Below are positions 1 to 64,000 of a DNA stretch of 64,000 bases, piece after piece. Made by a program: the position numbers and the translations under genes. The notes under the pieces were generated by a model. That model saw nothing but the letters and a program-made list of their open reading frames with translations. It made no database searches and was not told the origin of the DNA. Numbering within the stretch: position 1 is the stretch's first letter; every line of letters starts with the position of its first letter. Origin of the DNA: an uncultured Actinomycetes bacterium (GTDB lineage: Bacteria > Actinomycetota > Thermoleophilia > UBA2241); the NCBI GenBank assembly GCA_963709345.1, contig CAVPVX010000004.1, forward strand, positions 96,001 to 160,000. The letters are read 5' to 3'.

Positions 1-322
1 AGTGGTTCACCTCGGCCTGGGAGAAGCTCTGGACGCGGCGGAAGAGCCCGCCGCGCACATCGCGCCCGAAGCCCATCGCGATCCTGGACCCCCAGTAGAC
101 GGCGATGATCGCTGCGATCACGAACACCAGCGTCACGCCGAGCATGAGCGCGCCGATCCTGATGATGTAGGCGGTGTCGCCGGTGATGACACCGTTGTTG
201 ATGATGTCGGCGTTGAGCGTCGGGAGATAGAGGTTGGCGATGGCCTGCGCGAGAAGCAGCACGAGGACGACGAGGATCTGGCGCCAGTACGGCCGCAGCC
301 CGCCGCGCAGGAGGCGGATCAT
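1..322 (-). CDS. ABC transporter permease/ATP-binding protein (multidrug exporter type), N-terminal part, runs off the window start
   Basis: Manual translation MIRLLRGGLRPYWRQILVVLVLLLAQAIANLYLPTLNADIINNGV...GFGRDVRGGLFRRVQSFSQAEVNH resembles an ABC_membrane domain start; ATGA overlap with the upstream MarR stop. Confidence 0.85.
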   Translation of the reverse strand, partial: MIRLLRGGLRPYWRQILVVLVLLLAQAIANLYLPTLNADIINNGVITGDTAYIIRIGALMLGVTLVFVIAAIIAVYWGSRIAMGFGRDVRGGLFRRVQSFSQAEVNH

Positions 323-855
323 CGCGGTCTCTCCGCGACCGGCGTTGCTGCCCCGCCTTGTGCGGCCGTGCGCTCGGCGGCGGCGCGCTCGATGCTCGCG
401 CCCAGCGCCTCGAGGAGCCGGATGAGCTCCCTGCGGTCGTCGGCCGGCAGGGTGGCGATCGTGGCGTTGACGTACCGGGCCGCGCCGGCGCGCATCTGCT
501 TCTCCTCGGCGCGCCCGGCCTCGGTGAGCTCGACCCGCGTGAGCCGCTGGTCGACGTCGTCGGGGCGCCGCGTCACGAGCCCCGCCTTCTCCATGGAGTG
601 CAACATCTTGGTCACCGTCGGCCGCGCCACGTGCAGCGCCTCGGCGAGGTCGCGCTGGGTGATGCCTTCATTGGTGGCGAGCAATCGCAGACACATCGCC
701 TGACCGGGATGGACGCCGCGATCGGCAAACGCCTGCATCATCAGCCGCTGGTGCAGGCGAAGCGTACCCATGAAGGTGCGGAAGGCCTGCGAGGAGAGGT
801 CATCGACTCCTTCGAGCCTGTCGGGTGGCGCTATCAGGTGGTGGTGCGGCGGCAC
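319..855 (-). CDS. MarR family transcriptional regulator
   Basis: wHTH GITQRDLAEALHVARPTVTKMLHSMEKAGLVTRRPDDVDQRLTRVELTEAG; GTG start at 855 after GAAGGA. Confidence 0.9.
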   Translation of the reverse strand: MPPHHHLIAPPDRLEGVDDLSSQAFRTFMGTLRLHQRLMMQAFADRGVHPGQAMCLRLLATNEGITQRDLAEALHVARPTVTKMLHSMEKAGLVTRRPDDVDQRLTRVELTEAGRAEEKQMRAGAARYVNATIATLPADDRRELIRLLEALGASIERAAAERTAAQGGAATPVAERPR

Positions 856-889
856 GGGTCCTTCGGTCGTCGAACTCGGCGTCGGAAAG

Positions 890-918
890 GTTAGCAGGCA
901 AACGATTAGCCTGCAAAC
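890..918. promoter_or_regulatory. Putative tandem MarR operator
   Basis: Two imperfect palindromes GTTAGCAGGCAAAC (890-903) and ATTAGCCTGCAAAC (905-918) just upstream of marR. Confidence 0.55.
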
Positions 919-932
919 CAAGTTCGTGCGTC

Positions 933-1196
933 ATGGAGCCCGTCGGCAGGCGGCTGCGGGTCGTCGTCAGAGACGCGGGTCCGGGCATCGACTTCCGGCC
1001 TCTCCCGAGGGCTACGCTGGTCTCCGGTTTCTCCACCGTGTCCAGCCTGGGCTTGGGATTCACGATCGTGCCGCAGACGTGCGAGCGCCTCCTGCTCAGC
1101 ACGCGGCCGGGTCGTACCGTGGTGCTGCTCGAGTTCGCGCCTCAGTCGCCGGAGGCGGTGACCTCGTCCACGAAGGCGGAGAACGCGTCGAGGTAG
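933..1196 (+). pseudogene. C-terminal fragment of an RsbT/anti-sigma-type HATPase
   Basis: VVRDAGPGID...SGFSTVSSLGLGF...GRTVVLLEF resembles G1/G2 boxes; no N-box half; 3' end overlaps the convergent gene. Confidence 0.5.
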
Positions 1197-2506
1197 GCCG
1201 TGACGTCGTCGCCGGTCGCGGCCACCGACATGGCGGGCCCGGCGGTGCTGATCGCCTCCCAGACGCCGCGATTGGCAAGATAGAGGCGCAGCAGGGCGTT
1301 GAGCTCGGGCTGTTCGTCGTCGTCGGCCTCGGCCGCATCGCGTGCGAGACGGCCGCTGAAGTCCACGCCGGAGCGTGGGTAAAGGCGCTGCACCTGCCAC
1401 GGGAGACCCGCCCCGGCGACGATCGCCTCGAGGCCGTCGGCCAGCCGCGCGCCGAGTGCGGCCGCGTGCGCGTACGCCTCAGGCGTGAGCACCTCGACCA
1501 GCGCGGCGCGCGCCGCCGCCATGCTCAGGGCGTTGCCGAAGAGCGTGCCGCCGGTCGCCAGCTCGCCGGGCTCTCCTTCGAGGCTCTCGGCGCGCTCGAA
1601 CGTGGTCGCGAGCGCGGCGGTCATGCCGTAGGCGCCGAGCGGCAGGCCGCCCCCTATCGCCTTGCCGACGACGACCACGTCGGGTTCGAGGGCCCACTCG
1701 CGCGTGAGGCCGCCGGGACCGCAGATCAGCGTGTGCGTTTCGTCGAGCACCAGCAGCGTCCCGGTCTGACCGGCGAGCCGTCGCAGTTCGGCGTGGAATC
1801 CGGGCTCGGGCAGGACGACGCCTTCGTTGGTCAGTGCCGGCTCGGTGAGCACGCAGGAGTAGAGCCCCGTCGTCAGGGCGTGCTCCAGCGCCTCGACGTC
1901 GTTGAACTGCACGACGTCGATATCGCGGTCGGCGGTGGGCGCCAGGCCGAGATACGAGAGCTTGCGGCGGTCGGAATACGCCGCGAGGAGCTCGTCGCCG
2001 TGCCCGCCGTAGTTGCCGACGAAGCTGAGCACCTTGCGGCGTCCGGTCGCGTGCCTCGCCAGGCGCAACGCCTCGGTGTTGGCTTGCGACGCCGAGAGCG
2101 TGAACTGCCAGGCGGGAAGACCCCAGCGGCGCGCAAGCTCCTCGGCGACGATGATGGAGTCTTCGGTCGGCAGCATGAACTGGGCGCCGGCGGCGACGCG
2201 CCGCTGGACGGCGCGTACGACAGGCTCCGGGTCGATGCCGCAGAAGGTGCTCTTGTCGCCGACGTTGGTGTCGAGGAAGCGGCGCCCGTCGGCGCAGGTG
2301 AAGTGGGCGCCGTGGCCTTCGGCGACCCAGACCGGCGGATGCGCGAAGTAGCTGACCATCCAGCTCATCGGCACGCCGTGGGGCATGCCCGGCCGGGCGC
2401 GCTCGCGCAGTTCGAGGCAGCGCGGGTGCTCGCGCGCATAGCGCTCCATCTCGCGTCGCCACAGCTCGGCGACCCGTCCCACATCTACCCCGGCCCGTTC
2501 GTCCAT
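1142..2506 (-). CDS. Class III PLP aminotransferase (glutamate-1-semialdehyde aminomutase-like)
   Basis: LVLDETHT, PDVVVVGKAIGGGLPLGAYG and GGTLFGN motifs. Confidence 0.85.
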   Translation of the reverse strand: MDERAGVDVGRVAELWRREMERYAREHPRCLELRERARPGMPHGVPMSWMVSYFAHPPVWVAEGHGAHFTCADGRRFLDTNVGDKSTFCGIDPEPVVRAVQRRVAAGAQFMLPTEDSIIVAEELARRWGLPAWQFTLSASQANTEALRLARHATGRRKVLSFVGNYGGHGDELLAAYSDRRKLSYLGLAPTADRDIDVVQFNDVEALEHALTTGLYSCVLTEPALTNEGVVLPEPGFHAELRRLAGQTGTLLVLDETHTLICGPGGLTREWALEPDVVVVGKAIGGGLPLGAYGMTAALATTFERAESLEGEPGELATGGTLFGNALSMAAARAALVEVLTPEAYAHAAALGARLADGLEAIVAGAGLPWQVQRLYPRSGVDFSGRLARDAAEADDDEQPELNALLRLYLANRGVWEAISTAGPAMSVAATGDDVTAYLDAFSAFVDEVTASGD

Positions 2507-2572
2507 GGCAGGGAGGATAGCAGCCGGGGCGGGGTGACTTTCGAGCCGAGCGGCGGCCGCAGCGCTCCGCGT

Positions 2573-4324
2573 TCAATCGCTGAAGGTGAAACCCCGTTCT
2601 CGAGCGACGGCCAGGCAGGCTGCCACCACGTCCTCGTCGTAGAGCCTGCCTGCGCCCTCCTCGATCTCGGCGAGCGCTGCGTCGGTGCCCCTCGAGGCGC
2701 GGTAGGGACGGTGCGACGACATCGCCTCGACGACGTCTGCCACCGTGAGGATGCGCGCCTCGGGCATGATGGCCGCCGCCTCAAGCCCGTTCGGGTAGCC
2801 GGAGCCGTCGAGCCGCTCGTGGTGCTGAAGGACGATCTCGGCGATCGGCCGTTCGAAGCTGACCCCGGCGAGGATGTCGTGCCCGGCCTGGGAGTGCTGC
2901 TTGATCAGGCTGAACTCGGCCTCGCTCAGCCGGCCGGGCTTGGTGAGGATCTCGGCCGGCACGGCGATCTTGCCGATGTCGTGGATCGTCGCCGCGATGC
3001 GTATGCCCTCGAGGTCCTCGCCATCAAGCCCCAGCTCCCCGGCGATGGCGAGCGCGAGCTCCGCCACACGGCGTTGGTGTCCGGCCGTGTACGGGTCCCG
3101 CGTCTCGACGACCTGGCTCATGGCCAGGACGGTGCCCTCCAGTGACCGGCGCAGGTGCTCCGTCGATTGCCGCAACTGCTCCGTCGTGCGGCGTACCTCC
3201 TCTTCCGCCGCGGCCAGGTCGCTCACGTCGATCGAGAGGCCGCCGACCAGCGGCGGCCCACCCTCTCTGAAGATCGGGAAGAACAGCGAGTGAAGATGCT
3301 CCACCCGCCGCCCGGGGTGCCACGTCTCGAGGATGTCGACGACCTCGCCCGCCAAGGCGCGGCGGAAGGCGTCTGTGGCGACAGTCGCGTCTTCCTCCGG
3401 CCAGAGCTCCTCCGGCGTTCGCCCGATCCATGACTCGGGCGGGATGTCACCCTCGCTCAACTTGCGCTCGTTGGCGAAGACGTAGCGGCCTGCTTCGTCC
3501 AGTATGTACAGGTAGCCCGGCAAATGACGGCCGAAGGCCTCGAACCGCTGCTCGCTTGCGCGCAGGGCGGCCTCGGCGCGGCGCGCCTCAGTCACGTCGC
3601 GCGTGTAGGTGACGACGACGGGGGCGCCTTCCCTCTCGAGGTGGTTCATGGTGATCTCGAGCACGTGCTCCACCCCGCCGGCGTCGATGGAAACGCGCTC
3701 CGTCTGCACCGTGCCCTCGTCGCGCACTTTCCGCCACAGCGCCGCCCACTCCCCAGTGGACTGATCGCGGTCGCGCTCCCAGAGCTTTGCGCCGACGAGC
3801 TCACTCTCCGGGTATCCGGTCAGGGCGAGCGCCGACTCGTTGGCGTACGTTATCGTGCCGTCCTCGAGCGCCATCGTGATGGGGAAGGACGAGTTGTCGA
3901 GGACGAACTGCGATGTGCGCGCTTCTTCGGAGCGCCGGCGCAGATCCCGGCGTGCCGTGGCACCGGCAATAGCGCGCTCGACGGCCGGTGCGAGCCTTGC
4001 CGGGTTGTCCTTGAGCACGTAGTCGACGGCGCCGGCGGTGAGCGTGGCGACGGCCGTCTCCTCGTCGATCGCGCCCGACACGGTGATCAGGGGGGTGTCG
4101 GGCGCCTCCTCGGCGATCATTCGCATCGCCTCGAGCCCGCTGTAGCCCGGGATGTTGTAGTCGACGAGGGCGACGTCCCATGTGGCGCCGGTCAGAGCTT
4201 CGCGCAGATCATCCGCCGTCGAGATCCGCGTCCACTTCACCTCGACACCGTCGGAGCGAAGACGGCGCACGAGGAGCTCGACATCGGTGTCGCTGTCGTC
4301 AACGAAGAGCACGCGCGCCCGCAC
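2573..4324 (-). CDS. Response regulator receiver + PAS + PAS + HD-GYP phosphodiesterase
   Basis: VLFVDDSDTD receiver, two PAS-like segments, HDIGKI and HHERLDGSGYP. Confidence 0.9.
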   Translation of the reverse strand: MRARVLFVDDSDTDVELLVRRLRSDGVEVKWTRISTADDLREALTGATWDVALVDYNIPGYSGLEAMRMIAEEAPDTPLITVSGAIDEETAVATLTAGAVDYVLKDNPARLAPAVERAIAGATARRDLRRRSEEARTSQFVLDNSSFPITMALEDGTITYANESALALTGYPESELVGAKLWERDRDQSTGEWAALWRKVRDEGTVQTERVSIDAGGVEHVLEITMNHLEREGAPVVVTYTRDVTEARRAEAALRASEQRFEAFGRHLPGYLYILDEAGRYVFANERKLSEGDIPPESWIGRTPEELWPEEDATVATDAFRRALAGEVVDILETWHPGRRVEHLHSLFFPIFREGGPPLVGGLSIDVSDLAAAEEEVRRTTEQLRQSTEHLRRSLEGTVLAMSQVVETRDPYTAGHQRRVAELALAIAGELGLDGEDLEGIRIAATIHDIGKIAVPAEILTKPGRLSEAEFSLIKQHSQAGHDILAGVSFERPIAEIVLQHHERLDGSGYPNGLEAAAIMPEARILTVADVVEAMSSHRPYRASRGTDAALAEIEEGAGRLYDEDVVAACLAVARERGFTFSD

Positions 4325-4551
4325 ACCGCCCCCAAGTCCTCGGTGACTGGTTCTTGCCCGCACATCGGGTTGTCGATACATGGCGCGCCGGCAGTCGCGG
4401 TGGGCATGGGTACGCGAACTGCCGGCGGGAACCTCGCGTGTCGCCGCCCCGGCGGCCCGGATGCCGGTCGCGCCGGCGCAACGGCAGAGCGGCGTGATTC
4501 CCTGAGATACTTCGGAGCGCGATCCGTTCTGCCGAGTGCGGAGGTGAGGCG

Positions 4552-5592
4552 ATGCGACGCGTCGACCTGCTCATGAGCATCCCCGAAGCGTCGCGACTGT
4601 CCCCCCGCCGGTACCTGGCGGCTCGCGGTGTCCTGCTGGCCGCAGCGCTCGTCCTGATCGCAGGCCTGCTGCTCGTCGCCGTTCTCGTCGCCTGCGGTGG
4701 TACTCCGGCCGCCGTAGACTCGCCGGGCGCCGGTGCGGGCCCGTCGTCCGCGGCGGCATCCGGCCCGCCGGCGGCTTCGGCGAAGGCATCGCCGGTCTCC
4801 GGCGGCGTGACCGCCGCCGGTCTGCGCCGGCTCTTCCCTCACGAGGACGCCGAGCCGCTCGGGCTGAAGGTCGCCGGTGGGCGTACGGTCGACGGGGTCG
4901 CCGTCCGCGACGTCACGTACGAGGGCTCGGGGGCCAGAGTGACCGGCGTGCTCTCCGTGCCCGCCGGCGACGGGCCGTACCCGGCGGTGCTCTACGCACC
5001 CGGCGTCGGCTGCCCCGCTGCCATGTTCGAGAGCGACATGGCCGCCCTGCAGCGGGCGGGCGTCGCCGCCCTGGCGGTCGACCCGCCCGACGGCCGCGCG
5101 CCCTTCGCCGAGCCGGTCTCGCTCGACCCGGAGACGGTCGCGGCGGCGCACATCCAGTACGTGGGCGACCTGCGCCGCGGCCTCGACGTGCTCGCGTCGC
5201 TGCCCGAGGTCGACCCCGAGCGTCTCGGCTACGTGGGCTACAGCTGGGGCGGCTACGTCGGCGGCTTTCTCGCCGGCTTGCGCGCGCCGACCACGGCCTA
5301 CGTGTTGACGTACGCGGGGGCGGACTGGGTGACCGCCGATCCCACGCTGGGGGGGGGGGGGGATTTCGTGGACCCGGCTGCGGCGGTCAGACTCAGCCGC
5401 GCCGCGGCGTTCCTCTTCCAGGCGGGCGCCGACGACCCACTCTTCTCACGCGTCAGCGTGAGGCGGTACTACCAGTCGGCGCCGGGGCCGAAGGCCCTGC
5501 AGTGGTTCCCCGGCGGTCACGGCGACCTGTGGGCTCAGCCTTCGGGCGCGGCGGTCGAGTCTCACCGCGACTGGCTGAAGACGAATCTCTGA
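4552..5592 (+). CDS. Secreted/lipoprotein alpha/beta hydrolase (acetyl-xylan-esterase/dienelactone hydrolase-like)
   Basis: Hydrophobic leader with LVAC lipobox, GYSWG nucleophile elbow, C-terminal GGH; start uncertain. Confidence 0.75.
   Translation: MRRVDLLMSIPEASRLSPRRYLAARGVLLAAALVLIAGLLLVAVLVACGGTPAAVDSPGAGAGPSSAAASGPPAASAKASPVSGGVTAAGLRRLFPHEDAEPLGLKVAGGRTVDGVAVRDVTYEGSGARVTGVLSVPAGDGPYPAVLYAPGVGCPAAMFESDMAALQRAGVAALAVDPPDGRAPFAEPVSLDPETVAAAHIQYVGDLRRGLDVLASLPEVDPERLGYVGYSWGGYVGGFLAGLRAPTTAYVLTYAGADWVTADPTLGGGGDFVDPAAAVRLSRAAAFLFQAGADDPLFSRVSVRRYYQSAPGPKALQWFPGGHGDLWAQPSGAAVESHRDWLKTNL
5349..5362. repeat. G14 homopolymer inside the hydrolase CDS
   Basis: 14 consecutive G, encoding L-GGGG-D in frame. 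Confidence 0.9.
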
Positions 5593-5618
5593 GCCCGGTC
5601 CGGAGCGCTCAGCCCGCT

Positions 5619-5735
5619 TCACCACCACAGGCCCGTCGCGACGCACCATGCCGGTACGGCGAAGGTCACGATCACGAGGACGACGGCGAGCAGGAGGGCC
5701 GGCACCCGGCGAGCTATCCAGTCACGTGAAGTCAT
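5619..5735 (-). CDS. Small (38 aa) membrane protein
   Basis: MTSRDWIARRVPALLLAVVLVIVTFAVPAWCVATGLWW; GGAGG RBS and an upstream TACACT -10-like box. Confidence 0.55.
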   Translation of the reverse strand: MTSRDWIARRVPALLLAVVLVIVTFAVPAWCVATGLWW

Positions 5736-5847
5736 GAGTCCTCCGCGGGATGACTGACCCTGTAGATGGAGTGTACCCGAGGGGACACATCGTGGGAGGG
5801 CACGCGCCGCCCCAGTCGCGCCGCTCCCCTGTGCTATCCTCGGCGCC

Positions 5848-7548
<1,701 letters not shown>

Positions 7549-7627
7549 CCGCGCCGCCGGGCTGCGGGCGCGACGGTTGAGGAGGGTGTCGACTCGGGGT
7601 ACACTCCTGCTGCCCCTCGGGCATCGC

Positions 7628-7703
7628 TGGCGAGTGGCCTAATTGGCAAGGCACCTGACTCTGGATCAGGGGATTGAAGGTTCGAGTCCTTCCTCGCCAG
7701 CCA
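7628..7703 (+). tRNA. tRNA-Gln(CTG)
   Basis: Acceptor TGGCGAG/CTCGCCA, anticodon arm CCTGA-CTCTGGA-TCAGG, GGTTCGAGTCC, encoded CCA. Confidence 0.97.
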
Positions 7704-7804
7704 TCCTCTTCCTCTCCTTTCCGCATCTCCGTCGCAGTGCGGCCGCGTGGATTCACGCGGTGCCGCGCGTGGCGCGGCGTGGCCGCGGGAGGAGGCGAGA
7801 GGGG

Positions 7805-7852
7805 TGGTAGCGCATACAGGATTCGAACCCGTGGTACCGCCGTGAGAAGGCG
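7805..7852 (-). repeat. att-like copy of the tRNA-Glu 3' end (distal)
   Basis: 45/48 nt identical to 23544-23591 by manual alignment; D-arm and 5' acceptor strand absent. Confidence 0.9.
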
Positions 7853-7929
7853 CCGGGATGGCCTCCCCAGATCGGCACACAGAGGCCCGGCCCACACGAA
7901 ACCGATCGCGTACCGGGGATTTGGGCTGA

Positions 7930-9374
7930 AGATGGATTGCAGACGGACCGTGCGGCGGCCCTCAGCACGGTCTGCGGTACTGGCGGGAGCGGCTGATCGG
8001 CGCCATCCTCCTCACCGGAGTCGCTCTCGGCACCGTCGTCTACCCACCAAGCATCTGGCTCGCCGTTCGGGAGCATCTGCCCGCGGTCGTGTTCGCGGAC
8101 ACACTGATTCTCGGCACCGGGATCTCCCTGCTCGTCCTTCGGCGCATCCCTTACTGGATCCGGGCGTCGGCCGTCGTGGCGATCTGCTATCTGCTCGGCT
8201 TCGTGCTCTTTCTGGCGCTGGGGCCCGACGGCGCGGGAATCGTCTGGCTGTTCACCGCGCCCGTTCTTGCCGGCGTTCTCGGCGGGACGAGAGCCGCCTG
8301 CGCCGCGCTGGCGCTGAACGGAGCGACGATCGTCGCCTTCTGCCTGCTGATCCTCAGCAAAGGGGATTCCATCGCAGCGCTCGCCGACCAGCCGGTGGAG
8401 AAGTGGATCGTCATCGGGCTGAACTTCATGCTGCTCAACTCGCTCGTCGCCATTTGCGTGGCACTTCCGCTCCGAGGGCTTCAACGATCGCTCCAGGAGG
8501 TGCAGAGCGCCCGCACTTCGTTGGAGCGCAATCACGAGCAGCTCGCGGCCACGCACGCCGAGCTTCGCACCGCTGATTCAAAACGCAGCAAGGCCGAGAA
8601 CGAGCTCAAGGAGCACTACGGACAACTCGAGGATCTCGTCGAGAAGCGCACGGCGGAGCTCGCCTCGACCAACCAGGAGCTCGAATCGTTCGCCTACTCG
8701 GTCTCCCACGACCTGCGGGCGCCGCTGCGCGCCCTCGACGGCTTCAGCCAGGTGCTGATCGAGGACTACTCCGAGGTGCTCGGCGAGGAGGGCCGCGCCC
8801 ACCTCGAGCGCATCCGCGCCGCCGACGCCCGCATGGGCACCCTGATCGACGCCCTGCTCGAGCTGTCGCGCCTCAGCCGCGGCGAGCTGAAACGAGAGAC
8901 GCTCGACCTCTCGCGCGATGGCCCACGAGCTCGGGCGCCGAGCTTGCGGAGGCCGAGCCCGGAGCGCCACGTCGAGCTGGTCGTCGCCGAGGGGCTCGAG
9001 GCCAGGGCCGACCGCGAACTCGTCGCGCGCCCTGCTCACCAACCTGCTCGGCAACGCCTGGAAGTTCACCGGCGCCCACGAGACGGCGCGCGATCGAGGT
9101 CGGCGCCGCCGCGCTCGACGGCGAGCGCGCCTTCTTCGTGCGCGACGACGGCGCCGGCTTCGACATGGCCTACGCCGAGAAGCTCTTCGGCGCCTTCCAG
9201 CGCCTGCACGGCGCGGGCGAGTTCGAGGGCCTCGGCATCGGCCTCGCCACCGTGCAGCGCGTCGTGCGTCGGCATGGCGGACGGGTGTGGGCCGAAGGCG
9301 CGGTGGAGCAGGGCGCGACGTTCTTCTTCACGTTGCCGGCGGCTGCCGGCGAGGACTCACCGGCGGGTCTGTGA
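7930..9374 (+). pseudogene. Membrane sensor histidine kinase, multiply frameshifted
   Basis: TM region, H-box [13 protein letters not shown], then N-box [10 protein letters not shown] and G-boxes DDGAGFD/GLGIGLA in different frames; no clear start codon at the 5' end. Confidence 0.8.
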
Positions 9375-9430
9375 TTTCCGTCGCGTCAGATGATCTGAGC
9401 TGGGCAGGCGGTCAGACGCAGAGGGCGATC

Positions 9431-9620
9431 AGACGTGGCCGGGTTCGTTTGGGCAGTTGAACCGGGTTGGTAGGTCATGAACCGCTCGCCATGTAACTGC
9501 TGCTTGCGCGCGTCGTGTATACCAGTAGACCTCGTCGGCGTACGGTCGCTCAGGCCCTGGCGCCGGCGCCGGTGGTGGTAGAAGTCGAAGTGGGCGGCCA
9601 GCTCCGTGCGTGCCCCGGTC
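9431..9620 (-). mobile_element. IS3-family transposase C-terminal remnant with probable right end
   Basis: ARTELAAHFDFYHHRRRRQGLSDRTP/DEVYW (one frameshift) matches the IS3 integrase-core tail pattern YNxxRxHxxLxxRTP; followed by a plausible terminal IR. Confidence 0.65.
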
Positions 9621-9925
9621 AAGATGAGGGCGGTTCGAGGTTGGCACAGCAAGGCTGCAAGCCTTCGCCGGAGGAGTGCACCAGCGAGTGTTTCAGCAGC
9701 TTGCCACTCGCCAAGGTGGCCGCTCAAACCGGCAGGCAGGTCGTCCCGCGAAGCGGGATGCTGTCCATTGGCCGACGACAGCGGGCAGGCCGGCAGCGTT
9801 CGGGGCAGCGATGCCGAAGCCGTTCCCGATGCTCTGGCGCGCTTCGTGCAATGGGCATAGAGTGCTGATGCGTCCGCGGCACTCAGTGGGGGCCAATCGA
9901 GGCGCGGACCGCTGGGAGGAGCGCC

Positions 9926-12895
9926 ATGTCGCCCGATGTTGGCTCAGACCCCGGATCTCAGGCCCTTGGCGCCGCCAAGCAGGCGTTCACCGAGAGCGCT
10001 GAGCAGTGCCGCGTCATCGTCGCCTCACTGCGCGAGGGTATCGTCATGCTCGATCGGGACGGGCACGTCCTCACCCAGAACGACGCCGCCCGTCGCCTGC
10101 TCGGTGATGTGCCGGCGGAGGCGCTCGGCCTTGCGTCCGGGCCGCACGACTGGAACCTCATCGGTGAGGACGGCGAGGTGCTGCCCGCAAGCGACCGCCC
10201 CGGACGCAGGACGCTCGACACGGGCGAGCCGACCAGCGACGTGCTCGCGGGGATCAGGCAAGACGGAGGAGCCGTGACCTGGCTCCTCGTCAACGCCCTC
10301 CCGCTCCCGGCGACCGAAGCCGCCCCCACGCAGGCGGTGCTCCTTGCGTTCTCCGACGTGACCGGCCTCAAGGAAGCGGAGATCGAGTGGCGGCGGCTCA
10401 ACGCCGCGCTCGAAGAGCAGCTTGCGAGCCGCACGCAGCAGCTCGAGGCGACCACCCGGGCGCTCACCGAGGCAGAGGCGGCGTCGGGCACGCTACGCGA
10501 GAGCGAGGAGCGCAACCGTGCGCTCGTCGAGCACCTGCGCAGCGGCGTCGCCGTCTACGAGGCCACCGGCGACGGCGACGACTTCATCATCCGCGATCTC
10601 AACCGCGCCGGAGCGCGCATGGAGAAGACCACGAAGAAGGCGGTCCTCGGCAGGCCGGTGACGAAGGTCTTCCCCGGCATCCGAGAGCTCGGCCTTCTGG
10701 AGGTGTTCCAGCGCGTCTGGCGGAGCGGCAGGGCGGAGCACCTCCCGGCAGCTCTCTACCGCGACGAACACCTCAGCGGCTGGCGCGAGAACTGGATCTA
10801 CCGGTTGCCCTCGGGGCAGGTAGTGGCCATCTACAACGACGTCACTGAGCGCGTCCACGCAGAGCACGCTCTGCGCGAGAGTGAGGCACGCTATCGTTCG
10901 CTCTTCGAAGACTCGCCGTTCGCGATGTGGGAGGAGGACAACTCGGCGGTCAAGGCCCATTTGGAGGAGCTCGCCGCCTCGGGTGTCGACAACGTGATCG
11001 GTCACGTGCTCGCCGACCCACGAGAATACGCGCGCTGCGTCTCGCTGACCCGGGTCATCGATGCGAACAAGGCGGCGGTGCGCCTCTTCGAGGCCAGGAG
11101 CCGTGACGAGCTGCTTGCACGCAACAGCGATCTCTACCGAAGCGAGAGCGCCCGGGGCGTGCACCACTTCTGGTCGGCGATGCTCGCGGGCGATCACCAG
11201 GCGACCTTCGAGGAGTCCAACTTCTCGCTCCGCGGAACGGAGATCCACGTCCTCGAGACCTGCACGGTGGTCCCCGGTCACGAGGCGACGTTCGACCGGG
11301 TCTATGTCGCCGATGTCGACATCACCGAGCGCAAGCATGCCGAAGACGAGCTGCGAGCGAAGCACACCGAGGTCGAGTGTCATCGGGAGCTGCTGGCCAA
11401 GCTGCTCGACACCATTCCAAGTCCCGTCTTCTACAAGGACGCCACCGGTGTCTACCTGGGCTGCAACCGCGCCTTCGAGCAGCTTCTGGGGCGAGAACGC
11501 GGCGAGATCGTCGGCAAGTCGGTCGCCGACATGGCCCCGCCGGAGATCGCAGAGACGTACGACGCGATGGACCGCCGACTCTTCGAGCAGCCGGGAACGC
11601 AGACCTACGAGTGGAAGGTGCAGGCTGCCGACGGCTCGCAGCGCGACGTCGTGTTCAACAAGGCGACGTTCAATGGAGACGACGGGCAGGTCGCAGGACT
11701 CATCGGCGTGATGCTCGACGTCACCGAGCGCAAGCAGGCCGAGGAGATGCTGCAGAGGAGCACCCAGCTCCTCAGGGATACCGGAGCGATGGCCAGGGTC
11801 GGAGGGTGGGAGCTTGACCTCTCGACCGATGAGGTCACATGGAACGACGAGGTCTGCCGGATCCACGGAGTCGAGCCGGGATACGAGCCCAGACTCGACG
11901 AAGCTCTAAGCTTCTTTGCACCCGAATCAAGGCCGGCCCTGGAGCAGGCGATCAAGCACGCTGTCAGGACCGGCGAACCTTGGGATCTCGACCTCCTCTT
12001 CATCCCGGCAGGCAGCAAGGAGAGGATCTGGGTGCGGATGCTGGGCAGGGCCCTCTACAGCGGCGACAGGGTAGCCAGACTTACCGGCACATTCCAGGAT
12101 ATCGATACGTACAGGCGGGCCGAGGACGAGATCCGTCGCCTCAACGCCGAGCTCGAGGAGCGTGTCATCACGCACACCGAGCAGCGCGACGCGGCGGCCA
12201 GGGAGCTCGAGGCGTTCGCCTACTCTGTGGCCCACGACGTACGCACGCCGTTGCGTGCCATCGACGGGTTCGCCACCATGGTGCTCGCAGACGACGGTGA
12301 GCACCTGAGCCCGGCATCTGTCGAGCACCTGGGGCGGGCACACGATGCGGCGCAGCGCATGGCGCACCTCCTCGATGACGTGCTCGGGCTCTCGCGCGTC
12401 TCGAGTCGTGATATGCACCGCGAACCGGTCGACCTCAGACGCCTTGCTCTCGAGGTCGCCGAGGAGCTGCGCGCCGAGCAACCGCAGCGCCAGGTGGAGT
12501 TCGCGGTGGCGCCCGACCTCGACGCCGACGCCGACCCGGCGCTGACCAGGCTTGTCCTGCGTGAACTGCTCGCCAACGCCTGGAAGTTCACCGCCGGGCG
12601 CGACGTCGCCCACGTCGAGGTAGGCGCGCGGGATGCCCATGGCGAGCGCGCCTTCTACGTGCGCGACGACGGCGCCGGCTTCGACATGCGCTGCGCCGAG
12701 CATCTCTTCGGCGCCTTCCAGCGCATGCACCGGGCGGAGGACTTCGGGGGGGACGGCATCGGGCTCGCTACCGTGCAGCGCATCGTGCGTCGCCACGGCG
12801 GCCGCGTGTGGGCCGAGGCCGAGGTGGAGCAGGGCGCGACCTTCTACTTCACGTTGCCGGTGGCGACTGGCAAGGACTCACTGCCGGGTCTGTGA
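9926..12895 (+). CDS. Cytoplasmic multi-PAS sensor histidine kinase
   Basis: About five PAS/PAC-like segments, FAYSVAHDVRTPL H-box, NAWKFT, DDGAGFD, GIGLA. Confidence 0.92.
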   Translation: MSPDVGSDPGSQALGAAKQAFTESAEQCRVIVASLREGIVMLDRDGHVLTQNDAARRLLGDVPAEALGLASGPHDWNLIGEDGEVLPASDRPGRRTLDTGEPTSDVLAGIRQDGGAVTWLLVNALPLPATEAAPTQAVLLAFSDVTGLKEAEIEWRRLNAALEEQLASRTQQLEATTRALTEAEAASGTLRESEERNRALVEHLRSGVAVYEATGDGDDFIIRDLNRAGARMEKTTKKAVLGRPVTKVFPGIRELGLLEVFQRVWRSGRAEHLPAALYRDEHLSGWRENWIYRLPSGQVVAIYNDVTERVHAEHALRESEARYRSLFEDSPFAMWEEDNSAVKAHLEELAASGVDNVIGHVLADPREYARCVSLTRVIDANKAAVRLFEARSRDELLARNSDLYRSESARGVHHFWSAMLAGDHQATFEESNFSLRGTEIHVLETCTVVPGHEATFDRVYVADVDITERKHAEDELRAKHTEVECHRELLAKLLDTIPSPVFYKDATGVYLGCNRAFEQLLGRERGEIVGKSVADMAPPEIAETYDAMDRRLFEQPGTQTYEWKVQAADGSQRDVVFNKATFNGDDGQVAGLIGVMLDVTERKQAEEMLQRSTQLLRDTGAMARVGGWELDLSTDEVTWNDEVCRIHGVEPGYEPRLDEALSFFAPESRPALEQAIKHAVRTGEPWDLDLLFIPAGSKERIWVRMLGRALYSGDRVARLTGTFQDIDTYRRAEDEIRRLNAELEERVITHTEQRDAAARELEAFAYSVAHDVRTPLRAIDGFATMVLADDGEHLSPASVEHLGRAHDAAQRMAHLLDDVLGLSRVSSRDMHREPVDLRRLALEVAEELRAEQPQRQVEFAVAPDLDADADPALTRLVLRELLANAWKFTAGRDVAHVEVGARDAHGERAFYVRDDGAGFDMRCAEHLFGAFQRMHRAEDFGGDGIGLATVQRIVRRHGGRVWAEAEVEQGATFYFTLPVATGKDSLPGL

Positions 12896-13005
12896 GTTCT
12901 GTCGCGTCAGATGATCTGAGCTGGGCACGCGGCCAGTCGCAGAAGACGATGCAGGCGTGGCCGACGCCACCGCGCCGACTGGCGCCATCGAAGCCCAACC
13001 ACTGC

Positions 13006-13052
13006 CGGCCGCGCGCACGGGATTCGGACCCGTGTTACCGCGTGAGGGGGCG
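13006..13052 (-). repeat. Degenerate att-like copy of the tRNA-Glu 3' end (middle)
   Basis: About 40/48 identity with one gap to 23544-23591 (ACGGGATTCGGACCCGTGTTACCG-CGTGAG). Confidence 0.75.
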
Positions 13053-13064
13053 CCCCTCCTGGGC

Positions 13065-14195
13065 TCAGACAGCCTCTCGAGAGGGGCATTGGCCCAGCCA
13101 GTCCCGGTCGGCGAGCCTGGTCTGGGCGCCTAGTACGTCCTCCCGCAGGATCTGTCGCATCTTCTCGGGCTCCTCGAACGCCGGGCTGTGGGCCGACTTC
13201 TCGAACGTGTAGAACCCTTTGACCGGCGCCTCCAGCAGGGCCAGGTACTCCTTCGCCTGGCTGTAGGAAACGGTGTGGTCGAAGATGCCCGAGACGAAGT
13301 GGGCGGGCATCTTGAGCTCGGTGATCCGCCTGGTCAGGTCGTCGCCCTGTATCTCGTCCCACAGGCCGAAGCCCTTGGCGGCGAACTTGCCACGCCAGAT
13401 GTCGAGCTTCTCGCCCAGCGTGTACTCGCGGTTCAGCCACGACGGCAGGAAGATCCCGCTGATTACCGAGCTCATGTCGTGCGTCGTGCCCACGCCCAGG
13501 CCGTGCATCGCCGGGTCGCGTAGCGCCATGTACGTGCGCGACATCGGCAGTGTCCACGTGCACGGCGACTTCTCGAGCCTGCGCACCATCTTGTCGTCGC
13601 CGATCTCCTCGTACCGCTCGAGCATGTACCGGTAGGTCGCGTTCTCGGACTTGAGCTGGTAGGAGACCTGGCCCATGCCGATGTACGCCCTGTAGAGCTC
13701 CGGATGCTGAGCGGCCGCCTGGATGCCGATGTAGCTGCCCCACGAATGCCCCAGCAGGTAGATCTTGTCCTGACCGAAGCGCTCGCGCAGGTAGTCGGTG
13801 ACGGCGATCGTGTCGGCCACGAAGTGGTCTCGCGTCATGGTCTCCGGAGGCACACCGTCCCGGGAGAGCCCTGCGCCGCGCTGGTCCCACCACACCACCG
13901 TGAAGTCGTCCTCGAGACCCGTGGGGTACTTCTGCTCGAGGACGTACCCCGGCATCCCCGGCCCGCCGTGCACGAACAGCAGTACGGGATGGGATGCGTC
14001 CCTGCTCCGGACGATCATGCCCTGGTCCACGCCGTTGATCCTGACGTGGATCTTCTCGTTGATGCTGTTCGGCAGCGGTCTCCCGTGCTCGTCGAGGATC
14101 GGCCTCAGCCTCCCGGGGCTGACGAGGAAGAGTGCGGCCGCGGCGGCGGCCGCCGCCGCGGCGCCCGCCATCACGGAAGGCGGGACGCGACTCAC
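13065..14195 (-). CDS. Alpha/beta hydrolase (proline iminopeptidase-like), in frame with the upstream PadR in this sequence
   Basis: HGGPG, GHSWG, SAHSP motifs; GTG at 14195 is the likely natural start. Confidence 0.85.
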   Translation of the reverse strand: MSRVPPSVMAGAAAAAAAAAALFLVSPGRLRPILDEHGRPLPNSINEKIHVRINGVDQGMIVRSRDASHPVLLFVHGGPGMPGYVLEQKYPTGLEDDFTVVWWDQRGAGLSRDGVPPETMTRDHFVADTIAVTDYLRERFGQDKIYLLGHSWGSYIGIQAAAQHPELYRAYIGMGQVSYQLKSENATYRYMLERYEEIGDDKMVRRLEKSPCTWTLPMSRTYMALRDPAMHGLGVGTTHDMSSVISGIFLPSWLNREYTLGEKLDIWRGKFAAKGFGLWDEIQGDDLTRRITELKMPAHFVSGIFDHTVSYSQAKEYLALLEAPVKGFYTFEKSAHSPAFEEPEKMRQILREDVLGAQTRLADRDWLGQCPSREAV

Positions 14196-14753
14196 TTGCC
14201 GCTCGCCGGTTCGAGGGCGCTCAGGCACGCGACTCGCCTCGTCGCACCAGTCGACGAACGCCTGGCTCACGCGCTCGCCGCAGCGAACCGTGAGCAGGGA
14301 GTAGGCAAGGTTGGGGGCATCGCGGTACTGCTCCTTGAGCTGTTCGGTGATGCCCTCGTAGCGCTGCAAGAGCGCCTCGTGCTCCTGCCTGAAGCGCTGG
14401 ACGTGCTCGATTGTCACGTCCGGCCCGACCTCGATGCCGTGCATCACCTTCAGCAGCACCTCCACGCGGTACTGGAAGGTGTCGGCGGGCGACGCGAGCC
14501 ACTCGCGCAGCGCCTCACGGCCGGCTTCGGTGATCTGGTAGACCTTGCGATCCGGTCGTCCTTCATTGTGGTCGACGGAGAACGTCGCCAGACCCTCGGC
14601 CTCAAGCTGCTTGAGGATCGGGTAGATCTGCCCGTAGCTTTCGCTCCAGAAGTTGCCTGCGCTGCCCATGTACTGCTTGCGCATGTCGTAGCCGGACTGC
14701 GGCCGCCGCGACAGCAGGCCCAGGACGGCGTACTTGGTCTTGTTCTCGCGCAT
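14192..14753 (-). CDS. PadR family regulator with C-terminal helical domain
   Basis: SGYDM...WSESYGQIYPILKQLEAEG...RPDRKVYQITEAG; AAGGAGG RBS; natural stop probably at 14192-14194 with a +1 insertion near 14224. Confidence 0.85.
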
Positions 14754-14790
14754 GTCATGCCTCCTTGTCGGACCCCACTCTACTCCAAAA

Positions 14791-14829
14791 AGATATGTAT
14801 TGACAGAGGATATATCTGCAAGTTATAGT
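14791..14829 (+). promoter_or_regulatory. Sigma70-type promoter overlapped by a putative PadR operator
   Basis: TTGACA (14800-14805), 18 nt, TATAGT (14824-14829); inverted repeat AGATAT-N15-ATATCT (14791-14817) between divergent genes. Confidence 0.65.
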
Positions 14830-14869
14830 GCTGGCCAGAATAGGTCAACCAGACCGATGGGAGGCACTG

Positions 14870-16528
14870 ATGGCGACAAGAGACCCCGGGACGGGGGCGA
14901 CCCACAAGCAAGGCATCGTGGAGCCGGATCACGCGACTGAACCACGCCCTGGCGGCTCCCCTCGCGGGTGGCGCGAGCGGCTCAAGTCGGTGTCGGCCAC
15001 CGCACGTGCAGATATGAGGCGGACGAACAGATGGGCGCGGTCGGGCGTCGTTGTCGGCGCCCCGGCGCTGGCTGCGTTTGCGCTCGGACTGGCGATGCCG
15101 CGAGGCCCCGTCTCGACCGGGGACGCGCTCGTATCGATGCTCACGTGCCTGGCCGTCGGTCTCCTCTCGGGCTTCGCCCTGCGCTCCCGCTGGGCGCTGC
15201 TCGTAGCTCCTCTCGTCTTCGCCGGTGTCTTCGAGCTGGTGCGTCTGAGCGAGGTCGGCCCGACGGTGGAAGGAATCAACGTGGGCTCGGCGTACGGCGT
15301 CATCGCCTTCATCAGCGGCCGCGGCGTCCACTTCGTGCTGGCGCTGCTGCCGATGCTCCTCGGGGCCGCCATCGGGGCGGGCATCGCGCGGCGTGCGGGC
15401 GGCGTCACCGCGTCGCCGCCGCGCCGTGTCGGGCTCGTCGCGCGTCGTGTTGTGGCCGGCGCCACCGCGCTCGCCTTGCTGGCGCTCGCGGTCTTCATCG
15501 CCGTGCCCGCCGGTACTCCGCAGATCCGTGGCGCCCACGGCGCCGTCGTCCCGGGGAGCATCGCCGAGCTGGTCAGCGTCGAAGTCGACGGCAGCGAGCA
15601 GGCGCTGATGATCCGCGGCAACAGCACCGACAACCCGGTCCTCCTGTTCCTCGCGGGTGGACCCGGCGGCAGCGAGATCGGCTCGATGCGAAACCTGAGC
15701 GAAGGTCTCGAGGAGGACTTCGTCGTCGCTACCTGGGACCAGCCCGGCACCGGCAAGTCAGTGGGTGCCTTCGACCCCCGCATGACCCTCGACGACATGG
15801 TCGCCGACACTATCGCGGTCACGGAGTATCTGCGCGAACGCTTCGGCGAGCAGAGAATCTACCTTGTCGGTAACTCCTGGGGCACGATCCTTGGGGCGCT
15901 CACCGCCAAACAGGCCCCGGATCTGTACTACGCGCTGGTCGGTACCGGCCAAATGGTCAGCTTTGTCGAGACCGACCGGATGTTCTACGAGGACACGCTC
16001 GCGTGGGCGAATCGCGAAGGCAACGTCGAGCTGAGCAACGTGCTCCGCGCAAACGGCCCGCCGCCCTACGAAGACACCCTCAAGTACGAAGCTGCCCTCT
16101 CGCACGAGCACGACTGGAACGTCTATCCGGGGCAGGATGCGCTCTCACAGAAGGGCGAGATGCCCGGCAACATCATGGTCGAGGAGTACTCACTGATGGA
16201 GAAGCTGCGGCTGATGGGCGGCATGCTCGACACGTTCTGCACGCTCTACCCGCAGCTCGACGGCATCGACCTGCGCCGCGACGCCGCCTGCCTCGACGTG
16301 CCCGTCTACCTCGTTCAGGGCGCGCACGAGGCTCGTGGACGCGCCGTCCCCGCCGGTGAGTGGTTCGAGATGCTGACGGCGCCGGGCAAGCAGATGATCG
16401 TGTTCGAGCAGTCCGGCCACAAGCCCTCGTTCGAGGAACCCGAGCGGTTTGTGCAGGTGATGACCAGCACCGTGCTTGCCGAGACCTACCCGGGCTTCCG
16501 CGACCGAGCAGAAGGAATCTCGAACTGA
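14870..16528 (+). CDS. Membrane-anchored alpha/beta hydrolase
   Basis: Several N-terminal TM helices, then AGGPG, GNSWG, SGHKP; GGAGG RBS. Confidence 0.85.
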   Translation: MATRDPGTGATHKQGIVEPDHATEPRPGGSPRGWRERLKSVSATARADMRRTNRWARSGVVVGAPALAAFALGLAMPRGPVSTGDALVSMLTCLAVGLLSGFALRSRWALLVAPLVFAGVFELVRLSEVGPTVEGINVGSAYGVIAFISGRGVHFVLALLPMLLGAAIGAGIARRAGGVTASPPRRVGLVARRVVAGATALALLALAVFIAVPAGTPQIRGAHGAVVPGSIAELVSVEVDGSEQALMIRGNSTDNPVLLFLAGGPGGSEIGSMRNLSEGLEEDFVVATWDQPGTGKSVGAFDPRMTLDDMVADTIAVTEYLRERFGEQRIYLVGNSWGTILGALTAKQAPDLYYALVGTGQMVSFVETDRMFYEDTLAWANREGNVELSNVLRANGPPPYEDTLKYEAALSHEHDWNVYPGQDALSQKGEMPGNIMVEEYSLMEKLRLMGGMLDTFCTLYPQLDGIDLRRDAACLDVPVYLVQGAHEARGRAVPAGEWFEMLTAPGKQMIVFEQSGHKPSFEEPERFVQVMTSTVLAETYPGFRDRAEGISN

Positions 16529-16592
16529 GAACGTGCGTGGTCATCGACTTACGGTCCGCCGGCAGCGGCGGTCCCCAACACGGAGAGCAACG

Positions 16593-17624
16593 ATGAATCC
16601 GACTCATGCATACGACGAGGCCGCCGGCGACATCCGGCGGCCGGGAGCAGAACAACCGCTGGGAGAGCCGGACGCCAGAGAGCTGATCAGGCATGCCGCG
16701 CTCGCGGCCTCCAGTCACAACACGCAGCCCTGGAGCTTCCGCATCGAGAGCGACCGGATAACCATCCTGCCCGACTACTCGCGGCGCTGCCCGGTGGTCG
16801 ATCCGGATGACGGCCACCTGTTCAAGAGCCTGGGCTGCGCCGCCGAGAACCTCGTTCACGCGGCAGCCGCGCAGGGGTTCTCGACCGACGTGCGATTCGA
16901 CGCCCGTGACGACGCCGTCACCGTGCTTCTGCACCCCGACGCCACGGCGCGCGCAACGGAGCTCTATCGGGCGATACCCAGGCGGCAGAGCGTGAAGGCC
17001 GCCTACGATGGCCGCCCGGTCGACTCCGTGGAAGTCGACGCGCTGGCCGAGGCGGGCAGGCAGTCATCCGTCCGCGCGATCCTGTTGACGTCAGACGAAC
17101 AGAAGGACGCGGTCGTCGACTACGTCAACCGGGGAAACGCCGCCCAGTTGACCGACATGGCCTTCAGAAACGAGCTCGCTTCATGGATCCGTTTCAATCC
17201 TGCCGACGCACTGCGGCAAGGCGACGGCCTTGCCGGACGCACCAGCGGCCAGCCGGCACTACCCAGCTGGCTCGCCAAGGCGATCCTCAGGTTCATCATC
17301 ACTCCCGAGGGCCAAGCCAAGACGGATGCAGCGGCCATCAAGAGCGCCGCCGGTGTCGCGGTCTTCGTGTCGAGCCAGGACGGCAAGGCGGCGTGGGTCG
17401 ACGTCGGCCGCGCCTACGAGCGCTTCGCCCTGCAGGCGACGGCACTCGAGATCCGCACCGCCTTCATCAACCAGCCGCTCGAAGTCCACGAGCTGCGCCC
17501 GGCACTCGAATCGTGGCTGGGGCTTGAGGGTGAGCATGCGCTGCTGATGGTCCGTTTCGGCCACGGGCCCACCGCGCCCTTCAGCCTGCGCCGCCCCATC
17601 GACGACGTGATCCTCGCGGCATGA
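16593..17624 (+). CDS. Acg-family FMN-binding nitroreductase
   Basis: AASSHNTQPW, SLGCAAENL, GRAYERFALQAT, SLRRP. Confidence 0.85.
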   Translation: MNPTHAYDEAAGDIRRPGAEQPLGEPDARELIRHAALAASSHNTQPWSFRIESDRITILPDYSRRCPVVDPDDGHLFKSLGCAAENLVHAAAAQGFSTDVRFDARDDAVTVLLHPDATARATELYRAIPRRQSVKAAYDGRPVDSVEVDALAEAGRQSSVRAILLTSDEQKDAVVDYVNRGNAAQLTDMAFRNELASWIRFNPADALRQGDGLAGRTSGQPALPSWLAKAILRFIITPEGQAKTDAAAIKSAAGVAVFVSSQDGKAAWVDVGRAYERFALQATALEIRTAFINQPLEVHELRPALESWLGLEGEHALLMVRFGHGPTAPFSLRRPIDDVILAA

Positions 17625-17758
17625 CTCAGGCAGGTGGGGGCAGCGTCTCGCAAGGCCCCAGCCGTGCGGCCGCTTGCAGGTATCGCGCGCGCACCACGCC
17701 TGGCGGCGCTTCGACAGAGAGGAACACGCCCGGCGCTGAGCTCGATGCGCCTCGCCGG

Positions 17759-17782
17759 GGTCAAGTCCCGATGTGTGGTGTA
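17759..17782. mobile_element. Orphan IS256-family-like terminal inverted repeat
   Basis: Reverse complement TACACCACACATCGGGACTTGACC resembles the IS1081-type end pattern TACACCAC..TTGNCC (recalled, not searched); no transposase nearby. Confidence 0.45.
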
Positions 17783-17829
17783 CCGGCACGAGCCGTCACG
17801 AGGCGACACGGACTAGCTCTGCGGCGGCC

Positions 17830-18243
17830 TCACCCGTAGTTGCGCCGCTCCGGCCCCCAGTAGCGCACCTCGGTGGCGCGCCGATCGGGGACCCACTGCA
17901 CATCCGGGCCGTTGGCAAAGTGGCCTTGCCGCCGGTACATGGCGTCAGTAATGGACCGCCCCAGCACCGCCATGAGGTCGTCACTCGGCGAGGACATCCA
18001 GGACTCTTCCTCGAGACTAAGGACGTCACCGTCCTCCAGTACGAGGTATCCGCTCCCTTCGGAGCGCCCGTCCGTGAGGAGAAAGCCGTGGGCGGGTACG
18101 GTCTGGTCCGACGACCAGTCGGGCGACGCGCCCGGACCGAACATCACATCTCTGTTCGGGGACTGGCCGTGAGTCCTGACCTTCTTCAGCCACTCCGACG
18201 TCACCTGACGCAGTTTTTCGGGACTCTGCGACGGATACGTCAT
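17830..18243 (-). CDS. Hypothetical protein
   Basis: 137 aa ORF from MTYPSQ with GAGGGGAGG RBS and normal protein-like composition. Confidence 0.6.
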   Translation of the reverse strand: MTYPSQSPEKLRQVTSEWLKKVRTHGQSPNRDVMFGPGASPDWSSDQTVPAHGFLLTDGRSEGSGYLVLEDGDVLSLEEESWMSSPSDDLMAVLGRSITDAMYRRQGHFANGPDVQWVPDRRATEVRYWGPERRNYG

Positions 18244-18488
18244 GAGAGGCGCCTCCCCTCGGCCCGAACGGCCGGACGCGGACGTTTCATCCAAACGCCC
18301 TACTGTGTCAATTGTATACCTGCGAAAGTCGGCGTCCAGGGGTGTCCAGACGCAGAAGCGGCCGGGAGAAGCGTTCATCTGACTCCCCAGCTGCATCGGC
18401 AGCGTAGCGCAGTCTGCGGCCGCCTCACGTGCATCGTCCTGCGGCATAGATCCAGCTCGATGCAGCGCGGGACTCACGCGAGCTTGCG

Positions 18489-18686
18489 TTGCCCTTCTAC
18501 GCGAAGAAGATGGGCGGCTGCGGGCTCGGGAGCTTTCCCTGCGGCCACATCGCCAGTTTCGAGGCCGGCAAAGACGACCCCTACAGTGGAGCTGCGACAG
18601 TCGTGGTGACGGCCGCGACGTTCGACCCCTTCCTCGGCATGGTGGCGGGGATCGTCGTCCGCTTCCTCACCGGGTTGATCCTGTGA
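18489..18686 (+). pseudogene. C-terminal fragment of a membrane transporter-like gene
   Basis: Only a hydrophobic tail VVVTAATFDPFLGMVAGIVVRFLTGLIL precedes the isochorismatase gene. Confidence 0.35.
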
Positions 18687-18708
18687 AGCACAAGAAGGGA
18701 GAGAGACC

Positions 18709-19224
18709 ATGAACCCCGAGAACGCCGCGCTCCTTGTGATCGACGTCCAGCACGACTTCATCGATGAGGGCGCTCCGGTGTACTGCGTCGGCGGCAAAGA
18801 GATGCTGCCCAAGGTGCGCCGGCTGATTGACGCCTGCCGAGACGCGGGCATCCCCATCGTCTACACGCAGGAGGTGGCGCCCATGCCCGAGGACATCGTC
18901 GTGCGCAAGCCTCGCTACAACGCCTTCCTCGGAACCGACCTCGAGTTCGTGTTGAACGGCCTCGGCGTCATGCCCCACGACACGCTGATCGTCTGCGGCG
19001 ACGCGACCAACGTCTGCGTCCACTACACCGCAGCCGAGGCGCACCAGCGCGACTACCGAGTGAAGGTCGTCGAGGACTGCTGCGCGGGCAGCAGCCCGGA
19101 GGCGCACGAAGCCGCGCTCGCGCAGATCGAGTACCTGCAGCATGGCTCGCGCGTCACGCTCGACGAGATCCAGGACGAACTCCCCCGCTTCAGGCGCGAG
19201 CAGGCGGGCGCGAAAGGACGCTAG
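18709..19224 (+). CDS. Isochorismatase-family cysteine hydrolase, probably internally deleted
   Basis: ALLVIDVQHDF, KPRYNAF, TNVCV; the usual segment between TQEV and the KxR motif appears missing. Confidence 0.8.
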   Translation: MNPENAALLVIDVQHDFIDEGAPVYCVGGKEMLPKVRRLIDACRDAGIPIVYTQEVAPMPEDIVVRKPRYNAFLGTDLEFVLNGLGVMPHDTLIVCGDATNVCVHYTAAEAHQRDYRVKVVEDCCAGSSPEAHEAALAQIEYLQHGSRVTLDEIQDELPRFRREQAGAKGR

Positions 19225-19340
19225 AGCACTGTCACAAAAACCGCTTCACAGCGTCCGACCTTCTCGAGGATCGCGTCGATCGAAGCCGTCCAGATGAAGG
19301 GCTTCGGGTCCTCGTTGTGGGTGTCTAGGTAGGCCTGGAC
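19221..19340 (-). mobile_element. IS630-family transposase C-terminal remnant
   Basis: AYLDTHNEDPKPFIWTASIDAILEKVGR ending at CTAG, typical of IS630 termini. Confidence 0.75.
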
Positions 19341-19855
19341 CACAGCAGAAGGCCCGGGACACAGCCTGGGTGCCACAACTGGTTGTTGTACACGAGAGGC
19401 CATCACATGACCCGCGACGACGCCGGCAGGCCAGACGCTGACGGAATCTCCAGAACCGACGGTTCGGCAACTCGAGGCCAAGAACCGTCGGTTCTGGCGA
19501 TTCTGGCGCTGCCCAAGTCGTCGACGCCGATCACGGGCGGATCTGGCAGACTGTCGGAAAGCTGCGCCGCCGCCACGCCTGGGAGGTGGACGCGGTCGCG
19601 AGGGCCGGCTGGGGTACCGGCTGCAGCGCTGGCCGTTCTGCTTCAGTCGCCACCGAAGCCGGGGCTCTCGCCGAAGGGCGCCCGGCGAGGGCGGACGTCG
19701 TACATGGGCAGCCTCACTCCAAGCACCGACCGGCGCCCGGCATCGCCGACCGGACGCCCAAGGCGCTGCCTACCGTGAACGACCAGGCTCAGGCTGGCTC
19801 CCCGAGCAGAGAGCACACGCCCGGAGTGAGCTCATGCCGTGATGTCGCGGCGGCG

Positions 19856-20314
19856 TCACGAGGCTGCGTCGATGGCCCGGAATCGCGACAGGCCTGTGTC
19901 CTCATCTGTGATGCGCCGGATCGACGGGCCGGTGAGTTCCTGCAGCATCATCTCGCACGAGTACACGATGCAGCCGGGCGATAGATCGCCCCCGAACGCC
20001 GCCCCAAGCTCGTCTCCCAGAACCAAGTGACAGTGGACCTCCATGCCGTCACTCGATCTGAGAGCCGTGCCGACGAGGTGCAGGAGCATCAGCGGGCGGT
20101 CGAACTCGATGAGCCGATCCTGATGCGCCGCTTGGTCGTAGTAGGTCAGGGCGGCTTTGGAAAGGCTGCCGATGGTCTCGATACGACAGAAGTCAAGGTC
20201 GCGGTCCATGACCGCGCGTTCGATCTCCTCGAGGAGGTCGCTGCCAAAGGGCGGCGTGATGAGGATCGTACTGCCTGTCGTGAACGCGGCGGAAATGCCG
20301 GGCTGCGCCTTCAT
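19856..20314 (-). CDS. DUF296 / PPC-domain protein
   Basis: GSDLLEEI, IGSLSKA, VHCHLVLGD..GAAFGGDL, RITDEDTGL. Confidence 0.8.
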   Translation of the reverse strand: MKAQPGISAAFTTGSTILITPPFGSDLLEEIERAVMDRDLDFCRIETIGSLSKAALTYYDQAAHQDRLIEFDRPLMLLHLVGTALRSSDGMEVHCHLVLGDELGAAFGGDLSPGCIVYSCEMMLQELTGPSIRRITDEDTGLSRFRAIDAAS

Positions 20315-20315
20315 A

Positions 20316-20429
20316 TCATTCTCGCCCGATTCGACGTACTGTCCGGGTGGAAGTCGGCGTGCCCAGCTTCCATCGGACCGGCCAGTCACAGACGCTGTGC
20401 AGCGGCGCCCTCACTCCAAACGACATCAT
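20316..20429 (-). CDS. Putative 37 aa small ORF upstream of DUF296
   Basis: AAAGGAGG RBS; MMSFGVRAPLHSVCDWPVRWKLGTPTSTRTVRRIGRE; stop 1 nt before the DUF296 ATG. Confidence 0.4.
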   Translation of the reverse strand: MMSFGVRAPLHSVCDWPVRWKLGTPTSTRTVRRIGRE

Positions 20430-20747
20430 CGTGGTCTCCTCCTTTGATCAGGCACGAAGGGTGCCCCCAATTTCCTGCTAAGGCAAGAATACCTTGGATT
20501 CCGGGCTGGCTGCAGGAGAGTCGGCATCGCTGCGGGACGGAGACCGGCGGCGGGCGGGGCGTCGGCCGCCGGCGACGCACGCGTTGTCCGGCGGGCACGT
20601 CCGTAGGCGAGAGGATCTGTCGGTTCCGGCAGTTTCGGCACGGTGGTCGCGTGACACAGCCGGTCTCGCAGCCAGTCGCGGAAGACGGGGCATCGTCGCT
20701 GTACCAGCTAGCGCCGAATACCCGTGGACGGTGCCGTCTGAACGCAC

Positions 20748-20772
20748 GCATCTGGGTTGCAGAATGGTTGCA
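20748..20772. repeat. Arm-type-like GGTTGCA repeats
   Basis: GGTTGCA at 20755 and 20766 (11-nt period); GCATCTGGGTTGCA (20748-20761) recurs exactly at 21001-21014. Confidence 0.7.
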
Positions 20773-20821
20773 GAACGGGGGTCTAGCGAAGGGCAAGAGA
20801 AGCGATTGCGCTGCAAATGAG

Positions 20822-20869
20822 TGGTAGCGCATACGGGATTCGGACCCGAGTTACCGCCGTGAGAGGGCG
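20822..20869 (-). repeat. att-like copy of the tRNA-Glu 3' end (proximal)
   Basis: 46/48 nt identical to 23544-23591. Confidence 0.92.
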
Positions 20870-21500
20870 CCCCGGGGGCCTGTCCGATAGGGACCAGAGA
20901 AGTGCGTTTGATCACTGGCAGTCACAAAACTGTGGCCATTTGCAGCGAAAGTCGGCGGGCCGTTTCCCGAGGCGTCCCAACGAGTTCCAGCGCGAACCGG
21001 GCATCTGGGTTGCATCAGTGTCAGTCTGAGTCATGGTGGGCCGCGCCAGGGAGGTCCCTTCCACGACGAGGCGGTGCGGTGAAGACTGTCGTGCGTCGTG
21101 AGCTTGGTCGACATCGGCAGCGGGCGAACCGGGAGCCGCGATGCTCATCGCCATGTTCAACGAGACCAGGGGATGGGTCGGGAAGGGAAGGTCGCGGGGC
21201 GATCACGGCCGCGGCGCTCGATCCGCGGGCGCTCGAATTCGACCATCCCTCCCTGAGACGATAACATCGCAGCTGTCTGCACTCTTCTTCTGGGGGGTTG
21301 GAGAATGCTGAGGCCCGCTGCGCTTGCCGCCCATGGCGGTCCTTCTCCTGATCCTCGTCTGCAGGGGCCTCCGGCCTTACCTCTTCGCCCCCTGCCGCAC
21401 GAGGACCAGCGCCGCGAGGGAGTCCGCTCGGCGACGGCATCGGCGGCCGGTGCGGACTATCACCGTCACGCTCGACGAGGGGGACAGATGATCGCGATGG

Positions 21501-23010
21501 GTGAGAGCGGACGAGAGAGGCCTTCAGACAGGCGGCGAGGTTCGTCACGACCCCGGGATCGGGCGTGTGCCCGCGCTGGCGATCGTGCTCGTGGCTCTGG
21601 CCGCCATCGCCGTCGTGGCTGGGTGCGGCGGCCCGGGCGGTGGCGGGGAACGGCGAAGTCGCGTCGGCGACCCCGCCGCTTTCGAGACCGCTGCGCAGAA
21701 GGCCGGCTTCACCGTCCAGGAGGGGAAGTTCGAGGTCTTCGATATCGCCGCCATGTACGACGCCGGGCTCATCCCCTGCTGTTGGGGCAACAACCCGAGC
21801 ACGCCATGAGCATGGATCCACAAGCTGCCGATGGCGCCGGGACAGACGGCTCGCCGACACGGCCAGCGACGCGCCGATCGAACCAGAGAACAAGGGCCTC
21901 TGGGGTGACTGGCGCCTGCGCCCCGATCGAGGCCGTCGTCTACATCGGACCTACGCCGCCGGAGCTCGACTACTACAGCTACCGCAGCTACATCGCGATA
22001 CGGTACTTCCCCAAGGAGGGCCGTGCGCGCCGCGTCTTCGCCAGCCTCGGCGATACCATCAACCACCTCGACATCAAGACCACCGGTACGCCTGACGGCG
22101 CGCAGGGGAAGCCGTTCGGCCAGACGACCGTGATCATCACCACCGCCGACAAGTGCGCGCAGCGCGACGCCCGCAGAAGGCGGGGTACTCGTCGTCGATC
22201 GATCAACACCGACGTGATCCCGTCGGGCTCGTCCACATGCGGCCTCGACGCGCACAGCGACACGTTCACGTTCGGTCCATCGCGTGGCGTTCTTCAAGGA
22301 CAAGCAGGCAGGCGACGCGTACGCTTGGTGCCCCGCAGGGCGCGGTCTTTCGCCTCACCCCGACGCAGGAGACGTCGACTGCCGACCTGCAGCCCTTTCC
22401 TGTCCCCGAGCTCAAGGTCCGCGGCACCGGCGACACGAGAGAGCTCGACCTCGAGGCGGCCGTCGACCGGCTGCGTGACGCGATCCTCGAGAAGCACAGC
22501 TCGGAGCGCGCCACAGAGTTGTCGACCGGCGTGTGGCTCGGCGAGGGCTACGATCCAGCGCGGCATCGACGTCATCGGCGAGAACCGCGACACGATCTAC
22601 CTACGGCTCCGACGACTTCGTCCTCGGCGACGACTCCGACGCTATCTGATCGTCTACGGCGTGAACCACGCTCGCCCGGCAAGGTGATCTATTCGAACTT
22701 CGGCGTTACGGCGAGCAGGCCGTGAACGGGGTGGGCCGTGGCCGGCGAGATGCTAAGGGCACCGCGACGAGTATCTGGCCGGCGACCCGGACGCAAAGTA
22801 CCTGTACGTCTTCAAGGTGGCACGCCATGCCAGGGCGACCCGCGCTGTCTCGAGGTGAAGGTCGGCGACAAGGCCGAGGAGATCGGGCCAAGGAACCGGC
22901 TTTCGTCGGCTTTCGCGCCTACGTCGAGCCCTCGACCAAGGCGGGGCCCGACTACGCCGAGGTCCTCGTACGACCGCGTGATCAAGCTCGGGCCGGGGAA
23001 GGAGAAGTGA
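21501..23010 (+). pseudogene. Heavily frameshifted secreted lipoprotein of unknown function
   Basis: Signal peptide with VAGC lipobox; protein-like segments (WRLRPD/EAVVYIGPTPPELDYYSYRSY, FASLGDTINHL, FVGFRAYVEP, YDRVIKL) alternate between all three + frames. Confidence 0.7.
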
Positions 23011-23059
23011 GACCTCGAACGGCGGGATGAGCACAGCACGCGGGGGACGGACGACCGCG

Positions 23060-23345
23060 ACCTGTGGCGCCCCGGATGGGAACAGGGACGACTGGTGGGC
23101 GCGCTCGCCGCGTTTGTTCTCGACGACGGATCTGGGGAGCCCGCTGGGCGTCCAGCCAGACGAGCGGGGCCGCGGGATCACAGGAGCACTTCTCCGCCAC
23201 GTCTTCGGCGGTCTCGCCGCTGACGGGGTCCGCTCGGTGCTGATGGTCGAAGACGCTGAGAGCCTCACAGGAGCCACCGCGCTCTACGGGACTTCGCAAT
23301 GGGCGTGGCGAGATGCTTCGACCTGCGCGAGCGAAAGGCAGGTGA
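23060..23345 (+). pseudogene. GNAT acetyltransferase fragment
   Basis: LGVQPDERGRGITGALL...DAESLTGATALY resembles GNAT motifs A/B. Confidence 0.55.
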
Positions 23346-23421
23346 TGCGTCCCGACCGCGCCGACGATCCATACGCGGACCAAGCAGGGTCCCAGATGTA
23401 CCAACCGCAGACTGCGTCGCA

Positions 23422-23495
23422 GCGTCCCAGGCGTCCCGGCGTCCCAGGCGTCCCGGTTGCACTTTCGGTTGCATTTCGGTTGCAGAAGGGTTGTA
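23422..23495. repeat. Tandem GCGTCCC repeats plus four phased GGTTG(C/T)A arm-like repeats
   Basis: GCGTCCCAGGCGTCCCG twice; GGTTGCA at 23455, 23467, 23478 and GGTTGTA at 23489. Confidence 0.8.
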
Positions 23496-23543
23496 GCCGA
23501 CCGGTCTGGCGGAGGGGTAACGAGGCGATTTCGCTGAGATGGC

Positions 23544-23619
23544 TGGTAGCGCATACGGGATTCGAACCCGTGTTACCGCCGTGAGAGGGCGGCGTCCTAG
23601 GCCCCTAGACGAATGCGCC
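23544..23619 (-). tRNA. tRNA-Glu(CTC)
   Basis: 76 nt cloverleaf GGCGCATTCGTCTAGGGGCCTAGGACGCCGCCCTCTCACGGCGGTAACACGGGTTCGAATCCCGTATGCGCTACCA. Confidence 0.97.
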
Positions 23620-23901
23620 ACGCAAGAACGGGGCTGCTGCTCCGGCGAGACCTCCATGCCCGTTCCCATATGGAAAGGTGCTGCGGAGCGAAGGTCCCAT
23701 AAGTGCTACCACGGTCCAGAGCCGCTGGTGCTGCCACCCGTCGATTGCACAGCGGCAGCGGCGAATTAGGGTAGCACAAGAGCCGCGCACGGCAAACCCT
23801 GGACGCTCCCGGCACGCGGCCGCGTCTTCCCGGCCGGCTCCCATACCTCCCGCGTGGCGTGATACGGTTTCGTGACCGACTCAGCGGACCGCGGGAGGCA
23901 A

Positions 23902-25321
23902 GTGAGCCACGCCGACGAGGTCATCACCGACGTGAACACGCGGCGTGTGGTCGCACGCGCCCGGGAGGACTGCTTCACGATCGCCTGGGACTACCCCGGA
24001 CGCACCGTGCTCGAGGTGCGCATCCTGCGTTCTGAGCGCGGCCCTGCCGAGTCTGCCGAAGCTGCCGGGGAGAGCGGGCAGATCCTCGTCTATCAGGACG
24101 TGAACGGGTCGTTCCGCGACGCCGGGCTGCGACAGGACCGGCCCTACTACTACACTGTTTTCGCCCGCCATCCGGGCGCCGAGTGGGTCCGCTGGGGCGA
24201 CTACCCGGCCTCGTTCGCCCCGCCCGCCCGCCGACGCCGGTTCGGCCGGCTGTTCACGAAGGCGCTTCGCCTGCCTCTCGTGCCGGCTGCGCTTCTGGCG
24301 CTGTGCGCGGTGGCGATCCTCGCTGCCGTGCCCCCCGCTGCTCTCTCGGACGACGAGACGGCCGGAGGTGCGGCGAAGGGCGCCGCTGCCGACGAGCCGG
24401 CGCCGTCTGAGGCGGAAGCCGCCGCGCGGGCCTTCGTGGAGGCCGAGGGTGACGTTTCGCGCGTCCTCGCCGGCAGGGGCTCGGCCGTCAGCGCGACCGC
24501 GTGGGGCGGGTCGGAGGCCGAGCCCGCCGGATTCACGCTGGTCTATCGCTGGCCGGCAGCGAGCGCCGACTCCGTGAACGGGGAGTGGCCGCTGCTCCGC
24601 ACCGGGCAGGAGACGCCCTCGCCGCCCTACGACTCGACCACGTACCGGCTGCGCGCGGACGAGGTGAGCGCGCTGCGAGTCGACGTGGTGATGGACGGCC
24701 CGCGGATCGTCCAGCTCATGCCGGTCAACGGCGAGACTGATCTCGTGCTCCGCGAACAGACCTGGACGCCGTTCAGCTGGTTCCCTTGGTTCACCGCGCG
24801 ACCATGGGCCCTGGCCCCGGTCTTCCTCGTGCTGACGGCGCTCCTGCTGGCGCGAGCCTGGCAACGCTCGCGCGCCTGGAATCGCCGGCTCCCGTCGATG
24901 ACTCGGCACGACCGCCAGTTCATCGGCCGGGTCGCAATCATCCTGTTTCTCTTGGCCGGCTTCATCTGGCAGGCGTACCAAGGCTGGTTCGCCGCCACGG
25001 GACCGTCGGTGGGCTCGAGCGGTTCCTCGGCCGGCGATCTCACGTCGCTCCCCTTGCTGCTCATACCGCCGGCGATCTTCGTCGCCGCCCTGATCCTCGA
25101 GCTGAGCGCCGGACCGCACCGAGGCTCCTGGGCGCTTCTGGCCGTACTCGCCGGCGCCGTCAGCGTCTTCAACCTTGCCACCGCGCTCACCGGCGCGACC
25201 ACCAATCTCAACCTCAGTTACTACATCCTGTGCGCCGTGCTTGCGCTCATCGCCATTCCCCTGTACGTTCTCCGCCGGCAAGACGGGGTGGAGCCGCAGT
25301 CATTCGGCGTACGGCGGCTGA
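23902..25321 (+). CDS. Hypothetical multi-domain membrane protein; probable frameshift near 25260
   Basis: Beta-rich N-domain (YYYTVFAR), TM, soluble domain, about five C-terminal TM helices; alternative frame TFSAGKTGWSRSHSAYGG stops at 25321 before the convergent gene. Confidence 0.6.
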
Positions 25322-25383
25322 CTGCGCCGGGCGGCGCGGCCAGCCGCGCCGGCAGATCGCGCCCCGTCTCACGCGCCCGCCCG

Positions 25384-25761
25384 TCAGCGCTCGATGAGCT
25401 CCACCCAGTTGCCGTCTGGGTCGGCGACGAACGCGAGGCGGGTGCTGCCGCCCTCGTGTGTCTTCGGCGGCCGGCCGACGTCGCCGGCGCCGGCCGCCAG
25501 CAGACGCTCGTAGGTCGCATCGACGTCGTCGACGTCGAAGGCGAAGTGCCCGAAGCGATCCCCGCCGTCGTAGGGATCGTCCTTACCCCAGTTGTAGACG
25601 AGCTCGATGGCGAAGTCGCCCGCCTCCGGCTCCAGGAACGCCAGAGTCGCCCTGCCCTTGGTCAGATCGCTGCGCCGGACGCACGTCATGCCGAGTGCCT
25701 CGTAGAACTCGATCGCCTTCTCCAGGTTCTTCGTCCGTGTCGCGACGTGTACGAACTTCAT
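25384..25761 (-). CDS. gloA: Lactoylglutathione lyase (glyoxalase I / VOC family)
   Basis: HVATRTKNLEKAIEFY, IELVYNWG, FGHFAFDVDD, AFVADPDGNWVELIE. Confidence 0.85.
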   Translation of the reverse strand: MKFVHVATRTKNLEKAIEFYEALGMTCVRRSDLTKGRATLAFLEPEAGDFAIELVYNWGKDDPYDGGDRFGHFAFDVDDVDATYERLLAAGAGDVGRPPKTHEGGSTRLAFVADPDGNWVELIER

Positions 25762-26131
25762 GTCGTCCCCTTCTGTGTGCGCGGGCCGTATCTGTCGGTG
25801 CGTTCGACGAGAGCGTACCCGTCTTGCGCCGAGATGGGCGCATCCCTCCGTCGCTCGACGTGGATGCGCGCGGCTCAGCCCGGTGTTCCGGCTGCGTGGC
25901 GGCGATCGCCGACGCAGACACCGTCTTCGCCGCGCGGCGCCGGCCCGTCGGACCCTGCCCGCCGGGAGACTGGCCCGCCCGGCCCGCCCCGCCTTCCCGG
26001 TTCTTCCGTCACGACACATTGTCGTTGCCGAGGGCGGGTGCTAGCGTCTTTCTTCAGTCGTAGATAGCCAGAGAGCCCATGCATAGTCGCGACCCGGCGG
26101 TTCGTCGCCGCCGGTCCACAAGGAGGGGCAC

Positions 26132-27862
26132 ATGCCGGACGAGACCACCCAGGGAGCCGCGGGCCAGTCCGAGGCCCACCGGCCCACCGTCGACGAGCTC
26201 AAGGCCAAGGCGTACCAGCCCATGGAAGACGCCATGAAGCTCCACCCCTTCTACAAGGGCAAGATCGAGACCGCGCTCAAGTGCTGCGTGCGTGACTTCC
26301 AGGACTTCGGCATCTGGTACACGCCCGGCGTGAGCAAGCCCTGCCTCGACATCAAGGACGACCCCGAGAAGGTCTACGAGCACACCAACAAGGGCAACAC
26401 GGTGGCCGTGATCAGCGACGGTACCCGCGTGCTGGGCATGGGCGACATCGGCCCCAAGGCCGGCATGCCGGTGATGGAGGGCAAGAGCCTGCTCTACAAG
26501 TACCTCGGCGGCGTGGACGGCTTCCCGCTCATGGTCGACACGAAGGACCCGGACAAGTTCATCGAGTTCGTGAAGCTCGTGCAACCCGGGCTCGGCGGCG
26601 TGAACCTCGAAGACATCTCACAGCCGAAGTGCTTCCGCATCCTCGACACGCTTCGCGAAGAGTGCGAGATCCCGGTGTGGCACGACGATCAGCAGGGCAC
26701 GGCGTGCGTCACGCTCGCCGGCCTCGTCAACGCGCTCAAGGTCACCGGCAGGAAGATCGACGAGGTCAAGATCGCCTTCATCGGTTCGGGCGCCGCCAAC
26801 GTCGCCATCAGCCGACTCATCTTCGCCTACGGCGCCGACCCCGCGAAGTGCCGCGTCGTCGACTCGAAGGGCATCCTGCACAAGGGGCGCGCCGACATCG
26901 AAGCGGTCAAGACCGAGTGGGTCGACAAGTGGAAGTACTGCCAGATCACCAACGAGGAGCAGCGCCAGGGCAGCATCCCGGACGCGCTTCGCGACGCCGA
27001 CGTCTGCATCGCCCTCAGCAAGCAGGGACCCGACACGATCGACAAGGAGTGGATCAGGGCGATGGCCCCCGATCCGATCGTCTTCGTGTGCGCCAATCCC
27101 ACCCCCGAGATGTGGCCCTGGGACGCCAGGGAGGCCGGCGCCGCCGTCGTCGCTACCGGCCGCTCCGACTTCCCCAACCAGGTGAACAACTCGGTCGGCT
27201 TCCCCGGCATCTTCCGCGGCACGCTCGACGTGCGCGCCAAGACCATCACCGACGAGATGTGCATCGCCGCAGCCGAGGAACTCGCCAAGGTCGCCGAGGA
27301 CAAGGGTCTTTCCGCCGACTACATCATGCCGACCATGGACGACTGGGAGGTCTTTCCGCGTGAGGCCGCGGCGGTGGCGATGAAGGCCATCGAGCAGGGC
27401 ATCGCGCTGCGCACCGACCTGACCTTCGAGCAGGAGGTCGAGGAGGCCACGGCGATCATCGCCCGCGCCCGCGGACAGGTGCAGGACGCGATGGCGATCG
27501 GGTACATCCCGATGCCCGAGGGCAGCCGCGCGCCGGCGCCGACGAGGGCGGCCATGAAGGCCGCCGCCCGCGGAGCGGGCGACTACGCCGGCGAGATGGC
27601 CGACAAGGCCGTCGACAAGATCACGCCGGCGGCGGACAAGTTCGCGGAGGTCGCGGAGAGGGCCGTCGACAAGGCGGCCGAAGCGATCAAGAGGGCCGCC
27701 GATCGCATGAAGTCGGATCGCGGCCAGGCCCAGGCAGGCGAGACGGCCGCTCCCGGCGACGCCGCCCCGAGCTCGGCGCCCGCCGACGCCGTGGACGCTG
27801 CGCCCGCCGACGCCGACGCCGACGCTGACGCCGGCTCCGGCGAGGCCGCCAGGCCCGAGTGA
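26132..27862 (+). CDS. NAD(P)-dependent malic enzyme with a long C-terminal extension
   Basis: [40 protein letters not shown]; AAGGAGG RBS. Confidence 0.93.
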
Positions 27863-27875
27863 GGGATGACGATCG

Positions 27876-28163
27876 ATGAAGGAGTGCCCCACCTGCAGGT
27901 CGGAGCTGCCCGACATCGCCGTCGCCTCCCCCAGCTGGGGCGGCAACTGGCAGCCGGACGGCAGCTTCCAGACGCCGTGGGACGCCGAGATGGCGCGGAT
28001 GGCGGCCGAGCGGGAGCGCAAGGTCACGGCCGCCGAGCAGGTCGGCAAGCCGGGCAAGCCACAACCGCACTTCTTCCTCGAGGACGAGGGCCATCTCGTG
28101 GCCACGCTCGCGCTCGCCGCGATCGCGGCGGGGTTCATCGCCGGCATCGCCGTGCTGTTCTGA
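27876..28163 (+). CDS. Small protein with N-terminal CxxC and C-terminal TM helix
   Basis: MKECPTC...LVATLALAAIAAGFIAGIAVLF. Confidence 0.55.
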   Translation: MKECPTCRSELPDIAVASPSWGGNWQPDGSFQTPWDAEMARMAAERERKVTAAEQVGKPGKPQPHFFLEDEGHLVATLALAAIAAGFIAGIAVLF

Positions 28164-28191
28164 CTCCCGCGGGTCGAAAAAGGAGTCTGAC

Positions 28192-28524
28192 GTGACCCGG
28201 ATCCGCGAGATCGACGTCGGCGAAGTCACCGCCGCCGTGACAGACATGTGCATCACGGCGAACTACGACCTGCCGTGCGACGTGTACGACGCGCTCGTCG
28301 CGGCGCGGCGGAACGAGGAGAGCCCGGGCGGCCGCGAGGTGCTCGGCCAGCTGGTCGAGAACGCCGACATCGCCGCCGCCGACCGCGTGCCGATCTGCCA
28401 GGACACCGGTCTCGCGGTGATCTTCGCCGAGGTGGGACAGGACGCGCACCTCACCGGCGGCGACTTCGAGGCTGCCGTGCACGAAGGGGTCCGGCAGCGG
28501 TACGCCGACGACGTCGGGCTCTGA
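28192..28524 (+). pseudogene. Truncated class I fumarate hydratase / tartrate dehydratase alpha subunit
   Basis: PICQDTG motif and AAAGGAG RBS, but ends at 110 aa and no beta subunit follows. Confidence 0.85.
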
Positions 28525-28608
28525 GGCCACCGCCGGCCGGCCCGCCGCCGTCGCCGCGAGCGCGGTGCACTTCGTGAGCGGGTACAATCATCCGATGGAG
28601 GGATCGTC

Positions 28609-29319
28609 GTGACCGCCTGGGTCATCGCCATCGGACGCATGTTGGGGCTGGGGTCCTTCGCCGGCATCCGCCCGTCGCTCACGCTCGCCGTCATCGGGGT
28701 CGTGACGTACTTCGACTGGAGCGTCGAGACCAATGCGACCTTCTCGTTCCTCAGCCACTGGCTGGCGATCGGCATCTTTGTCGTGCTCGCCATCTTCGAG
28801 TCGGCCTTCGACAAGATCGCCAAGCTGGACCGCCTGCAGGACCGGCTGATCATGCCGTACCGGCTCGTGATGGGCGGGGTGGCGGGGGCGGCCACCGCCC
28901 CCTTCGGCTGGAAGGGGATCGTCGTCGGGGCCGCCGCCGGCGCGTTCGCCGCCTGGTTCGCGCAATACACGAAGCACCTGACGCGGCCCAAGACGGTGCC
29001 GAGCGACGCGGTCGTCGCGCTCATCAGCACTGCCGAGGACCTGGGCGCCTTTCTCGGCAGTGTCGTCACTCTGGCGGTCCCGTACTTCGGGTACGCGGTC
29101 GCCGCCGCGGTCGGCGTCGTCTACTGGCGCGCGCGTGACCGGCGCCGGGGGAAGTACCGCAAGATGCGCAGGACGGCCCGCCGCCGCGCCGCGCGCGAAC
29201 CCGAAGCGGGCGGCGGGAGCGACACCGGTCCGGACGGAAGGCCCGAGTGGCCGCCTTCCTCCCCGGGTGACGACCGGCGGAGTGACGAGTCCGGCGAGGC
29301 CGCGGGGCCGAGCGCGTGA
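28609..29319 (+). CDS. DUF4126-like membrane protein
   Basis: GLGSFAGIR, ESAFDKIAKLD, ISTAED; several TM segments. Confidence 0.7.
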   Translation: MTAWVIAIGRMLGLGSFAGIRPSLTLAVIGVVTYFDWSVETNATFSFLSHWLAIGIFVVLAIFESAFDKIAKLDRLQDRLIMPYRLVMGGVAGAATAPFGWKGIVVGAAAGAFAAWFAQYTKHLTRPKTVPSDAVVALISTAEDLGAFLGSVVTLAVPYFGYAVAAAVGVVYWRARDRRRGKYRKMRRTARRRAAREPEAGGGSDTGPDGRPEWPPSSPGDDRRSDESGEAAGPSA

Positions 29320-29363
29320 ACACCCCGGCCGGGAGGTGGGCACGCGCATGACTGCCGGCATTC

Positions 29364-30374
29364 ATGGTGGGGGCGACGGTGGCGGGTGACGTGGCGGATC
29401 ACGGTGTGCGGCGCCTGCGCATGGTCGAGGACCAACTCGTCGTTCGCGGCATCGACGACGAGGACGTCCTCGCGGCGATGCGCTCGGTACCGCGCCACCT
29501 CTTCGTTCCCGACGACGTCGTCGCGGAGGCCTATGCGGACACCCCCCTGCCCATCGGCTTGGGCCAGACCATCTCGCAGCCGTACATGGTCGCCCTCATG
29601 ACCGCGCTGCTCGAGGTGGACGTCCGCACCCGCGTCCTCGAGATCGGGTCCGGAAGCGGCTACCAGACGGCGGTGCTGGCCGAGTTGGCCGGCGAGGTCT
29701 GCGCGGTCGAACGGCTCGCCCCGCTCGCCGAGCGAGCCCGCATCGCGCTCGCTCGCCTGGGTTACGCCAACGTACGTCCGGCGATCGGGGACGGCGCCAG
29801 AGGATGGCACGAGCTGGCGCCGTTCCGGGGCATCCTGGTGGCCGCCGCCGCCGAGGAGCCCCCGCCGGAGTTGCTCGGCCAGCTCGCGGACGGTGGGCGG
29901 CTCGTGCTCCCGGTGGGGTGCGCGGGTGGCGATCAGGTGCTCACCGTCATCCGGCGCGACGGCGATGCGTTCATCGGGCAGGAGGACGTGCGCTGTCGGT
30001 TCGTGCCCTTGCTGCGCGATCCGGATCCGGATCGCCGCCGGGCCGCCGCTCTGCGCCGCGGCGATGAACGCGTCTCGCGACCCATCGGCGAGGAGGCGAC
30101 GACCGTGAAATGCGTTGATGTGCGGGTGAGCGGGACCGTGCAGGGAGTGTACTATCGGGCGAGCGCGCGCCGTGAGGGTGCGCTTCTCGGTCTGCGCGGC
30201 TGGGTGGGGAACGTGAGCGACGGTTCCGTCGTCTTGCGGCTCCAGGGCGAACCGGCTGCCGTCGACGCCATGCTCGACTGGTGTCGCATGGGGCCGCCGG
30301 CGGCCCGCGTGTCACGGCTGGAGGTGAGTGACGCCGAGGTCGATGAGTCACTGACGGGGTTCGAGGTGAGGTGA
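29364..30374 (+). CDS. pcm: Protein-L-isoaspartate O-methyltransferase in frame with an acylphosphatase (GTG at 30105)
   Basis: GQTISQPYMVA, VLEIGSGSGY, CRFVPL; then VSGTVQGVYYR..GWVGN..GPPAARV. Confidence 0.85.
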   Translation: MVGATVAGDVADHGVRRLRMVEDQLVVRGIDDEDVLAAMRSVPRHLFVPDDVVAEAYADTPLPIGLGQTISQPYMVALMTALLEVDVRTRVLEIGSGSGYQTAVLAELAGEVCAVERLAPLAERARIALARLGYANVRPAIGDGARGWHELAPFRGILVAAAAEEPPPELLGQLADGGRLVLPVGCAGGDQVLTVIRRDGDAFIGQEDVRCRFVPLLRDPDPDRRRAAALRRGDERVSRPIGEEATTVKCVDVRVSGTVQGVYYRASARREGALLGLRGWVGNVSDGSVVLRLQGEPAAVDAMLDWCRMGPPAARVSRLEVSDAEVDESLTGFEVR

Positions 30375-31067
30375 ATGGCAGACAACGATGGTGAGCAGGC
30401 GATCGCGCCGGTCTCGTTCGAGACGGTGCAGGGCGACCACGAGGTCCAGGTCTTCATTCGCAAGGCCGATGAGAACCTCAGCGTGCTCGGGTATACCGAG
30501 CACGGGCCGCGGCACTGCCGGATCGTCGCCGAGAGCGCCCGGAGGGTTCTGCTGCTACTGGGCTACCCCGAGCGTACCGCCGAGCTGGCGGCGATCGCGG
30601 GGTACCTGCATGATCTCGGCAACGGCATCAATCGCCTTGATCACGGCATCGCGGCGGCCTTGATCAGCCAGAGGGTGCTTGAGCGCCTCGGCATGCCGGC
30701 CGATGAGTACGCCGAGGTGATGTGCGCGATCGGCAACCACGAGGAGCAGTACGGTGAGGCCGTCAGCCCGCTGGCCGCCGCCGTCATCCTCGCCGACAAG
30801 AGCGACGTGCATCGCAGTCGGGTACGTGTCATCGACCCCGAAACAGACGACATCCACGACCGCGTGAACATGGCGACCACGCGGTCGCTTCTCTCGGTCG
30901 ACGGCGATGCGCGCACGATCACGCTCGACCTCGATATCGACACCGCCATCATCCAGTTGATGCAGTACTTCGAGATCTTCCTGGACCGCATGGTGATGTG
31001 CCGCAGGGCGGCCGAGTTCCTCGGCTGCCGTTTCGGCATCGTGATGAACGGCACGCGGCTGCTCTAG
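30375..31067 (+). CDS. HD-domain phosphohydrolase
   Basis: GYTEHGPRH, YLHDLGN, IGNHEE, LADKSDVHRSRV. Confidence 0.85.
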   Translation: MADNDGEQAIAPVSFETVQGDHEVQVFIRKADENLSVLGYTEHGPRHCRIVAESARRVLLLLGYPERTAELAAIAGYLHDLGNGINRLDHGIAAALISQRVLERLGMPADEYAEVMCAIGNHEEQYGEAVSPLAAAVILADKSDVHRSRVRVIDPETDDIHDRVNMATTRSLLSVDGDARTITLDLDIDTAIIQLMQYFEIFLDRMVMCRRAAEFLGCRFGIVMNGTRLL

Positions 31068-31140
31068 GGCCGTGGCGCCGCCGATCGCGGAGGCGCTGTG
31101 TGCCGGATTCGAGGACAACGCAAGTGAGTGGAGGTGTCAC

Positions 31141-31485
31141 GTGAGCAGAGCCGGAAGAAGGGCGGGCAGAGCCGCCACGACGGCCGGGAGCGGCGGACGC
31201 CGCGGCGGCTTCGTGTTCGGAGCGGTGATCGGCACGGTCGCCGGCCTGCTCCTCGCGCCGAAGAGCGGCAGGGAGATCCGCGACCAGCTCTTCGGCCAGG
31301 GCGCCCTGGGCGCTCAGGTCGACCGGATCAGGGGCGCCATCGGCGCGGGCAAAGACTCGGCCGCCGGCCAGAACGAGGAGCTGAAGCGCAAGATCGAAGA
31401 GACGCGCGAGCGGCTACGCCGGCAGATGGACGAGGGCGGCGAAGGCGCCGCCGGCGGTCCCGCCGCCGGCGCGCCGGTCGAGTGA
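31141..31485 (+). CDS. YtxH-domain protein
   Basis: GFVFGAVIGTVAGLLLAPKSGREIR; GGAGG RBS. Confidence 0.8.
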   Translation: MSRAGRRAGRAATTAGSGGRRGGFVFGAVIGTVAGLLLAPKSGREIRDQLFGQGALGAQVDRIRGAIGAGKDSAAGQNEELKRKIEETRERLRRQMDEGGEGAAGGPAAGAPVE

Positions 31486-31498
31486 CCTGCGCCGCCGG

Positions 31499-32344
31499 GT
31501 GAAGCACGCGCTGAAGGCGACCGCCGCCTGCGCTGCGGGCGCCGTCATCGGCGCCGTCTACATGCTGCACGAGGCGCAGTGGGTGCGGCGGGTCGACCGG
31601 CGCCTTCCGGCGCCGGACGCCGCCGCCGCGCTCGACGGCCTCGTGGTGGTCCAGCTCTCGGACTTCCACGCGGGGTTCGCGCCCAGCCTCAATCTGCGCG
31701 CGATGCGGAAGGCCGTGGATCTGGCGCTCGCGGCGGCGCCCGACCTGCTGCTGATCACCGGTGACTTCGCCGGAGGGCCGCACGGCTCACGGGAGTTCCA
31801 GCGGCAGCTGCGGCGTCTCACTGCTCCCTTGGGCGTCTACGGTGTCTTCGGCAATCACGACCACGGTGACAGCAAGGCGCCGTTCGTGCGGCCGACGGAC
31901 CCCGGTGTCGTCGCCGCCTGCGGGGTCCGTCTGCTCTGCAACGAGACGGCGAGCCTCGAGTGTCGCGGCGCCACCATCCAGATCGGCGGTATCGACGACA
32001 CCGATGGCGGCCACGACGACCTTGCCGCCGTTCTCGCAGCGCTGGACCGCCGGCCGGGCGTCCTGCGGCTGCTGCTCAGCCATCACGCCGAGGTCGTGCG
32101 GCGCACGGCGCCCGGCGACTTCCACCTCACGCTGTCGGGAGACACGCACGGCGGCCAGATCTGTCTGCCGCTTCCGGGCCGCCGGATCCTGCTGAGCGAC
32201 CTGGGCGCGGAGTTCGCGGAGGGCTTCTACGACGTCGAGGGTCGCCGGCTGTACGTGACGCGCGGTGTCGGCACCAGCATGCTCCCGCTGCGCGCCTTCT
32301 GCCGGCCGGAGGTCGTCGTGTTCCACGTGGAGGCCGGCGGATGA
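31499..32344 (+). CDS. Calcineurin-like metallophosphoesterase (YkuE-like)
   Basis: SDFH, TGDF, GNHD, LLSH, SGDTHGGQ, TRGVG. Confidence 0.88.
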   Translation: MKHALKATAACAAGAVIGAVYMLHEAQWVRRVDRRLPAPDAAAALDGLVVVQLSDFHAGFAPSLNLRAMRKAVDLALAAAPDLLLITGDFAGGPHGSREFQRQLRRLTAPLGVYGVFGNHDHGDSKAPFVRPTDPGVVAACGVRLLCNETASLECRGATIQIGGIDDTDGGHDDLAAVLAALDRRPGVLRLLLSHHAEVVRRTAPGDFHLTLSGDTHGGQICLPLPGRRILLSDLGAEFAEGFYDVEGRRLYVTRGVGTSMLPLRAFCRPEVVVFHVEAGG

Positions 32345-32733
32345 GGTCGCACGCGGGCCGGCCCTCCACACCGCTCCAAGCCCGGCCGGCACTGCGGCCT
32401 GCCGCCTGCGTGCTTGCGCTGGTGCTCGTGGCGCTGGCGGCCGCGACCCCTGTGCTCGGCGGGTGCGGCGGCGACGCCGACCCCTTCGCCGGCCTCTACT
32501 GGGAGCCCTCTTCTGGGCGTCGCGTCGAGATCCGCAAGGAGGGCGAGACGTACCGGCTCTTCTACGGCGCCGCCCAGCGGCCCTTCCTCGCCACGTGCGA
32601 GGGTGACGAGCTGCGTATCGCCGAGCCGATGGGTGGGAGCATCGTCGTCCGGCCCGGCGGCGAGGAAGGCATGCTCGAATTGCTGATCGCCGGCAAGACG
32701 ACTGTGCTCAAGCCGCTGCCGCAGCACCAGTAG
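32341..32733 (+). CDS. Hypothetical lipoprotein
   Basis: Signal peptide with LGGC; ATGA overlap with the previous gene. Confidence 0.65.
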   Translation: MRSHAGRPSTPLQARPALRPAACVLALVLVALAAATPVLGGCGGDADPFAGLYWEPSSGRRVEIRKEGETYRLFYGAAQRPFLATCEGDELRIAEPMGGSIVVRPGGEEGMLELLIAGKTTVLKPLPQHQ

Positions 32734-32774
32734 GCCGGCCGGCGCAGGCCATTCGGGCTCGCCGCGGCTCGTCG

Positions 32775-33911
32775 TCAGTCGCGCCCACCGAAGAGCCGCG
32801 TGAGCGGCGGCGACACGTTGTCGATGGCCGCCGTGGGGCACACCTCGGTACAGGCGAAGCAGCGCACGCAGAGCCCGTCGTCGTACACGGGAAGAGGATC
32901 CATCGCGATGGCGCGCGCGCCGCAGATGGCGGCGCACTCGTTGCAGCGGATGCACGCATCCGGGTCGACCAGACGTGGACGCGCGGTCACCAGGTTGCGG
33001 GTCGCCCGATGAAGCCACGGTGGGAGCAGTTCCTGTACGTCGCGACGCACGGGCTTGAAGCCGGCCTCCGCCGTGACCGCGTCGCCGGCGAGCCGGTAGG
33101 GGTCGTCGAGGTCGAGCAGGCCACGGCGCGCCGAAGCGGCGATGGTGTGGATCGCGCGGCGCTCGTGGCCGGTGCGGTCGGCGAGCGCCACGTCGAGCGC
33201 CAGCGCGTCCCGGGCGGCGAACAGGGAGCCGAGCTCGCGCGGCGACCCGCTGCCGGGTCCCTGGCCCTCCATGGCGATGATCCCGTCGATGATCGTGAAC
33301 CGTGGGCGCAGGGCCAGGTGGAGGTCGAGCAGCATGTCGGCGAAGTCGTCGCGGCGCTGGGCGCGCACGTGCAGGTGTGCCTTGGTGAGACCCGGGATGC
33401 AGCCGTACGTGAGCTTGACGCCGCCCGTAAGGCGCATGAGCTGGTGGGTCTTGAGCACGCCGACCTGGATGACGGCGTCGGCGTCGACGAACGCACGGCC
33501 GACGGGGAATCGGCGGTAGAGCCGGCCCTCGGGAGCGTCGAGCGACACCTTGTCGTCCTCGACGTCGACGATCCGGACGTTCTCGGCGGCGCACACCGCG
33601 GCGAGGCCGCTCACCTTGTAGGCGCGCGCCACCTTGGCGGGGCCGTTCAGGCCGCCGGGGCTGTCGGCGACGAAGGGGTCGGCCCCGGCCTCCTTGAGCG
33701 CATGGAGTACGCAGCCCAGCGTCTCCGGGTGTGTGGTGACGGCCTTCTCCGGGGCGGCGGCGCGGAGCAGGTTGATCTTGACGGCGACGCGTTCACCAGG
33801 GTGGATGATCTGCGCCCAGCCGCCGAACGGTTCGACGAGGCGCTCGAGCGAGGTTTGCAGCCCCGATCCGTGCGCGGCACGCACGTGAGAGACGAGTGAG
33901 GGGGCGCTCAC
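32775..33911 (-). CDS. DUF362 protein with C-terminal 2x[4Fe-4S] ferredoxin domain
   Basis: VKINLL, TTHP, LKTH, MEGQGP; CIRCNECAAIC and CVRCFACTEVCP. Confidence 0.88.
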   Translation of the reverse strand: MSAPSLVSHVRAAHGSGLQTSLERLVEPFGGWAQIIHPGERVAVKINLLRAAAPEKAVTTHPETLGCVLHALKEAGADPFVADSPGGLNGPAKVARAYKVSGLAAVCAAENVRIVDVEDDKVSLDAPEGRLYRRFPVGRAFVDADAVIQVGVLKTHQLMRLTGGVKLTYGCIPGLTKAHLHVRAQRRDDFADMLLDLHLALRPRFTIIDGIIAMEGQGPGSGSPRELGSLFAARDALALDVALADRTGHERRAIHTIAASARRGLLDLDDPYRLAGDAVTAEAGFKPVRRDVQELLPPWLHRATRNLVTARPRLVDPDACIRCNECAAICGARAIAMDPLPVYDDGLCVRCFACTEVCPTAAIDNVSPPLTRLFGGRD

Positions 33912-34498
33912 CGCTGCGGCTTCTGCGCCACGATCACGTTGTGGTACAGCCCGATCTCGCCCGGGCCGTGAAGGGAGAGCTCCTTGAGACCGAGCTCGGC
34001 GATGAGGGCGCGCACCTTGCTGAGGGGGAGGACCCGAGCATTCGGCGGGCCGACCGGCCGGTCCATGCGCGCGAACTCCGCGGTGACGAGCAGTCCTCCG
34101 GCCGCGAGCAGGCGCGCCATCTCGGCGAGCGTCGCCGGGTCATCGTGGACGTGGTGCAGCACGTTGACGACGAGCATGCGCTCGGCGACGCCGTCGGGCA
34201 GTGGGACGACGCCATTCTCGCCGAGCACTGGCCGCACGCGCCCGTCGACGTCGTCGGTCGGCAGCTTCGCGCGCAGGCGCGCGAGCATCTCCGGCTGCGT
34301 GTCGACTGCCAGGACGTGGCCGTTGGGCAGCGCAGCGGCGATCGGGAGGGAGTACATGCCGCTGCCGGCGCCGAAGTCGACGACCGTCTCCGCGCCGCCC
34401 AGCTGAAGGAGCTCCACGAGCTTCGCGGGTGGCAGTTCGACGAGGCGCTCGGGATTCTCGAGCTTGTCGGCGTGCCTGACGTCGAACGGCTCGGCCAC
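33908..34498 (-). CDS. Class I SAM-dependent methyltransferase
   Basis: VVDFGAGSG, AVD, VLHHV, GPP. Confidence 0.85.
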   Translation of the reverse strand: MAEPFDVRHADKLENPERLVELPPAKLVELLQLGGAETVVDFGAGSGMYSLPIAAALPNGHVLAVDTQPEMLARLRAKLPTDDVDGRVRPVLGENGVVPLPDGVAERMLVVNVLHHVHDDPATLAEMARLLAAGGLLVTAEFARMDRPVGPPNARVLPLSKVRALIAELGLKELSLHGPGEIGLYHNVIVAQKPQR

Positions 34499-34515
34499 GT
34501 GCCTCACGGCCTCAG

Positions 34516-34806
34516 CTACTTGGCGCAGCGGGCGTACTTGAGAAACGCCTCGAGGGCCTTCTCGACCGCCTCGGAAGAGGCGATTGGCGCGCTCGTCTCT
34601 TCGTTCAGGCACTCGCGCATCTTCATCGAGATGAGGATCACGCCCACGCGGTCCAGCGCCGCCTTGGTAGCTGCGAGCTGGGTGAAGACCTCTTCGCAGG
34701 GACGGCCCTGCTCGATCATGCGCTGCAGGCCGCGGGATTGGCCCTCGACGCGACGCAGGCGATTGATCAAGCGGGCGGACTCTTCCGTCTCCATGTACTC
34801 TTCCAC
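34516..34806 (-). CDS. CsoR/RcnR-family repressor (CstR-like)
   Basis: NRLRRVEGQSRGLQRMIEQGRPCEEVFTQLAA...MRECL. Confidence 0.88.
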   Translation of the reverse strand: MEEYMETEESARLINRLRRVEGQSRGLQRMIEQGRPCEEVFTQLAATKAALDRVGVILISMKMRECLNEETSAPIASSEAVEKALEAFLKYARCAK

Positions 34807-34815
34807 GCGGCGACC

Positions 34816-34832
34816 ATACTCCCCGGGGCTAT
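34816..34832. promoter_or_regulatory. Putative CsoR-family operator overlapping the -10 box
   Basis: ATACTCCCCGGGGCTAT, a TAC / C-G tract pseudo-palindrome; a second similar site at 34872-34888. Confidence 0.55.
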
Positions 34833-34927
34833 CGGAGACAATACCGTGAAACCCTGAGCCTGCGTGAAGAGGTACCCGGTTCCGGTATGGGTACTGCGAG
34901 CCGTCCGCGGCGCCTACCGGCGACGGC

Positions 34928-35788
34928 TCACTCGAGTCGCCGCAGGTGGTCGTCCGCCAGGCAGCGGAGATCGGCGAGTACGGCGTCGGGCACGGGGTCG
35001 CCGCCTGACCCCACGCCGAGCCGCGCGTTCGGCTTCACCGCGCCGTGGAAGTCCGATCCGCCGGTGGCGACGAGCCCGTACTTGGCGGCGAGCCGCAGGC
35101 AGGCGGCGACCGTCTCGTCGTCGTGCAGCGGGTAGTAGCACTCGATGCCCGCGAGCCCGGCGCGCACGGCGTCACGGACGATCCGTTCGAGGCCGGCGGC
35201 GTCGGTGTGGATGAGGCCGGGGTGCGCGAGGACGGGCAGTCCGCCGGAGGAGCGAAGGAGGCGCAGCGCGGCGCCCAGCGCGAGCCGGCGGCGGTCGACC
35301 CAGGCGGGCGCGCCGCGGCGCAGGTGGAGGTCGAAGGCCTCCCTGATCGTGTCCGCGTACCCGCGCCGCACCATCGCCTCGGCGATGTGCGGCCGGCCGA
35401 CGGCGCCGTGCTCGGCCGCGGCGTCGAGATCCGAAGGGCCGAGCGGCATCCCGAGTGCGGCCAGCCGCTCGAGCATGCGTGCGTTGCGCTCATCGCGGTA
35501 GGTCCGCAGTTCGGCGAGTTCGGCTTTGAGCTCGTCGGTCGGGCAGCCCCCGAGGAAATAGCCGAGCATGTCCATGGTGACGCGGTCGTGTTCGAGGTTG
35601 ATCTCGATCCCGGGCACCACTTCGATGCCGAGGCGCTCGCCGGCAGCCAGCGCCTCGGGCAGGCCGTCGACTGTATCGTGGTCGGTGACGGCGACGGCCG
35701 AGAGGCCCGTCGCCGCTGCGGCTGCCACGAGCTCCATCGGGGTGAGCGAGCCGTCTGAGTATGTCGTGTGGGTGTGCAGGTCGATCAC
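34928..35788 (-). CDS. PHP-domain phosphoesterase (TrpH/YciV-like)
   Basis: DLHTHTTYSDG, TDHD, GRPH, LAHP, GGSDFHG. Confidence 0.9.
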   Translation of the reverse strand: MIDLHTHTTYSDGSLTPMELVAAAAATGLSAVAVTDHDTVDGLPEALAAGERLGIEVVPGIEINLEHDRVTMDMLGYFLGGCPTDELKAELAELRTYRDERNARMLERLAALGMPLGPSDLDAAAEHGAVGRPHIAEAMVRRGYADTIREAFDLHLRRGAPAWVDRRRLALGAALRLLRSSGGLPVLAHPGLIHTDAAGLERIVRDAVRAGLAGIECYYPLHDDETVAACLRLAAKYGLVATGGSDFHGAVKPNARLGVGSGGDPVPDAVLADLRCLADDHLRRLE

Positions 35789-35982
35789 GTGCCAAGCGTA
35801 CCCCAAGGCGCCGGGTCCGGCTTGCGTGACGCCGGGCGCGACGCTCGTGGCGCCCGCCCGGCATGTCTGTCGCGAACGCCGTCCGTGTGCGGCTTGGGGA
35901 TAAGATGCGGGTGGAGCGCGGTCCGTCGCGACGGTGGGTCGCTCTCCCCGTCCTGCCACTCTTCTCCTCCTGGAGGTCTGCG

Positions 35983-37032
35983 ATGCGCATCGGGATGATC
36001 GCACCGCCCTGGTTCCCCCTTCCGCCGCAGCGGTACGGCGGCATCGAGTTCGTCGTCAGTCTGCTCACCGAGGGGCTCGTCGCCCGCGGTCACGACGTCA
36101 CGTTGTTCGCGAGCGGCGACTCGCGGACGGAGGCGCGTCTCAGCTACATCTTCGCTCGCGCCCCGTTCGAGCAGATCGAGATGGGTGGGCACCTCGAGGT
36201 CACGCACAGTCTCGAGGCCTACAAGCTGGCACGGCAGTTCGATGTCATCCACGATCACGACGGGCTCGCGAGCCGCGCCATGGGCGCCCTCGTCCACGAA
36301 CTCGTCGGCACACCCGTCGTCGCCACCCTCCACGGTCCCGCCGACCGCATGACCCAGGAGATGCTGAGCGCCCTGCGCCACGACCTCGCCTTCATCGCCA
36401 TCTCCGAGTACCAGCGCAACGGGTTCCCCGACCTGCGCTTCGCGGCCACGATCCCCAACGCGATCGACGTGGAGCACATGCCGTTCGACACCGTGAAGGA
36501 CGACTACTTCCTCTTCATCGGCCGTATGACGGCCGACAAGGGCGCTCACACGGCGATCGAGGTCGCGCGCCGACTGGGCGCCCGGCTCATCATGGCCGGC
36601 AAGGTCAACGAGGGGCCGGAGCGGGAGTTCTTCGCCGCCGAGGTCGAGCCGCATCTCTCGGACAACGTCCACTTCCGCGGCGAGGTCGACCACGAGACCA
36701 AGGTCGAGCTGTACAGGCGCGCCCGCTGCACTCTCTTCCCGATCCAGTGGCCGGAGCCCTTCGGCCTGGTCATGATCGAGTCGCTCGCGTGCGGCACTCC
36801 GGTCATCGCCATGCGCCAGGGCTCGGTGCCGGAGGTGATCGAGCACGGGCGCACCGGGTTCATAGTCGAGTCCGCCGACGAGATGGTGGAGGCGGCGCGC
36901 CACATCGACGAGATCGATCCGGCGGAGTGCCGCCGCGCCGTCGAGGAGCGCTTCGGCAGCGACTCCTTCATCTCCGCTCACGAGGCCGCCTACCGCCGGC
37001 TGCTCGAGGCTGGTCCGGCGGACCGCGAGTGA
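35983..37032 (+). CDS. Glycosyltransferase family 4
   Basis: PPQRYGGIE, FIGRMTADKG, EPFGLVMIESLACGTPV; GGAGG RBS. Confidence 0.9.
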   Translation: MRIGMIAPPWFPLPPQRYGGIEFVVSLLTEGLVARGHDVTLFASGDSRTEARLSYIFARAPFEQIEMGGHLEVTHSLEAYKLARQFDVIHDHDGLASRAMGALVHELVGTPVVATLHGPADRMTQEMLSALRHDLAFIAISEYQRNGFPDLRFAATIPNAIDVEHMPFDTVKDDYFLFIGRMTADKGAHTAIEVARRLGARLIMAGKVNEGPEREFFAAEVEPHLSDNVHFRGEVDHETKVELYRRARCTLFPIQWPEPFGLVMIESLACGTPVIAMRQGSVPEVIEHGRTGFIVESADEMVEAARHIDEIDPAECRRAVEERFGSDSFISAHEAAYRRLLEAGPADRE

Positions 37033-37126
37033 CCCGGCCGCGGGTCCCCACCCGAAAGCCGGACGTGGTGCCGTTTGCCCCGTCGCGTTCTTGTCGTCGT
37101 CCGGGCCCGACGGTAGGGTGGGTGGC

Positions 37127-38566
37127 ATGAAGCTGCCGTACGACGACGTCCACCTGATCGCCGACCCGCTCTACGGCTACCTGCGCATCACGCTCTCCCG
37201 CGCCGGCGAGATCGCCGAACCCGACGTCATCGACAACCCCTGGGTGCAGCGCCTCAAGCGCATCCACCAGCTGCAGAGCTCGTGGTGGGTCTTCCCGACC
37301 GCCGAGCACAGCCGCTTCGCCCACAGCCTCGGCACCATGCACCTCGCCGGGGAGCTCGCGCGCCAGGTCTACCCGACGCTGGTCGACGTCGAGCCGGGCA
37401 CGCCGTCGCTCCCGCTGGTCGAGGAGACGCTGCGCATGGCCGGCCTGCTTCACGACCTCGGGCACGGTCCGTTCAGCCACTTCTGTGACGAGCACTACTT
37501 CCTGCCCGCCTTCGGCGTCGACCACGAGCGCATCTCCCAGCACCTCATCGTGAACGAGCTCGGGTCGCTGCTCGCCGAGTTGCGGCGCAGCCCGTCGGGG
37601 TCGTTCGCCGCCGACGAGGCCGTCGACCCTTGGCACGTCGCTTTTCTCGTGCGCGCGGAGGAAGGAGGGAGCGGCGGGGCCGCAGGCTCAGCCGCCGCCC
37701 CGGCCGCATCCTCCGCCGCCGGCCGCATCCCCCGCTGGGTCCGGCTGCTGCACCGGGCGCTCTCCGGCGCGGTCACCGTCGACAACCTCGACTACGTGCG
37801 CCGCGACGCCGCGATGTGCGGCGTCGGTCTCGGGCCCATCGACGTCGACCGCCTCATCTACTACACACTCTGCACCGCCGACGGCCTCACATTCCACAAG
37901 CGCGCGCTCAGCTCGCTCCGCGCGTTTCTCAACGCGCGCTTCTACATGTACGAGAACGTCTACTTCCACCGCATCGGTCACGCCATCGACCTGCACCTGC
38001 ACGAGATCTTCCGGCCGACCATGGAGCTCGTCCTGCCCGAGAGTCCGCTCGACGACCTCGACGCCTACAGGCGGCTCAGCGAGTGGTCGCTGTTCACCAA
38101 CGTGGAGGCGTGGCTCGACGAGCCCCTTCACAGCCGGCGCCGCGCGCTCGCGGAGGAGTGGCAGAGCATCATCCACCGCCACGTCAAGTACAGCATGGTG
38201 TACGAGCACCACGTCGAGCGGCAGCAGCCGCTGCCGGCCGCCCGCGACCTCACGCGCGACGAGTTCCACGCCGCGATCCTGCGGCACCTGCCGCCGGACG
38301 CGCGGGGCATCGAGTTCGTGGTCGACATCGCCTCGCAGGATCCGCGGCCGCTCAACCCGTTCGTCGGGCCCAAGCGGCTGGCGGTCTACGACCCCGCGAC
38401 CGGCGGCATCGAGGAGCAGTTGCTCAGCGGCATCCTGGAGTTCGTGCCGGCCAAGGCCCACCTGTACCGGGTCTTCGCCGTTGGCCGCGAGAACGAGCGC
38501 GAGCTCGCCCTCGCGGCCCGGGCCGCGCTCGGCGAAGTCGAGCCGCAGAGCCTCATCAACCTGTAG
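37127..38566 (+). CDS. HD-domain dNTP triphosphohydrolase-like protein (YwfO/SAMHD1-like)
   Basis: QRLKRIHQL, HSRFAHSLG, LLHDLGHGPFSH, DNLDYVRRD, VYFH. Confidence 0.88.
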   Translation: MKLPYDDVHLIADPLYGYLRITLSRAGEIAEPDVIDNPWVQRLKRIHQLQSSWWVFPTAEHSRFAHSLGTMHLAGELARQVYPTLVDVEPGTPSLPLVEETLRMAGLLHDLGHGPFSHFCDEHYFLPAFGVDHERISQHLIVNELGSLLAELRRSPSGSFAADEAVDPWHVAFLVRAEEGGSGGAAGSAAAPAASSAAGRIPRWVRLLHRALSGAVTVDNLDYVRRDAAMCGVGLGPIDVDRLIYYTLCTADGLTFHKRALSSLRAFLNARFYMYENVYFHRIGHAIDLHLHEIFRPTMELVLPESPLDDLDAYRRLSEWSLFTNVEAWLDEPLHSRRRALAEEWQSIIHRHVKYSMVYEHHVERQQPLPAARDLTRDEFHAAILRHLPPDARGIEFVVDIASQDPRPLNPFVGPKRLAVYDPATGGIEEQLLSGILEFVPAKAHLYRVFAVGRENERELALAARAALGEVEPQSLINL

Positions 38567-38631
38567 GCCGCGGGGCGCCGGGCCCCGGAGCGATCACCCG
38601 CGGCGGACCTCGGCGCGGTGTTCTCACCGGC

Positions 38632-38871
38632 TCAGATGCCGCCTCCCACGGTCAGCCACAGCATCCCGGCGATCATCAGTACGATCACGACGATGAGTGC
38701 GATGAGGAAGAGGTCGATGAATGGGGGTCCGGCGAGTCGCGCCCTCTGCGGCCGCGTACGTGCCGGCGCCGTCTGCTTGCGTGGGGAGGGCCGCCGCGAC
38801 GGCGACCGTGACGGAGTCTTGGACGCGGCGCGAGCTCGTGCGCGGGAACCGGTCGTCCTCTTGCGGCTCAT
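38632..38871 (-). CDS. Small basic protein with C-terminal TM helix
   Basis: ATGA overlap with the fumC stop; [23 protein letters not shown]. Confidence 0.6.
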
Positions 38872-40274
38872 TCGTCGAGCGGGTGCGTCATGTCTTCGGG
38901 GCGGACCCAGGCGTCGAACTGCTCGGCGGTGACGAAGCCGAGAACGACGGCGGCTTCCTTGAGGGCGAGCCCCTCGTGATGCGCCGTCTGGGCGACGCGC
39001 GCCGCCTTCTCGTAGCCGATGTGCGGCGTGAGCGCCGTCACCAGCATCAAGGATGCGTCGAGGTGGCGGCGGATCACGGCAAGGTCGGGCTCGAGCCCTT
39101 GCGCGCAGAAGCGGTCGAAGGCTCCGGCGGCCTCCGCCAGCAGCTGGGTGGATTCAAGCAGGCCGTGCAGCATGACCGGCTTGTACACGTTGAGCTGGAA
39201 GTTGCCCTGCGTACCCGCGAACGCTACCGCAGCGTCGTTGCCGAACACACGCACGGCGACCTGCGTCAGCGCCTCGGCCTGCGTCGGGTTGACCTTGCCG
39301 GGCATGATCGACGAGCCGGGCTCGTTCTCGGGGATGCGCAGCTCGCCGATGCCGTCGCGCGGTCCGGAGGCGTACCAGCGCACGTCGTTGGCGAGCTTCA
39401 TGAGCGCGCCGGCCAGCGTGCGGAGCGCCGCACTCGCGTTCACGACCGCGTCGTGCGCCGAGAGCGCGGCGAAGAAGTTCGCCGCGGGGTGGAAGGGCTT
39501 GCCGGTGAGCTCACCGATGTACCGGGCCGCGGTCTCCGCGAAGCGCGGGTCGGTGTTGAGCCCCGTGCCGACGGCGGTGCCGCCGAGCGCGAGCTCGTGG
39601 AGCCCGGGCAGTGTGCGGCGGACGGTGGCCAAGGCTTGGTCGAGCTGCGCCGTCCAGCCGGAGACGACCTGGCCGAGGGTGATCGGCGTGGCGTCCTGGA
39701 GGTGGGTGCGACCGACCATGACGATGCCGGCGAACGCATCGGCCTTCGCCTGCAGTGTGTCGCGAAGCCCCGCGATCGCGGGGATCAGCGAGTCCTCGAG
39801 CTCGACGGCGGCGGCGATGTGCATCACCGCCGGGAAGGTGTCGTTGCTGGATTGCCCCAGGTTCACGTGGTCGTTGGGGTGAACGGGCGTCCCGGCGCCG
39901 CGCCCGGTCCCGGCCAGCTCGTCGGCGCGGTTCGCGATCACCTCGTTGGCGTTCATGTTGCTCTGCGTGCCGCTGCCGGTCTGGAAGACGACGAGCGGGA
40001 ACTCAGCGTCGAGGGCGCCGTCCATGACTTCGGTGGCGGCGCGCGCGATGAGCTCGGCCTCGGCCTGCGTCAGCCGGCCGAGCTCCTCGTTGGCCCGCGC
40101 CGCGGCCAGCTTGAGTACGCCGAGCGCGCGAATCACCGGCCGACCCCAGCGAAAGGTCTCCACGCCGATGGGGAAGTGCTCCAGCGAGCGCTGCGTCTGC
40201 GCCCCCCAGTAGCGATCCGCCGGCACGCGCACCTCGCCCATGCTGTCGTGTTCTGTGCGCCACTCGCTGCCCAT
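38868..40274 (-). CDS. fumC: Class II fumarate hydratase
   Basis: [35 protein letters not shown]. Confidence 0.97.
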
Positions 40275-40378
40275 GCGTGTAACACTACCCCGTTCGTGAC
40301 GAAAGGCACGCGCCGGAGCCGGCAGCCTCCCGTCGCGACTCTGGTGGTCGGCGCGCAGTTCGGGTAGCGTGGGAGGCG

Positions 40379-40762
40379 ATGAGCAGCTTCACGAGAGCGT
40401 TCAACAGGCTCGGCGGCTACGACAGCCTGGCGGAGCGGTTCCCCGGGGGCCCCGAGCCGCAGGGGCCTCGCTGGGAGCGAAGCTCCGTCGAGTTCGGTAG
40501 CTCGATGCGCTACGACTGGTGCGTCACCGTCGTCGTGGCCCGGGACGGTCTCTGGCTGCAGGCGCGGCCGCCGGCGCAGGGCACGCAGGCGGCGATCCTC
40601 GTGCCGTGGGCCGAGATCCGCGACGTGCGGCCGGTCCGGCTCTACTGGCGCCGGGCCGTGCGCCTCATCTGTGGCGACGGGGCCGGCACGATCACCGTGT
40701 GGCGGCCGGTCTGGGATGCCGCCAGGCCTCTGCGGGAGGCCGCGTGGCGCACGGGTCACTAG
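40379..40762 (+). CDS. Hypothetical protein
   Basis: GGGAGG RBS; PH-like composition (ILVPWAEI). Confidence 0.6.
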
Positions 40763-41820
40763 GCTCGGGGCCTGCGTCTCCCACGCACCGCCGCCGCAGC
40801 CTGCTCAAGAACCTGGCGTTCCTCGTGCTCACCGGCATCGGGCTGTACGTCGTGTGGCCGAGTCTCATGGACGTCTTCACGTCGTGGCCGCGGCTGGCGG
40901 TGATCGAGCCCCAATGGTACGCGGGCATGGCGGCAGCCGTCATCGGCAGCATCGCCTGCGTCTGGGTCCTCTATCGGATCGTGCTGCGCACCGGCGCCTG
41001 GTTCGCGATCATCACGTCGCAACTCGCCGGCAGCGCCTTCGGGCGCATCGTCCCCGGCGGCGCCGCGTCGGCCGGGGCGTTCCAGTATCAGATGCTGGCG
41101 CGCGCTGGGATCCGCGGTGGACGGGTGGCCACGGGGGTCACGGTCGTCAGCATCATCAGCGCGGGTACCATCCTCGCGCTGCCCCTCTTCGCCCTGCCGG
41201 TGCTGCTCGGCAGCATGGACGGCGGGAGGTCGTTCATCCGGTTGGCTCTGTTCGGCCTCAGTCTGCTCACCGTCGTCGTCGTGTTCTCGGCCCTGGTCCT
41301 GGCCTTCGATCGCCCGCTCATCTTGGCGGGCAGGACGCTGGACCGGATCAGCGATCTCGTGCGGCGCAAGCGGCCTCGCGAGACCGACTACGCCGCGCGT
41401 CTCCTGAACGAGCGCGACGTGGTGCGGGCGATCCTCGGGGAGAGCTGGTGGAAGGCGTCGGTCGCGGCGCTCGGGCAGCGCGGCCTCGACTTCGCGGCGC
41501 TGATCATGGCGCTGTATGCGTCGGGCGCCCGGGTCTCGCCTCTGCTCGTGCTGCTCGCCTACGCCGTGGCGCAGCTCCTGACGATCGTCCCCGTCACGCC
41601 CGGCGGGCTGGGGTTCGTGGAAGTGGGGCTCGTCGGTGCGCTGGGGCTGGCCGGCGTCGAGGTGGGTCCGGCGCTGTTGGCGACGCTGGCCTACCGGCTG
41701 CTGTCGTTCTGGCTGCCGCTGCCGGCCGGCCTCGTCGCGTACGCGCTCTTCGTGCGTCGCTACGGGAGCGGGAACGGCGCCGTCGGCGCCGGCATTGCCG
41801 GCGCGTCTGCTCCTGACTGA
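40744..41820 (+). CDS. Lysylphosphatidylglycerol synthase TM / flippase-like membrane protein
   Basis: VPGG, PVTPGGLGFVE, LAYRLLSFWLP; many TM helices; start approximate. Confidence 0.82.
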   Translation: MAHGSLGSGPASPTHRRRSLLKNLAFLVLTGIGLYVVWPSLMDVFTSWPRLAVIEPQWYAGMAAAVIGSIACVWVLYRIVLRTGAWFAIITSQLAGSAFGRIVPGGAASAGAFQYQMLARAGIRGGRVATGVTVVSIISAGTILALPLFALPVLLGSMDGGRSFIRLALFGLSLLTVVVVFSALVLAFDRPLILAGRTLDRISDLVRRKRPRETDYAARLLNERDVVRAILGESWWKASVAALGQRGLDFAALIMALYASGARVSPLLVLLAYAVAQLLTIVPVTPGGLGFVEVGLVGALGLAGVEVGPALLATLAYRLLSFWLPLPAGLVAYALFVRRYGSGNGAVGAGIAGASAPD

Positions 41821-41865
41821 CCAGAGTCAAGGCTGCCGGCTCTGGCTGCGGGGTAGCATCGGGGC

Positions 41866-42309
41866 ATGGACGACGCACAGGGAGGACGCACCACATCGGC
41901 CGGGGCGGCCGGGACCACCGGGACGGCTGCCGCCCGGCCTCCGCGGCGCCTGGCGCGTGAGGAGAAGACGATCGCGGCGATGATCGCCCTCTTCTGCCGC
42001 GACCACCACGCCGGCGCCGGCCGAGCCGGAAGCGACGACGTGGCCGAGGTCGCAAGTCCCGGCGCGTACGGCCTGTGCGACGAGTGCGCCGAGCTCCTCG
42101 CGTATGCGCGCCGGCGACTCGAGAAGTGCCGGTACGTCGCCGCGAAGCCGACCTGCGCCCGGTGTGCCACGCACTGCTACACGGCGGCGATGCGGGAGAG
42201 AGTGCGCGACGTCATGCGCTACAGCGGGCCGAGGATGCTGAAGCGGCACCCGGTGCTTGCCTTGGCACATCTGGTCGACGGGCGCTCGACCCCGGACGAC
42301 GGGGGCTGA
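41866..42309 (+). CDS. YgbA-family (nitrous oxide-stimulated promoter family) Cys-rich protein
   Basis: EEKTIAAMIALFC..HH, LCDEC, KPTCARCATHCY, VMRYSGPRML..HP. Confidence 0.88.
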   Translation: MDDAQGGRTTSAGAAGTTGTAAARPPRRLAREEKTIAAMIALFCRDHHAGAGRAGSDDVAEVASPGAYGLCDECAELLAYARRRLEKCRYVAAKPTCARCATHCYTAAMRERVRDVMRYSGPRMLKRHPVLALAHLVDGRSTPDDGG

Positions 42310-42354
42310 GACGCGGCCGGCGCCCGAGTCGCCTCCCCCCGCTCTGCCCGCGCC

Positions 42355-43815
42355 TCAGAGTACGTTCGAGAAGAGCCGCGCCGACTGGTTGCGGAACCGC
42401 TTGAGGCGGCCCACCGTGAGCACATCGTCGAGCGTCACCTCGCGGCAGCGCGTCACGTCGTCGGTGAACGCATCCGCCACTTGGAGCGCGAAGTCCTTGT
42501 CGAAGACCCAGCACATGAGCTCCTTGTGCAGCTTGAGACTGCGCTGGTCCATGTTCATGGTGCCCACGGCGCTCACCACGTGGTCGACGACGATGGTCTT
42601 GGCGTGGAAGAAGCCGGCCTCGTAGAGGAACACCCGCCCCCCGGCCTCGATCAGCTTCCTGTAGTAGGTCTGCGCCGCCCACAGGGCGATGGGCTTGTCG
42701 GGTATGCCGGTCATCATGAAGCGTACGTCGACGCCGCTGAGCGCCGCGTTGATCATGACGTCGTAGATGCTGTAGTCGGGGACGAAGTACGGCGACTGGA
42801 TCCACACCGACTCTTCGGCCTGGCCGATCGCGACCATGTGCGCGCGCCGCGCCGCGCTCCAGGGGTCCTCGACCCCCTGCGCGGCGAACCCGACCAGCGT
42901 CCCCGTCTCGACCGCTGTGGGGTCGGGCGCCGGCATGTACTGCTTGGCGAACAGGTTCTCGTGGTCCTTCTTGTGCTCGAACCAGCGCGAGGCGTACAAC
43001 TTCTCCAGGCCCGCTACGGCCTGGCCGGTCATGCGCATGTGGGTGTCGCGCCAGGTGGCGAAGCGCTCGCCGCCGTCGATGTACTCCTGGCCGACGTTCA
43101 TGCCGCCCGTGTAGCCGATCTCGCCGTCGATGACGACGATCTTGCGGTGGTTGCGGTAGTTGATGCGCAGGAGGTCGGTGACGTCGGCGCGAACGTCGGC
43201 GCCGGCCTTCGCGAGCTGCTTGAGCTCGCGCTTCTTGAAGCTGATGCAGCCTATCCAGTCGTACATGATGCGTACCTCGACGCCGGCGGCGAGGCGGTCG
43301 AGCAGGATCGGGACGATCTCCGCGGAGAGACGATCCTGCTCCCAGATGAAGTACTGCAGGTGGATGAAGCGCTGCGCGCCGGCGAGATCCTCCTTGAGCC
43401 GCCGGAACTTGCTGGCGCCGTTGTTGAAGAGCTCGAGCGAGGACGCCGGCAGTACTCTGGAGACGTTCTCGGCGGAGATGGCACGCATGATGGGCTCGGC
43501 GATGGCGTCGCCCCACTCCTCGTAGAACCGTGCTGTGGCGCCGGCGTTGCGCTTGTAGATCGGCGCCATCTCCTCCTCCTCGACCCGCGCCAGCGTCTGG
43601 ATCCAGCCCTTGCGCCGCGCCACGACCTTCCAGTCGCGGCCGAAGAAGATGTAGAAGAACACGCCGATGAACGGCACGAAGACGAGGATGAACAGCCAGG
43701 CGATCGTGATCGCGGGCTCGCGGTCGTCCATGATCAGCAGGACGATCGTGACGGCCCAGTAGATCATGAAGACGAGCTCAAGCCAGCCGGGCAGGAGATT
43801 CATGAAGTCGAACAT
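42355..43815 (-). CDS. cls: Cardiolipin synthase
   Basis: Two N-terminal TM helices and two HKD motifs (NHRKIVVIDG, FHAKTIVVD). Confidence 0.93.
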   Translation of the reverse strand: MFDFMNLLPGWLELVFMIYWAVTIVLLIMDDREPAITIAWLFILVFVPFIGVFFYIFFGRDWKVVARRKGWIQTLARVEEEEMAPIYKRNAGATARFYEEWGDAIAEPIMRAISAENVSRVLPASSLELFNNGASKFRRLKEDLAGAQRFIHLQYFIWEQDRLSAEIVPILLDRLAAGVEVRIMYDWIGCISFKKRELKQLAKAGADVRADVTDLLRINYRNHRKIVVIDGEIGYTGGMNVGQEYIDGGERFATWRDTHMRMTGQAVAGLEKLYASRWFEHKKDHENLFAKQYMPAPDPTAVETGTLVGFAAQGVEDPWSAARRAHMVAIGQAEESVWIQSPYFVPDYSIYDVMINAALSGVDVRFMMTGIPDKPIALWAAQTYYRKLIEAGGRVFLYEAGFFHAKTIVVDHVVSAVGTMNMDQRSLKLHKELMCWVFDKDFALQVADAFTDDVTRCREVTLDDVLTVGRLKRFRNQSARLFSNVL

Positions 43816-43889
43816 GAGCGCACGCTATCCGATGCCGGGGGATCTGTCACATGGCGAGGCCGGCCCGGCGTTCGTGGGGGCGTGCGGCA

Positions 43890-44744
43890 TCATGGGCGCC
43901 CGCGCGAGCCCTTCTGCCGGAACGCGCCGGCGAGCGCCCCGCGATCGAACATGCCGGTCTCGCCGTCCACGGCGTACTCGTAGACGGCGGCGGAGTAGAT
44001 ACCGTGAAGGGTGGCGCCCAGCAGACTGAGGACCAGGATGGCGATGACGGCCGCGGCGATGACGACGATGCCCAGCGCCATGACCCCGGCGCTCATCGCC
44101 AGTACGCCGAGTCCGATGCCGACGACCGCCACCGCGAGACCGACAAGACCGAACACGAGACCGATGCCGGCGCTGCCGATGATCTGTTCGCCCCATGTCT
44201 TCTTGAGCAGCGACGCGCTGCGCTTGATGGCGGCGATCGGGCCTACACCTTCGACGACGAGCACCGGGATCACGAGGAAGGTGATGACGTTCCAGGCCAT
44301 GCCTCCCAGCGCCGCGACGATGGCCCCGGCGACGCCGGCCCGTTCGCGCAGGAGTTGCAGCACGAGTCCCACGGTCGCGGAGATCGCCGCGTAGCCGAGG
44401 ATCGCCCCGATGTGGCTCCACGCGCCGCGCAGGCCGTCACCGAGGGTCGGGTCGCCGCCCTGGAGCCTGACGATGGCGGCGCTCACGAGCGCCGCGTTGA
44501 AGAAGACGATGATCAGGTACTGGACGAGGTAGAACACGACGATGAGCGCCCACAGACCCACGCCGGCGCCGTTCTCGGTGACATCCGACCAGAAGCCGGT
44601 GAAGAAGCCGGGGATCACGAACGAGGCTGTGGCGACCAGCACGCCGATGGTCGAGATGATCGGGAAGACGACCAGCTCCTTGTCTTGCCGGAGAACGCCC
44701 CAGCAGAGCTTGACGAGCCCCCAGCTTCTTGCGAACCGACCCAT
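43890..44744 (-). CDS. Conserved membrane protein (DUF6159-like)
   Basis: MGRFARSWGL..LRQDKELVVFP, FFNAALV, AIKRSASLLKKTWGE. Confidence 0.7.
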   Translation of the reverse strand: MGRFARSWGLVKLCWGVLRQDKELVVFPIISTIGVLVATASFVIPGFFTGFWSDVTENGAGVGLWALIVVFYLVQYLIIVFFNAALVSAAIVRLQGGDPTLGDGLRGAWSHIGAILGYAAISATVGLVLQLLRERAGVAGAIVAALGGMAWNVITFLVIPVLVVEGVGPIAAIKRSASLLKKTWGEQIIGSAGIGLVFGLVGLAVAVVGIGLGVLAMSAGVMALGIVVIAAAVIAILVLSLLGATLHGIYSAAVYEYAVDGETGMFDRGALAGAFRQKGSRGRP

Positions 44745-44945
44745 GCGCGCTCCTCTGTTGTGGAGATGTCCCGTGCTTGGACTGCTTCCTCCCCGCACGT
44801 ATCGGTCCTTCGCGGCGGCGACTGAAGCTGCACCGGGCGACGGAGTGTTGTGCGGAAGCCGCCGAGAGGGTACAAGTGCGGCGACGACAAGCGGATGGCC
44901 GGGTCACCTGCGGCGGCCGGCCCCGCCGGACGGAGGGGGAAGACC

Positions 44946-45446
44946 ATGGAGCGAGATCCCGTGCATCTGTACGTGGGGATCTACGAGACCGTCGCCGGTG
45001 CGGAGCGCGACTTCGACGGTCTCAAGAAGCTGTACGCGGAAGGACTGGCGGGCACCTACGACGCCGCCGTCGTGACCAGGGACGCCGAGGGGACGCCGCG
45101 GATCGACAAGAAGCAGCACTCCGGGCACCCCGTGTGGTTCGGCGCCGGCGTCGGGGCCGTCGTCGGCGTGGTCTTCCCACTGGCCCTGGTCCCGCTCGCG
45201 CTCCTCGGGGCGGGTACCGGGGCGCTCGTGCAGCACGCCCGTGACGGGCTGCCGAAGAAGGACGCCGAGGAGCTCGCCGAGGCGCTGGCCAGCGGCGAGG
45301 CGGCTCTCGCGGTCGTCAGCGACGTGACCATGGAGGAGCGCGTCGAGCAGGTCTTCCCCGGCGCCACGCGGCGGGTCATGAAGGTGCTCGACGTCGACAA
45401 GGACGACTTTGCGGCGGCTCTGCGTCAAGCCAGGGAAGAGGGCTGA
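44946..45446 (+). CDS. DUF1269-like protein
   Basis: YDAAVV, Gly-rich hydrophobic hairpin GAGVGAVVG..GAGTGA. Confidence 0.65.
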   Translation: MERDPVHLYVGIYETVAGAERDFDGLKKLYAEGLAGTYDAAVVTRDAEGTPRIDKKQHSGHPVWFGAGVGAVVGVVFPLALVPLALLGAGTGALVQHARDGLPKKDAEELAEALASGEAALAVVSDVTMEERVEQVFPGATRRVMKVLDVDKDDFAAALRQAREEG

Positions 45447-45526
45447 GCCGGCTCTGCGAGAACGGAGCGCATCCGGCCGTTGCGGGTAGGGTGTGCCGGA
45501 AGGTCCAAACGACAGGAGGTCATTCC

Positions 45527-46912
45527 TTGGCGCTTCAGCACCCGAAAGGCCCGCAGCCGGGGCACGCGCGGGGCGCCGGCGACGGCGTCTTCACGAACGA
45601 GGTGGGGCGCGTCCCCCGCTTCGAGCTGCCGGCTCACGAGACCCGGCCCGATGTCGCCTACCAGATCGTCCACGACGAGCTGATGCTCGACGGCAACGCG
45701 CGCCTCAACCTCGCGACCTTCGTCACGACGTACATGGACCCCTTCGCCGACAAGCTCATGTCGGAGACCTTCGACAAGAACATGATCGACAAGGACGAGT
45801 ACCCGCAGACGGCGGCCATCGAGATGCGCTGTGTGAACATGCTGAGCCGGCTCTACCACGCCGAGGAGCCGCACAGGGCCACCGGCTGTTCGACGACAGG
45901 GTCGAGCGAGGCGGCGATGCTCGGTGGGCTCGCCCTCAAGCGCCGCTGGCAGAAGCGGCGCAAGGCCGAGGGCAAGCCGTTCGACGCGCCCAACCTTGTC
46001 ACCGGCATCAACGTCCAGGTGTGCTGGGACAAGTTCGCCAACTACTGGGACGTGGAGATGCGCCTGGTGCCCATGGAGGGAGACCGCTATCACCTCTCGC
46101 CGGAAGAGGCGGTCAAGCTCTGCGACGAGAACACCATCGGCGTGGTCGTCGTCATGGGCTCCACCTTCGACGGCAGCTACGAGGACGTCAAGAAGATGTC
46201 GGAGCTGCTCGACGACCTGCAGGAGCGCACCGGACTCGACATACCCATCCACGTCGACGCCGCATCCGGCGGGTTCATCGCGCCCTTCCTCGATCCCGAC
46301 CTGGAGTGGGACTTCCGCGTGCCGCGCGTGCAGTCGATCAACGTCTCCGGCCACAAGTACGGCCTCGTGTATCCGGGCGTCGGCTGGGCGATCTGGCGCA
46401 ACGCCGACGCCCTTCCCGACGATCTCATCTTCTGGGTCAACTACCTCGGCGACGACATGCCGACCTTCGCGCTCAACTTCTCGCGGCCGGGCTCCCAGGT
46501 GGTGGCGCAGTACTACACCTTCCTGCGTCTCGGGACCGCCGGCTTCACGGGAGTCCAGGGCTACGCCCGCGAGGTCGCGACGTACCTCTCCAAGGCCATC
46601 GGGCACATGCCGCACTTCGAGCTGCTCACCAAGGGCGATGAGCTCCCGGTGTTCGCCTTCAAGCTGAGGGACGAGGTCAAGAACTTCAGCGTGTTCGACC
46701 TCTCGGCGGCGCTGCGCGAACGCGGCTGGCAGGTGCCGGCCTACACGTTTCCCAAGAACCGGGAGGATCTCGCGGCGCTGCGCATCGTCGTGCGCCGCGG
46801 CCTCACCATGGACGTGGCCGACATGCTGCTCGACGACCTCATGAAGAAGGTCGCGGCGCTCGAGAAGCTGCCGGCGCCCCTGCACACGGACGGCGCCGGC
46901 TTCCACCACTAG
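45527..46912 (+). CDS. gadB: Glutamate decarboxylase
   Basis: LDGNARLNLATF, NMIDKDEYP, HVDAASGGF, SGHKYG; TTG start after AGGAGG. Confidence 0.93.
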   Translation: MALQHPKGPQPGHARGAGDGVFTNEVGRVPRFELPAHETRPDVAYQIVHDELMLDGNARLNLATFVTTYMDPFADKLMSETFDKNMIDKDEYPQTAAIEMRCVNMLSRLYHAEEPHRATGCSTTGSSEAAMLGGLALKRRWQKRRKAEGKPFDAPNLVTGINVQVCWDKFANYWDVEMRLVPMEGDRYHLSPEEAVKLCDENTIGVVVVMGSTFDGSYEDVKKMSELLDDLQERTGLDIPIHVDAASGGFIAPFLDPDLEWDFRVPRVQSINVSGHKYGLVYPGVGWAIWRNADALPDDLIFWVNYLGDDMPTFALNFSRPGSQVVAQYYTFLRLGTAGFTGVQGYAREVATYLSKAIGHMPHFELLTKGDELPVFAFKLRDEVKNFSVFDLSAALRERGWQVPAYTFPKNREDLAALRIVVRRGLTMDVADMLLDDLMKKVAALEKLPAPLHTDGAGFHH

Positions 46913-47052
46913 GGCGGGCGCGCGGGGCGGGGCCGGGGCGGCGTGCGCCGCTCCCGGCCCGGTCGGCGGCCATTCGTACCGGCGGCTCGGCGCGTCCGGT
47001 GCGGTATCATCGTGCCTGCCCGCGTCCCTCTCGCGACAGGAGTCCGCCCTTC

Positions 47053-47385
47053 ATGTTCACCATCATGATCTTCATCGTCATCGGCATGGTCGCCGGCTGG
47101 GCGGCAAGCCTGCTCGTGCGTCACGACAAGCATCCGAGCGACTGGGGCTTCCTGTTCCTCATCGGTGTGGGTGGGTCGCTGATCGCGGGTATCGTGACGA
47201 ACCTGATCCTCGGTGACGGGTTCAGCATCCGGCCCGGCGGCGTGATCGGCTCCATCGCCGTCGCGTGCCTGCTTCTCTGGATCTACACCCGCATGCACAA
47301 CGAGGCGCACGCGCGCCGGAAGAGCGCCGCGGACGGTTCGCACCGTGAGCGCAAGGGCGGAGCGCGGCACCACACGAAGCGGTAG
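47053..47385 (+). CDS. GlsB/YeaQ/YmgE transglycosylase-associated membrane protein
   Basis: IVIGMVAGWAASLL...IGVGGSLIAG...IGSIAVACLLL. Confidence 0.75.
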   Translation: MFTIMIFIVIGMVAGWAASLLVRHDKHPSDWGFLFLIGVGGSLIAGIVTNLILGDGFSIRPGGVIGSIAVACLLLWIYTRMHNEAHARRKSAADGSHRERKGGARHHTKR

Positions 47386-47397
47386 AAGGAGGCGCCC

Positions 47398-47787
47398 GTG
47401 GGCTTCACGGATGTCATGGAGGGGGTCGCGCGAGGCTTCGAGGTCGCCGGCATCGGCGTGCTCGTGGTCGGGTTCCTGGTGGGCGTCGTGAAGTCCCTGC
47501 TCGCCTACGCGCGAGGCCAGAGCGAGGGCGTCTACGGGATGCTTCGCCGGTACTTCGGCCGCAGCATCCTGCTGGGCCTCGAGGTCCTCATCGCCGCGGA
47601 TCTCATCCGCACGGTGGCCGTCGAGCCCGAGCTGGACAACGTACTCGTCCTCGGGCTCATCATCCTCATCCGGACCTTCCTCAGTTTCTCCCTCGAGGTC
47701 GAGATCGACGGTGTCTGGCCGTGGGCACGGTGGCGAAAGGCGTCGGCACGCGCGGTGACCACGCCGGAGCCGGACGATACGCGGTGA
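47398..47787 (+). CDS. DUF1622 membrane protein
   Basis: GRSILLGLEVLIAADLIRT, IRTFLSFSLEVEI. Confidence 0.88.
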   Translation: MGFTDVMEGVARGFEVAGIGVLVVGFLVGVVKSLLAYARGQSEGVYGMLRRYFGRSILLGLEVLIAADLIRTVAVEPELDNVLVLGLIILIRTFLSFSLEVEIDGVWPWARWRKASARAVTTPEPDDTR

Positions 47788-47884
47788 CCGGCGCGTCGGC
47801 CCGGCCTTCGCGGGTCGCCGCCGATGGTTCGTCATCGTGAGTTCGGGGGAGACCCCGGACACGCGTCAGTCTCAGGAGGTCCAC

Positions 47885-48427
47885 ATGCTCTCATCCAGAA
47901 TGCGCGTCGTCGCGTCGCTCGCGGCGATCCTCGCGTTCGTCGTCGTGCTGGGGGGCTGCGGCTCCTCGAGCGAGCCGTCTCCCTCGCCCTCGCCGACGAT
48001 AGCCCCGACGGTCGTGCCGTCGGTGTCCACCGACACGCTTCGCGAGGCCGCCGCGAGCGGCGAACTCGACACCTTCGTCAAGGCGGTGACGGCGGCGGGC
48101 CTGGGCTCATCCCTCGACTCCCAGGGTCCGTTCACCGTGTTCGCGCCCAACGAGGATGCCTTCAGGAGCATCTCCCTGACGGACCTCCGGCAGAACCTGC
48201 CGCAGCTGAAGGCCATCATCCAGTATCACGTGCTTACCGATACGGATCTCAAGCTGTCGCAGGTGATCCCCGGGCAGGAGTACACGACGGCGGAGGGGCA
48301 GGCCGTGACGTTCGCTGTCGAGGATGGCACGACCACCGTGAACGGAGCGACGGTCGTGCAAGTGGTCGAGGGCGGCACGTGGACGATCTACGTGATCGAC
48401 CAGGTGCTCACGCCTCCGGTGGAGTAG
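47885..48427 (+). CDS. Fasciclin (FAS1) domain lipoprotein
   Basis: LGGC lipobox, GPFTVFAPNEDAF, YHV, IYVIDQVL. Confidence 0.88.
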   Translation: MLSSRMRVVASLAAILAFVVVLGGCGSSSEPSPSPSPTIAPTVVPSVSTDTLREAAASGELDTFVKAVTAAGLGSSLDSQGPFTVFAPNEDAFRSISLTDLRQNLPQLKAIIQYHVLTDTDLKLSQVIPGQEYTTAEGQAVTFAVEDGTTTVNGATVVQVVEGGTWTIYVIDQVLTPPVE

Positions 48428-48588
48428 CCCCCCCGCCTTCCCGCGCTGCCACCGGGATCGGACCGGAGGCCGGCGCGATCGGCGGGGGCGCACGTAGGCC
48501 TGTGGCCGAGGCTCGGCAAGCCCGGTGCGAATGCGAGCGCCGGTCGCGTCGGCGAGCGCCCGGACCTCGCGCGCGCCATACTGCTGCC

Positions 48589-49968
48589 ATGCAGCGCACG
48601 CTCCTGATCGTCGCCAATCGCGAGCAGTTCCCCGAGCCCGCCTTCCCGGTCGGGACGCTGTACGTGGCCGGAGCGCTCGAGGCCGCCGGCGCCCGGGCCC
48701 GCGTCTTCGACGCGGGCCTCCACCGGCGGCCGCTCACGGCGCTGCGCGCCGAGCTGGCCGCGTTTCGCCCCGACGTCGTCGGTCTCTCGTTGCGCAACGC
48801 CGACAACGCCGCCTGGCCGTGCACGCGCACGTACGCGGCGTGGTACGCGAGGGTGGCGGCCACCGTGCGTGAGGTCGCGCCGGGGGCACGCGTGGTCGCC
48901 GGAGGCCCCGCTTACTCGATCTTCGCTCGCGAGCTGCGGCGCGTGCTCCTCACGCGCGATGGCGTCGTCGGCGACGGCGAGGCTGCGGCCCGGCTGCTCG
49001 CCGAGGGCCGTCTGCCCGGCGGCATCGTCGAGTTGCCGCTCGAGGATCTCACCGGGGTCTCCCTGCCGCGTGACCTCGGCGTCGCCTTCCCCGGCGCTCA
49101 TCGGTATCGCACCGCCGGGGTGCAGACGGCTCGCGGGTGTCCCCACCGCTGCATCTACTGCACCTACCCTTGGCTGGAGGGCGCGCGTCTGCGGCCTCGA
49201 CCCGCGGAGGCGGTGGCCGACGAGTTCGAGCGGCTGCGCCGCGATCTCGGTGTCGCCGAAGTCTTCGTCGTCGACTCGTCGTTCAACGCGACCGAAGACC
49301 ACCTGGTGGCGGTCTGCGACGAGCTGAGCCGGCGGCGAAGCAGACCCGGCTCGCCGCTCGCGGGGGTGAGCTTCTCGTGCTATCTCGAGCCTCGCGTCAG
49401 CGACCCCGCCGTCTTCGGCCTGCTCGCCGCGGCAGGGTGCACCTCAGTCGACTTCGGGATCGACTCCGGTGCGGAGGCCATGCTGCCGGCGCTGGGTAAG
49501 TCCTTCTCGGTCGACGACGTTCGCGCCGCCACCGCGGCGGCACAGCTCGCCGGACTCGACGTCTGTCACTCGCTGCTCTTCGGTGGCCCGGGAGAGACAC
49601 TCGAGACCGTGGACGAGACGGTGCGGGTGACGGACGAGCTCGCGCCGACGGCGGTCGTCGCCATGGTCGGTCTGCGGATCTACCCCGGGACGGCGCTCGC
49701 CGTGCTGGCCCAGGAAGCGGGCCTCATCGGCGAACGCGAACCCTTGCTGGACCCACGCTTCTTCGCCGCCGGCAGGCTTGCCGGTGACCCGCGCGTCGCC
49801 TGGCTGCCCCGTCAGGTGCGCGCTGCGGCTGCCGGCCGCCGCAGCTGGTTCCTCCCCGGCGCCCGCGACTGGAGCACGGCCTGGGGACCTCGTTTGCTGC
49901 GCCGCCTCGGCAAACCCGGGCCGCTCTGGCGCAACTTCCCGCGGCCGCGCTGGTATCGCTACGTCTAG
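48589..49968 (+). CDS. B12-binding domain radical SAM protein
   Basis: PDVVGLSLRN, VAGGPA, RGCPHRCIYC, FGGPGET. Confidence 0.88.
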   Translation: MQRTLLIVANREQFPEPAFPVGTLYVAGALEAAGARARVFDAGLHRRPLTALRAELAAFRPDVVGLSLRNADNAAWPCTRTYAAWYARVAATVREVAPGARVVAGGPAYSIFARELRRVLLTRDGVVGDGEAAARLLAEGRLPGGIVELPLEDLTGVSLPRDLGVAFPGAHRYRTAGVQTARGCPHRCIYCTYPWLEGARLRPRPAEAVADEFERLRRDLGVAEVFVVDSSFNATEDHLVAVCDELSRRRSRPGSPLAGVSFSCYLEPRVSDPAVFGLLAAAGCTSVDFGIDSGAEAMLPALGKSFSVDDVRAATAAAQLAGLDVCHSLLFGGPGETLETVDETVRVTDELAPTAVVAMVGLRIYPGTALAVLAQEAGLIGEREPLLDPRFFAAGRLAGDPRVAWLPRQVRAAAAGRRSWFLPGARDWSTAWGPRLLRRLGKPGPLWRNFPRPRWYRYV

Positions 49969-49992
49969 CGCGGCCGGGGGGCCAGGACGTGC

Positions 49993-50769
49993 TCAGCCGC
50001 CGGCGCGTTCGCTCGCCGGCGCCTCACCACAGACCGGGCAGGCCAGCATCCCGAGCGGCCGCTCGAGTCCGGCGGCCGCGAGCAGCGCGTCGTCGCGGAA
50101 CACCTCGGCAGTCGGCCGGTCGGCGAGCACGCGCCCGTCGCCCATGACGATGGTCCGCTCGCACAACTCGGCGGCGAGGTCGAGGTCGTGCGTCGCGACG
50201 ATGCGCGTATGCTCGAATGTCTCGAGGAGCCCTATCAGCCTCCGCCGCGCGCGTGGGTCGAGGCCGCTCGAGGGCTCGTCCATCACCAGGACGCTGGGCT
50301 CCATCGCCAGGACGGTGGCGATGGCGACGGCGCGCTTCTCCCCGCCCGAGAGTCGGTACGGCGGGCGTTCCACGAGGTGGTGCGCGCCCACGCGCCCGAG
50401 AGCCTCCTTGACCCGGGCCGCCACCGCCTCGGGCGGGAGCCCGAGATTGAGCGGCCCGAAGCCGACATCCTCGGCCACGGTGGGCATGAAGAGCTGGTCG
50501 TCGGGATCCTGGAAGACCATGCCCACCGTACGGCGGATGTCGGGCAGCGTGCCCCTGGTCACGGGGATGCCGCCGATGTCGACGGTCCCGTGCTCCGGGG
50601 TGAGGAGGCCATTGAGGTGCAGAAGCAGTGTGGACTTGCCGGCTCCATTGGCGCCGACGACCGCGATCGCCTCACCGTGCCCGACCTCGAACGACACGTC
50701 GTCCAGCGCCCGCGTGCCGTCCGGGTAGGAGAAGCTCAGGGCGCGCACGCTGATCGTGTGGTGGCTCAT
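49993..50769 (-). CDS. cbiO: ECF transporter ATPase (CbiO/NikO)
   Basis: GANGAGKST, FQDPDDQLF, LSGGEK, MDEP. Confidence 0.9.
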   Translation of the reverse strand: MSHHTISVRALSFSYPDGTRALDDVSFEVGHGEAIAVVGANGAGKSTLLLHLNGLLTPEHGTVDIGGIPVTRGTLPDIRRTVGMVFQDPDDQLFMPTVAEDVGFGPLNLGLPPEAVAARVKEALGRVGAHHLVERPPYRLSGGEKRAVAIATVLAMEPSVLVMDEPSSGLDPRARRRLIGLLETFEHTRIVATHDLDLAAELCERTIVMGDGRVLADRPTAEVFRDDALLAAAGLERPLGMLACPVCGEAPASERAGG

Positions 50770-51578
50770 CCGGTCAGCTCCGTGACGAGGCGGCCGACGG
50801 CGAGCGGCAGGTTGATGGCGCGGAACAGGATGAAGGCGGCCGACCAGACGAGGACGAAGGCCAGGTCGGCCGTCCGGAAGTGCAGGCGCCGGGCGACCCG
50901 GATCTCTCCGGTGAAGCCGCGGCACTTCATCGCCAGGTAGATCCGCTGCGCCCGCGCGAAGGAGCGCAGCAGCAACTGGCCCAGCATCTGGCCGTACACG
51001 CGCCAGTCCATGCCGCGCCGCCCGAAGCTGCGCAGGCGCCGCGCCTGCCCCATGCGCGAGGCCTCGTCGCCGAGCACGAAGATGTAGCGGAACAGCAGGA
51101 GCAGTTGGGTGACCATCACATCCGGGACTCTGAGCTTCTGCAGGGCCAGGCAGATGCCGGTGAAGCCGGTCGTCGCGGTCAACACCAGCGCGGCGCCGGC
51201 GGTGAGCAGAAAGCGCAGCACGATGGAGGCGTACGAGACCCAGCCGCCGGTGACGCCCCATCCGCCGATCTGCGCGACGACCTCGCGGTCGAAGACGGGG
51301 TTGAAGGCGCCCACGAGGAGCGCGAAGGGCGAGACGACGAGGAGCAGGCGGCCGATGAGGCCCAGCGGCAGGCCGCCCTCGGTCGCCAGCACGACGGGGA
51401 AGACGGCGAACGGCAGGAGGCCGAGCAGGTCGTACTTGCCGTAGGAGACGACGCAGACGACGTAGACCGCCGTCGTGACGACCTTGGCGCGAGGGTCGAC
51501 GCGGTGGACCGGCGTGTCGAGCCGCGCCAGCCGGTCGAGCCGGTCGATCGCGGAGAGGCCGGAGGCGACTGACGACAC
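50766..51578 (-). CDS. cbiQ: ECF transporter T component (CbiQ/NikQ)
   Basis: HRVDPRAK, FRYIFVL, ARRLR, AMKCRGF. Confidence 0.9.
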   Translation of the reverse strand: MSSVASGLSAIDRLDRLARLDTPVHRVDPRAKVVTTAVYVVCVVSYGKYDLLGLLPFAVFPVVLATEGGLPLGLIGRLLLVVSPFALLVGAFNPVFDREVVAQIGGWGVTGGWVSYASIVLRFLLTAGAALVLTATTGFTGICLALQKLRVPDVMVTQLLLLFRYIFVLGDEASRMGQARRLRSFGRRGMDWRVYGQMLGQLLLRSFARAQRIYLAMKCRGFTGEIRVARRLHFRTADLAFVLVWSAAFILFRAINLPLAVGRLVTELTG

Positions 51579-51591
51579 GGCCCGGCCGGTC

Positions 51592-52008
51592 TCAGGCGAT
51601 GTCGCCGGTGGTCGTCGCCACGAAGCGCCCGTGCTTGACGCCCTTGGTGCCGATGAGGCTGTCGGCGATGCGCTTGATGTCACGGGCGATGCCGCGGAGC
51701 ACGACCACTTCGAGACAGTGGTCGGCGTCGAGGTGTACGTGCAGGGTGGAGACGATCTCCTCGTGGTGGGCGTGCTGATGGTGGGTGAGCTTGTCGGCGA
51801 GGTCGTGGGAGTGGTGGTCGTACACCAGGGTGACGGTGCCGATGGCCTCGGCATCGCCGATCTCCCACTGGTCTTCCACCAGCGCGCCGCGGATGAGGTC
51901 GCGAAGGGCCTCCGAACGGTTCACGTAGGCCTTCTCGGCGATCAGCTCGTCGTAGCGGTCGAGCAGGCGCTCGTCCATGGAGACGCCGAAGCGCACGAGG
52001 TTGGACAT
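51592..52008 (-). CDS. nikR: Nickel-responsive regulator
   Basis: [41 protein letters not shown]. Confidence 0.95.
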
Positions 52009-52030
52009 GGCGCCTGCCTTTCGTCGGTCG

Positions 52031-52183
52031 GTTCGTGCCACAGGATTGCCCGCAGATTAGCACGAACAGTGGCATCGATCGTATGGATGTGGCACGACCG
52101 GTGCGTTTCTTGACCACCCCCCGAAGCTGGGCTAGTGTGCGGTTTGTAGTAGCACGAGTCTCTGTTCTGTAGCACCGTAGCAC
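52031..52183. promoter_or_regulatory. Putative NikR operator cluster between divergent nikR and cbiM/nikMN
   Basis: GTAGCAC-N13-GTAGCAC-C-GTAGCAC (52149-52183), GTGGCAT-N13-GTGGCAC (52069-52095), inverted repeat GTTCGTGC/GCACGAAC (52031-52067). Confidence 0.65.
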
Positions 52184-52275
52184 GCAAGCGGGGACGCCGC
52201 ACGAGGTACCGGCTCTCGATACCTCCAAAGGCGTCCGTGGCCGGTCGGCCGAACCTCGGGGGAGGAACCCGCGAC

Positions 52276-53340
52276 ATGCACATGGCCGATGCCTTGATCT
52301 CACCCGCCGTCGGCGGCGCGATGTGGATCGCCGCGGGTGTCGCGATCACCTACAGCGCTCGCAAGGTGCGGAATGAGCTCGACGAGAGCAAGATCCCGCT
52401 GATGGGCGTCGCCGGCGCCTTCGTCTTCGCCGCACAGATGCTCAACTTCACGATCCCCGGCACCGGCTCGAGCGGGCACTTGGTCGGAGCGCTTCTTCTG
52501 GCGATCCTGTTAGGGAGGAACGCCGCCCTGATCGTCATGGCGTCCATCCTGGCCGTACAGGCGTTGTTCTTCGCCGACGGGGGTCTCCTGGCGCTCGGCT
52601 GCAACATCGTGAACATGGGCGTCATCCCGATCTTCATCGCCTACCCTCTGATCTACCGCAGGATCGTCGGCGTCGGCGCTCCGCCGTCGCGTGGACGCAT
52701 CGTCGTCGGCGCCGTCCTGGCCTCGGTGATCGGCCTGCAACTCGGCGCCTTCGCGGTCGTGCTCCAGACGACCGTCTCCGGCATCACCGAGCTGCCGTTC
52801 TCCACGTTCCTCGTCATGATGCTGCCGATCCACCTGGCCATCGGAGCCATCGAGGGTGTCGTCACCGCCGTCGTGGTGCTGTTCGTGCTCCAGGCGCAAC
52901 CCGAGATCCTGGCTCGCAGCGCCGCAAGCAAGCCTATGCACGGGGTGCGCATCAAGCCGGTGGTCATCGGGCTCGCCGTCGCCGCCGTGGTGGCCGCCGT
53001 GGCCCTCTCCTGGTTCGCGTCCACCTACTCCGACGGCCTCGAGTGGTCGATCGCCAGGGTCACCGGCACCGAAGAGGCGTTGCCCGCCGACTCGTCGGTC
53101 CAGGCGGCGGCCGCCCAGGTGCAGGAGGGTACGGCCTTCCTCCCCGACTACGGGTTCAGGCAGAGTGAGACTGCCGTCGACGAAGCTGCGGTCGAGGACG
53201 AGCCCGCCTGGCCGGCGGTCGACGCCGGGACGAGCGTGGCCGGCCTGGTCGGCGGAGCGCTCGTCGCCGGGATCGTCTTCCTGATCGGCTTCGTGCTGTA
53301 CCGGCGCTCGACGGTGCGGCGCGCCAAGGCCGGCGCGTAG
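52276..53340 (+). CDS. cbiM: ECF Ni/Co substrate component CbiM/NikM fused to an N (PDGLE-like) domain
   Basis: MHMADAL N-terminus, GSSGHL, FADGG, SDGLE, PDY; GGAGG RBS. Confidence 0.9.
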   Translation: MHMADALISPAVGGAMWIAAGVAITYSARKVRNELDESKIPLMGVAGAFVFAAQMLNFTIPGTGSSGHLVGALLLAILLGRNAALIVMASILAVQALFFADGGLLALGCNIVNMGVIPIFIAYPLIYRRIVGVGAPPSRGRIVVGAVLASVIGLQLGAFAVVLQTTVSGITELPFSTFLVMMLPIHLAIGAIEGVVTAVVVLFVLQAQPEILARSAASKPMHGVRIKPVVIGLAVAAVVAAVALSWFASTYSDGLEWSIARVTGTEEALPADSSVQAAAAQVQEGTAFLPDYGFRQSETAVDEAAVEDEPAWPAVDAGTSVAGLVGGALVAGIVFLIGFVLYRRSTVRRAKAGA

Positions 53341-53451
53341 AAGGGTGAGGTGGCGGCCGCCGGCCGCGTGGCCGCCGCCTCTTCACGACGCCCCTCACAT
53401 GCGTGAGCCCGGCATGCGTGCGCCGGGCTGCGATCGGGTAGGGACCCACGC

Positions 53452-54420
53452 ATGAGAGCATTCGTGACAGGCGGCACCGGATTCCTCGGCTCCGCAGTGG
53501 TACGGCGACTGGTCGAGCGCGGGGTCGAGGTCGAGGCGCTGGCGCGTTCGGCCGGGGCGGCTGCGCAGCTGACCCGCCTGGGAGCGCGTCCTGTGCGCGG
53601 CAGCGTGACCGACTTCGATGCGCTTCACGTCTCCGTGCGCGGCGCCGACGCCGTCTATCACATCGCCGGGATGTACCGTATCGGAATCAGGGACTCCGAC
53701 CACGAGGCGATGTTCCAGGCCAACGTGGACGGCACGACGCTCGTGCTCGACGCTGCTGTGGCCGCCTCCGTCCCGCGCATCGTCTATGTCTCCACGGTCA
53801 ACGTGTTCGGCAACACGCGAGGCAAGGTCGTGGACGAGACCTACCAGCGGCCGGACCGTGCCTTCATGAGCTACTACGACGCGACCAAGTACCTGGCCCA
53901 CGGCGTTGCGGTGTCGCGCGCCGCGGCCGGCGCGCCGCTCGTCATCGTGCAGCCAGGATCCGTCTACGGGCCGGGCGATCACAGCGAGATCGGCGCCCAG
54001 ATCGAGCAAGTGCGCCGCGGCAAGTATCGAGTCAAGATGTTCCCGGAGCTGGGTGTCACCATGAGCTACATAGACGACGTCGCGGAGGGGATGATCCTTG
54101 CGGGGGAGAAGGGGCGCGCCGGGGAGTCCTACGTGCTCGGCGGCGAAGTGACGCGGCTGAGCCTGTTGCTCGACATGGTCGCGGACCTCACCGGGAACCG
54201 CCGGCCTCGGGTCACGGTGCCGCCGCCGGCGATCCGCGCCCTGGTGCCGCTGGGGCGGATGATCGGGCCGCTTGTAGGCGTTGGGCCCAATCTCCGCGAA
54301 ACGGTCCACGCCAGCGACGGCGTGACGTACTGGGCGTCGAGCGGCAAGGCCGAACGCGAGCTCGGCTACGCGCCACGTGGTCTCGACCGGGGGCTACGCG
54401 ACCTGCTCGCCGCGACCTGA
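53452..54420 (+). CDS. NAD-dependent epimerase/dehydratase (dihydroflavonol reductase-like)
   Basis: TGGTGFLG, YDATK, VYGPGD. Confidence 0.88.
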   Translation: MRAFVTGGTGFLGSAVVRRLVERGVEVEALARSAGAAAQLTRLGARPVRGSVTDFDALHVSVRGADAVYHIAGMYRIGIRDSDHEAMFQANVDGTTLVLDAAVAASVPRIVYVSTVNVFGNTRGKVVDETYQRPDRAFMSYYDATKYLAHGVAVSRAAAGAPLVIVQPGSVYGPGDHSEIGAQIEQVRRGKYRVKMFPELGVTMSYIDDVAEGMILAGEKGRAGESYVLGGEVTRLSLLLDMVADLTGNRRPRVTVPPPAIRALVPLGRMIGPLVGVGPNLRETVHASDGVTYWASSGKAERELGYAPRGLDRGLRDLLAAT

Positions 54421-54478
54421 CCCACCACGGACGGCGTGTGGACGCGCGGGCGGCGCGGGTTCAGGCCGCCCCCCGGCG

Positions 54479-54745
54479 CTACCTGCGGCGCGGGAGCGAC
54501 GCTGCCGACCAGCCCACCGCGAGCACGGCGACGATCGCCAGACGAACGCCGAGCGACCAGTCCGTCTGCCACACCCAGAGCCCGACCATCCACGGCAGAA
54601 AGACGATCCAGACGACGATCTGGAACGGCCAGGCGAGGTCGCGCGTCCACTGCCAGGTGTCGTTCAGCGTCTCGGGTGAGGCAAAGGCCAGGGCGATGAA
54701 GAGGCCCCACAGGCCGACCATGATGATGAAGAACAGACGTTTCAC
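54479..54745 (-). CDS. Small Trp-rich membrane protein
   Basis: Three hydrophobic segments; GTGA overlap with the TetR stop. Confidence 0.65.
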   Translation of the reverse strand: MKRLFFIIMVGLWGLFIALAFASPETLNDTWQWTRDLAWPFQIVVWIVFLPWMVGLWVWQTDWSLGVRLAIVAVLAVGWSAASLPRRR

Positions 54746-55353
54746 GGCTGCAGCTGAAGCCCCGTCTCAAGGCGCGCCAGGGTGGCGTCGAGGACGTCGA
54801 GCATCGCGGGGAACTCAACGTCCTCGAACGTCAGGTAGGCGCCCATGAGGGCTCCGACGAGGGCGCCGGCAAAAGTCCGGACGGCGGGCTCCTCGGCCGA
54901 CCGGCCCGTCCGCGCCGCCGTGATGCTCGCCATCAGCGTGATGGCCTCTGCGAACATACTGAGCGCGCGCAGACGGAGCTCGGGGACCGAGCGTATGAGC
55001 GCCTGGCGCTCGCGCTCGCGCGCCATCTGCTCCCGCGAGAGGCCCGAGTACACTTCGCGCAGCGTGTGTCGGAGTGCTTCGATGACGGTGAGATCGGACG
55101 GCTGTCGCTCCAGGAGGCTGAGCATGAGCGGGTCGGTGGCGTCGAACAGCACGACGTCTTCCTTGGTCGGGAAGTACCGGAAGAACGTGCTCGGCGAGAC
55201 CTCCGCGGCCGCGGCGATCTGCTCGACGGTCGTCCCGGCGTAGCCCTGCCGGCGAAAGAGGCGCAGGGCATGCTCCTGGATCGAGGCGCGCGTCTTGACC
55301 TTCTTTCGCTCGCGCAGCCCCAGGGGCGGATCAGTCGAGTGCGATTGCGCCAT
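54742..55353 (-). CDS. TetR family regulator
   Basis: GLRERKK...TTVEQIAAAAEVSPSTFFRYFPTKED. Confidence 0.93.
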   Translation of the reverse strand: MAQSHSTDPPLGLRERKKVKTRASIQEHALRLFRRQGYAGTTVEQIAAAAEVSPSTFFRYFPTKEDVVLFDATDPLMLSLLERQPSDLTVIEALRHTLREVYSGLSREQMARERERQALIRSVPELRLRALSMFAEAITLMASITAARTGRSAEEPAVRTFAGALVGALMGAYLTFEDVEFPAMLDVLDATLARLETGLQLQP

Positions 55354-56938
55354 GGCCGGATTCTACTTCACCGGGGCCGCTTCGGTCGCCGGCGGACTGC
55401 GCCCCAGGCGCCGCGTCCTCCTGTCGGCTCCGATCCGTCCGCCTCTGGTCGTCTGCGGCCGGGTGTCTCCCGGGCATGAACAGGAGGGCGAGCGCGACGC
55501 CGGCCGCGGCCACGATCGCGCCGGCGAGAAGCGCCGCGTGGATGCCGTCGAGGAACGCCAGCCGCACACCCTCGAGCACTTCCGGGGAGCCGAGCCGCCG
55601 GGCCACCGCGACGCCGGTGGAGACGCCCTCGCTCACGGCTTCCGAGGCTTCCTCAGGGAGCGCCATCGTGTCCAGGCCGGCCCGGTAGACGGCGTTCAGC
55701 AGTGAGCCGGTGATCGCCGCGCCGAACGCTCCGCCGACCATGCGCAGCGACTGGATGAGCCCCGATCCGACACCGGCGTGCTCGGGCGAGAGCGCGCCGA
55801 GCGCGGTGTCCGTCGTCGTCGGGATAGCCAGACCCATTCCGAAGCCGCAGACCGCGAGCCACGTCATGGCGAACCCATCCGAGCTGGACGCGCTCGTGGT
55901 GCTTCCCGCCACAAGCCCGGCCGCGATGAAGGCGAAGCCCAGCGCGACGACCGGCTTGACGCCTGCGCGCCGAGCCAATCTGGTCGCCAGGATCGCTCCG
56001 GCGAGCAGACCGCCGATCATCGGCAACTGCCGCACGCCGTTGCCCAGCGCGTCCAGCCCGAGCACGTCCTGGAAGTAGAGCGGCGTCGCGAAGAGCACGC
56101 CCATCATCGCGAAGGAGACGAGCGTGGCGAGCGCGGTGCCCCAGCAGAAGCGCGGCGAGCGGAACAGCCGCATGTCGATGAGAGGGGAGCGCACGCGCCG
56201 CTCCCAGAGCGCGAAGGCCGCGAGGACGGCGCCGCCCGCGGCCAGCGTCACGATCGCCGCGGGGTCGGTCCACCCGTGCCGGCCCGCGGCGATGACGCCG
56301 TACGTGACGCCGGCGAGACCGGCGCTCGAGAGGATCATGCCGAGCGGGTCGAAGCGGGGTCGCGTCTGGCTGCGCGACTCCGGGACGAGGACGGCGCCGG
56401 CGACGAGCGCCACGAGCACGACGGGCACGTTGATCACGAAGACCGATCCCCACCAGAACGTCGTGAGAAGCCAGCCTCCGAGGAGGGGGCCGACGGGCTG
56501 GCCGATGATGGAGGCGGCCATGATCGCCGCGACCGCCTTTGGCCGATCGGCAGAGGAGAACAGGGCGGGGATGGCTCCGAGGGCCGCGGGGACTATCATC
56601 GCGGCGCCCAGTCCGAGAGCCACCCGAGCGGCGAGGAACTCCGTGGCCGTCGTCGAGTACGCGCAGGCGAGCGAGCTCACGCCGAGGATGAACAGCGCGA
56701 GCAGCAGCAGCTTCTTGCGGCCGTACCTGTCGCCGAGCATGCCGGCGGGGATCATCGCGGCGGCGAACACGAGCAGGTAGGCAGAGACGAACCACTGCAG
56801 CTGGGACGTCGAGGCGTCGAGGCTCACGGCGAGGGTCGGGAGGGCCAAGCCGAGCACGGTCGCGTCGATGCCGACCACGAGGACGGCGGGCACCATGGCG
56901 GCGAGGGCCCACCAGCGGCGGGAGGTCGGGACGTTCAT
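55331..56938 (-). CDS. DHA2 (14-TMS) MFS efflux transporter
   Basis: DATVLGLALP, GDRYGRK, WGSVFVINVP. Confidence 0.92.
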   Translation of the reverse strand: MNVPTSRRWWALAAMVPAVLVVGIDATVLGLALPTLAVSLDASTSQLQWFVSAYLLVFAAAMIPAGMLGDRYGRKKLLLLALFILGVSSLACAYSTTATEFLAARVALGLGAAMIVPAALGAIPALFSSADRPKAVAAIMAASIIGQPVGPLLGGWLLTTFWWGSVFVINVPVVLVALVAGAVLVPESRSQTRPRFDPLGMILSSAGLAGVTYGVIAAGRHGWTDPAAIVTLAAGGAVLAAFALWERRVRSPLIDMRLFRSPRFCWGTALATLVSFAMMGVLFATPLYFQDVLGLDALGNGVRQLPMIGGLLAGAILATRLARRAGVKPVVALGFAFIAAGLVAGSTTSASSSDGFAMTWLAVCGFGMGLAIPTTTDTALGALSPEHAGVGSGLIQSLRMVGGAFGAAITGSLLNAVYRAGLDTMALPEEASEAVSEGVSTGVAVARRLGSPEVLEGVRLAFLDGIHAALLAGAIVAAAGVALALLFMPGRHPAADDQRRTDRSRQEDAAPGAQSAGDRSGPGEVESGHGAIALD

Positions 56939-56950
56939 GACAGCACCATC

Positions 56951-56977
56951 CTTTCAGTAGCTACATGCTACTGAAAG
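56951..56977. promoter_or_regulatory. Putative TetR operator
   Basis: Perfect 11-bp inverted repeat CTTTCAGTAGC-TACAT-GCTACTGAAAG 12 nt upstream of the MFS start. Confidence 0.75.
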
Positions 56978-57017
56978 TGTCTATCAAAAACGTGTAACTG
57001 TCAATGGATGGATGCCG

Positions 57018-57965
57018 TTACGTCAATCCGTCACCGGCCGGACGGTGGGCTCCTCGCCAGGCGCGGCGGCGCCGCGCCGGCCCTGCGAGGAGCCCGTGCG
57101 CGGCGAGCACCGCGAGCGCGGCGACGATCAGGATCATGCCGACACCCTCGACGAGCGTCGGCACCTCCCCCAGTTGCAGCCAGGCGGCGCCGACGCCCAC
57201 GACGGGGATCGCGAGCGTCCCCAGGCCCGCTGCGCCGGCCGGCAGCGCGTGCAGCGCATAGAGCCAGAGGAACCAGGCTACGGCGTTCGCGAGGATCACC
57301 GTGTAGGCGAGCCCCCAGACGAAGCCGAAGGTCCACTGGGGCGCGCCGCCGTAGGTGATCACGGCCGCGATGATGAGGGGCACGGAGCCGAAGGCCATCT
57401 GCCAGGTGGTCAGCGAGAGCACGTCCACCGTGTGCCGTCGCTGCAGGAGCTTGACCACGAGGGCAGCGGCTGCCCACGAGAGTCCTCCGAGGACGGTGAG
57501 CACGCCGGCCGTCGTTCCCTCGAACCGCCAGGGGCTGACGACCAGCACGAGACCGATGAATGAGAGGCAGACGGCGAACCACTGCGCGCCGCGCAGGCGC
57601 TCGCCGAGGAAGACCCACGCCAGCAGCAGCAGCCAGAAGGGCATGGTGTAGGTGAGCACCGAGACCTTGCCGGCGCCGGCGCTGCTGAGCGCCGTGATCA
57701 CGAGGCCGACGAAGAGCGTCGTCTGCAGCAGGCCGATGAGCATGGTGTAGCCGAGCGGCGGCGGCCGCAGGGGCCTCCGCAGCACGAGCATGACGATGAA
57801 GAGGCAGACGGCGCTCAGGGGGACGCGCAGCGCTGCGAACGTGAGCGCTTCCGAGTAGCCGAGCGCGACCTTCGTCGCGATCCAGCCGTAGCCCCAGATG
57901 GGGCCGAGCAGGACGAGGGCGAGCACCCCGAGGTCGCGCGGGTGCCTGGATGGCGGCGCGGGCAT
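57018..57965 (-). CDS. EamA/DMT family transporter
   Basis: IWGYGW, YTMPFW, FLGERL, LGEVP; about ten TM helices. Confidence 0.9.
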   Translation of the reverse strand: MPAPPSRHPRDLGVLALVLLGPIWGYGWIATKVALGYSEALTFAALRVPLSAVCLFIVMLVLRRPLRPPPLGYTMLIGLLQTTLFVGLVITALSSAGAGKVSVLTYTMPFWLLLLAWVFLGERLRGAQWFAVCLSFIGLVLVVSPWRFEGTTAGVLTVLGGLSWAAAALVVKLLQRRHTVDVLSLTTWQMAFGSVPLIIAAVITYGGAPQWTFGFVWGLAYTVILANAVAWFLWLYALHALPAGAAGLGTLAIPVVGVGAAWLQLGEVPTLVEGVGMILIVAALAVLAAHGLLAGPARRRRAWRGAHRPAGDGLT

Positions 57966-58233
57966 GGGACAATGCTAGCCGACGCGCATCGGCTGTGCCG
58001 CGCCGGGACGGCGCGTCAGTCAGTGGCCGCATGCGCCGCCGATGTCCCACGGGCGCACGACCAGCACGAGGCCGGCAAAGGCGAGCGTGGCGGGCGCACC
58101 CTCGGCGGCGACCGAACGTGCTCCGTCGCAGCGCGCCGCTTGCGCCAACGGTTGCGCCCGCTCCTCCATCGGGGAGGATGATGTGCCGAGAGGAGCGTGC
58201 GGGGAGTCTGTAGCTGCGAGAGGGGGCACTGTC

Positions 58234-58902
58234 GTGAGCGAGCAAGACGGTTCGGTACGGCGTCCGGTGACTCTCGGAGTCTCACGTGATGCACTGGTAC
58301 TGGTTCTTCTGCTGGTGGCCGTCGCGCTCGGAATGGCCGCCTGCGGTGGCTCCGAGTCGTCCGGCGACGCGTCGGGAGGAGGCGATGGCGGGGACGAGGC
58401 CGCCCAGGCCGACAGCTTCCTGGCGGCTTGGCCGAAGGCGCAGGATTCCGTGGCCAAGCTGGCCGACGACGCCGTGCTTCTGTCGGCCGGCACGAGCGGG
58501 CTCGCGCTCGCCGACGTGCCGTCGTCGTGGAGCTTCATCCTCTACTCGCCCGGCACGAAGCGCATCTACTCGGTCGCGGTCGAGCACGGGACCGCGCAGG
58601 CCGCGCGAGACCTCGGCGGGGCGACCCAGGATACCGACGTGAGCGGGGCCATCGATGTCGAGTCGATCAAGGTCGGGGCCGCCGACGCGGTCGTCAAGGC
58701 GCGCGAGTTCGGCGAGAAGTCGGGCGAGGTGCCCATGAACGTGCTGGTCGGCGGCGCTTTCGTCGATCTGCCGGGCGCCGCCGACCTCAACGTGCGCAGC
58801 GGCGTATGGACCGTCACCTTCGCGACGGGCACCGACCTTGCCGACGCGCAGAAGTACGACGTCGACATGATGACCGGCGAGGTCACCGCCGTGAAGGACT
58901 AG
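58234..58902 (+). CDS. Hypothetical lipoprotein (PepSY-like C-terminus)
   Basis: MAAC lipobox; YDVDMMTGEV. Confidence 0.65.
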   Translation: MSEQDGSVRRPVTLGVSRDALVLVLLLVAVALGMAACGGSESSGDASGGGDGGDEAAQADSFLAAWPKAQDSVAKLADDAVLLSAGTSGLALADVPSSWSFILYSPGTKRIYSVAVEHGTAQAARDLGGATQDTDVSGAIDVESIKVGAADAVVKAREFGEKSGEVPMNVLVGGAFVDLPGAADLNVRSGVWTVTFATGTDLADAQKYDVDMMTGEVTAVKD

Positions 58903-59021
58903 CGTCCGCGGCGGCTCGCCCGGCGCTGACGCAACGCTCGCGCCTGCTACCATCGCCCCCGGAGACCAGAGCGCGGTCGCGACACGTGGCCCGCGCCGTG
59001 AACGACCCGGGAGGCCGTCAG

Positions 59022-60465
59022 GTGGGCAACGAAGCGGAGTTCTACATCGACGGTCGCTGGACCGGGCCCGCCGAACCCGGCGAGACGTTCGCCGTGGTCG
59101 ACCCGTCGACCGAGGCGGAGGTGGCGCGGGTGGCCGCCGCCTCGGCAGCGGACGTGGACGCGGCGGTCGCGGCGGCCCACCGCGCCTTTCCGGCGTACAG
59201 CCGGACGACCCGGGACGAGCGCCTCGGAATGCTGGCGCGTCTGACCGAGGCGTACCGGCGCCGCATGCCGGCCATCGCGGCCGCGATGACGACGGAGGTG
59301 GGCATCCCGCGTGGCCTCGCCGAGGGCGGGCAGGTGCACGCCGGCATGACGCATCTGCGCACGGCCGCTGAGGCGCTCGCGGAGTACCCGCCGGCGGAGG
59401 ACCGGGGCACCACGCGCATCGTGCGCGAGCCTGTCGGCGTCTGTGCCCTGCTCGCTCCGTGGAATTGGCCGATGAACCAGGTGACGGCCAAGGTGGCGCC
59501 GGCGCTGGCCGCCGGCTGCACCATGGTCCTCAAGCCCAGCCGGCTCGCCCCGCTTTCGGCGCTGCTCTTCGCCGAGGCCGTCGAGGAGGCCGGCGTACCC
59601 GCCGGAGTGTTCAATCTGGTGAACGGCGCCGGATCTGAGCTCGGCCCCCTGCTTGCCGGGCACCCGCTCGTGGACATGGTGTCCATCACGGGGTCCACGG
59701 CCGTGGGCGCCGAGGTGGCTCATGCCGCCGCCGGCACCATCAAGCGCGTGTCCCAGGAGCTGGGCGGCAAGTCCGCCAACATCGTGTTCGAGGATGTCGA
59801 CGTGGACAGGATCGTGGCGCAGGGCGTGCTGGGGTGCATGCACAACTCCGGCCAGACGTGCAACGCGCCCACGCGGATGCTCGTCGCCGAGGCGGTGTAC
59901 GAGCGGGCGGTCGAGGTCGCGGCGCGCGCCGCCGACCTCCGTTGTCGTCGGCGAGCCGCGCGACCCCGCCACCTTCATGGGCCCGGTGGCCGGGCGCAAG
60001 CGATTCGACACCGTGCGTGAGTACATCGCGATCGGAGTGGACGAGGGCGCCCGGCTGGTCGCCGGGGGCCCGGACCGCCCCGCCGGCCTCGACAAGGGCT
60101 TCTACGTGCGACCGACGGTGTTCGCCGAGGTCACCCCGGATATGCGTGTCTTCCGGGAGGAGATCTTCGGACCGGTGCTCTGCATGCTGCCGTTCAGCGA
60201 CGAGGACCACGCCGTGGAGCTGGCGAACGGCACTGACTACGGTCTCTCCGGCTACGTGCAGTCGGCCGACCTGGAGCGTGCCCGGCGTGTGGCCGACCGT
60301 CTGCGCACCGGCATGGTGCACCTGAACGGGGCACCCACGGACGGCCGTGCCCCCTTCGGCGGCTACAAGCAGTCCGGCAACGGCCGCGAGTGGGGCCGCT
60401 TCGGGCTCGAGGACTACCTCGAGGTGAAGGCGGTGATGGGGTACCGCCCGCGCGCCTCCGGCTGA
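59022..60465 (+). CDS. Aldehyde dehydrogenase with one frameshift near 59940
   Basis: PWNWP, TGST, ELGGKS, NSGQTC in one frame; EEIFGP and PFGGYKQSG in another. Confidence 0.85.
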
Positions 60466-60559
60466 GCCTTCGGCGCTTCTGCCTTCCGCGCCCGCCCGGC
60501 TGTCCCGCCGCGCTATACTTGCGCCTTCATCGACCGAGCCGGCTCCGGGAGGCGCCCAC

Positions 60560-61486
60560 ATGGCACACGTGTACCCCAAGGCGTACTTCGGCGACGGTCT
60601 CGTGCCGACCGTGGACGCGACGCTGAGCATCACGAGCGCGGCCGTGCTCTACGGCCTCAGCGTGTACACGGTGCTGCCGGTCACGGTGACCCCGTCCGGG
60701 CAGGCGCTGGCCTTTCGTCTCGGTGATCACTACCGCAGGCTGGTCAACTCCGCGCGCATCATCGGCATCGACACTTTCGAGCCGGCGTGGAGCGAGGACC
60801 GCTTCGTCGCGGCGGTGCGGGAGATCGTGCTCGCCAACGAGGTGACGGAGGACGTCTTCGTTCGCGTGAGCGTGCACGCCGACGCGCAACTGCCGGGCAC
60901 GCGCTCGCGCGGCATCTCCACGGTGGTCAGCATGTTCGTCTACACGGCGGAGGCGATCCTGCCGCTGGACGGCGCGCGTCTGAAGACCAGTGTGTGGCGC
61001 CGCATCCCCGACTACGCGATCCCCTCGCGCGCCAAGGTCAACGGCGCCTACGTGAACTCGGTGCTGGCCAAGCAGGACGCCATCGACAGCGGCTACGACG
61101 ACTGCATCTTCCTCGACGCCGCCGGGCATGTGTGCGAGCTCAGCGCCGCCAACATCTTCATCGTTCGTGGCGGCGCCCTCATCACTCCCAGTACCGCCAG
61201 CGACCTGCTCGAGGGCATCAACCGGAGCACCGTGCTGCAGATCGCGGAGCGCTTCGGCCTGCCGGCCCACGAGCGCGAGGTGGACCTCACCGAGCTGTAC
61301 ATCGCCGACGAGGTCTTCGCCTGCGGCACCTCGACCTACGTGGCGCCGGTGATCGAGGTCGATGCGCGCGTCGTCAACGGCAACACCATCGGGCCCGTCA
61401 CCGCGCGGATCAGGGAGAAGTACGAGGCCGTGCTCCGCGGGCAGGATCCCGACTTCGAAGGGTTCGTCACGCGGTTGCGCGGCTGA
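60560..61486 (+). CDS. Class IV aminotransferase (branched-chain amino acid aminotransferase-like)
   Basis: RAKVNGAYVNS, ELSAANIF, LEGINR, ADEVFACGT. Confidence 0.88.
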   Translation: MAHVYPKAYFGDGLVPTVDATLSITSAAVLYGLSVYTVLPVTVTPSGQALAFRLGDHYRRLVNSARIIGIDTFEPAWSEDRFVAAVREIVLANEVTEDVFVRVSVHADAQLPGTRSRGISTVVSMFVYTAEAILPLDGARLKTSVWRRIPDYAIPSRAKVNGAYVNSVLAKQDAIDSGYDDCIFLDAAGHVCELSAANIFIVRGGALITPSTASDLLEGINRSTVLQIAERFGLPAHEREVDLTELYIADEVFACGTSTYVAPVIEVDARVVNGNTIGPVTARIREKYEAVLRGQDPDFEGFVTRLRG

Positions 61487-61666
61487 GGCGCGGGCGCGGG
61501 CAGGATGGCCTGCGCCTCCCGCTTCGCCCTTCGGTCAGTCCACCGCGCGCGTCTGGACGGCCTCCTCCAGCGTCCCCCTGAGTTCGTCCCAGTCGCCGGC
61601 CACCGCTTGCGTCTCGATGTCGAACTCGTTCGAGCATGCTCTCGCATGATGGGATAGGATGCCGTC

Positions 61667-62191
61667 ATGACTGTGAGCAGCTTCGAGGGCAAGACGCCGG
61701 AGGTCGGCGAGGGCTCCTGGATCCACCCGTCGGCGGACGTGATCGGCGACGTCAAGCTCGGCGCCCAGTGCTGGGTCGGGCCCGGCGCCCGCATCCGCGG
61801 CGACTATGGCTCCATAGTCATCGGCGACCACTGTGCCATCGAGGACAACTGCGTCATCCACGCGCGCCCCGGCGAGGTCTGCACGATCGGCTCCTGGGTC
61901 ACCATGGGGCACGGCTGCGTCGTGCACAGCGTGCTCATGCTCGGCGACTACACCGTGGTCGGCATGAACGCGGTGGTGAGCGACTGGGCCGACGTCGGCG
62001 AGTGGGGCATGATCGCCGAAGGCTCGGTCGTGACGCAGAGTACTGTGGTGCCGGCGTCACGAGTCGTCGCCGGCGTCCCCGCCCGTCTGCTCGACCGCGC
62101 CGTCGACCAGGAGTACAAGGACGCCTGGCTCGGCTTCAAGAAGACCTACGTCGGCCTCTGCGACCGCTACCGCGCGGGTTACGGGACCTGA
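61667..62191 (+). CDS. Gamma carbonic anhydrase family protein
   Basis: Hexapeptide repeats, RGD, IEDNCVIH, GHGCVVH. Confidence 0.9.
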   Translation: MTVSSFEGKTPEVGEGSWIHPSADVIGDVKLGAQCWVGPGARIRGDYGSIVIGDHCAIEDNCVIHARPGEVCTIGSWVTMGHGCVVHSVLMLGDYTVVGMNAVVSDWADVGEWGMIAEGSVVTQSTVVPASRVVAGVPARLLDRAVDQEYKDAWLGFKKTYVGLCDRYRAGYGT

Positions 62192-62255
62192 CGGTCCGCG
62201 CGCGGTCTCTTCGCACGCTCCTCGCGAGCACGTCGAGTCCGGAGGAGGCAGCCGA

Positions 62256-63197
62256 GTGGGTACCGGACCAGACATGAGCCGCCCGCCGGTGGTCGCGATG
62301 ATCGGGATGGCAACGGTGGACTACCTCTACGTCCTCGACGAGTATCCCGCGGCCGACACGGTGACCCCCGCCCTTGAGTATCAGACCGCGGTGGGAGGTC
62401 TGGCCGGCCGGGCCGCGATCGCCGCAAAGCGCCTTGGGAGCTCGACCCGGCTGCTGGCGGCGTGCGGGTCCGGCGAGCACGCCCAGGTCCTTCGGGCGGG
62501 TATGGCGGCCGAGGGCGTGGACTGCACCTGGGTCGCCAACGACCAGCCCTCGCAGCACTCGGCGGTCATCCTGGCGCGGGGCGAGGCGACCCGGACGATC
62601 ATCTGGTTGCCACAACCCATGGCGGATGCGCGCATGGTCGCGGAGCTGCCGCGGTTCCTCGAGGGCGTCGACGTCGCGCTCCTGGACGTGACCGATGAGA
62701 CCTTGGCGACGGCCGCGCTCGACGAGTGTGAGAAGAGGGGCGTGACCACCGTCATCGACACCGGGTCCGGGCGGCCCTGGACGCGGGGATTGCTGGGCCG
62801 GGCCGACCACGTCATTGCGGCCGAGACGTACGTGCTGAAGGAGACGGGGCACTCGGCGGAGCGGGCCGCTGCCGAGCTCTGGGGCGACTCCTGCCGCGCC
62901 GTGTTCGGCGTGACGCAAGGGCCGCGGGGCGGCGTGTTCACCACAGGCAAGGAGCTGGATCGGGTCCGGCGCTGGGAGGCTGTGCCGGTCGCCGGCGTGG
63001 ACTCCTGCGGCGCCGGCGACACCTTCCACGGCGCCTACGCGTGGGCGCTGGCGATGGGCCGGCCCCCTGCCGAGTGCTTCGAGACCGCCGCCTGGTCCGC
63101 GGGGCTCAAGGTCTCCCGGCTCGGCAACCAGGGCATCCCGACGCTGGAGCAACTGGAGCACGCGCGCAGGTCGACTCGCGCGGGTAGACCGGTCTGA
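62256..63197 (+). CDS. PfkB-family carbohydrate kinase
   Basis: GG motif, VTQGPRG, DSCGAGDTFHG; GGAGGAGG RBS. Confidence 0.88.
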   Translation: MGTGPDMSRPPVVAMIGMATVDYLYVLDEYPAADTVTPALEYQTAVGGLAGRAAIAAKRLGSSTRLLAACGSGEHAQVLRAGMAAEGVDCTWVANDQPSQHSAVILARGEATRTIIWLPQPMADARMVAELPRFLEGVDVALLDVTDETLATAALDECEKRGVTTVIDTGSGRPWTRGLLGRADHVIAAETYVLKETGHSAERAAAELWGDSCRAVFGVTQGPRGGVFTTGKELDRVRRWEAVPVAGVDSCGAGDTFHGAYAWALAMGRPPAECFETAAWSAGLKVSRLGNQGIPTLEQLEHARRSTRAGRPV

Positions 63198-63246
63198 CCC
63201 CGCACGCGCGGCGCCGGGCGTCGTTCAAGACTCGCCGAAGACGACG

Positions 63247-63630
63247 TCAGCCCTCCAGCGCCGCCACCAGCTTGTCCACCGAGAGGAAGCCGTTGTCGAA
63301 GACGAACTCCGGTCCGTCGGCGAGCGCCACGACGACCTGCTTGGTGATCCCCCTTGCTTCTTGGTGACCGACCGCAGTCGGCGGGCGGGATGCGCAGGCC
63401 CTGGCCATCCCAGTGGTCGCTGAAGCGGTCACCGACGATGCCGCCGACTCTGAGCGCATCGATAGCGATCGCCAGGGAGAGGCCCTGCTTGGGGTCGAGC
63501 GGCTCGAACAGGATGCGGCGGTCCGTGACCAGCAGCTTGCCCGAGAACTTGCTGTCGGTGGGGGCAGGTGGTGAATCGTCCACTTGCCGTTCTTCTCCTC
63601 ACCCGGTTCGAGCTCCAACTTGATCCCGGC
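63247..63630 (-). CDS. Hypothetical PH-like protein, frameshifted
   Basis: ELEPGEEKNGKWTI, KFSGKLLVTDRRILF and FVFDNGFLSVDKLV lie in alternating frames; start uncertain. Confidence 0.5.
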   Translation of the reverse strand, partial: AGIKLELEPGEEKNGKWTIHHLPPPTASSRASCWSRTAASCSSRSTPSRASPWRSLSMRSESAASSVTASATTGMARACASRPPTAVGHQEARGITKQVVVALADGPEFVFDNGFLSVDKLVAALEG

Positions 63631-63698
63631 CGTGCGCCTCTCTTCTCGTCTCCGGGACCACGCACCGGCTTACCTCGCGAGTCTGCTACGCTCACGCC

Positions 63699-64000
63699 AT
63701 GATGGCGGGCGTCGGACTGGTCCTGGAGGGCGGTGGCATGCGCGCCACCTATACCGGTGGTGTGCTGGACGCGTTCATGGACGCCGGCGTCGACCTGGGC
63801 TACGTCGTCGGTGTATCGGCCGGGGCCAACGCCGGCGGGCACTACGTGGCGGGGCAGCGCGAGCGCAGCCACCGCGTGTTCGTGGACTTGGCGGCGGACC
63901 CGCGCTATGCGGGCTGGCGCAACCTGGTTCGCGAGCGGAGCTGGTTCGGCATGGAGTTCCTGTTTCGGACCCTGCCGGACGAGCTGGCGCCGTTCGACTA
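63699..64000 (+). CDS. Patatin-like phospholipase, runs off the window end
   Basis: LVLEGGGMR and GVSAG. Confidence 0.88.
   Translation, partial: MMAGVGLVLEGGGMRATYTGGVLDAFMDAGVDLGYVVGVSAGANAGGHYVAGQRERSHRVFVDLAADPRYAGWRNLVRERSWFGMEFLFRTLPDELAPFD

Follow-up and report, generated by a model that had tools for sequence, protein, structure and literature searches.

A tRNA-Glu hot spot in an uncultured Thermoleophilia genome holds a tandem array of integrase-less, probably CIME-like units

The window analysed here, a stretch of 64,000 nucleotides to which all coordinates refer unless another contig is named, comes from a metagenome-derived Thermoleophilia genome of 3.1 Mb (11 contigs, 98% complete) and carries an array that lies midway along the 383-kb contig C4. 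The conserved left border of this locus is formed by tRNA-Gln(CTG) (7628–7703, + strand), with glnS (5848–7548) upstream of it. There follows a native spacer (the B′ flank, 7704–7804), downstream of the original tRNA-Glu 3′ end and colinear with the empty site of the congener G007. The array is anchored at its other end by an intact tRNA-Glu(CTC) gene (23544–23619, − strand), which provides the attL core; ARAGORN and Rfam agree on both tRNA genes. Beyond it, the right border genes encode a membrane protein (from 23872) and malic enzyme (26132–27862).

Between the two tRNA genes are three partial copies of the 3′ 48 nt of tRNA-Glu(CTC), all in the orientation of the intact gene. Global alignment to those 48 nt gave 45/48 for att copy 1 (7805–7852, −), 40/48 with one 1-nt gap for the degenerate att copy 2 (13006–13052, −), both of whose arms are also degenerate, and 46/48 for att copy 3 (20822–20869, −). 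The copies are spaced 5201, 7816 and 2722 nt apart. An initial annotation, made from the sequence, had described three copies matching at 45, about 40 and 46 of 48 positions, sharing the orientation of the gene and dividing the block into units of about 5.2, 7.8 and 2.7 kb, and all of this held. It had also proposed looking for further copies of the core: across the 3,110,482 bases of the genome, blastn-short with the tRNA region gave matches of at least 25 nt at the array locus only (the gene itself, 20822–20869, 7805–7852 and 13017–13041), with remaining matches elsewhere of 19 nt or less. The partial copies are far beyond chance and restricted to the array locus. In 25 of 29 partial copies, from the window and 32 fetched loci, the breakpoint lies 44–48 nt from the tRNA 3′ end; the anticodon stem, where the copies break off, is the usual site of tyrosine integrases. 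The array has a GC content of 0.671 compared with 0.695 for the genome, which ranks it in the bottom 4.5% of 619 genome windows 15.7 kb long.

Unit A (7853–13005, 5.2 kb) encodes a MASE11-HisKA histidine kinase (8089–9393) broken by at least two frameshifts, with its HATPase part in other frames (9138–9374), and an intact PAS histidine kinase (9926–12895). Unit B (13053–20821, 7.8 kb) encodes a PadR-hydrolase fusion (13065–14753, −), an alpha/beta hydrolase (14828–16528), a nitroreductase (16476–17624), an unknown protein (17830–18477, −), an isochorismatase (18709–19224) and a PCC-domain protein (19856–20389, −). In unit C (20870–23543, 2.7 kb), the coding signal is patchy and no Pfam family is clear; a weak GNAT-like remnant (about 23051–23333, +) is the only part of its interior with relatives in the genus, and tblastx of the unit against relatives gave noise, the att module excepted. 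The frameshifted kinase, the degenerate junction at 13006 and the near absence of coding signal from unit C are signs of decay, although the kinase frameshifts could be errors of a metagenome-derived assembly.

The junctions belong to a conserved module of about 290 bp, consisting of a P′ arm, the 44–48-nt tRNA core and a P arm, which by its anatomy we class as lambda-type. The P′ arm carries two to four GGTTGCA repeats in tandem, the P arm ends in the same repeats, and the outer ends of the module are sharp, at the outer arm repeats. The initial annotation had noticed that the copies still resemble each other after the tRNA homology ends and had suggested a single element family. This proved right: the right-hand stretches of all three copies fall into one family of nine P arms, whose members come from the present genome and six others. 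It had missed that the sequences to the left of copy 3 (20712–20821) and of the tRNA gene (23434–23543) also resemble each other, both with tandem GGTTGCA. Both are P′ arms. In that of unit B, GGTTGCAGAA stands twice in tandem (20755–20775); in that of unit C, GGTTGCA or GGTTGTA is repeated four times in tandem with a period of 11–12 nt (about 23455–23497). The P arm of unit C (20870–21020) has one outer GGTTGCA (21008–21014) and is 82–88% identical to P arms of other genomes and metagenome contigs, while that of unit A (7853–7947) has lost about 70 nt from its interior and has a degenerate outer repeat, GATTGCA; the P′ arm of unit A is not recognisable. Opposite P and P′ arms are present in just two cases, unit C and units A and B taken as a composite (A+B); taken singly, A and B are each short of one arm. 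The 10-mer GGTTGCAGAA, allowing one mismatch, occurs six times against 1.54 expected, a count reached in none of 100 shuffles, and its three exact copies all lie inside arms.

At least 22 of 54 genomes of the genus contain the module, as do 13 metagenome contigs; the cargo lying between its copies is unrelated, and one P′ arm family is common to 29 of 41 core copies. Across species, att modules are 80–88% identical and the intervening DNA is unrelated, a pattern that could reflect selection on the sites. Some contigs (L124, L125, L128, L069 and L070) have, to the left of the P′ arm, about 300 nt of conserved sequence with no evident ORF; this sequence is missing from the window.

No recombinase accompanies these sites. 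As the initial annotation had reported, neither a tyrosine nor a serine recombinase was found in any unit: PF00589 matched 12 times genome-wide (E ≤ 1) and PF14659 twice, never on C4; PF00239 had no match anywhere in the genome; Pfam scans of 37 and 42 window ORFs contained no recombinase domain; and the best tblastn match of 17 integrase sequences to 7600–23700 had an E value of 0.013 over only 24 aa. The same Pfam scans contained no transfer genes. A candidate integrase remnant in unit B (17758–18122, +), matched by the G060 and G065 integrases with tblastn E values of 0.09–0.75, was dismissed, as codon-position GC fits the minus-strand gene at 17830–18477 and Pfam was blank. Likewise, a 731-aa ORF beside the array (23872–26067) was rejected as a hidden recombinase, having no Pfam family and being conserved also at the G006 empty site; its translation reads as membrane-protein-like, followed by an out-of-frame tail. 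As profile, tblastn and Pfam searches gave no integrase remnant in any of the three units, any former autonomy of these units is inferred from relatives only.

Two congeners supply the empty site that the initial annotation had proposed to look for, with tRNA-Gln and tRNA-Glu separated by 159 nt in G006 and 77 nt in G007. The window is colinear with G007 until 7855 (6694–7855 aligns with positions 1–1131 of L116) and resumes at 23533. Because this colinearity holds on both sides, 7853–23543 is inserted DNA, and the whole block is, on this alignment, to be read as an insertion. Other genomes of the genus have arrays of 2–12 copies, including in assemblies of 5–10 contigs; that of G065 has at least 12 att copies across 148 kb. 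Set against the refuting conditions named in the initial annotation, the outcome is mixed: array content varies, some relatives have integrases inside their units, and the short contigs from public runs showed no excision junction.

A cognate tyrosine integrase of 384 aa (Phage_int_SAM_3 and Phage_integrase domains) sits in the tRNA-Glu arrays of G060 (L061:10775–11926) and G065 in intact, truncated or frameshifted form, and a fragment of it lies in the G019 array. An intact WIN-type integrase would end in ...HVMPGMQEEAAEKIDAGL. In the genome studied here the family is represented by truncated homologues only (C1:202195–202782, C11:108804–109298 and C9:28091–28438). When the array stretch was scanned with PF00589 in 16 genomes, 13 were without a match, the G022 locus was rearranged, and only G019, G060 and G065 had one; integrase-less units are therefore the rule, for which a model of pure decay accounts only through survivorship. 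A second, new recombinase had no candidate among the families examined when 433 ORFs from 396,903 bp of array DNA in 20 genomes were clustered; PAS kinases recurred, as did an ECF sigma factor together with the gene next to it, a few other families and the integrase. C-terminal stumps of the integrase adjoin att modules in metagenome contigs L119, L120, L122 and L117, and also in L047, which we take as direct evidence for deletion as the route by which units lose the gene.

Together, these observations make it likely that integrative islands accreted in tandem to form the block and later lost their integrases by deletion, so that CIME-like remnants, by now stranded, are what is left. In this history, the 3′ end of tRNA-Glu(CTC) would have made 7805–23619 a hot spot for integration, which small islands of one family entered successively by site-specific recombination, presumably catalysed by a lambda-type tyrosine integrase that also bound arm sites (the GGTTGCA repeats). 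Every insertion would have restored the tRNA from the 44–48-nt core of the incoming element and displaced the earlier 3′ end outward, creating hybrid P′-core-P junctions that separate the units; att copy 1 is probably the displaced original tRNA-Glu 3′ end. Integrase genes would afterwards have been deleted and the arms partly decayed, leaving what may today be two or three integrase-less CIME-like units whose accessory cargo is unremarkable (sensor kinases, hydrolases, a nitroreductase, an isochorismatase and a GNAT remnant). The initial annotation had offered decayed islands or cassettes inserted in trans, having traced the copies to a tyrosine integrase acting at tRNA 3′ ends. That the copies are att scars of such an enzyme is supported, and decayed islands are the better supported of its two alternatives, given the intact, frameshifted or truncated integrases of related arrays, the stumps, the survival of both arms in unit C only, and the broken genes. 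As the genome lacks an intact cognate integrase, the array has most likely become stranded here.

The second of those alternatives, trans-mobilised cassettes, is the rival that survives best, though we consider it unlikely; insertion in trans is itself part of the established CIME and accretion concept. The units would never have had an integrase, or would have lost it long before spreading, and would move as att-bounded circles through an integrase supplied by another array unit, an island or a plasmid, the tRNA acting as a gene-capture platform that is integron-like in action and built on lambda-type att sites. Most array units of the genus are indeed without an integrase, but an intact cognate enzyme that could move those studied here is absent from their genome. 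Only the ~290-bp module with its sharp ends is conserved, and an excised unit would hold a complete attP because the internal junctions are attP-like (P′-core-P), yet units A and B are each missing one arm. Integrase tails that vary in length abut the same P-arm end, twice in L047 and also in L117; the stumps nevertheless show that related units formerly had an integrase gene of their own. G060 and G065 have flanks that are 97% identical and tRNA-proximal units that are unrelated and integrase-less, but the conserved flanks or the att repeats could recombine homologously, which would give an identical pattern, and there is just one possible case of a unit in two array contexts, L123/L127 versus L124 in metagenome contigs, whose reading is restricted by a contig end. 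We regard as unlikely the corresponding proposal for the genus, that the ~290-bp module has been selected as a portable recombination site and that the tRNA-Glu arrays are gene-capture platforms whose units leave as circles with a complete attP and are put back by rare trans integrases, some units keeping just a 20–60-codon integrase stump against the P arm.

An assembly artefact, in which islands from different strains of the population were joined through a shared att repeat, is very unlikely. The genome is metagenome-derived and the att modules are repeats of 50–290 nt, but the array sits mid-contig in a near-complete assembly, arrays of 2–12 copies recur in 22 of 54 genomes of the genus and in independent metagenome contigs, and the differences between the copies (45, 40 and 46 of 48) argue against collapse or mis-joining. 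Public runs compared with 6000–25900 yielded only short, low-depth contigs of the organism, as might suit an artefact, with word shares of 0.16, 0.06, 0.00 and 0.00 in four runs. Run X1 gave near-identical 280–404-nt pieces of units A and B and of the right flank at a depth of 2–5; no contig bridges an att junction, the joints in them have short sides of 21–46 nt and never link two att copies, and such contigs are neutral as to excision. Decayed tandem tRNA-Glu genes or local duplications, with no mobile element involved, would explain tRNA pieces repeated in a single orientation but are hardly credible given that the copies break off at the same tRNA position beside conserved arms with arm repeats, that cargo differs between species without relationship, that empty sites are known and that an integrase family lies inside related arrays.

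For the window alone, tandem accretion with integrase loss would be an ordinary instance of a known process by which bacterial genomes are enlarged. For this uncultured soil genus, the comparison shows diversification largely via a single tRNA-Glu hot spot, whose content differs in each species examined, even with 97% identical flanks, and reaches about 150 kb. The att module and integrase family are now defined for mobility tests, and the large integrase-less share makes the genus suited to asking whether such units are dead remnants or are still exchanged, in trans or by accretion; if the capture-platform reading were true, the arrays would be a functional analogue of the integron with lambda-type sites at a tRNA. 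Among titles and abstracts on Thermoleophilia genomic islands and integrases, we found no earlier description of these arrays.

Lambda, L5 and actinomycete integrative elements of the pSAM2 and SLP1 type combine arm-type sites with tRNA identity segments. The arrays resemble them in an att module of ~290 bp, with arm repeats flanking a core that runs from the tRNA anticodon stem to the 3′ end, and in the N-terminal SAM-like and catalytic domains of the integrase from related arrays; unlike them, xis, rep and tra were not seen and the integrase is missing from the window array. Pfam scans of the window and of the G060 array contained no rep, FtsK-like tra or relaxase genes, and so lacked the replication and conjugation genes by which AICEs and ICEs are recognised.

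With integrons, as the initial annotation had suggested, the array shares units of varied cargo separated by recombination sites and a fixed chromosomal anchor, but membership does not stand. There is no intI at the anchor and no PF00589 match on C4, and the cognate integrase of relatives scored 45 bits against a cut-off of 265, and 29 against one of 435, with integron-integrase models. The sites have lambda-type anatomy (a core with direct arm repeats on both sides) and are probably not attC hairpins. Integron cassettes are short, co-oriented and mostly of one promoterless gene, but the units are 2.7–7.8 kb long and have as many as six genes, which lie on both strands; judged by these features, the array is not an integron.

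There is a close likeness to the CIMEs of Streptococcus thermophilus ICESt1/ICESt3. In the part of an IME review that deals with them (PMC5704250), CIMEs are bounded by attL/attR-type repeats of the target gene 3′ end, have lost integration and transfer genes and stack in tandem beside a resident element, the order being integration, decay to a CIME and then accretion. The window units likewise stand in tandem with repeats of the target 3′ end and without integration or transfer genes. The cases differ in that the window and G060 units showed neither conjugation nor mobilisation genes, the host is an uncultured Thermoleophilia and arrays can be far larger, as in G065.

For the ssrA islands of Dehalococcoides, the relevant part of the published account (PMC3146451) lists 16 that have an integration module and 15 that do not, the latter suggested by its authors to be CIMEs, and describes tandem islands in High Plasticity Region 2 split by direct repeats of the ssrA 3′ end plus extra conserved bases. 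As far as that account goes, the arrays are alike in being tandem and anchored at a small-RNA gene, with 3′-end repeats and many units lacking an integration module, but they differ in enzyme and site: a CcrB-like serine recombinase and a 20-bp repeat there, and here a tyrosine integrase, arm sites and a 44–48-nt core within a ~290-bp module. In the tycheposon islands of Prochlorococcus, according to the portion of the preprint concerned (bioRxiv 10.1101/2020.12.28.424599), repeated integration at one tRNA moves older elements inward, leaving islands with fragmented integrases and scattered partial tRNAs. Repeated integration at a tRNA would be the common feature here; cargo and host differ. 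By analogy with these Streptococcus CIMEs, Dehalococcoides ssrA islands and Prochlorococcus tycheposon islands, arrays of the kind that the window appears to contain are already known.

Between tRNA-Gln(CTG) (7628–7703, +) and the intact tRNA-Glu(CTC) gene (23544–23619, −) lie three copies of the 3′ end of the latter, all in the gene's orientation, which in global alignments to its 3′ 48 nt scored 45/48 (7805–7852), 40/48 with one 1-nt gap (13006–13052) and 46/48 (20822–20869). Successive tRNA-Glu ends are 5.2, 7.8 and 2.7 kb apart; by score, orientation and spacing, the copies are therefore as the initial annotation described them. Across the whole 3.11-Mb genome, matches of at least 25 nt to the tRNA-Glu region were confined to the array locus (20822–20869, 7805–7852 and 13017–13041). 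A second tRNA-Glu(CTC), called by ARAGORN on another contig (C7:737005–737078; 74 nt, with the anticodon oddly placed at 30), has no long match in common with the gene in the window. Copies 13006–13052 and 20822–20869 read GGACCC for GAACCC in the T-loop region, a change absent from the intact tRNA and from the 7805 copy; this is a shared derived state, which may stem from element-borne core variants or gene conversion.

Congeners keep glnS and tRNA-Gln, as well as the genes on the right-hand side of tRNA-Glu. Among 18 compared loci, each downstream of glnS, that of G006 separates tRNA-Gln from tRNA-Glu by 159 nt, that of G003 by 1.3 kb, G001 by 3 kb, G008 by 7.9 kb and G014 by 12 kb; in the rest the distance is longer or interrupted by a contig end. 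In G007 it is 77 nt. Alignment with the G007 locus was colinear to 7855 and then again from 23533, which indicates that 7853–23543 is inserted DNA; the 7805 copy and its left flank are probably the original tRNA end. None of the 18 loci matched the interior (7,900–20,700) at the DNA level, except for one distant hydrolase match, and in G004, whose right flank is the most closely related, the DNA beside the tRNA and beside the distal copy differs from that of the window. The GC content of the array is 0.671, compared with 0.695 for the genome (lowest 4.5% of 619 windows).

Core matches collected from the window and 32 loci numbered 41 (12 full tRNAs and 29 partial copies), and 25 of the 29 partial copies end inside the anticodon stem, 44–48 nt from the tRNA 3′ end. 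We term the DNA on the tRNA's 3′ side of the core the P′ arm, and that on the opposite side the P arm. A single P′ arm family covers 29 of the 41 cores, including 20712–20821 and 23434–23543 in the window, while the P arms of partial copies fall into two families, one of nine members that includes all three window copies and one of ten from the related genomes G060 and G065. At their outer ends both arms carry GGTTGCA in tandem, recurring about every 11 nt, with two to four repeats per P′ arm (about 55–75 nt from the core) and two per P arm (about 140–160 nt from it). Allowing at most one mismatch, GGTTGCAGAA occurs six times in the window against 1.54 expected, a count reached in 0 of 100 shuffles, and its three exact copies all lie inside an arm. 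This layout of a core between arm-type sites, about 290 bp in total, is that of a lambda-type attP, and each internal junction is a hybrid P′–core–P site, as successive insertions predict.

Only unit C (20870–23543) retains two well-preserved arms. Unit B (13053–20821) has just a P′ arm; unit A (7853–13005) lacks one, and about 70 nt are missing from inside its P arm. On this basis, the block also admits a reading as two elements, one being C and the other an A+B composite in which 13006 is an old internal scar.

Unit A encodes an intact PAS kinase (989 aa) and a MASE11–HisKA sensor kinase (8089–9393) with its HATPase part in two other frames near 9000–9140, reflecting either a pseudogene or assembly errors; frameshifts in the cargo could be assembly errors. 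Unit B encodes a PadR–hydrolase fusion, a second hydrolase, a nitroreductase, an isochorismatase and a PCC-domain protein, and its PadR–hydrolase–nitroreductase segment is 82–88% identical to a Thermoleophilia MAG contig, there beside tRNA-Arg(CCG). The fusion is one 562-aa ORF (13065–14753, −) in which a PadR regulator, bearing a Vir_act_alpha_C domain, is joined to an alpha/beta hydrolase; the hydrolase (L075 and L076) and PadR gene (L106) are separate in relatives, which makes it look like a local rearrangement. Coding signal in unit C is patchy, with no clear Pfam family, and its GNAT-like remnant (about 23051–23333) is the sole interior part with any relatives, in 7 of the 53 other genus genomes. 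When 433 ORFs from the arrays of 20 genomes, 397 kb in all, were clustered, the recurrent families among those examined were PAS kinases, the integrase, and an ECF sigma factor together with its neighbour. Beside the tRNA, a 731-aa ORF (23872–26067, +) is membrane-protein-like for about 480 residues; its arginine-rich remainder runs across an antisense ORF (25384–26019, −) whose codon bias is good, and the true gene is probably shorter.

The claim that no unit holds a tyrosine or serine recombinase was borne out. PF00589 had 12 genome matches at E ≤ 1, none of them on C4, the contig of which the window is positions 96001–160000; PF00239 had none genome-wide and PF14659 had two, neither on C4. 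Two Pfam scans, one with 37 ORFs and one with 42, found no recombinase domain, and tblastn of 17 integrase sequences against the block gave at best E 0.013 over 24 aa.

Related arrays do hold integrases. Among 16 genomes scanned with PF00589 (G022 was set aside, its locus being rearranged), in-array matches were found in G060, G065 and G019 only, and the array stretch had none in G001, G003, G008, G010, G012, G014, G016, G017, G024, G053, G063 and the genome of the window, G000. The G060 array has an intact 384-aa gene (L061:10775–11926; Phage_int_SAM_3 and Phage_integrase domains) and two fragments; that of G065 has one intact, one truncated and one frameshifted copy plus a 40%-identical relative, and that of G019 a 193-aa fragment. 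These form one family (G060 and G065, 88% identity; G019, about 50%), a generic tyrosine recombinase, with a staphylococcal integrase and Tn1549 Int as closest solved relatives. It scores far under integron-integrase cut-offs, and the array is not an integron. Family-specific tblastn of all fetched loci found remnants in G019, G060 and G065, and no other. Integrase C-terminal stumps of about 20–60 codons directly abut the outer GGTTGCA repeats of P arms in L047 (3751–3957 and 8468–8581) and the metagenome contig L117 (1113–1253), with a common left end point and unlike right end points, which suggests repeated deletions sparing the att module (P′ arm, core and P arm) or the spread of one integrase-deleted ancestor; in the metagenome contigs L119/L120/L122, three C-terminal stumps surround a single att module, all inside 4 kb.

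An att-module profile recovered the four sites on C4 and two P′-arm-like stretches on contig C1, beside tRNA-Ala(CGC) and tRNA-Ile. Family homologues in G000 are truncated only (C1:202195–202782, residues 180–375; C11:108804–109298; and an N-terminal piece, C9:28091–28438), and the nearest intact relative, 32% identical, adjoins tRNA-Arg(CCT). On C1, the 3′ ends of tRNA-Ala(CGC) (200940–201015) and tRNA-Ile(GAT) (206118–206194) each have GGTTGCA arm repeats at a distance of about 70 nt; a second full tRNA-Ala (198430–198505; 91% identical) is 2.4 kb away, and the 5′-truncated C1 integrase lies between the tRNA-Ala copies and tRNA-Ile. C1:198430–206194 looks like another decayed stack, built by this element family at tRNAs other than tRNA-Glu.

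A search with the tRNA and right flank matched 49 of 54 genus genomes, and with up to 9 candidates scored per genome, at least 22 of the 54 carry partial-only tRNA-Glu copies. In G065, C8:1074003–1222710 (L063–L068) holds at least 12 3′ copies over 148 kb, in both orientations, with three integrase-module copies; this hot spot has grown to about 6% of the genome, and inversions between att copies seem to have occurred in it. In G060, three units lie on a contig whose end falls within the array, and another contig has five further copies. Searching with a two-block pattern taken from the P arm recovered 13 metagenome contigs, of which about 8 are non-redundant; each carries an att module 82–88% identical to that of the window, with which they share nothing else. 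A subset of arrays, in L124 (1560–1860), L125, L128, L069 and L070, also conserves (70–93%) some 300 nt beyond the left side of the P′ arm, a stretch with no evident ORF that the window lacks.

The flanks of the G060 and G065 arrays are 97% identical, but the arrays share their att modules (80–91%), the integrase module (84–87%) and nothing more, and their tRNA-proximal units are mutually unrelated and integrase-less. Rebuilding of the arrays thus outpaces species divergence. Three processes fit this turnover: active integration in that lineage, capture in trans of units lacking an integrase, and homologous recombination that replaces them.

We consider it probable that integrative islands accrete in tandem at tRNA-Glu through an arm-binding tyrosine integrase, whose genes would then disappear by deletion and leave remnants, stranded in G000, that resemble cis-mobilisable elements (CIMEs). 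Of the two origins first put forward, decayed islands are thus the better supported; that units were moved in trans by an integrase encoded elsewhere, which would also fit the G060/G065 turnover, we regard as rather unlikely. An assembly chimera is very improbable, and a non-mobile origin of the repeats still more so.

The pattern is of a known kind: CIMEs and accretion are described in a review of integrative and mobilisable elements (IMEs; PMC5704250), Dehalococcoides ssrA islands are tandem, with 15 of 31 having no integration module (PMC3146451), and Prochlorococcus islands combine fragmented integrases with partial tRNAs (bioRxiv 10.1101/2020.12.28.424599). A literature search by title and abstract found no earlier description of such arrays in Thermoleophilia, and the tRNA-Glu array would be a new instance, in this class, of the island-accretion pattern known from those systems.
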